NCBI GenBank assembly: GCA_002269645.1 | Contig: NIVC01000175.1 | Location: forward strand, 1 to 64,000 | Length of the DNA stretch: 64,000 nt | Direction: 5' to 3' | DNA from: Macrostomum lignano | Taxonomy: Eukaryota | Shown: positions 1-64,000 of the stretch, piece by piece | Layout of the letters: each line of letters begins with the position of its first letter | Position numbering within the stretch: the stretch's first letter is position 1 | Notes under the pieces: model-generated | Told to the model about the DNA's origin: nothing | What the model saw: only the letters and a program-made list of their open reading frames with translations | Databases searched by the model: none | Program-made: the position numbers and the translations under genes

Positions 1-274
1 AAATTATTAATGCTGACCTTAGCTCTTAGATGAGATAATTGATAGATAATGAGGATGGCTGTAAATTTTATGATTCTCAACGACCGTTCATCAATTGGTT
101 GTTCGTTAAGTACGCTTCGTTTTGAAGTATTTTCTAATGTAAAATGTATAAATTAACTGCCTAATGTGAGTGACGTAGGCTCTATTCATAACTATATACT
201 AACCGCAGTCGATTCTGCTTAACTTTCACGCGCTGGCAGTGAAACTTCTTGATTTTGGAAGAAAATAGTACTGT

Positions 275-470
275 CACACACGCTCACACATAAGGGTGTA
301 CATCGGTCCTTTGACTTTCTAATCATGGTCAGGCATGTACACCCTCTGTGCTTTGGGGGGCCAAGCACGATTATCCCTTCGCCCAACATGCTTGCACCAC
401 AAGCGAACCGGGGATCAAACCAGGGGCTTTCGTTTACCGCTTAGCTGTCGAATTAGCGAATTTTTTTATC
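275..470 (-). mobile_element. SINE family B, diverged copy
   Basis: Reverse complement has GGTTTGATCCCC (B-box-like), CCCCCCAAAGCACAG, GTGTACATGCCT..TGTACACCC and TGTGAGCGTGTG, collinear with 24981-25331. Confidence 0.65.
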
Positions 471-579
471 CTTCAATGTCGAGCAGATAAAAACCTTTGG
501 CTTCAATGCAGAGCACCCCTTTTGTAAACTCCAGACTTATTTCTTGATTAAACTAATTAATTCCCACTACAAACAGCGC

Positions 580-1075
580 CTTCTCTCCCTCTCCCCCTCT
601 TCTTTCCCTCTCTCCCCTCTTCTATGCCTCTCTCCCCTTTTCTCTCCTTCTCTCCCCTCTTCTCTCCCTCTCACCCCTCTTCTCTCCCTCTCACCCCTCT
701 TCTTTCCCTCTCTCCCCTCTTCTCTCCCTCTCTCCCCTCTTCTTTCCCTCTATCCCCTCTTCTCTCCCTCTCTCCCCTCTTCTTTCCCTCTATCCCCTCT
801 TCTTTCCCTCTTCCCCCTCTTCTCTCCCTCTCTTCCCTCTTCTCTCCCTCTCTCCCCTCTTCTCTCCCTCTCTCCCATCTTCTTTCCCTCTATCCCCTCT
901 TCTTCACCTCTCTCCCCTCTTCTTTCCCTCTATCCCCTCTTCTTTCCTCTCCCCCTCTTCTCTCCCTCTCTCCCCTCTTCTCTCCCTCTCCCCTCTCCTC
1001 TCCCCTCTCCCCTCTCCCATTTCGTTTGTGTTTTCTCTGATCCCATCTATCTTCTCTCCTCTCCTCTCTCGTCTC
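580..1075. repeat. Polypyrimidine (CT-rich) ~21-bp tandem repeat
   Basis: Repeating TCTCTCCCTCTCTCCCCTCT-like units. Confidence 0.9.
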
Positions 1076-1675
1076 TGAACTTCTATTCCTTACCTTTTCA
1101 CTCTCATTCATGGTATCTCACAGCCAATGAACTGGAGTTCTTCGTCTGGCCCCTTAAATAAAAAAGGTAGCTCTACGCCACACGTTTCTGCCAACGAATT
1201 CACAGGTGCTAAAACACATCATTACGCGACAATGGACAAATGCAGAACCACTCGTATAAAATGCTATTTTAGTCCAGAAATATATCTACGGATGCATTAA
1301 AAGCCTGTCATTTTAGAACAATTTTCCAGGAAACGATCAATGAAAAAAGTTAGACAAATCATGCACTTCAACTGTCAACACGCTAATGGATGTGTCTGAA
1401 TAATATTTTATGCTATCTAATAACTTTGGTGTCAGTACGAGTACGGAGCGTACGTTTGCAGGCATCCAGGCATTTTTCATTAGAATTTCCTGGGCTTTTA
1501 ACGGGGTACAATTTTTAGCAGAAAATAGCTTACGCTTCTGCATCGCACTACTAGTTCAGTAGGCGACTAACGTAGTTTTTGCAAAATATTTCCTGAACAA
1601 TATTGAATCAAATAAACGGTTTTTCGTTTAGTATTTCATCATTTTCGGTTAAAGACTCATTGGTTGCTGAGTGTC

Positions 1676-1927
1676 TAGTTTTGGTTACTACTTGTCCAGT
1701 TTTGGTTACTACTTGTCCAGTTTTGGTTGCTATGGCTCCAGTTTTGGTTGCTATGGCTTTAGTTTTGGTTGGTATGGGTCTAGTTTTGGTTGGTATGGGT
1801 CTAGCTTTGGTTGGTATGGGTCTAGTTTTGGTTGCTATGGCTTTAGTTTTGGTTGGTATGGGTCTAGCTTTGGTTGGTATGGGTCTAGTTTTGGTTGGTA
1901 TGGGTCTAGTTTTGGTTGCTATGGTCC
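1676..1927. repeat. 21-bp minisatellite
   Basis: Unit GTTTTGGTTGGTATGGGTCTA and variants. Confidence 0.9.
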
Positions 1928-2511
1928 ATTTCCTGTCCTTTCTAAAAAGTTCTAAACCTACATGATCGAAAATCATTTTGATCAGAAAGCTCTGCATGGG
2001 ATTGGCAAGAACCAGAAAAAGATTGGCTGACGAGCTGCTTCACCTCAGAAATCAAAATTGAAAAATATAATCTAGTCGATTATAACAAAATACTAAAATC
2101 GTGTCGCGCTAATTCTCGACAGCTTATGTCTTCTCAGTTGACTGAGAAAATATACTAAATTTTTCATAACAATCAATCTGAAACCTTTCGATAAACTACA
2201 ACAGGTAGCTACTGAAATTTGATGAGGAATATTTTACAAGCGTATTCACCCCTGATTGACAGCTCTCCGAGAGTACGACCTTTTTGCACTCATATTGGCT
2301 CAGCTGTCAGGGTAGTGTTTGGGAGTGCCAACAGGCAATTTTTTAACGCTAAAAATTCTGCATACAGGTCTGAGTTACTTGTGAAACAGAAATGCCATTA
2401 TGATACACTTTTGAAGTATTTTTGATTGCATTTTTAATTTGGTGCTGTTGGCACGGCCTTCCAGGGTTTTCCTAGCATTTCCCGTAGCCTACTCTCTGTA
2501 ATCCCCACATG

Positions 2512-3873
2512 CCCCCCTCCCCATCCGCCCTCTCCCCATCCGCCCCTCTCCCCATCCGCCCCTTTCCCCATCCGCCCCTCTCCCCATCCGCCCCTCTCCC
2601 CATCCGCCCCTCTCCCCATCCGCCCCTCTCCCCATCCGCCCCTCTCCCCATCCGCCCCTCTCCCCATACGCCCCTCTCCCCATCCGCCCCTCTCCCCATC
2701 CGACCCTCTCTCCATCCGCCCCTCTCTCCATCCGTCCCTCTCCACATCCGTCCCTCTCCCCATCCGCCCCTCTCTCCATCCGCCCCTCTCCCCATCCGCC
2801 CCTTTCCCCATCCGCCCCTCTCCCCATCCGCCCCTCTCTCCATCCGCCCCTCTCTCCATCCGTCCCTCTCCACATCCGTCCCTCTCCCCATCCGCCCCTC
2901 TCTCCATCCGCCCCTCTCCCCATCCGCCCTCTCCCCATCCGCCCCTCTCCCCATCCGCCCCTCTCCCCATCCGCCCCTCTCCCCATCCGCCCCTCTCTCC
3001 ATCCGCCCCTCTCTCCATCCGTCCCTCTCCACATCCGTCCCTCTCCCCATCCGCCCCTCTCCCCATCCGCCGCCCCTCTCCCCATCCGACCCTCTCTCCA
3101 TCCGCCCCTCTCTCCATCCGTCCCTCTCCACATCCGTCCCTCTCCCCATCCGCCTCTCTCTCCATCCGCCCCTCTCCCCATCCGCCCCTTTCCCCATCCG
3201 CCCCTCTCCCCATCCGCCCCTCTCTCCATCCGCCCCTCTCTCCATCCGTCCCTCTCCACATCCGTCCCTCTCCCCATCCGCCCCTCTCCCCATCCGCCCC
3301 TCTCTCCATCCGCCCCTCTCTCCATCCGTCCCTCTCCACATCCGTCCCTCTCCCCATCCGCCCCTCTCTCCATCCGCCCCTCTCCCCATCCGCCCCTTTC
3401 CCCATCCGCCCCTCTCCCCATCCGCCCCTTTCCCCATCCGCCCCTCTCCCATCCGCCCCTCTCCCCATCCGCCCCTCTCCCCATCCGCCCCTTTCCCCAT
3501 CCGCCCCTCTCCCCATCCGCCCCTTTCCCCATCCGCCCCTCTCCCCATCCGCCCCTTTCCCCATCCGCCCCTCTCCCCATCCGCCCCTCTCTCCATCCGC
3601 CCCTCTCCCCATCCGCCCCTTTCCCCATCCGCCCCTCTCCCCATCCGCCCCTTTCCCCATCCGCCCCTCTCCCATCCGCCCCTCTCCCCATCCGCCACTT
3701 TCCCCATCCGCCCCTCTCCCCATCCGCCCCTCTCCCCATCCGCCCCTCTCCCCATCCGCCCCTCTCTCCATCCGCCCCTCTCCCCATCTGCCCCTTTCCC
3801 CATCCGCCCCTCTCCCCATCCGCCCCTTTCCCCATCCGCCCTCTCCCCATCCGCCCCTCTCCCCATCCGCCCT
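2512..3873. repeat. 16-bp minisatellite, G-rich on the minus strand
   Basis: Unit CCCCATCCGCCCCTCT. Confidence 0.95.
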
Positions 3874-4344
3874 GTCCCTCACTGCAACGGAGCTGTCAGT
3901 CAGCCCTATTGTTACTGAAACCAATAGCATTTATTTACAGCTTCCGAGAGCCACCTATTCTCAGTACAATCGATTCCCATAAAAAATGACCCTGGCCTTC
4001 AAACTCGCAAAAAATTATTTCCAGACCAGCCACGCCAACTACGCATCCGATTTGCATTAGTTTGATAAACCTGTCAATCAAATGCAAAATGTGGAGAGAA
4101 ATTAATTAGCACAAGTATTGATCAGCGAGCCTGTGGAAACTATAATATACTCGGCTTTGTAAAGTGACTGCAGGGGTGGCATCTCTAGCAGCTTAAACTG
4201 ATTATTTTCACTTTAGAGTGCAGCAGAGCCCATCGGTTACTATAGGCAAACACTTGTACGATTGGTTCCTGAATGGGGCGGTGGCATGGACTACTCGTAT
4301 GAAAGCTCGTCTTTTTAGTAGCTGTGGGGTGTTTCATAATGGCG

Positions 4345-5450
4345 AGTGACGCTATCATGTGTGTCATAGTGACGCTATCATGTGTGTCATAGTGGCGTTA
4401 TCATGTGTGTCATAGTGACGCTATCATGTGTGTCATAGTGGCGTTATCATGTGTGTCATAGTGACGCTATCATGTGTGTCATAGTGGCGTTATCATCTGT
4501 GTCATAGTGGCGTTATCATGTGTGTCATAGTGACGCTATCATGTGTGTCATAGTGACGCTATCATCTGTGTCATAGTGGCGTTATCATGTGTGTCATAGT
4601 GACGCTATCATGTGTGTCATAGTGACGCTATCATCTGTGTCATAGTGGCGTTATCATGTGTGTCATAGTGGCGTTATCATGTGTGTCATAGTGGCGTTAT
4701 CATGTGTGTCATAGTGACGCTATCATCTGTGTCATAGTGGCGCTATCATGTGTGTCATAGTGGCGCTATCATGTGTGTATCATAGTGACGCTATCATGTG
4801 TGTCATAGTGGCGCTATCATGTGTGTATCATAGTGACGCTATCATGTGTGTCATAGTGGCGCTATCATGTGTGTCATAGTGGCGCTATCATGTGTGTCAT
4901 AGTGGCGCTATCATGTGTGTATCATAGTGACGCTATCATGTGTGTCATAGCGACGCTATCATATGTGTCATCAGTGTCATAGTGGCGCTATCATCTGTGT
5001 CATAGTGGCGTTATCAGGTGTGTCATAGCGACGCTATCATATGTGTCATCTGTGTCATAGTGGCGTTATCATCTGTGTCATAGTGGCGCTATCATATGTG
5101 TCATAGCGACGCTATCATCTGTGTCATAGTGGCGCTATCATCTGTGTCATAGTGACGCTATCATATGTGTCATAGTGACGCTATCATCTGTGTCATAGTG
5201 GCGTTATCATCTGTGTCATAGTGGCGCTATCATCTGTGTCATAGTGGCGCTATCATCTGTGTCATAGTGACGCTATCATGTGTGTCATAGTGACGCTATC
5301 ATCTGTGTCATAGTGGCGCTATCATCTGTGTCATAGTGACGCTATCATCTGTGTCATAGTGGCGCTATCATCTGTGTCATAGTGGCGCTATCATCTGTGT
5401 CATAGTGGCGCTATCATGTGTGTCATAGTGGCGCTATCATGTGTCATAGT
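4345..5450. repeat. 23-bp minisatellite upstream of the alpha2delta start
   Basis: Unit GTGACGCTATCATGTGTGTCATA with GTGGCG variants. Confidence 0.95.
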
Positions 5451-5799
5451 TGGCGCTAACATAGCAAGTAGGATTTGCGTCAGCTTTTTTAGAATCATGC
5501 TAGTTACGAGCATTTCTTGGAAATGACATCCTGGAAGCTGGTCAGCAGCCAATCAGAATCGCTGATTCCAGCCAGTCAATCCCGGATCAGTTAGCACTGG
5601 CGCCCACCATAAAAGCCAAACTGACTTAGGGAGAAGAAATTATCTTTGCGAAAGCATTACTTCCAATAGAATTCTGGTTATAATACTAATTACTATTATA
5701 AATAAGATCAGTACAGATGATTGGCATGGATTATTGGCTAGTAGAATTCAGCATTTCTTCGGTTTGAAGACGAATCGAAATCCTGCAGCTGCACTAGGA

Positions 5800-36373
<30,574 letters not shown>

Positions 36374-37017
36374 CCAATTGTATTGTTGATTAAATTGATT
36401 GATTGTAGTACTGACTTGAATATTTTTGTCTTTGTTAGTTAGTTTCTCACTGCCTTTGTCTTATGGTTTAAATGTTGAGTCGAATTTGTTATATAGCACA
36501 AGTTAAAGTTCATAATTACGTGTAGATTAAATAGGCTGATTGTCGAGGATAATCAACGCCCTTATCGAAAATTAATTTCCTAGATTAAAGGAAATGTTGG
36601 CTGTTCTGATTTTAAAATAATTTTTTATTATTTAGTATTTGTTATATGTATGGCGGTCGATCTCATCGGACTCTGTTGACAGTTTTCAAGTTTGCCCGAA
36701 CTTTAGAGATTTTTTGCTCCCTTTTTGGCCTATGGCTACAATTCACATCCGCCATGTTGATTACGGCTCGTATATGCGTTTCAGACCGAAGACCAAAGTT
36801 TGTGCTAATTTATTGTCGTTTGAGTCTGAGATTTTCCTAAACAGGGGCAAACCAAAATAAAAAAAGCATACGAGTTGTTTTCAAAAGCAATTGTGCCATT
36901 TATAATGAAGAAGCCTATTCCAATAGTAAACTGTAAAATATATTTCACTTCCTGCATGACAGCTTCGGTCATTATGTTGTAAAAAGCGTTAATATTTTCT
37001 GGTGCAAAAACTCAAAT

Positions 37018-37272
37018 ACCAACTTGACTTATTAGGCTTGACTCAGTTTTAGGGGGGATACAGCAGGGAGGAGGCGCTGCGGTGTCGCCTAGGAAGATCC
37101 GGTGGTGCCGAGATCCAGAAGTCCATGAGTCCTGGAGGTTGATAGTCGCTGGCCCGGTAGCCCTTAGGTAGCGGACGAGCTGGCTGAAACTCTCGGGCCT
37201 GAAAATGCATGAAAGGCCGGGTTTGGTCTGAGGTAAGTGATTAAAGTCCTGAGTTAAAGGCGGAACATTCAC
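37018..37272 (-). mobile_element. 5'-truncated LINE 3' end, diverged relative of 52455-52707
   Basis: Minus-strand peptide RPESFSQLVRYLRATGPATI, UTR motif GGCGAC..CGCCTCCTCCCTGCTG and tail GAGTCAAGCCTAATAAGTCAAG. Confidence 0.55.
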
Positions 37273-38358
37273 AGATGAAATATTTTTCGATAATGTTTAC
37301 ATTTAGACACCCAGTTTTAATAACCTGCTTCTGTGTGCCAGCCGAACTTCAACCAGTTTTTCTGCTTTAATTATTTTCCGAAGCACCTTAGGAAGCTCAA
37401 AAAGCTTTTGACGGCCTGGAAGAACAATATTTTTGTCACGCCAACGTTTCCATTAAAATTAATTTGGATTGACGCGAAATGGATGAAATATTGGGTTGCT
37501 CATGAAACTATCCACGCAGAAAACAGTGTTCGACACGAGATCGTCAATCAATCAATCAATTCTGACATCCTTCGCGTGTGACATCTCACTTCATTCAAAC
37601 GATTTGATTTCGATCTTGTAGAATTCGATTTCAGTCCATTGCTTAGTTAATTAATTAAAGTGCCCAACCAATTTTCAACCGAGATTCGGTTTAAGTGTTC
37701 AGATGAAGCTTTGTCAAAGACACTTAGCTAGGGCGATGCTACTTTGGTGCGACCATCAGTTTCAGCTGGGTTAGCCAATCACTGCAGAACTTAATTCCAT
37801 CTGAGTAAAATCATGCTGCTGGATCCAGCCAATGAGATGCAGCGTGGAACTGGGCTTATTTAACTCAACAGATATTCAAGCGAATCAGGTACTTTATTTT
37901 CCTTTAGAAAGCAACTTTGGTACAGGTGATTATGCGCAATCGCTAGAATAATTAAAAGAGGAATCAAAGCCTTGTTAAAATTCATTTCGACAATAAAAGT
38001 GGGCCAACCTTTGAGGTAAGAAAACTAAAAGTTCTTTTTGCCGATTTGAGTAAATTTTAACTTACATTGAGTTCAGCGCTTGAACTTCAATAACAGTAAG
38101 ATCATCAGTTTGGGGCGAACACTTTTAGCTGTGTAGGTTCCTTTTAATCTGCATGTCCTGCACCAAGAAATAAAACCGCGCACTCCCTATAGTAGACAAT
38201 GTTATCAGATAAAATATACAGGACACAAAAATTTTCTCACGTGATCAAAGAAACATGCAGATTCCAAAAGATGCATAATAACTTCTATTGATTTTCTGAT
38301 TTGTTATTTTAAAAACCTGTCTGCAAAACCAGACGAGCTGAGGAAAGTCCACAGTGCA

Positions 38359-41300
38359 ATGCAAACTTGGCGCCTGCTACTGCCGCTATGCCTATTCTGC
38401 CTGCCAGCAATCAACTGTCAACTGCGAGTGGAACGTAACAAAATTAGCAGCGTTTTCTGGGAGTACCATGCCTGTAAGCGACGCGCGATAACTTAATAAC
38501 ACTGTTTATTCAAGGCAGATATTTTCAATTGCTGCCCACAAACCAAACCAGGGAGCCGCAATACGGGGCGAAAACTATCGAGCAACGACTATCAACGGGA
38601 GCTGCCGGTGTCTGAAACTGAAGCTTCCGAGCTCAGTGAGTCTGCTGAATGACGTCATTAATAGGGATTAAATGTTTCTATAGCTGTTTGGTTAAAGACA
38701 ACTTTTTTGTCAGAATTGTCCCTAATATTTATTCCGTGAATTCCGCGAAAACAAAGGCAAAAATACACAAACTCTCGCGTTTCACAAAACCAATCGGCTA
38801 TTTTCCATCAACTACTCGTACAACAGCTTTCACTGCTTAATGGAGCGGCAGAATTATGAAAAAAATAGCGACTGGATCTGCCTGCTGACCCCTGCGATTT
38901 GCATTGGAGGGGACCCAACGGGCACCGGACAGGCTGTCTAAATCCCAGGGCAGTTGGCTGAGAAATGAAGCGGGCGAGAGAGCGCTCTGCAAACTGCAGC
39001 AAGGATCGTTAAGAGGGGAGGGCCAAGCAGGAATGCAGATAGAGGTCGGATCAGCAGTGGAGCATGACTGAAAAGCCAGGCGAATGAGTATGGTCAGATG
39101 CTAAATGACTTTGTTATTAGGCCGCAGAACCAACTGTTGCGGCGAGTAAAATCTACCAGTTTCAGTAAAATGCATGCCGTACTCCCACCCTCAGTGTGCA
39201 GCACTCTATCCCAGCTACCTAGCGACGCAGATCTGGTGGCAATTAGCGGTACATCATTTCATCCAGCTCTAAACCGGTTCTGCCAGCTAGCTAGAATAGC
39301 TTGCGTCTACACGGACAGCCAGGTAGCCAGGCACATGCCCACAGACTGGCAGTACAATGCCATCAACTTCTTTCCCGCACCCGAGCTGAGAAGTCGGTCA
39401 ATCTACGAATTCGTCAAGTGGAGCGAATGGACCGAATTCGCTGTGCTTTACACCGGATTTCACGGTGAGACCACTGCGTAGTCGTTTGGTTCGAGTTTTC
39501 AAATAGCTACTTATACCTTGCAAATCCTTCCTAGATTTGGAGCGAATGCACACCCTGCTGCCATTCCCCAATGGTCACGTGATGTTCCGCATGATTAACT
39601 TGGACTTTCCTAGCCTGACATTTCGGTTGCTGACTCAACTAAAGCTGACTACTATGCACCGGTTCCTGCTCGCCTTGCCGCAGACTCTGGTACCCAAATT
39701 TCTCAATCTAGTGAGTATTTGACAAATATTATCAGTTTAACAAAACTCTAGTCTGTACTTTGTTGGTACTAAACATAAAAGTAACCACTATAGTTCCTTG
39801 GAAAGTTTTCACATGCTAGAACACGACGTCTGCCAGAAATAAATGTTTCTATCTCCCTCATAAATTTTGAAAAGAAAATGAAGCCTTTGAAATTTTTCCA
39901 AGAATCGTCCATCATAGTTTAAAATAGTTATAAATTCTATATTACGTTAACTATTAAAAAATTAATATACTTCAGGCCTCTGCAGCGAATTTAACAAGCA
40001 TGGCCTACAATTTCCTTCTCGTTGGCGGCGTAAGTAAACGACAATTATCTTAAATACATAAATATGGTGTAACACAGTAAATAAAAACGCGTGAAACTGC
40101 CCCACCAAGATTCAGGAGAGTCCGTAGTGCAGTAATCGCAGTACAATTTTAGTGCCAACTCACGCAGCAATATATAGTGTTTTGGGGGCGAAAGCGCCTG
40201 TATAATGCTTAGTTGATAGCGGATCTATTAAGTGACCTTAGCGAGCAAAATTGGGTTGGCGATTAAACTGGACTGATCTAGATGACAGTTCCCGGTCCCA
40301 TAGTCGGTTCCGGTTTTTTAACCGAACGATTTGAAACGAGGAATCTAGGCAGAATGAAAACTGGGGAAGACCGGCAGATGAACAACATTCATCAGTTCAC
40401 TCTACTTTCTCTGGTGCTTTTTATGAAGTTCTGGTGCTTTGAGAAGCGTACACAGGCTTTTTTAAGGGTCAGGCAATGAGCCAGCATCAGGGGCGCTAAA
40501 AAGAGAACCGCCAGCACCAAGCAGCGCCAGACCCTTACAGATGCAGACTATTTACTATGCATGTCTTTATACAGAATTTAAGCACTGATCGGTTCTGATT
40601 AAACATTCAAATTAATTTAGCCTCCGGTAAAGCTAGAAAAAACCTTTTACACTAGTAAAGAGAGGATCGAGGAGAGAGGAGAGAGGAGAGAGGAGAGAGG
40701 AGAGAGGAGAGAGGAGAGAGGAGAGAGGAGAGAGAAGGGAGGAGAGAGGAAAGAGGAGAGAGGAGAGAGGAAAGAGAAGAGAGGAAAGAGGAGAGAGGAG
40801 ACAGGGGAGAGGAGAGAGGAGAGAGGAGAGAGGAGAGAGGAGACAGGGGAGATGCGAGAGGAGAGAAAAGAGAGAAGAGAGAAAGGGAAAAGATAAGAGG
40901 TTAAAGAGGAGAGATGAGATTATAGAAAAGCTAGGATGGAGGGCAGATAATAGAGGAGAGAGAGGGGAGGAGAGAGAAAAGAGTAGAGAGAAGAGAGGAG
41001 AGAAAAGATAAAACAGCAGATATAAAAGAGGAGAAATGAGATATGAGAGAGTAGAGAGGAGAAAGAAGAGAGAAGAGCGGAGAGAGCAGAAACGAGAGAG
41101 AACAGAGGAGAAAGGAGAGATAATAGAGGAGAGAGGAGTGAGGAGAGAAGTTTCAAAGGACCCGATGGACGTAGAGAAGGGCAGAGGCCAGAGGCCAGAG
41201 TTTTCCAACGCATGCCTTTGACAGACATTGCCTGTCATTCTGCTTGCCTGAAATCTTAATTTAACATGAATTTACTCCCGTTTTTGTTTACCTCTATCCT

Positions 41301-44300
41301 AAGTATTAATTAACAAGTTTTTGTTTGTTTGAGTATGATTTCAGATTTTAGAACTCATGCAAAAATAATTCCCGGGATTCAAATTCCTCGGGTTTCAACA
41401 GCTTGTTACTAATCTAAAACCGTTCTACTAATCTTGCAGATGAATCGAACCTACTTCAGGGAGCACGTTGCTTCGCGGCTCTACTCGGGCGTGAACTTCA
41501 CCTCGCATCAATTCGATGGAGTCAGCTTTATAGACGATCCAGCGTCGCAGAAAGTGAGCTGACTAATATGAAATGTGTTGACTGAGCTTGTTTTACTAAC
41601 AATTGGGTCGTTGAAGTGGATGGGTAGCTAAGTAGTTACGCGTCCGGCTCTCGCATCAGAGTCCTCTGTGCACAGATTAATGCCATTCTCGACGACCATG
41701 AGGACCAAGCCCCAAGACAGAGAGTGTACATGCCTTTAAACGATGAGAATGTCAGGGCTGCGGTACACCCTGTGTGATCGTGTGCGTGCTGAGGGATCGA
41801 CAGTTCAAGCATAATTGCAGCTAGATTCGTCGCTGGCAACGGATCGCCTGCTGGCTTTGATTTAGAGAGCAGTGCTTAAAGCTACCATTTGAGCCTCAGT
41901 AAGATGTGGCAGAGAAATGCTTTGCTGGAATAGGCGTCGAAACTCATAACTAACTCTGACTGGCTTTAACTGGCTTTTACTAATGGTAAATTTACCGAAA
42001 GCTGCAGCTGTGGATGCATCAAATTCTGTTTGCGAACGTGCTCTGTTGGGACAGTAATGCAGTTAATCTGCGTAAAGTGACAAGAATCTTTACTTCATTA
42101 GCAAATTGTTCATTAATTGTAGGCTTGAATTTTGCTCTTTGCTCATCGCAAATTTACGCCGTATTGACAAGCGGCAAATAGCTAATACAGAAAAGATCAG
42201 ATGAACTTTCCAGTAAACCTGAAGGTAAAGTATTACTCGCTCCGTAATTCACGCGATCAGCAAAGTTGACACAGCACAAACTAATCGATTTATGACTCCA
42301 TTATTAAATGTTTTTCAATCTGTCTATTTGCTTTCACTATGCAAATTACAGATCGAACTGACTAGGACTGAAGCTATCAATCGACTACTGCGAGACGCTT
42401 ATGCAGAGTGGAACCGCAGCCTCGGGCAGACCCGGCTCGCACTGACCGTTCGCAACAGCAGCTCGACTAGCGACGACATTCGCGTGCTCAACAACTGTCA
42501 CATCCGCCTTGGTGATAATACATCCGAGTTTTATCTGCGACTTGATGTAAGCAGTGCGCAATTTCCGGTAAATTTTTACACCTTAAACGGAGTTCAGAAC
42601 CGCTACAAATTAACTTGCAGAGCAACATCAAACGCCGAGTTGGAGTAGTGACAGTAGGAGGCAGTTCTGTGTACAACTTCAGCTTCTGCGTCAACCACAT
42701 GTACACGGATACGGCGCCCAAGGTCAGCTGTTCCTGATTTAATTTTTTACGCGCTAGATTTATCTTTCATAATGATCAGGCAAATAGCCTCGCTAGCCCA
42801 GGGCCTAATCCGAGGCCACTGGTCCATCAGCCTGTCCGTCAATTCAGTCAATCAAGCCTAAGCTAAACCAAGTTTACTTGCATCAATCAGCACTAGTAAT
42901 ACTCGTATGGTCGTTGCCAGTTGGTGCAGCACATTCGAATCCAGCATCGATACTGCAGCGCCCTCGTTATCTCCTCACCAAGTCGCCCCACCTTCTGTTG
43001 TCTTTGAAATCGCGTTTTCAGACTCCGGAGATCAGCGATGGAGTTGTAAAAGTACGAACCGCATTTCTTTTCCTCGAAATATTGTCCATACTAAGCATTT
43101 ATTGTTTATTTTGCTGATCGAACAGACTTTGACGTAACTTCCTCGGTACTTTTCATTTCCACGAAAATTTCATTATTTCTGCATGCTGAAACGTTTAATC
43201 CATAACGACGTGTATTTGCTGTGGGATCGGTGTTTTTGTTTGTTCGCGCTCTCAGCACAAGTAATTGGCATACATTAGTTCCTTCTCTAATGTGGATTGA
43301 TTGTACCAGGCATAAGGGGATATTATCTCGTAATATTTCTAGTATGTGCATGCAAGTTCGCTCGAGCTCACCCCAAAGGCAGCAGTGCACGCTTCCAATG
43401 TTTAGCGATTGCTTCTCCAAAGAGAGCAAAAACCATTAAGCCTTAAGTCTCATGGCGCTGAGCAGGGCAAACATTTGCTTAGCTGACGATGGTATATAAA
43501 AGCCTTTCTAAAGCACACACATGGCTCATCAGGAACTGACTTATTCATACTTTTGGCGCATAGCTGTTCTTGGACACCAGGGCCAATACAAAGTATAACA
43601 AAGTATATCCAAAATTTTCCTAAAAATCTGTGATTCTGTCTAAAATTTAAAGATAACAGACGATTTTCAGAACTTACCTTAACATTATACATTTATCGTA
43701 ATTCTTATTAAGTTGATTAAGGAAAAGACAGCACTAAAAGAAACATACGATTAATTTTTATGGTTCAATTGCTAAGATATTTTGCACTCCAGTAATTTTG
43801 ATTTGTAATAAATTAAAACAACGCAGGTGTAATTTTTCTTTTGCGCTTTGTAATTCATTGAATATTTATGGCGTTGATAAGCCAGTTTTATGATAGTTGC
43901 TCTTTCTCACACATGTTTCTATCTATCATTATCAAAATTGTTGAAGAGTAATTATTTTGACAATTTTATAGCGAAGCCAAACAACTCAAAATATTTCTGC
44001 AGTTTGCCACATGGACAGCTGATCAAGGCTTCAAGCTGACACCGGGCGCTCAGTACAAGCACAGAAAGTACTACGAAGACCTTTTGAACGACATGAATCT
44101 CACTGTCGTGACCGTTGTCGACCCGCCCTTCAGTTTTCAACGGGACTTCGACGAGGATGGCAATAGACTGACTGGAAACGACCGCTGGACGGGGTTCTCC
44201 ATTGAGCTGTTTAAACAGGTGGCCAAGAAGATCAACTGTAGGTGAGTTAGGGCGACATTAATCTGGGGCTTGTGTACGAAAACTGTACCATGAGGGCCAA

Positions 44301-47300
44301 CCCCCAAGGCACACAAGGCCCGTTCTATAAAGCCATCGTAAGATAAGATCGTTCTTAGCTCCTATCTCCGCAGTGTAAAAGTTCTTACGTACGATCGAAC
44401 GTACGCTCCGACAGTTTTATAGTATGACCCCTGACCCCCTCGACTCTTTATATATGTACATTTACATTGTAGACATTATAGAAAGTTCACCTAGTCGCAA
44501 AATTGATTGTTGAAGAAATTGGCAGTCGAAACCTTCCGTGCAGCTCTTTAATAAATTATTTCTATACAACATACGTCCTCGCCTAGGCAGTGAAGAATTT
44601 CTTCCAAAAGTGGTCTTATTGGTGCCTATCTATTCGTGTTAAAGAATACTAAATTAGATATCCGGCAAGCAAAGTCTCAAAAATCTTTCAGAATATTTAA
44701 TTGGGCTTTTAGAAAATCACGTGAAAATTCGAGCGCACTTTAAAATTTGAGGGTAAGCAAACCATCCTCAGATAAACAAACTACGGCAAAAGTACACATC
44801 AAAATATTTGCTGAAGTGCACTTAAACGTTTCTTGTCGTCACTTAAAATTCGTTTTCCTCATTCATTTTTAAACTTTAATTCAATCAAAAGGACGTCAAT
44901 CTTATAGTACTCAGAATGGTTAATCTGAGACCTAGTTTTGATTCCCTAGCGAGAAGTTGGAGCCTTGAGGTCATTTATTTAGTATTCCGCTCCAGCCATT
45001 CAGTTTTTATAGTAAGAATTCTATCAAATTCACAAAAATAATGAACTTGCTGATCGTTTACGATATGAATTTATAAATTCTGACGATACTGTAAAGCAGT
45101 TATCAATCATAGTTTGTCATAAAATTTCTTTGACGCAGTATCAAAAAGTAATCATTTTAAATTCAGACCTGCGTGACGCAAAAAATCAAATATTATCAGA
45201 TTGCTACACAGCTTCAGCACCGGGATGGAAAATGAATGGGCGGATCTGTACTGCCTCCTCGTGAAGTTAATAATTATGAATAAATAAAAATAATTTATCT
45301 TCTGGGTCAGCGACTTGAAGTTATGGCCCTATCGAGCGATGGAATATATATGACTTCTGTCTGAGCGTAAACTAAATATTGAGTGGTACACTCCTGCTTT
45401 TAGAATCCCAACTAATTTAGGTACCTAAGGTAACCTACCTAAGGTGCTTCAGTAAGTCCAAGTTTCGTCTTGAATGCATTGCACCAAATCCTGTTGCTGG
45501 CGCCCCTGGTGCTAAAACCTCTGGTGCTGGCGCCCCTGATGCTAAAGCCTCTGGTGCTAAAGCCCCTGGTGCTAAAACCTCTGGTGCTGGCGCCCCTGGT
45601 GCTAAAGCCCCTGGTGCTAAAGCCCCTGGTGCTAAAACCTCTGGTGCTGGCGCCCCTGATGCTAAAGCCCCTGGTGCTAAAGCCCCTGGTGCTAAAACCT
45701 CTGGTGCTGGCGCCCCTGATTCTAAAGCCCCTGGTGCTAAAGCCCCTGGTGCTAAAGCCCCTGGTGCTAAAGCCCCTGGTGCTAAAGCCCCTGGTGCTAA
45801 AGCCCCTGGTGCTAAAGCCCCTGGTGCTAAAGCCCCTGGTGCTAAAACCTCTGGTGCTGGCGCCCCTGATGCTAAAGCCTCTGGTGCTAAAGCCCCTGGT
45901 GCTAAAACCTCTGGTGCTGGCGCCCCTGATGCTAAAGCCCCTGGTGCTAAAGCCCCTGGTGCTAAAACCTCTGGTGCTAAAGCCCCTGGTGCTAAAGCCC
46001 CTGGTGCTAAAGCCCCTGGTGCTAAAACCTCTGGTGCTGGCGCCCCTGATGCTAAAGCCCCTGGTGCTAAAGCCCCTGGTGCTAAAGCCCCTGGTGCTAA
46101 AGCCCCTGGTGCTAAAGCCCCTGGTGCTAAAGCCCCTGGTGCTAAAGCCCCTGGTGCTAAAGCGCAGATTCAAGCTAGGGTTGATAACTGTCAACAGCGA
46201 GTCGCCCTACCACTTAAACAGATACACAATCCGGTTGAGTCGCGACGGCCAGTTCGGCAGTCCATCCGTGGACAAAGCCGGCAACACGGTGTGGAGCGGC
46301 ACAGTTGGCGAGTTGATCGCTGGTACAGCCGATGTCGCAGTAGCTTCTTTGGTCATTACCTACGACAGAGAGATGGTGAGAATTAGTTTTTCAACGAAAG
46401 TTTTAACAGTAAATGTGACTGTGAGCAAGCAATTATGTTTATTCACTTTTTGGGCATTTTAGAATACTAGGCTGTTTAACAACCCCGGGGGGGGGTTGGA
46501 GCCTAGTGATATTGTAGCGTCGGACTCATATCTGAAAGGTCGGGGTTTCAATTCTCAACCCACTCGGAAGAATTTGTGTCCTTGAGCAGGGCACTTTACT
46601 CTGCATTGCTTCAGTTCACCCAGCTGTAAAATGGATGCCAGCATTAGCTGAGGTAATTGAGGGTGTGTGGTGACCCCCAGTCCTTCGACTGAACAGCAGT
46701 ACGCAGCCTTCAGATGCGACGCGCAATAGCTGCGGCTGAGCTGTCGGTTGCACATCTGACATTAGGGCAGGTGTATTCAGTTGATATTAATTAGAATACT
46801 GGGAGATTCTCAACCTCAAATCTGTCAGCTAACGAAAAGTAGAATCGAACACCCAATGACTTCATCTGGAGCTGTTCCTTTGTCTTTGTCTGTTCGGTAA
46901 AGGCTGTTTGAGAAATGAGACGAAAATATTCTGTCTGTATAGTTTATCTCGTACATGCAGCTGTGCTAGACTGTTAGCATGAAATTTACCGTTTTCTTTC
47001 GGTGTGTAGCTTAGATTGAGAGCAGGGCGTAAGAGTGTTTATAAATTGGTAAACTTTCTGGGACACTCGTTCTACGTTTACTGCAAATTGGGATGTCAAA
47101 TTCAAGTCTTGCTTGTCCCTCAATCGAGTTTCACAGTCAGAAATAATTCAGTCTCTACACTTATTACAGTTTAATTTAAAGTATATCCTAAATAATTCCA
47201 GCTTCCACATGCAAACTGTTTATTACGGCACACGAGAATACTTACTTAGAATATTTGTCAGTGAAGCACTGGCGGGCTAATATGAAGGCTTATTTCGCAT

Positions 47301-50300
47301 AAAATGATCTTTGGCAAAGATCATAACTTACACACCATCTACCAAACGGTTACGCTCTGTAAACATTCAAGGTTATCGACTTCACTACGCCGTACATGAG
47401 TCTGGGCCTGAGTCTAATTATGAAGAAGACTGAACAGGAACAAGATCTATTCCAGTTTCTTCTGCCATTCAGCACAAGAGTGTGGGCCTACATGATGCTG
47501 GCTTGGCTGCTTGCCAGTTTAGTGATGTACTTCTGCGCCAGGATCAGCCCCTACGAGTGGTATTCGCAGAGTGCTTGTGTACCAGTAGTGGAGAATCAGT
47601 TCAATGCCTTTAACAGCCTCTGGTTTACCATTGGATCTTTGATGCAACAAGGTATGCCTCGCTATAGTTAATAGCCTTTTAGAGATTCATTTTTAATTTG
47701 TTTAGCGCCCGTAAAGATCAACCATAGAGTGTACATTCCCATCGATGAATATCATTACGGCTGTACACGATGTGTAAATATAGGCATTACTCATTTACAT
47801 CCGTGTTTTTGACTGGCACTTCGATTATCACAAGTACAAAAGTCTTTGGCTACCAGCTAAAAGACACTATATTAAATATCAAACGTCTCAAGCTATGAAT
47901 AAAATGCACGATAAAAAATTTCAGGCTCCGACCTCGCACCCAGAGCATCGTCAACTCGTATGGTGGGCACAGTGTGGTGGTTTTTCACGCTCATTCTGAT
48001 CAGCTCCTACACAGCTAACCTGGCCGCCTTCCTCACCGTGACCCGACTAAACGCTGTGGACAGTTTGGACGCGCTGGCCGCTCAGAGCAAGATCAAGTAC
48101 GGCTGCGCTACGGGGGGAGCAATGTTCAACTTCTTTAAGGTGATTTTACAGAGTGCAATGATGTCGAGAACGTGGTGCTGGAAGTGGTGCTATGCTGCTC
48201 TGGCAGCCTTAAGCTAAGTAAATCGAGACATTTATTTTATCTTGGATTGTAAGCTAGGAGTTTACGGTGTTTTACTATTTTTTTAAGCCATGAATGTGAA
48301 GAAGAAAGAGTTTTAAAGCGATGTAACTGCTACAAGCCTGCTAAATTTCAATTTTTCTGCCTCTTACGCATTTGAATAGGCCAGTGACCCTGGTTTGTTT
48401 GTCTACTTTATAGACAAGTTGTGTAGCCTTCCATGGTTCTTGGCGTAAGTTTTCAGCAATTATCGAGAGGAAGCCAACTAAGAGTGTCCATTGAGCACTT
48501 ATAAGACCATTTCAACGCTTTTACACAGACTATGCTTTACATAGCGGTCCTAATTAGGGCTATAGTATGGTGAAACCGAACTAGTACGGAAAGTGTTGAC
48601 AATCCTATTCTACAAATCACAAAGCTCTGTTTAACAAAGGTCCATGAGAAGGATTAAGGACTATCGTTAAGCTTGCTGCGTACTTTACCGCCGTTAAGTG
48701 AACTTACATTGTGCCTGCAAACCAACATTCACCCCAACAGAACTCAAAGATACCAGTCTACCGCAGAATGTGGGAATCGATGGTGCTGTGGAACGCCACA
48801 AATGAATCATTTGTTAAGAAAACAATCGAAGGCATCGCTAAAGTGAGAAAGGGCGGCTATGCCTACGTGATCGAGTCGACGTTCAATCAGTATTACAGGG
48901 AGAGAGACTGCAACCTCACCCAGATCGGAGGCATCTTCAATCCGAGTAGTTACGCGTTCGCTGTGCAGCAGGGAGGTGAGTGTTGCTGCTTACTCATAGT
49001 AGCTAAGAACCAATTTTACGAGAGATTTATGATTACAAGGGACTAGTTGCAAAAAATTTGAGTATGTCGGTCCAATGAATATTTTGTTAAGACTCTAGAG
49101 AAGTCTTTACATAGCTGAGAAACTTAGTTTGTGGTTCAAAACTTTGCCTTTTCAAATTGTCATCGCAAATAACTCATCCATGTAGTTTTCAAGGAGGATG
49201 TCACTTTGCCAAAGACCACCGCGGGAATCGGTTTCATAAAACACGTGTTTAACAAATTTCAAGTTGAACAGTAATAATTCTGACTTACACTATCTGACCT
49301 AAGGCAATTTGTATTGTCACTTCTAGTTGACACATTGTCACTTGTCCCTTGTACTGGCTTGATGAACTAGACCTAGATTATGGATGCTTTCGATTCAGAA
49401 TTTTCGAGTTTTACAAATTTAGGTAGCAATTACCCGTCATGCATATGCTTTTCAAAGATCTAGATGGTGATGAAATTGATAAAACGATTTTATGGCTTCA
49501 TTTTAGTGATTTTTGTCCTCTTTTATGGCAATTAAAAATGAATTGAATTTCAGCCAACCTTCTAAAAGACAAACTAAGCGAGGCTATTCTTCAGCTGCAC
49601 AAGGAGCAACTGATCGAAGGTCTGACAGACCGATGGCTGAAGAGATTCAACATATCTGGCAAGCCTTGCAGCGAGACCGTGTCAGACCAGTCCAACATGG
49701 GCACGCTGGATGTTGACTCGGTTGGCGGGGTGTTCGTCACTCTGCTGCTGGGCCTGGCTCTGGCTCTGATTCTCTGCATCGCCGAACTCATCTATCGGTC
49801 CTGCGTGCTGGCCTCAAGGAACAAGGTTTGACTTGCTCTTTTTTCAAGAAATTTAGGAACTCTTCCATAGTTGTCTTTCGTTTTCACGTATGTCACGTAG
49901 CTAGAGATCAGGCATGATGCTATCAAATAGAAGTCATTTAAAGTGATGAGATCCCCGCATCCATCTTTGGGCTTAAGCCTCATGTGTGTGCGTACATGAA
50001 GCAGCGCACGGAACGAACCACTGGGTCTTTGACGCTAGAGCCAATCACGTTATAACTGAGCAACTTTGGCCTCTTGTCTTCCATATACTTTCTAAACCAG
50101 AAGATTCTATATTACCTAGATGGGCCACTCCACCCGTCTAGCAGCAGCGCTAGAGTCCCGGAGTTAAGACCATAGACTGTAGCTTCTGCTGCTCTCAAGC
50201 ATTAGCAGCAGCTAGTGTCTATGGTCTAAACCCTGGAGTTTTTGAGGCCTCAGGATGGCCGTTAAATAAATTTGTGCTGTAAATTACAAACTAATAAGAG

Positions 50301-50565
50301 CACAATTTATCATAGCTGCCTACTAATAGTAGCTCTTTAACAAACCTGAAATTTCCAAATCCTAACTTTTCTGCAGCAAACTTCTTTCAAGCAACTCTGC
50401 GCTGCCCAAATCAGACTGGCAATCAATCTGTGCACCAACAAGAAGCCAGAACCTGCCGAGCAGGCGGAGCCACTCAACAACCGAGTCCGGGTCGACAACA
50501 GCTCCTATACTCTCGACCTGGCTGAAAAGCGGGCGCCACTTTGCATCGAAGCCGATGGACTGTAA
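38359..50565 (+). CDS. GRIK: Ionotropic glutamate receptor, kainate-like (AKDF family), 15 exons, ~908 aa
   Basis: Exons: 38359-38473, 38519-38635 (both tentative), 39195-39464, 39535-39710, 39976-40029, 41440-41553, 42352-42546, 42621-42722, 44003-44241, 46222-46375, 47372-47651, 47925-48139, 48741-48975, 49554-49825, 50377-50565. Motifs: ATD INFFPAP..WSEW and YSGVNFT; S1 [24 protein letters not shown]; M1 then SPYEWY; M2 [14 protein letters not shown]; M3 [21 protein letters not shown]; S2 [17 protein letters not shown]; M4 [11 protein letters not shown]. Family is certain; kainate subclass is inferred from SPYEWY..VVENQF. Confidence 0.93.
40667..41145. repeat. Purine-rich (GGAGAGA)n repeat, degenerating 3'
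   Basis: 7-bp unit. Confidence 0.85.
41695..41790 (+). mobile_element. SINE family B internal fragment (further fragments near 18535-18590 -, 44285-44320 +, 52330-52445 -)
   Basis: CCATGAGGACCAAGCCCCAAGACAG..GTGTACATGCCT..GTACACCCTGTGTGATCGTGTG matches the family B body. Confidence 0.6.
45497..46162. repeat. 15-bp minisatellite
   Basis: Unit GGTGCTAAAGCCCCT with GGTGCTGGCGCCCCT variants. Confidence 0.95.
46494..46775 (+). mobile_element. tRNA-derived SINE, family A (MIR/CORE-like), copy 1
   Basis: A-box-like GAGCCTAGTG and degenerate B-box; core GTGTCCTTGAGCAGGGCACTTTACTCTGCATTGCTTCAGTTCACCCAGCTGTAAAATGG; high similarity to 53780-54045. Confidence 0.8.
50160..50233. mobile_element. Short palindromic MITE-like hairpin element, copy 1
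   Basis: AGACCATAGAC..GTCTATGGTCT outer inverted repeat plus GCTGCT..AGCAGC inner one; its reverse complement matches 32401-32485. Confidence 0.6.
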
Positions 50566-52074
50566 CACTGTAACTCACACGAAAAACATTAAAGATCTTA
50601 GTAAAAAAACACAGTCCTCTAGAGTTGATTCAATGCTTGAAACGTCAGGAAAAGTATTTTTTCAAAGAAAAAAGACATTGCTAGACACGGGAAGTAAGGA
50701 TAGACCCACATCCTCGCCCCTCCCCTCCATTCCGAATCTGAAATTTGACATTTTGCACGCTGACGAAATTCGCGAAAACGTCACGAATTTTTTTATTCTA
50801 AGTTATCGAGTTGCAATTGGCTATTGAACTTTAATCGGATACAAATTTTATTTTAATTTTACGCTTTTAGCTCTTTAATGCACGACCAAAGTAGTAGGAC
50901 TCAATCTTGCAATTAATTTGATAGAAATTTCCCCATTTTTTAGCAATATTTTATCCAGAATCGCATCGACTGTATTTTTTCTAGTCTAGTTTTCTCTATC
51001 CATTATGGTCTATGGCTAAACCTGGTGTCAAAACGAAGTTGAAATTCACGGCAGGCCGCTCGATGAAACTGTCCAGGGTAAATTTTCACTTAATTAGGCA
51101 CTAAAGAACGACTGGGAGCACTGGAGCGATTCTTCACTCACAATGCCGTGCAGTACTGCCACCGATGGCATTCATGCATGGACAACAGAGAAACAATTTG
51201 CTATGCTAGCTAATTACAACTACAACTGCAATCCAACTGCTCTAGTTGTCCATGAGATCTTATGCCTTATTAAATATTTCTTCGTTAATTCGGAATTTTC
51301 GAATGTTTAAATTCAATGCTATAAAATTTTTACCTCGTACATGTTTGCGCATTTTTAGTCACGTTTTGCGCTTTTTAACTCTATTCGGATTCGACTCTCG
51401 CTAACTTATCAGAGAGCATTGCAAAAGGCTTCATTTTTCGTCAGAACTTTGAGCGCGATCAGATCATTAATTAGAATCTGCACTAGGATCACCATGTGTA
51501 CAAGTCGAATGCTTGCTTGCAGTGAGTAGTAACATTGATTAATCTGATACTCTTTAACTGTATGTCTTCATTAATAACCTTCTTTTCATTGCTAATTAAA
51601 ACTGTCTCATGACTGATTGCGGAGATCTAGTTGGATCAATGACGAATATCTTTTTAGCAATCTGCTGGTAGGTTCCTTAAAACAGAAAATATTTGCTGAT
51701 AAAGTTTTTTTTATTAGTTCGTCTTTTAATTCATTTTAGTGAAAACTTAAGACTCGATGGTCTTAAGAATCCGGTAATGAGTCTTACCGATTGCGGTATC
51801 GATACCGATTGCGGTAATAATGCAATCGGTAATGACAACAAGAATCCGGTAATGATTTAACGTTCGATTAAACTTGTCTTACACAGCCGTATGTAAGCAA
51901 TTGAAGCATACGTATTCTGCGGCATGAAGGCCCCTCTTATATTCTCGTTTTTATAGCTTTTTGTAGCCTATTTAAGCTTACACGCATTGAGTTTAATGCA
52001 ACTTAATTCAGGATATGTTTTTTAAAGTAATTGCGCTTTTGTGTATGGTGGCAACGGTGCTCAGTGCTCCCAGA

Positions 52075-52264
52075 ACTGGCACAGCTGTACAGTCCAAAAA
52101 CTAGGTGGATCGCCACACACACCCTCAATTACCCCAGCTAATGCTGGTACCCTATTTTACAGCTGGGTTAACTGAAGAAATTGAGAGTTAAATGTCTTGC
52201 TCAAGGACAAAAACCGTTTCGAAAAGTCCTGAGTCTGACGCTCTAACCACTAGGCTACAGCTCC
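52075..52264 (-). mobile_element. tRNA-derived SINE, family A, copy 3 (internally deleted)
   Basis: Reverse complement GGAGCTGTAGCCTAGTGGTTAGAGCGTCAGACTC..GTCCTTGAGCAAGACATTTAAC..CAGTTAACCCAGCTGTAAAATAGG..GTAATTGAGGGTGT. Confidence 0.8.
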
Positions 52265-52454
52265 TATGGCTCCTAATTATAATTGCAACTGCTCGCATGT
52301 GTCAACAGACAGATTTTCTAATCATACACTCTGTGTGCCTCTGTGGGCTGGCCCTCATGGGTGTAAATCGACCCGGCAAATTTTCATGCTTAAGTAATCG
52401 AACCAGGGGTCGTGTGTGCGAGAGTCAACCGCGTTTAGCCCTCCAGTAGCACAC

Positions 52455-52707
52455 GAAGACGCCAAGCGTCCCTAGACGACGCTTGCCGGCCCGAGAACAT
52501 CCTACGGCTCATCCGGTTCCTCCGGGCCATCAAACGAGCCTCCATCTTCCCCACCGAAGACAACGCTGCAGACAGGACCGGCAGACCTCCCTGACGGGCC
52601 CCGCGCCCTAGCCTATGCGGGTCTTTCAGGGATTAGCGGAATGGGCGACGCTCGCCTCCCCGCTGCGTCTTCGGACCGCCCTGCAGCTAAGTCAAGTAAG
52701 TCAAGCC
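52455..52707 (+). mobile_element. 5'-truncated LINE 3' end (clade not determined)
   Basis: Terminal peptide RPENILRLIRFLRAIKRASI, a short GC-rich 3' UTR and the tail TAAGTCAAGTAAGTCAAG; homologous to 37018-37272. Confidence 0.6.
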
Positions 52708-53779
52708 CTCCAGTTAGTGCGACCAAAGATAAACGACTATGCTTGGCACTTGCAGGTGCCACTCTTGGCAACCTGAATCTCAGGTTAATTTACCATTTGT
52801 TCGCTGCTACAGAAGGTGTCGTTAGTAGACTATTCAACTGCATTAGCCTGTGTACAGCCAATGGAAAAATCTGCTTAACATCCCTTCTCGTGTTGATAAA
52901 TTCGATCTCTGAACCACTGGTCGAGGTGTTCTGAAAATGCTAAATGACTGACTCAAATTTAACAATTTTGTCGCTCCATTGCTAATTAGCTGTCAGGAGC
53001 ACCAAAACAGATTTACGTTGCAATAAATGAATTTGCTATTGCCCAGGGATTATCCAAAGCCAACCAGTAATCTATTTAATAAGATTTCAGATACTTTTTG
53101 TAGGATTATCTTCATTACCTCCGAATCAAGGAGGACTGCCGGAGCCTCTGGCGTATCCAAAATCTGTTTCTACCCCATAAGAAGCAAAATTCTAGGCCCC
53201 CTGCTGAGCAAGTGCTGAGATGCGAGCTCAGAATGTCCATTCACTGGATCACGGAGCATCAGATCAGGAGCTGTACTCGTGAGCCGCTGCGAAGAAAACT
53301 GTTGTTCCAATAAAATCCGAGGAAAACCTTATTGCCGGCAGACTGCACGATCCGCGGGTGTGTTTTAAAAATTCAGATTTTGAGACAACATCCAGCCAAA
53401 TACTTGTAGTTCTTTTTAAGGACAAAATATTTTTCTGAGACATAGGTTTTTCAAAAGAATTCTGCATTTTACGTTTGTCATAATTGACAGGTCTTTCATA
53501 CAAATGCGTATGGAGTATTGACATTTTATATAATTTGAGCAAAGGAAGAAGTTCACTAACGAAAAAGAGTGAATTGAGTTATCTATCAGAATGTATATTT
53601 CGAAAGCAGAAGTTGAAAGAGAAGACGGCTATCTTTATTATCGACTCAAAGTTCGATTCCAAGACAAAATAGCTATAAAAAGGACATTGAAATTTAAGCA
53701 CTAACAATTGCCAACAATCAATTTCCATTGAGAAAAGCAGACCAAAATTTCCATTCTAAATTTCCTGCAGTCGAGTCCT

Positions 53780-54045
53780 GCTGTAGCCCAGTCGTCAGAG
53801 CGTCGGACTCACAACTTGAAGGTCAAGGTTCGATTCCCTATCCCATTGGAACAATTTGTGTCCTTAAGCAGGGCACGTAACTCTGAATTGCTTCAGTTCA
53901 CCCAGCTGTAATATGGGTGCCAGCATTAGCTGAGGTAATTGAGGGTGTTGGCGACCCCCCAGTCCTTGGACTGAACAGCTGTACGCAGCCTTCAGATGCG
54001 ATGCGCAATAGCTGCGGCTGAGCTGTCGGTTGCAAATCTGCCCAT
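53780..54045 (+). mobile_element. tRNA-derived SINE, family A, copy 2
   Basis: GTAGCCCAGTCG..GGTTCGATTCC (A and B boxes) followed by the same core and tail as 46494-46775. Confidence 0.85.
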
Positions 54046-54687
54046 CAGAGCTTGATACACCTGGGACTTCGTTCAATGAAACTCATTGATGTTCCATTTA
54101 CTCAGAGCATTTTAAAGGCTTAAAGGGTGCGATAGTGAGGATTTAGTACAAAAACTAAACAGATGCATCGAAAACCGAGCCTCCAAGAGTAATTTGCACG
54201 ATTTCCGAGTACAACGTCTTTTTTTCTTTTAGTTGTCCATGGCTAGATTTCAATGGGAATGGATGCATGCTCAGGGGAATCTCGAAGCCGAAACCAGATT
54301 AAACAGGTCTCACTTTTCAATTTAGCTCCTGTCACGCGCCGACAATGATGAAGCCAGGAGGGAACTAATTAAATCGCGTGATTGTGGGAACTAACCTTCT
54401 CTAATCTATCGCGAAACACGAACTCTGCCAACGATTCTAGCTCGTAGCAGGAGATTTTTCGACATCTGATCTCCAGAAAAATTCTTTCCCAAACCCTTCG
54501 TTGGACCATTTCCAATTGGCTTGGGGTCCTAATCGAGTTCTAATAAATTTGAATTGATTTTGGATGTTATACGCTCGTAAGTAGACGCTGGGCTACAGCC
54601 TGCTGAGAGAAATAAGTAAGTGTCAATAGAAATATCTAAGCCTCCTGAGTCTTTTGATTTAAAGAGACGTCAATTTTTTTGAAGAAA

Positions 54688-57600
54688 ATGGCAGCAAAAC
54701 TGCAGCTTATTGTTGCCGTTTTCATTGCTGTTCATTCGACTGAAGCCTCGGTGCCGTCATATAGAGGTCAGAACTTGCTTTAATCGCATTGCGTTTTACT
54801 ATTCTACCTTTTTGTATTTGTAAGTAATTGGTGCCTCATTTTATTCATCACATTCAAACTGGTTCCTTTGAACCGCTGTAACTTGCGCCAACTAGCCATG
54901 TAAACTAGCTCGTTGCCAACCCGTTAGTGTAAGGATCGGAACGTTCCGGTCCGCGAAGCCTCTCTATCCGGTCATCGGGTCCTTTGAAACTTCAAAATAA
55001 CAATCCGACCTGCTTGAGTTTTGCGTGTATGCTCAGCTCCCATACTTCTTTTCTCCATATTCTCTTTTCTCATCTCTCCTCTCCTTTACTCTCTCTTCTT
55101 ATCTTCTCTCATCTCACAACCACTCGCTGCCTGAATGACTGCAGCACCTTCTTAACTAGCTAACATATTGATAGCTAGCCGTTCTCTTCCACTGCCTGCA
55201 GCCAGAAGCCGACCGGCAGTCTGCTATAAATCTTTAAGCATCGATGCCGGGAAGCCGCGACGCTCTGACGACGACTCAGAGCGGCTCGCAGGCAAGCGAA
55301 TCGTCAACGGCCGGGAGTCAAGACACGGGGAGTGGCCATGGATGGTGTCACTGCGCAGTAGATACCTCGAATTTTACGATTTCGTTGCCACAACTGCTGG
55401 TGTTCCGCACAAGAATCATATTTGCGGCGGCGCGCTCATCTCAACTAGATGGGTTCTGTCGGCGAGGCACTGCTTTAAGGATGGCACGGTTGAGTATCGT
55501 AAAGATGGCAGGTGAGTATTTTGATTGGGTATGTGAGTATGGGGTGATTTAGACAGGAATGAATGCAGCCATTTAGACACTATTCAATTGGGCGATTTAG
55601 GCATCCCTGAGTTAAGTGATTTAGACACGATTAAATGAAACAATTTAGACATAAATCGCCTAAATCGCGGGCGATTTAGACAGGCCTTAATAGAGCGATT
55701 TAGACAGGCCTGAATGGGGCGATTTAGAAACGATTCAATGGGACGATTTAGACAGGCCTTAATAGGGCGATTTAGAAAGGCCTTAAAAGGGCGATTTAGA
55801 CAGGCCTGAATGGGGCGATTTAGAAACGATTCAATAGGACGATTTAGGCAGGCTTGAATGAGGCGATTTAGACAGGATTCAATGGGGCGATTTAGACAGG
55901 CCTGAATGAGGCGATTTAGACATCCCTGAATTGAGTGATTTATACACGATTCAATGGAACGATTTAGACAGGCCTGAATGGGGCGAATTTGACATAATTC
56001 AATGGGGCGATTTAGACACGACTGCACAGGGGCGATAGTAAGACGACTCTACACGAGGCTTACGAGCGTAAAAGTACGTACATTCACTTGTCATTTGTCT
56101 TTTTCCCAGAACTCCACCCATCTACCTTTCCTTATACAGGAACATAGTCAGATATCTGACAAAAAGTAACCCCAAAGACTGGTTAGCTGTCATCGGAGAG
56201 CACGAAATACTGCAAGAGGACAACACGGAGCTGGAAATCCCGATTCAGAAGATATTTCTATCTCCAATTTACGAAGGTAAGAGTAGTTCGAAATGTATGA
56301 TAGACACTTTTGCGTGTATTATTGTTGCACTATGACAGTTCTCTATCGCCTATCAAAGTTATCAGAGGAACCTTTGCAAGATGATTTATGTGAAAGACAA
56401 GATCCAAGTAATTGTTTCCTACACGAGCATCAAAAATATGTCCATACAACCCATTCACTACCACCGATAGCCAGCCCAAATGCTGAGCCGTACCACCAGG
56501 ATATGGCTTTGCTCAAACTGAGTCGCCCGGTGCCACTGTCCGAGTATGCTCAACCCGCCTGCCTGGAAGACCCCGGCCAAGCCGCTAAGCCTGGAGACTC
56601 GTGCTTCATAGCTGGATGGGGCAGCGTCATTACTGGTGGTAAACTGGAATTTACATCGCTTTTTTCCATTGCTTTATTTCGTACATTTGATGTAACCGCC
56701 CTTGTCGCCTGTCCGCTCCGTTGAGAGACGAACGCATGACCAGAGGGGGCAATGACCGTAGGCTGCCTATGACCGGGCAATGACCTGACGGACCTCCAGC
56801 ACCAGACTGTCCCAAACTGGGTATGATCGGGAACTCTGGGCTCAATCTGGAGGATTTCTCAGCAGGGGATCCTTTGTGGCTGTGAGCGAGGCTGACTTGC
56901 GGCTTTAATTACTAAGAGTAGTGTGGGGCGAACATGTACTGTCTCTAGTTTAGATTGCTCAGGGCGAAGGGACGCGTCAGCATGGGGTTGCAACCTTCCT
57001 ACTTCCATTCTGTGCCAAGACTCGCTAATTCCCTCTACTGCACGCACACACGGACCCGCAGCACGCATTCACAGGCGGGCTTTGCACGGGGAGAGGCCAT
57101 TAGCTTACCCAAACTTCCCTATGCTTTGCCACCCCGGGAGAAAGGCTTAGCGAGCTATGAATTAAATGATGGTGAAAGTGTGAATAATGAGGAGTTTAGT
57201 AATAGTTAATAATTAGGCCCTTAGGCAAGATAATCAGGCAATTAGGCGGCTTCACTATTGAGTAAAATACAGCAAATAATACGGTATCACAATTGGCTCA
57301 GCTCTCTAATCAAGCAATGGGAAATAGGCAAACCCCGGATAAGCAAGGCAATTAGAGCACAAATTAGTAACAGAAACTTACCGGCAGCTGCACAGAGAGA
57401 GAGAGAGCGACGGAGTGACCGTGGGCGGCTGTTGGCTGCAGACAGGCAGACTGGGAAGCGGCGATGCGCTGAAGCGACGAGGCGCTGATGTAATTCAGGC
57501 GATGCTGAAGATGCTGGGCGGTAACAGACCGCTGGCCGGCAGACGAGCTCACTTGGGGAGCCCAGGTGACTTGGCGGTAACAGACCGCGGACCGGCAGAC

Positions 57601-59735
57601 GTTCGTCCTATAGACGAACGGGTCAGATCAGCGTCTGACAGCAAGTCCAAAGAAGGACGAGGAGACTAACGGGTCTCTACTCAGTTGAAGCAAGACGTAT
57701 AAGGGTTCTCATGCCGAAAGCCGCTTCCTTAAATAGCCTTCCCAGCCGCCGCTCCAAGGTCGTTTCCATGACTCCCTCTCTCTGATTGGCTGCCGGCAAA
57801 ATGACGTCAGAATGAGTCATGATGAGAAGCATGAGAACGGCATAGCAACATGAGAAATGGGAAAATTGCGCAATCCGGAGGTAGGGTGGGAGGATAATTG
57901 GCGCAGCGGGAGGTCACGAAAGTGTTGCGCAAGCAAACATTGAGAACAATAGGGCTGGGGTCGAGAACAAAGGAAATGGAAATCGGGGATAATTGGGGAG
58001 AATCGAGAACAATAGAAAAGTAAAAATTGAAGAAAAGGTGCTAATTGGGTGCGAAAACGGGAACAAAAGAAAGAGAAAATCCGGGAAAATGTGATAATTA
58101 GGTACGAAAGGAGAAAAAAAGAATAAAAAACGAGAACAATAGAAGCGGAGGTGAGGTGGGTGTCGTATGAGAAATTTGGGGAGGAGAACAACGGCATGAG
58201 AAAAGGTTGCGCAAGAGAGGGTGATGAGTCATCGATGAGTCATTGAAGGGAAAGAGGGCTCACAAGACTTGCGTCACCGTTTAGGAGTTTTAGAAGGGAT
58301 GGGGTGACGGTGAGCGCACAAAGTGCTGTAAGTAGACACCGAAAAAAGGGGGACAGCGCAGGAAAACAGTGCACAAAGAGACAAAAAGACGGGGATCGGG
58401 AAGAGTACATAATGAATAGGGTAGAGCGCATAGGAGATAGGGGAGCGGGTGAGGTACAGAGAGAGATGGGGGCTCCGGAAAGGCATGTGTGGCGGAGTGG
58501 GAGACGGAGTCGAGGCAGCAGGGGGTGCAGCAGAGCGGGAGTCTGCAGGCCTGGTCAAAGACCTGGCCCAGTCTCGACGGCTCTGCTCAGGTGGTGCACG
58601 GGGATCGGAGGTACTTTCGAAAAATTTCCCCTGCCGTATCCCGCGACCAGAGCGTGGTTACATCACATTACCTTTTCAATTGGAATTCTCATCAATGGAT
58701 CTAACGTTTTTCACAGCGCGGGTGCACTCTTCGGTACTGAGGCATGCAAAAGTCGATGTTCTGAACCCAGTGCACTGTCAAACTTACAATTGGATAGAGC
58801 CCGGCAGCTTCAAACCTGGAGAACTTTGCGCAGCCGGATTGAGCCACGCCACCGACGCTTGTCAGGTAGCTAGCAATTTTTTGGAAGGCAAAATGCGCGA
58901 GTTAATTTCGATGCCTAGAGGTCCTTGGTTCAAATTTAGGAAAGAAAATGCTAATTTAGATCTTCGATCTTTAGTTATTGTGCGATTCCATTTGTAGCTC
59001 GTACATGCCTGACGACCAAGAAATTCAGGTGTGAACACGTTACTCTGTCGTGAGTATGGAGCAATTTAGACAGGCCTGAATGGAGCGATTTAGACACAAT
59101 TAATTCGGCGATTTAGACATGATTCAATCGGCAATGTAGACACGATTCAATGGGCGATTCAGACACGATTCAATGGGCGATTCAGACACGATTCAATCGG
59201 CAATGTAGACACGATTCAATGGGCGATTTAGACACGACTCAATGGGCGATTCAGACACGACTCAATCAACAATGTAGACACGATTCAATGGGCGATTTAG
59301 ACACGATTCAATGGGCGATTTAGACACGACTCAATGGGCGATTTAGACACGACTCAATGGGCGATTTAGACACGATTCAATGGGCGATTTAGACACGATT
59401 TAAACAACAGTGTAGACACAATTCAATCAGCGATTTAGACACGATTCAATGGAGTGATTTAGACACGCGTATACACTCAAAACCCTATCCCGACACTTAA
59501 TATAACGGTAAAACTAGGTAAATGCAACATTCCTAATGCTATACGAGTAAAACTCAATCCAACACAGTTCGACAGCGGTGGCCCTCTGATGTGCTACAAT
59601 TCGGCCAGAAAAGGTTGGTTTCTATCCGGTATCATCTCCCGTGGTGTAGGCTGCGCCAACGAGTACTTTCCAGGAATTTATGCGAACGTCACCGCCAACA
59701 TCGACTGGATTGAGAAGACCGTGGCGTCCGAGTGA
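54688..59735 (+). CDS. Secreted S1A trypsin-like serine protease zymogen, 6 exons, 336 aa
   Basis: Exons: 54688-54766, 55202-55511, 56140-56276, 56471-56638, 58717-58865, 59568-59735. Signal peptide; activation site KR|IVNG; WPWMVSL; CGGALI; His57 in SARHC; Asp102 in DMALLKL; QPACL; GWG; Asp189 in TDACQ; Ser195 in FDSGGP; PGIYANV; AATAAA at 59786 and 59797. Confidence 0.93.
55548..56035. repeat. ~22-23-bp degenerate minisatellite, protease intron 2
   Basis: Core GGGCGATTTAGACA. Confidence 0.85.
56688..58665 (-). mobile_element. Solo-LTR-like insertion (1978 bp), probably Gypsy-type, in intron 4 of the first protease
   Basis: Ends TGATGTAACC (56688) and GGTTACATCA (58665) form a perfect 10-bp inverted repeat with TG..CA termini; flanked by CATT at 56684-56687 and 58666-58669. 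Removal leaves a 96-nt intron, similar to other short introns here. Orientation inferred from promoter motifs. Confidence 0.8.
57727..58243 (-). promoter_or_regulatory. U3-like promoter cluster inside the solo LTR
   Basis: On the minus strand: TATTTAA (57729-57735), AGCCAATCAG (57782-57791), TGACGTCA (57802), TGAGTCA x3 (57813, 58225, 58237), TTGCGCAA x3 (57866, 57925, 58207). Confidence 0.6.
59063..59466. repeat. ~22-23-bp minisatellite, protease intron 5
   Basis: Unit GGGCGATTTAGACACGATTCAAT, same family as 55548-56035. Confidence 0.9.
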
Positions 59736-61857
59736 CAGTCCCAGGTGTCACAAACACTGAAAAAACTGAAACTGAAGCCGTAAACAATAAAGAACAAATA
59801 AACTGACAAGCGCAATAACTTTAATTCAATAAGAATTGTCAAACAAGCAATTGTACGTCTTTAATTATTACCTATCTTCTTTGAACTCACGTGCCGCGCT
59901 TGAAGGGTCAACAAAATATCGTTGTTTTAAAAATAGATTTAACAAAAATACGCAGATTTTGGTTGAATTATTAGGGTGACTGCGACGGGTGAATATTGGA
60001 TCAGCTGCACTCGACCAGAGCAGTGCAAACAAACTACTGAGTGCTTTCTCTCATTTAAAATTTCAGTTTTTTTTAGTTTGCTTCTAACATACGTGCCAGG
60101 GCATGCTTTCTATCTTCACTGCTACTAATACTTGAAAAACATTCGAATTTCTCGTTGCCATTGGCAGGATGATGGGAAGTTTTCATGTTTCTTTGGCATC
60201 AAATTGACAATTTCTCACCTTCTGGAACATTGAAGAATGGCAACACGCACAGACAGTTGTGTTTTCTATGCGTACGAGCGTTCTCTTAAGGAAAATTTGC
60301 GCCAATAAGATGGAAAAAGCAGCTAATCGCAGATTGCTCGGAAGTGCCAGATATGGAAAAACCACGTCATTAGAACGGCTTGGTATAAGATGAAGATACT
60401 TGAAGCAACTGCACGATGACTTTAAGCTGAGCTGACTGAATGTTTTACCTCATAGCTCACCTTTAGACAAGCTGCTGGGTCTCAGGTAACTTCGAATTTT
60501 GGCGATCTCGGGAATCAGCTCTATTTTGACTGTTTTATGAGCTCAGTGGCCATGAGATGCGTGTTTTTTGCAACATTTTTGACAGAGTCTAGTCTGTTGT
60601 GACAGTGCGACGTGATTTAGTTTACACAACTCATTAAATAGTTTTTTTTCTGACATTTGTTGATAAGTGAGTGCAACGTGGCAATGTGAGTTAGCAATTT
60701 AGTAATGTAAATCGTGCATGCTTTGACTATAATATTGAGTCTCCAAATATATCGAATCAATCCTAAAACACAACAGAGTCGTAAACACCTCTGATACTGG
60801 CGCCCCTTTCCGAAACCATCATGTTCTGCTCGAATAACGTCGAGATTTGGAGTCTCTAGAACAGCAAGTTGTGCGCCAGCTTCAAAATAAGCGCCTAGTG
60901 AGTCACCCATCGAACATTTCGTCTCGATTAGGGCCTTTAAATGGCAAGTAGGATGAGCGAAGGATGTTTTAGCTGAAAGCTGTAATTTTTTATTTTTCTT
61001 TTCTATGCGGGACTTATCAATCTAATCACACCCCCCCCCAAAAGCATTCATTCTACGTATACTCGTACAGAATGATAGAGTCGCTTTCTATCAACTCTAC
61101 CCCAGCAACCCCAGCAACTTCCAAATTGGGCAATATTGCTTCTTCCCACGTAACATCTTAGAAAATTGTTCCAGCTCAGAAGCAGTGTTGCTTCAACCCT
61201 CATTGCTTGCTTCAATCAGCCACCCGCTTAGTTTCAATTTTCATTCGCTTCCCTGAGTGATCCAGATCATTCCAGCACAGGGAATCTCCTTTAGCTACTG
61301 CCCGGTACGAGTGTCTGAAGCTAGAAATCTGGATACCAACCAAAGCCTAATTTAGCTCTTAGCATAATTGATAACATAGGGAGTAAAATTTCCATAAAAT
61401 TCCAAGTTTCTAACAATTTTATAGTAAGTAAATTGTTATTAATTCCCAAGAGTGTTTCCGACCCGATTCGCAAAACACTTCCCAAACCTCATTTGCGTTC
61501 GAGCCTCAATCCGAAAAGCCGATTATTGGTTTTAGTTATGCAGCAGTCGGCACAGAGAAATTCTTGTCTTCTCCAGATCGTGTCAGACTCTCGTCTGCCT
61601 CCTCGCTGTGCAAAATTGAAATTTTGCTTCTTCCAATAGCGCTCGAGATGAGGTGAGGGGAGATGTCCCGCCTATCCTGCTTGGGAGAGATAAATCATAT
61701 GCCAGGTGATGCCTCACAACAGGCTTGCTGTAAGCAGAGGAGAAGCTCAAATCATTGGCAAGGATAATTTCTTCTTCTTTGAAAATCGAATTCTTGATAC
61801 ATCGAAATTATATTCTGCTAGCTCAGATTCGTTATTTCATCTCGGCAGGAAAAAAGC

Positions 61858-63288
<1,431 letters not shown>

Positions 63289-63296
63289 GTGAGGCC

Positions 63297-63735
63297 TGAC
63301 TGACTGACTGACTGACTGACTGACTGACTGACTGACTGACTGACTGACTGACTGACTGACTGACTGACTGACTGACTGACTGACTGACTGACTGACTGAC
63401 TGACTGACTGACTGACTGACTGACTGACTGACTGACTGACTGACTGACTGACTGACTGACTGACTGACTGACTGACTGACTGACTGACTGACTGACTGAC
63501 TGACTGACTGACTGACTGACTGACTGACTGACTGACTGACTGACTGACTGACTGACTGACTGACTGACTGACTGACTGACTGACTGACTGACTGACTGAC
63601 TGACTGACTGACTGACTGACTGACTGACTGACTGACTGACTGACTGACTGACTGACTGACTGACTGACTGACTGACTGACTGACTGACTGACTGACTGAC
63701 TGACTGACTGACTGACTGACTGACTGACTGACTGA
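63297..63735. repeat. (CTGA)n microsatellite in intron 4 of the second protease
   Basis: Perfect CTGA run starting 8 nt after the donor. Confidence 0.97.
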
Positions 63736-64000
63736 ATTGAGCGCGTGTGAGTGGGTGACTGCCGGACTGAAAATTGGGACAAAAAATCAGTGTTTGATGA
63801 ATGCAAATAAAAAATAATTACATAAATAAACAGAAACTCATCGAAACCTTTTGCAATCGCATTAAAAAACAAAGCTACCCAGCTGTGCTATCCACCCAGG
63901 AAGTGGGGAGTAAAAAATGAATCGAATGAAAAACTAACTTCTAAAAAGTGATTCATCAGTGTTTATGTCTGGCATTGTCTACAGCTTCCGTAAATTCCTA

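What the first reader, a model, noticed from the sequence alone, without database searches (positions are those of the whole stretch)
46222..48975. Kainate-like receptor with an altered agonist pocket: possibly gated by something other than glutamate
Seen: the pore and gate are canonical ([13 protein letters not shown]), and the alpha-carboxyl Arg (AGA 46367) and alpha-amino Glu (GAG 48873) are kept. But the S2 motif reads GGAM (ATG 48122) where AMPA and kainate receptors have GST or GAT; the S1 PLT/PLA motif reads SLV (46346-46354); and the stacking Tyr of DGKYG is Phe (TTC 46253). Established: the Thr (GluA2 T655, GluK2 T690) hydrogen-bonds the glutamate gamma-carboxyl; glycine-binding GluN1 has Val there and Phe at the Tyr position. 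Ala at the preceding position is normal in GluK2 and is not counted as unusual. Inference: Met may exclude glutamate, giving a receptor for small or hydrophobic amino acids, or a non-liganded heteromer subunit. Unlike glycine binders it keeps Glu, not Asp, at position 705.
Basis: partly seen in the sequence, partly recalled or inferred. Interest (0 to 1): 0.72.

Follow-up and report, generated by a model that had tools for sequence, protein, structure and literature searches.

The report
Flatworm glutamate receptor, remodelled agonist pocket
This is an intact, selectively maintained glutamate-receptor-type ion channel gene of the flatworm Macrostomum lignano whose ligand pocket has lost the residues that normally hold glutamate's side chain, so it may have stopped being an ordinary glutamate sensor, but this has never been tested.

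Summary
The four exons at 46222-48975 are exons 10-13 of a 15-exon, 897-aa gene (38359-50565, + strand). The window is Macrostomum lignano contig NIVC01000175.1, and the gene is the annotated but uncharacterised BOX15_Mlig020845g1 (PAA88780.1).

The pocket is truly odd:
- Among 275 nearest homologues, the Thr that binds glutamate's gamma-carboxyl is T in 253, S in 18, L in 1 and never M.
- V at T480 occurs once. A at L650 never occurs.
- A canonical paralogue in the same species (A0A1I8GG29, 66% identical) keeps T, L and G-S-T.
- Six of 17 pocket positions changed on this gene's branch and none on the paralogue's (enrichment p=0.002). Overall rates are equal.

The gene is not decaying. A second genomic copy carries the same pocket, with 12 synonymous and 4 non-synonymous differences (dN/dS 0.10).

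Published data point both ways. The same Thr-to-Met change in human GluN2A abolishes responses to 10 mM glutamate. A sea-anemone receptor with G-S-L is still glutamate-selective.

Weakened or lost glutamate sensitivity is plausible, and the agonist is unknown. The glycine reading is disfavoured because G653, E705 and Y732 are kept. Interest is moderate.

The parts
38359..50565 (+). Whole gene: 15 exons, 897-aa iGluR subunit, identical to M. lignano PAA88780.1 (BOX15_Mlig020845g1)
   Evidence: Spliced model with all introns GT-AG and no internal stop. It is 100% identical over 897 aa to P0320. The annotated gene lies at the same coordinates of NIVC01000175.1, and the sequence is identical.
38359..38473 (+). 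Exon 1: start codon and signal-peptide-like N-terminus ([20 protein letters not shown]...)
38552..38635 (+). Exon 2 (amino-terminal domain)
   Evidence: The frame was chosen from the NCBI model, and because the difference between the two copies that falls in this exon is synonymous only in this frame.
39195..39464 (+). Exon 3 (amino-terminal domain)
   Evidence: A home-made ATD profile hits it at E=2.9e-5. It agrees with P0318.
39535..39710 (+). Exon 4 (amino-terminal domain)
   Evidence: tblastn with the Schistocephalus ATD gives E=0.004. Splice sites were read.
39976..40029 (+). Exon 5 (amino-terminal domain)
41440..41553 (+). Exon 6 (amino-terminal domain, YSGVNFT motif)
42352..42546 (+). 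Exon 7 (amino-terminal domain)
42621..42722 (+). Exon 8 (end of amino-terminal domain)
   Evidence: tblastn with P0266 gives E=0.002.
44003..44241 (+). Exon 9: ATD-S1 linker and start of S1 (position of GluA2 E402 is Asp)
44242..46221 (+). Intron 9 with a 15-bp minisatellite (CCTGGTGCTAAAGCC); non-coding although open in frame with exon 10
46222..46375 (+). Exon 10: S1 upper lobe. F461 (TTC 46253), S492-L-V494 (46346-46354), R499 (AGA 46367)
47372..47651 (+). Exon 11: M1 and pore loop (MQQG; Q593 at the Q/R site)
47925..48139 (+). Exon 12: D597 at the +4 site, M3 with SYTANLAAF, and the start of S2 with the remodelled loop C-A656-T-G-G659-A660-M661-F (GCT 48107, GGA 48116, GCA 48119, ATG 48122)
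48741..48975 (+). Exon 13: S2 lower lobe. V709-I710-E711 (GAG 48873), F714, C723, Y737
49554..49825 (+). Exon 14: end of S2 (C783) and M4
50377..50565 (+). Exon 15: 62-aa cytoplasmic tail and stop codon
   Evidence: Its end coincides with the end of the annotated 222-aa gene in the second copy.

Best explanation
SHOWN: the finding is exons 10-13 of an intact 897-aa pore-forming ionotropic glutamate receptor subunit of Macrostomum lignano (PAA88780.1). It belongs to a flatworm group of AMPA/kainate-like receptors and arose by duplication. Its closest relative in the same species (A0A1I8GG29, 66% identical) has a canonical glutamate pocket. After the duplication this copy evolved at the same overall rate as its paralogue, but its first-shell agonist contacts were rebuilt: T480V, L650A, S654A, T655M, L703V and L704I. 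These changes remove three hydroxyl groups, including the one that hydrogen-bonds glutamate's gamma-carboxylate. The residues that clamp the alpha-carboxyl (Arg499) and alpha-amino group (Glu711) were kept, as were Gly659, Tyr737, the disulfide cysteines, the Q/R-site Gln, the +4 Asp and SYTANLAAF. The gene is under purifying selection. INFERRED: the subunit still binds an alpha-amino acid and still gates a cation pore. L-glutamate at normal potency is no longer its agonist. Glutamate sensitivity is lost or shifted to the millimolar range. The distal, now apolar, sub-site most likely accommodates a neutral aliphatic or sulfur-containing side chain. The subunit may act as a homomer or together with the canonical paralogue.
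For: Gene identity and integrity. Uniqueness of V, A and M among 275 homologues, and their absence from all 10 other flatworm-clade members. The only two unshared departures at 85 highly conserved columns are the two ligand threonines. Six of 17 pocket sites changed on this branch against 33 of 422 elsewhere (Fisher p=0.002), with 0 of 17 on the paralogue branch, and there is no overall rate difference (30 vs 23, p=0.34). Purifying selection between two genomic copies that share the same pocket (12 synonymous, 4 non-synonymous, dN/dS 0.10, binomial p=1.6e-5). Experimental precedent at homologous positions of glutamate-binding GluN2A (PMC12199545): T690M gives no current at 10 mM glutamate; T690A has EC50 5254 uM against 6.1 uM; T513A has 810 uM; T513I responds only at 3-10 mM; S689A is harmless. 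GluA2 GST to SSV or SAV, both of which replace T676, drastically lowers glutamate potency, and T676 matters more than G674 for potency (PMC13648236). [quoted passage not shown]
Against: No functional or structural data exist for this protein. The Exaiptasia AKDF receptor 110238381 has a native G-S-L motif and is strongly glutamate-selective, and a single T-to-V change in GluA2 does not alter preference. In that survey Gly at 653 occurs in every glutamate-selective receptor and in none selective for another ligand. Gly653, Glu705 and Tyr732 are all glutamate-type. The authors themselves warn that these residues predict poorly. The pocket changes could equally reflect relaxed constraint on ligand binding. 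The dN/dS estimate rests on only 16 differences and says nothing specific about the pocket. No model with coordinates was available to check whether the Met side chain occupies the ligand site.
Confidence: 0.4

Rival explanations
1. It is still a glutamate-gated subunit. Glutamate's gamma-carboxylate is held by the backbone NH groups of residues 660 and 661 at the helix-F N-terminus and by water, so the loss of the Thr hydroxyl only lowers potency. A low-affinity synaptic glutamate receptor results.
For: The wild-type Exaiptasia receptor with G-S-L is glutamate-selective, and GluA2 T-to-V keeps its glutamate preference. Gly653 is found in all glutamate-selective receptors of that survey. Glu705 and Tyr732 are glutamate-type. 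Ala at 654 is normal in GluK2, and GluN2A S689A is harmless. Nonpolar residues at the T480 position occur in glutamate-selective receptors.
Against: GluN2A T690M is unresponsive to 10 mM glutamate, and T690A shifts the EC50 about 860-fold. Here the change is combined with T480V and L650A. None of 275 AMPA/kainate-like homologues tolerates Met, or any residue other than T or S, apart from one delta-like sequence with Leu.
Confidence: 0.3
2. It is a subunit that no longer needs an agonist. It would be an obligate heteromer partner, for example of the canonical paralogue A0A1I8GG29, contributing to the pore, trafficking or kinetics while its own binding site is silent. The pocket substitutions would then reflect relaxed constraint.
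For: The excess of substitutions is confined to the pocket, while the pore, gate and the rest of the protein stay constrained. A canonical paralogue exists in the same genome.
Against: Arg499, Glu711, Gly659, Tyr737 and Thr686-equivalent remain intact, although they would also be free to drift. All six changes are conservative in volume and all point the same way, toward an apolar pocket. None is disruptive.
Confidence: 0.2
3. It is a glycine, D-serine or alanine receptor of the GluN1, delta or epsilon type.
For: It has a hydrophobic residue at 655 and Phe at the 450 position, as in GluN1. Ramos-Vicente et al. listed 'Gly653 plus non-polar 655' proteins as glycine candidates.
Against: Glycine-selective and other non-glutamate-selective receptors in the 2026 survey never have Gly at 653, and introducing Gly there lowers glycine potency or efficacy. 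It has Glu rather than Asp at 705, Ile rather than Trp at 704, and Tyr rather than Phe at 732. The Phe at 450 is shared with canonical-pocket flatworm relatives.
Confidence: 0.07
4. It is a decaying pseudogene, an assembly or sequencing artefact, or the Met exon is one of two alternative exons.
For: None beyond the oddity of the residues. ACG to ATG is a single transition.
Against: The 15 exons carry no stop or frameshift, and all introns are GT-AG. dN/dS is 0.10 against a second copy with an identical pocket. The motif is also present in entries A0A1I8GZE8 and A0A1I8HPW7. T480V and L650A each need two base changes. No second copy of exons 10, 12 or 13 exists in the window.
Confidence: 0.03

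Closest known systems
Macrostomum lignano paralogue A0A1I8GG29 (P0266; uncharacterised PBPe-domain protein)
   Same: Same species. It is 66% identical over 462 aa and is the sister in the tree with 100% bootstrap. It shares the lineage traits Phe450, Ser478, Asp402 and the unusual hinge motif FNP(S/M)SYAF. Pore and gate are identical in type.
   Different: It keeps the canonical pocket: T480, L650, G-S-T and L-E. None of 17 pocket positions changed on its branch, against 6 on this gene's branch.
Vertebrate kainate receptors (GluK2, e.g. PDB 9mzi; GluK5, GluK1/3)
   Same: They are the best solved-structure matches (E=8e-86, residues 478-767 of GluK2). Architecture is the same, as are Q at the Q/R site, SYTANLAAF, Arg, Glu, and Ala at the 654 position as in GluK2.
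   Different: Identity is only about 44%. GluK2 has G-A-T where this protein has G-A-M, Val where it has Ala650, and Tyr where it has Phe461. The amino-terminal domain is too divergent for Pfam ANF_receptor. Placement within kainate rather than AMPA receptors is unresolved.
Human GluN2A variant T690M (and T690A, T513A/I)
   Same: It is the same amino-acid replacement at the homologous gamma-carboxyl-binding Thr of a glutamate-binding iGluR subunit. T513 corresponds to T480.
   Different: It is a pathogenic loss-of-function mutation in an NMDA-type subunit: no current at 10 mM glutamate and reduced surface expression. Here the change is fixed, accompanied by five further pocket changes, and maintained by selection.
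Exaiptasia diaphana AKDF receptor 110238381 (native G-S-L motif)
   Same: It has Gly at 653 and a large hydrophobic residue at 655 in an AKDF-clade receptor.
   Different: It is experimentally glutamate-selective. It has Leu rather than Met, is a cnidarian lineage, and the rest of its pocket was not compared here.
Protostome chemosensory ionotropic receptors (IRs)
   Same: They are iGluR derivatives defined by loss of one or more of the Arg / Thr / Asp-Glu glutamate contacts. This gene has lost the Thr.
   Different: This gene sits inside a clade of canonical flatworm iGluRs with a canonical sister. It keeps an N-terminal domain, Arg, Glu and a fully canonical pore. No IR sequences were compared.
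Adineta vaga GluR1 (AvGluR1)
   Same: It is an iGluR activated by hydrophobic amino acids (methionine, cysteine, phenylalanine) as well as glutamate. This is a precedent for the proposed ligand class.
   Different: It is bacterial-like, K+-selective and phylogenetically remote. It uses chloride ions as a surrogate for the side-chain carboxylate and does not have a Met-for-Thr pocket.

Membership tests
Ionotropic glutamate receptor superfamily | Ligand-gated channel core and S1 ligand-binding segment (Pfam Lig_chan, Lig_chan-Glu_bd) above curated cut-offs | tested here: met
   Lig_chan scores 143 bits (cut-off 30.8). Lig_chan-Glu_bd scores 104 bits (cut-off 30).
Ionotropic glutamate receptor superfamily | M1, pore loop, M3 with the SYTANLAAF gate, and M4, with S1 and S2 flanking the pore module | tested here: met
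   The translation shows MQQG (Q593), D597, SYTANLAAF from residue 622, an M4 exon, and the disulfide cysteines C723 and C783.
Ionotropic glutamate receptor superfamily | LIVBP-like amino-terminal domain | tested here: inconclusive
   A 370-aa N-terminal region exists. A home-made ATD profile hits exon 3 at E=2.9e-5, and the Schistocephalus ATD hits exon 4 at E=0.004. Pfam ANF_receptor is not detected even at E<=1. UniRef names two fragments of it 'ANF_receptor domain-containing'.
AMPA/kainate receptors (within AKDF) | Phylogenetic placement inside the AMPA or the kainate clade | tested here: inconclusive
   In the neighbour-joining tree the gene falls in a flatworm-only group (59% bootstrap). 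The branch point of that group relative to kainate and AMPA clades has 8% support. Solved-structure scores favour kainate (291 bits) over AMPA (268 bits).
AMPA/kainate receptors (within AKDF) | Arg485 (alpha-carboxyl) and Glu705 (alpha-amino) contacts | tested here: met
   R499 and E711 are present.
AMPA/kainate receptors (within AKDF) | [quoted passage not shown] | tested here: not met
   The residue is Met661. Among 275 homologues it is T253/S18/L1/M0.
AMPA/kainate receptors (within AKDF) | Activation by L-glutamate | not testable with these tools
   This needs electrophysiology or binding assays.
Glycine/D-serine-type iGluR pocket (GluN1, GluN3, delta, many epsilon) | Ser (or Tyr, Ala or Arg) rather than Gly at 653; hydrophobic 655; Asp at 705, often preceded by Trp; Phe at 732 | tested here: not met
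   Only the hydrophobic 655 is present. The other positions are G659, I710-E711 and Y737.
Variant ionotropic receptors (IRs) | Loss of one or more of the Arg/Thr/Asp-Glu contacts | tested here: met
   Thr is lost. Arg and Glu are kept.
Variant ionotropic receptors (IRs) | Descent within the IR clade (IR25a/IR8a and tuning IRs) | not tested
   No IR sequences were included. The gene's sister is a canonical iGluR of the same species (100% bootstrap), which makes IR descent unlikely.

The most novel reading that the evidence does not exclude
This may be the first member of the bilaterian AMPA/kainate branch to have switched its agonist away from glutamate, to a neutral or hydrophobic amino acid or another small metabolite. 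It would have been caught soon after duplication, with the canonical paralogue still present in the same genome. That would be an independent flatworm re-run of the step that produced chemosensory IRs from synaptic iGluRs, with only about six pocket substitutions separating the two states.
Probability: 0.25. Interest if true: 0.75.

Novelty: new variant of a known kind. Interest (0 to 1): 0.5.

Why it matters
Ligand switching among iGluRs (glycine, D-serine, GABA, aspartate, alanine) is now documented in the epsilon, delta and early-branching AKDF receptors. The AMPA/kainate-like receptors of bilaterians are still treated as uniformly glutamate-gated, and sequence rules for predicting the agonist are admittedly unreliable. 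This gene offers a natural and minimal test pair: two paralogues in one tractable laboratory flatworm, 66% identical, whose pockets differ at six first-shell positions. One of those positions carries the exact Thr-to-Met change that silences human GluN2A. If the agonist has changed, the pair would show which residues are enough to re-tune an AMPA/kainate-type pocket, and would reveal a new transmitter or chemosensory modality in flatworms. If the receptor is still glutamate-gated, it would show how a receptor tolerates a change that is pathogenic in people. Either outcome would sharpen function-from-sequence prediction.

Tried and rejected
(1) 'No relative closer than 53%, organism absent from the databases'. 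This was wrong. The 897-aa protein is filed under a 374-aa cluster representative, so searches with the core did not show it. An ATD query found it, and the window proved to be M. lignano NIVC01000175.1.

(2) A0A1I8GG29 as the orthologue in another species. Rejected: it is a paralogue in the same species.

(3) My first exons 1-3 (870-aa model). Rejected because a 1-bp indel in the second copy breaks that frame, because the difference between the copies that falls inside exon 2 is non-synonymous in my frame but synonymous in the annotated frame, and because of the NCBI model.

(4) Stop codon right after M4 ('RNKV*'). Replaced by a splice to exon 15.

(6) Alternative or mutually exclusive copies of exons 10, 12 and 13: none found.

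(7) Pseudogene or sequencing error: rejected.

(8) Constitutive activity through a hydrophobic residue at the Asp/Glu705 position (Seljeset et al.). Not applicable, because Glu is kept.

(10) Literature searches for the locus tag and for Macrostomum iGluRs found nothing specific.

(11) Structure prediction was not run. The tool returns confidence and fold matches but no coordinates, so it could not address the pocket.

Full report
OBSERVATION. I read 46000-49200 and translated it.
- TTC 46253 is Phe in DGQFG.
- TCT/TTG/GTC 46346-46354 is S-L-V.
- AGA 46367 is Arg.
- ATG 48122 is Met in G-G-A-M.
- GAG 48873 is Glu in V-I-E-S-T.
- MQQG and SYTANLAAF are both present.

The interval corresponds exactly to four GT-AG exons: 46222-46375, 47372-47651, 47925-48139 and 48741-48975. 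The best solved-structure match is GluK2 (E=8e-86). The residue-by-residue alignment puts the Met on GluK2 T690, the Val on A518 (GluA2 T480) and the Phe on Y488.

WHAT AND WHERE IT IS. tblastn with homologues found an S1 exon upstream and an M4 exon downstream. Weak profile and tblastn hits revealed a divergent amino-terminal domain further upstream.

A search with that N-terminal region hit Macrostomum lignano BOX15_Mlig015638g1. Its contig (L001) is colinear with window 36000-51115 at 95-99% nucleotide identity, introns included. The cluster also holds an 897-aa protein, PAA88780.1 (BOX15_Mlig020845g1), which is 100% identical to my final 15-exon model. That gene lies at 38359-50565 of contig NIVC01000175.1, assembly GCA_002269645.1. 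The fetched stretch is base-for-base identical to the window at the same coordinates. The window is therefore the first 64 kb of that contig.

The gene is annotated but named only 'hypothetical protein'. I found no paper mentioning it.

Two earlier conclusions of mine were wrong and are withdrawn: that no relative exceeds 53% identity, and that the organism is missing from the databases. The full-length protein is hidden under a 374-aa cluster representative. My first exons 1-3 and a stop directly after M4 were also wrong and were corrected.

HOW UNUSUAL THE POCKET IS. I aligned 275 nearest homologues from two searches. Positions use GluA2 numbering.

| Position | Residues in homologues | This gene |
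|---|---|---|
| T655 | T253 / S18 / L1 | M (0 of 275) |
| T480 | T245 / S13 / A11 / V1 | V |
| L650 | L / V / I / K / R / F | A (0 of 275) |
| S654 | S239 / A26 | A |
| L703 | mostly L | V (0.7%) |
| L704 | mostly M or L | I (5%) |

The ten other members of the flatworm clade all read T480, R485, G-S-T or G-S-S, L-E and Y732. They include three M. lignano paralogues.

Of 85 alignment columns conserved in at least 90% of homologues, this protein departs at eight. Six of those departures are shared with its closest paralogue, A0A1I8GG29. The two that are not shared are T480V and T655M.

I polarised the differences between the two paralogues with the flatworm consensus:
- 6 of 17 first-shell positions changed on this gene's branch, and none on the paralogue's.
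- 33 of 422 other positions changed on this gene's branch (Fisher p=0.002).
- Tajima-type counts over the whole protein show no rate difference (30 vs 23 with the Calicophoron outgroup, p=0.34).

The substitutions are thus concentrated in the agonist pocket of an otherwise normally constrained protein. All six remove polarity or keep it apolar, and total side-chain volume stays roughly constant (L to A, T to M). That last point is my own arithmetic, not a structural result.

Phe for Tyr450 and Ser for Pro478 are lineage traits shared with canonical-pocket relatives. The published survey finds no link between these upper-lobe positions and selectivity. They should not be counted.

IS THE GENE ALIVE? 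All 15 exons are open and all introns are GT-AG. The second genomic copy (L001) encodes the same SLV, CATGGAM and VIEST residues. UniRef entries A0A1I8GZE8 and A0A1I8HPW7 also contain [11 protein letters not shown].

Across 2,691 aligned coding bases the two copies differ by 12 synonymous and 4 non-synonymous changes: A111G, D312G, R323G and A699T. None of these is in the pocket. This gives dN/dS 0.10, and the binomial probability of so few non-synonymous changes under neutrality is 1.6e-5. Introns differ by 1-4%. No duplicate or alternative versions of exons 10, 12 or 13 exist in the window. Pseudogene, artefact and alternative-exon explanations are rejected.

FAMILY PLACEMENT. Pfam Lig_chan and Lig_chan-Glu_bd are far above threshold. 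ANF_receptor is not detected.

In a neighbour-joining tree (394 columns, 200 bootstraps, amphioxus delta-like outgroup) the results were:
- The gene pairs with A0A1I8GG29 at 100%.
- A trematode sequence joins them at 78%.
- An all-flatworm group of 11 forms at 59%.
- Whether that group is nearer kainate or AMPA receptors is unresolved (8%) (names).

'Kainate-like' is fair by similarity but is not demonstrated by phylogeny.

WHAT PUBLISHED EXPERIMENTS SAY.

For loss of glutamate sensitivity:
- In GluN2A the gamma-carboxylate is held by the backbone NH of S689 and T690 and by the T690 hydroxyl.
- T690A raises the glutamate EC50 from 6.1 to 5254 uM. T513A (the T480 equivalent) raises it to 810 uM. 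S689A leaves it at 7.4 uM.
- The disease variant T690M gives no current at 10 mM glutamate. T513I responds only at 3-10 mM (PMC12199545).
- In GluA2, replacing G-S-T by S-S-V or S-A-V drastically lowers glutamate potency. T676 matters more than G674 for potency (PMC13648236).

Against:
- The wild-type Exaiptasia AKDF receptor 110238381 has G-S-L and is strongly glutamate-selective.
- GluA2 T-to-V alone does not change preference.
- Every glutamate-selective receptor in that survey has Gly at 653, and no receptor selective for another ligand does. The authors stress that predictions from these residues are unreliable.
- By the five-position rule (653, 655, 704, 708, 732), this protein is glutamate-type at 653 and 732 and not at 655.
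- Ramos-Vicente et al. already noted six proteins with Gly653 plus a non-polar 655 and left them unpredicted, calling them 'candidates to bind glycine'. The general category is therefore known, although outside the AMPA/kainate group.

MECHANISM.

Shown: this is a pore-forming, selectively maintained subunit. Its alpha-amino-acid anchor (Arg499, Glu711) and gate are intact, and its distal pocket has been made apolar.

Inferred: glutamate potency is lost or strongly reduced. The preferred agonist, if there is one, is a neutral amino acid. The subunit may also work in heteromers with its canonical paralogue.

My probabilities are:

| Reading | Probability |
|---|---|
| Altered agonist | 0.40 |
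| Glutamate retained, probably at low potency | 0.30 |
| Silent heteromer partner | 0.20 |
| Glycine-type | 0.07 |
| Artefact or pseudogene | 0.03 |

NOVELTY AND SCORE. The gene is annotated and the receptor family is well known. What is new is a fixed, selected Thr-to-Met pocket, with five companion changes, inside the AMPA/kainate-like radiation and next to a canonical paralogue. I rate it a new variant of a known kind, with interest 0.5. It is a good experimental candidate but not yet a discovery.

LIMITS.
- The tree is distance-based with few reference classes.
- The dN/dS estimate rests on 16 differences.
- The census covers the nearest 275 homologues, not the whole superfamily.
- No coordinate-level model or docking was possible.
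- The correspondence between GluN2A and GluA2 numbering, and the GluA2 contact list, rest on established structural knowledge and on the alignment, not on a structure computed here.

Noticed in passing
window up to about 36373, + strand: The gene immediately upstream is annotated with VWA_N, VWA, dCache_1 and VGCC_alpha2 domains (1344-aa product). It is a voltage-gated calcium channel alpha2-delta subunit whose 3' end lies about 2 kb before the iGluR start codon.
   Followed up: no
window 55156-55512, 56072-56721, 59463-59732 and 62542-63296, + strand: These are exons of two tandem trypsin-like serine protease genes (Pfam Trypsin E=1.5e-12 and 1.5e-8). The best database relative is an M. lignano peptidase S1 protein at only 65% identity, probably a paralogue.
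   Followed up: partly
window 45490-46163 (intron 9 of the iGluR gene): A 15-bp minisatellite (CCTGGTGCTAAAGCC) is open in all frames. A mechanical ORF list therefore fuses it to exon 10 as a 330-aa 'protein'. It has 19 exact units here and 62 in the second genomic copy, so copy number is variable.
   Followed up: partly
L001 (NIVC01004392.1, reversed) 10001-23925: A second, 95-99% identical copy of the whole gene exists in the same assembly. There it is annotated as two separate genes: the ATD only (Mlig015638g1, 374 aa) and the S2-M4 tail (Mlig027531g1, 222 aa). Exons 9-12, which include the pore and the Met codon, are left unannotated.
   Followed up: yes
window 38359-42722 (exons 1-8): The 370-aa amino-terminal domain is so divergent that Pfam ANF_receptor does not detect it even at E<=1. 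Only a home-made profile and flatworm sequences give weak hits.
   Followed up: partly
window 48930-48960 (exon 13, residues about 731-740): The hinge motif that reads D-S-K-G-Y-G in more than 90% of homologues reads N-P-S-S-Y-A here and N-P-M-S-Y-A in the canonical-pocket paralogue. This is a lineage-level change next to the binding site that predates the pocket remodelling.
   Followed up: no
window 2400-3930, 5900-6480, 7090-7660, 13880-14490, 23750-24480, 28330-28900, 40630-41240, 63100-63870: The window is dense with minisatellite arrays that give long repeat 'ORFs' on both strands. The one at 2-4 kb raises GC content to 61% with strong GC skew.
   Followed up: no
database behaviour (versus 67, 78): The exact 897-aa protein of this window is in the protein collection but sits in a 90% cluster represented by a 374-aa N-terminal fragment. 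Searches with the LBD/TMD part therefore could not return it and suggested, wrongly, that no close relative exists.
   Followed up: yes
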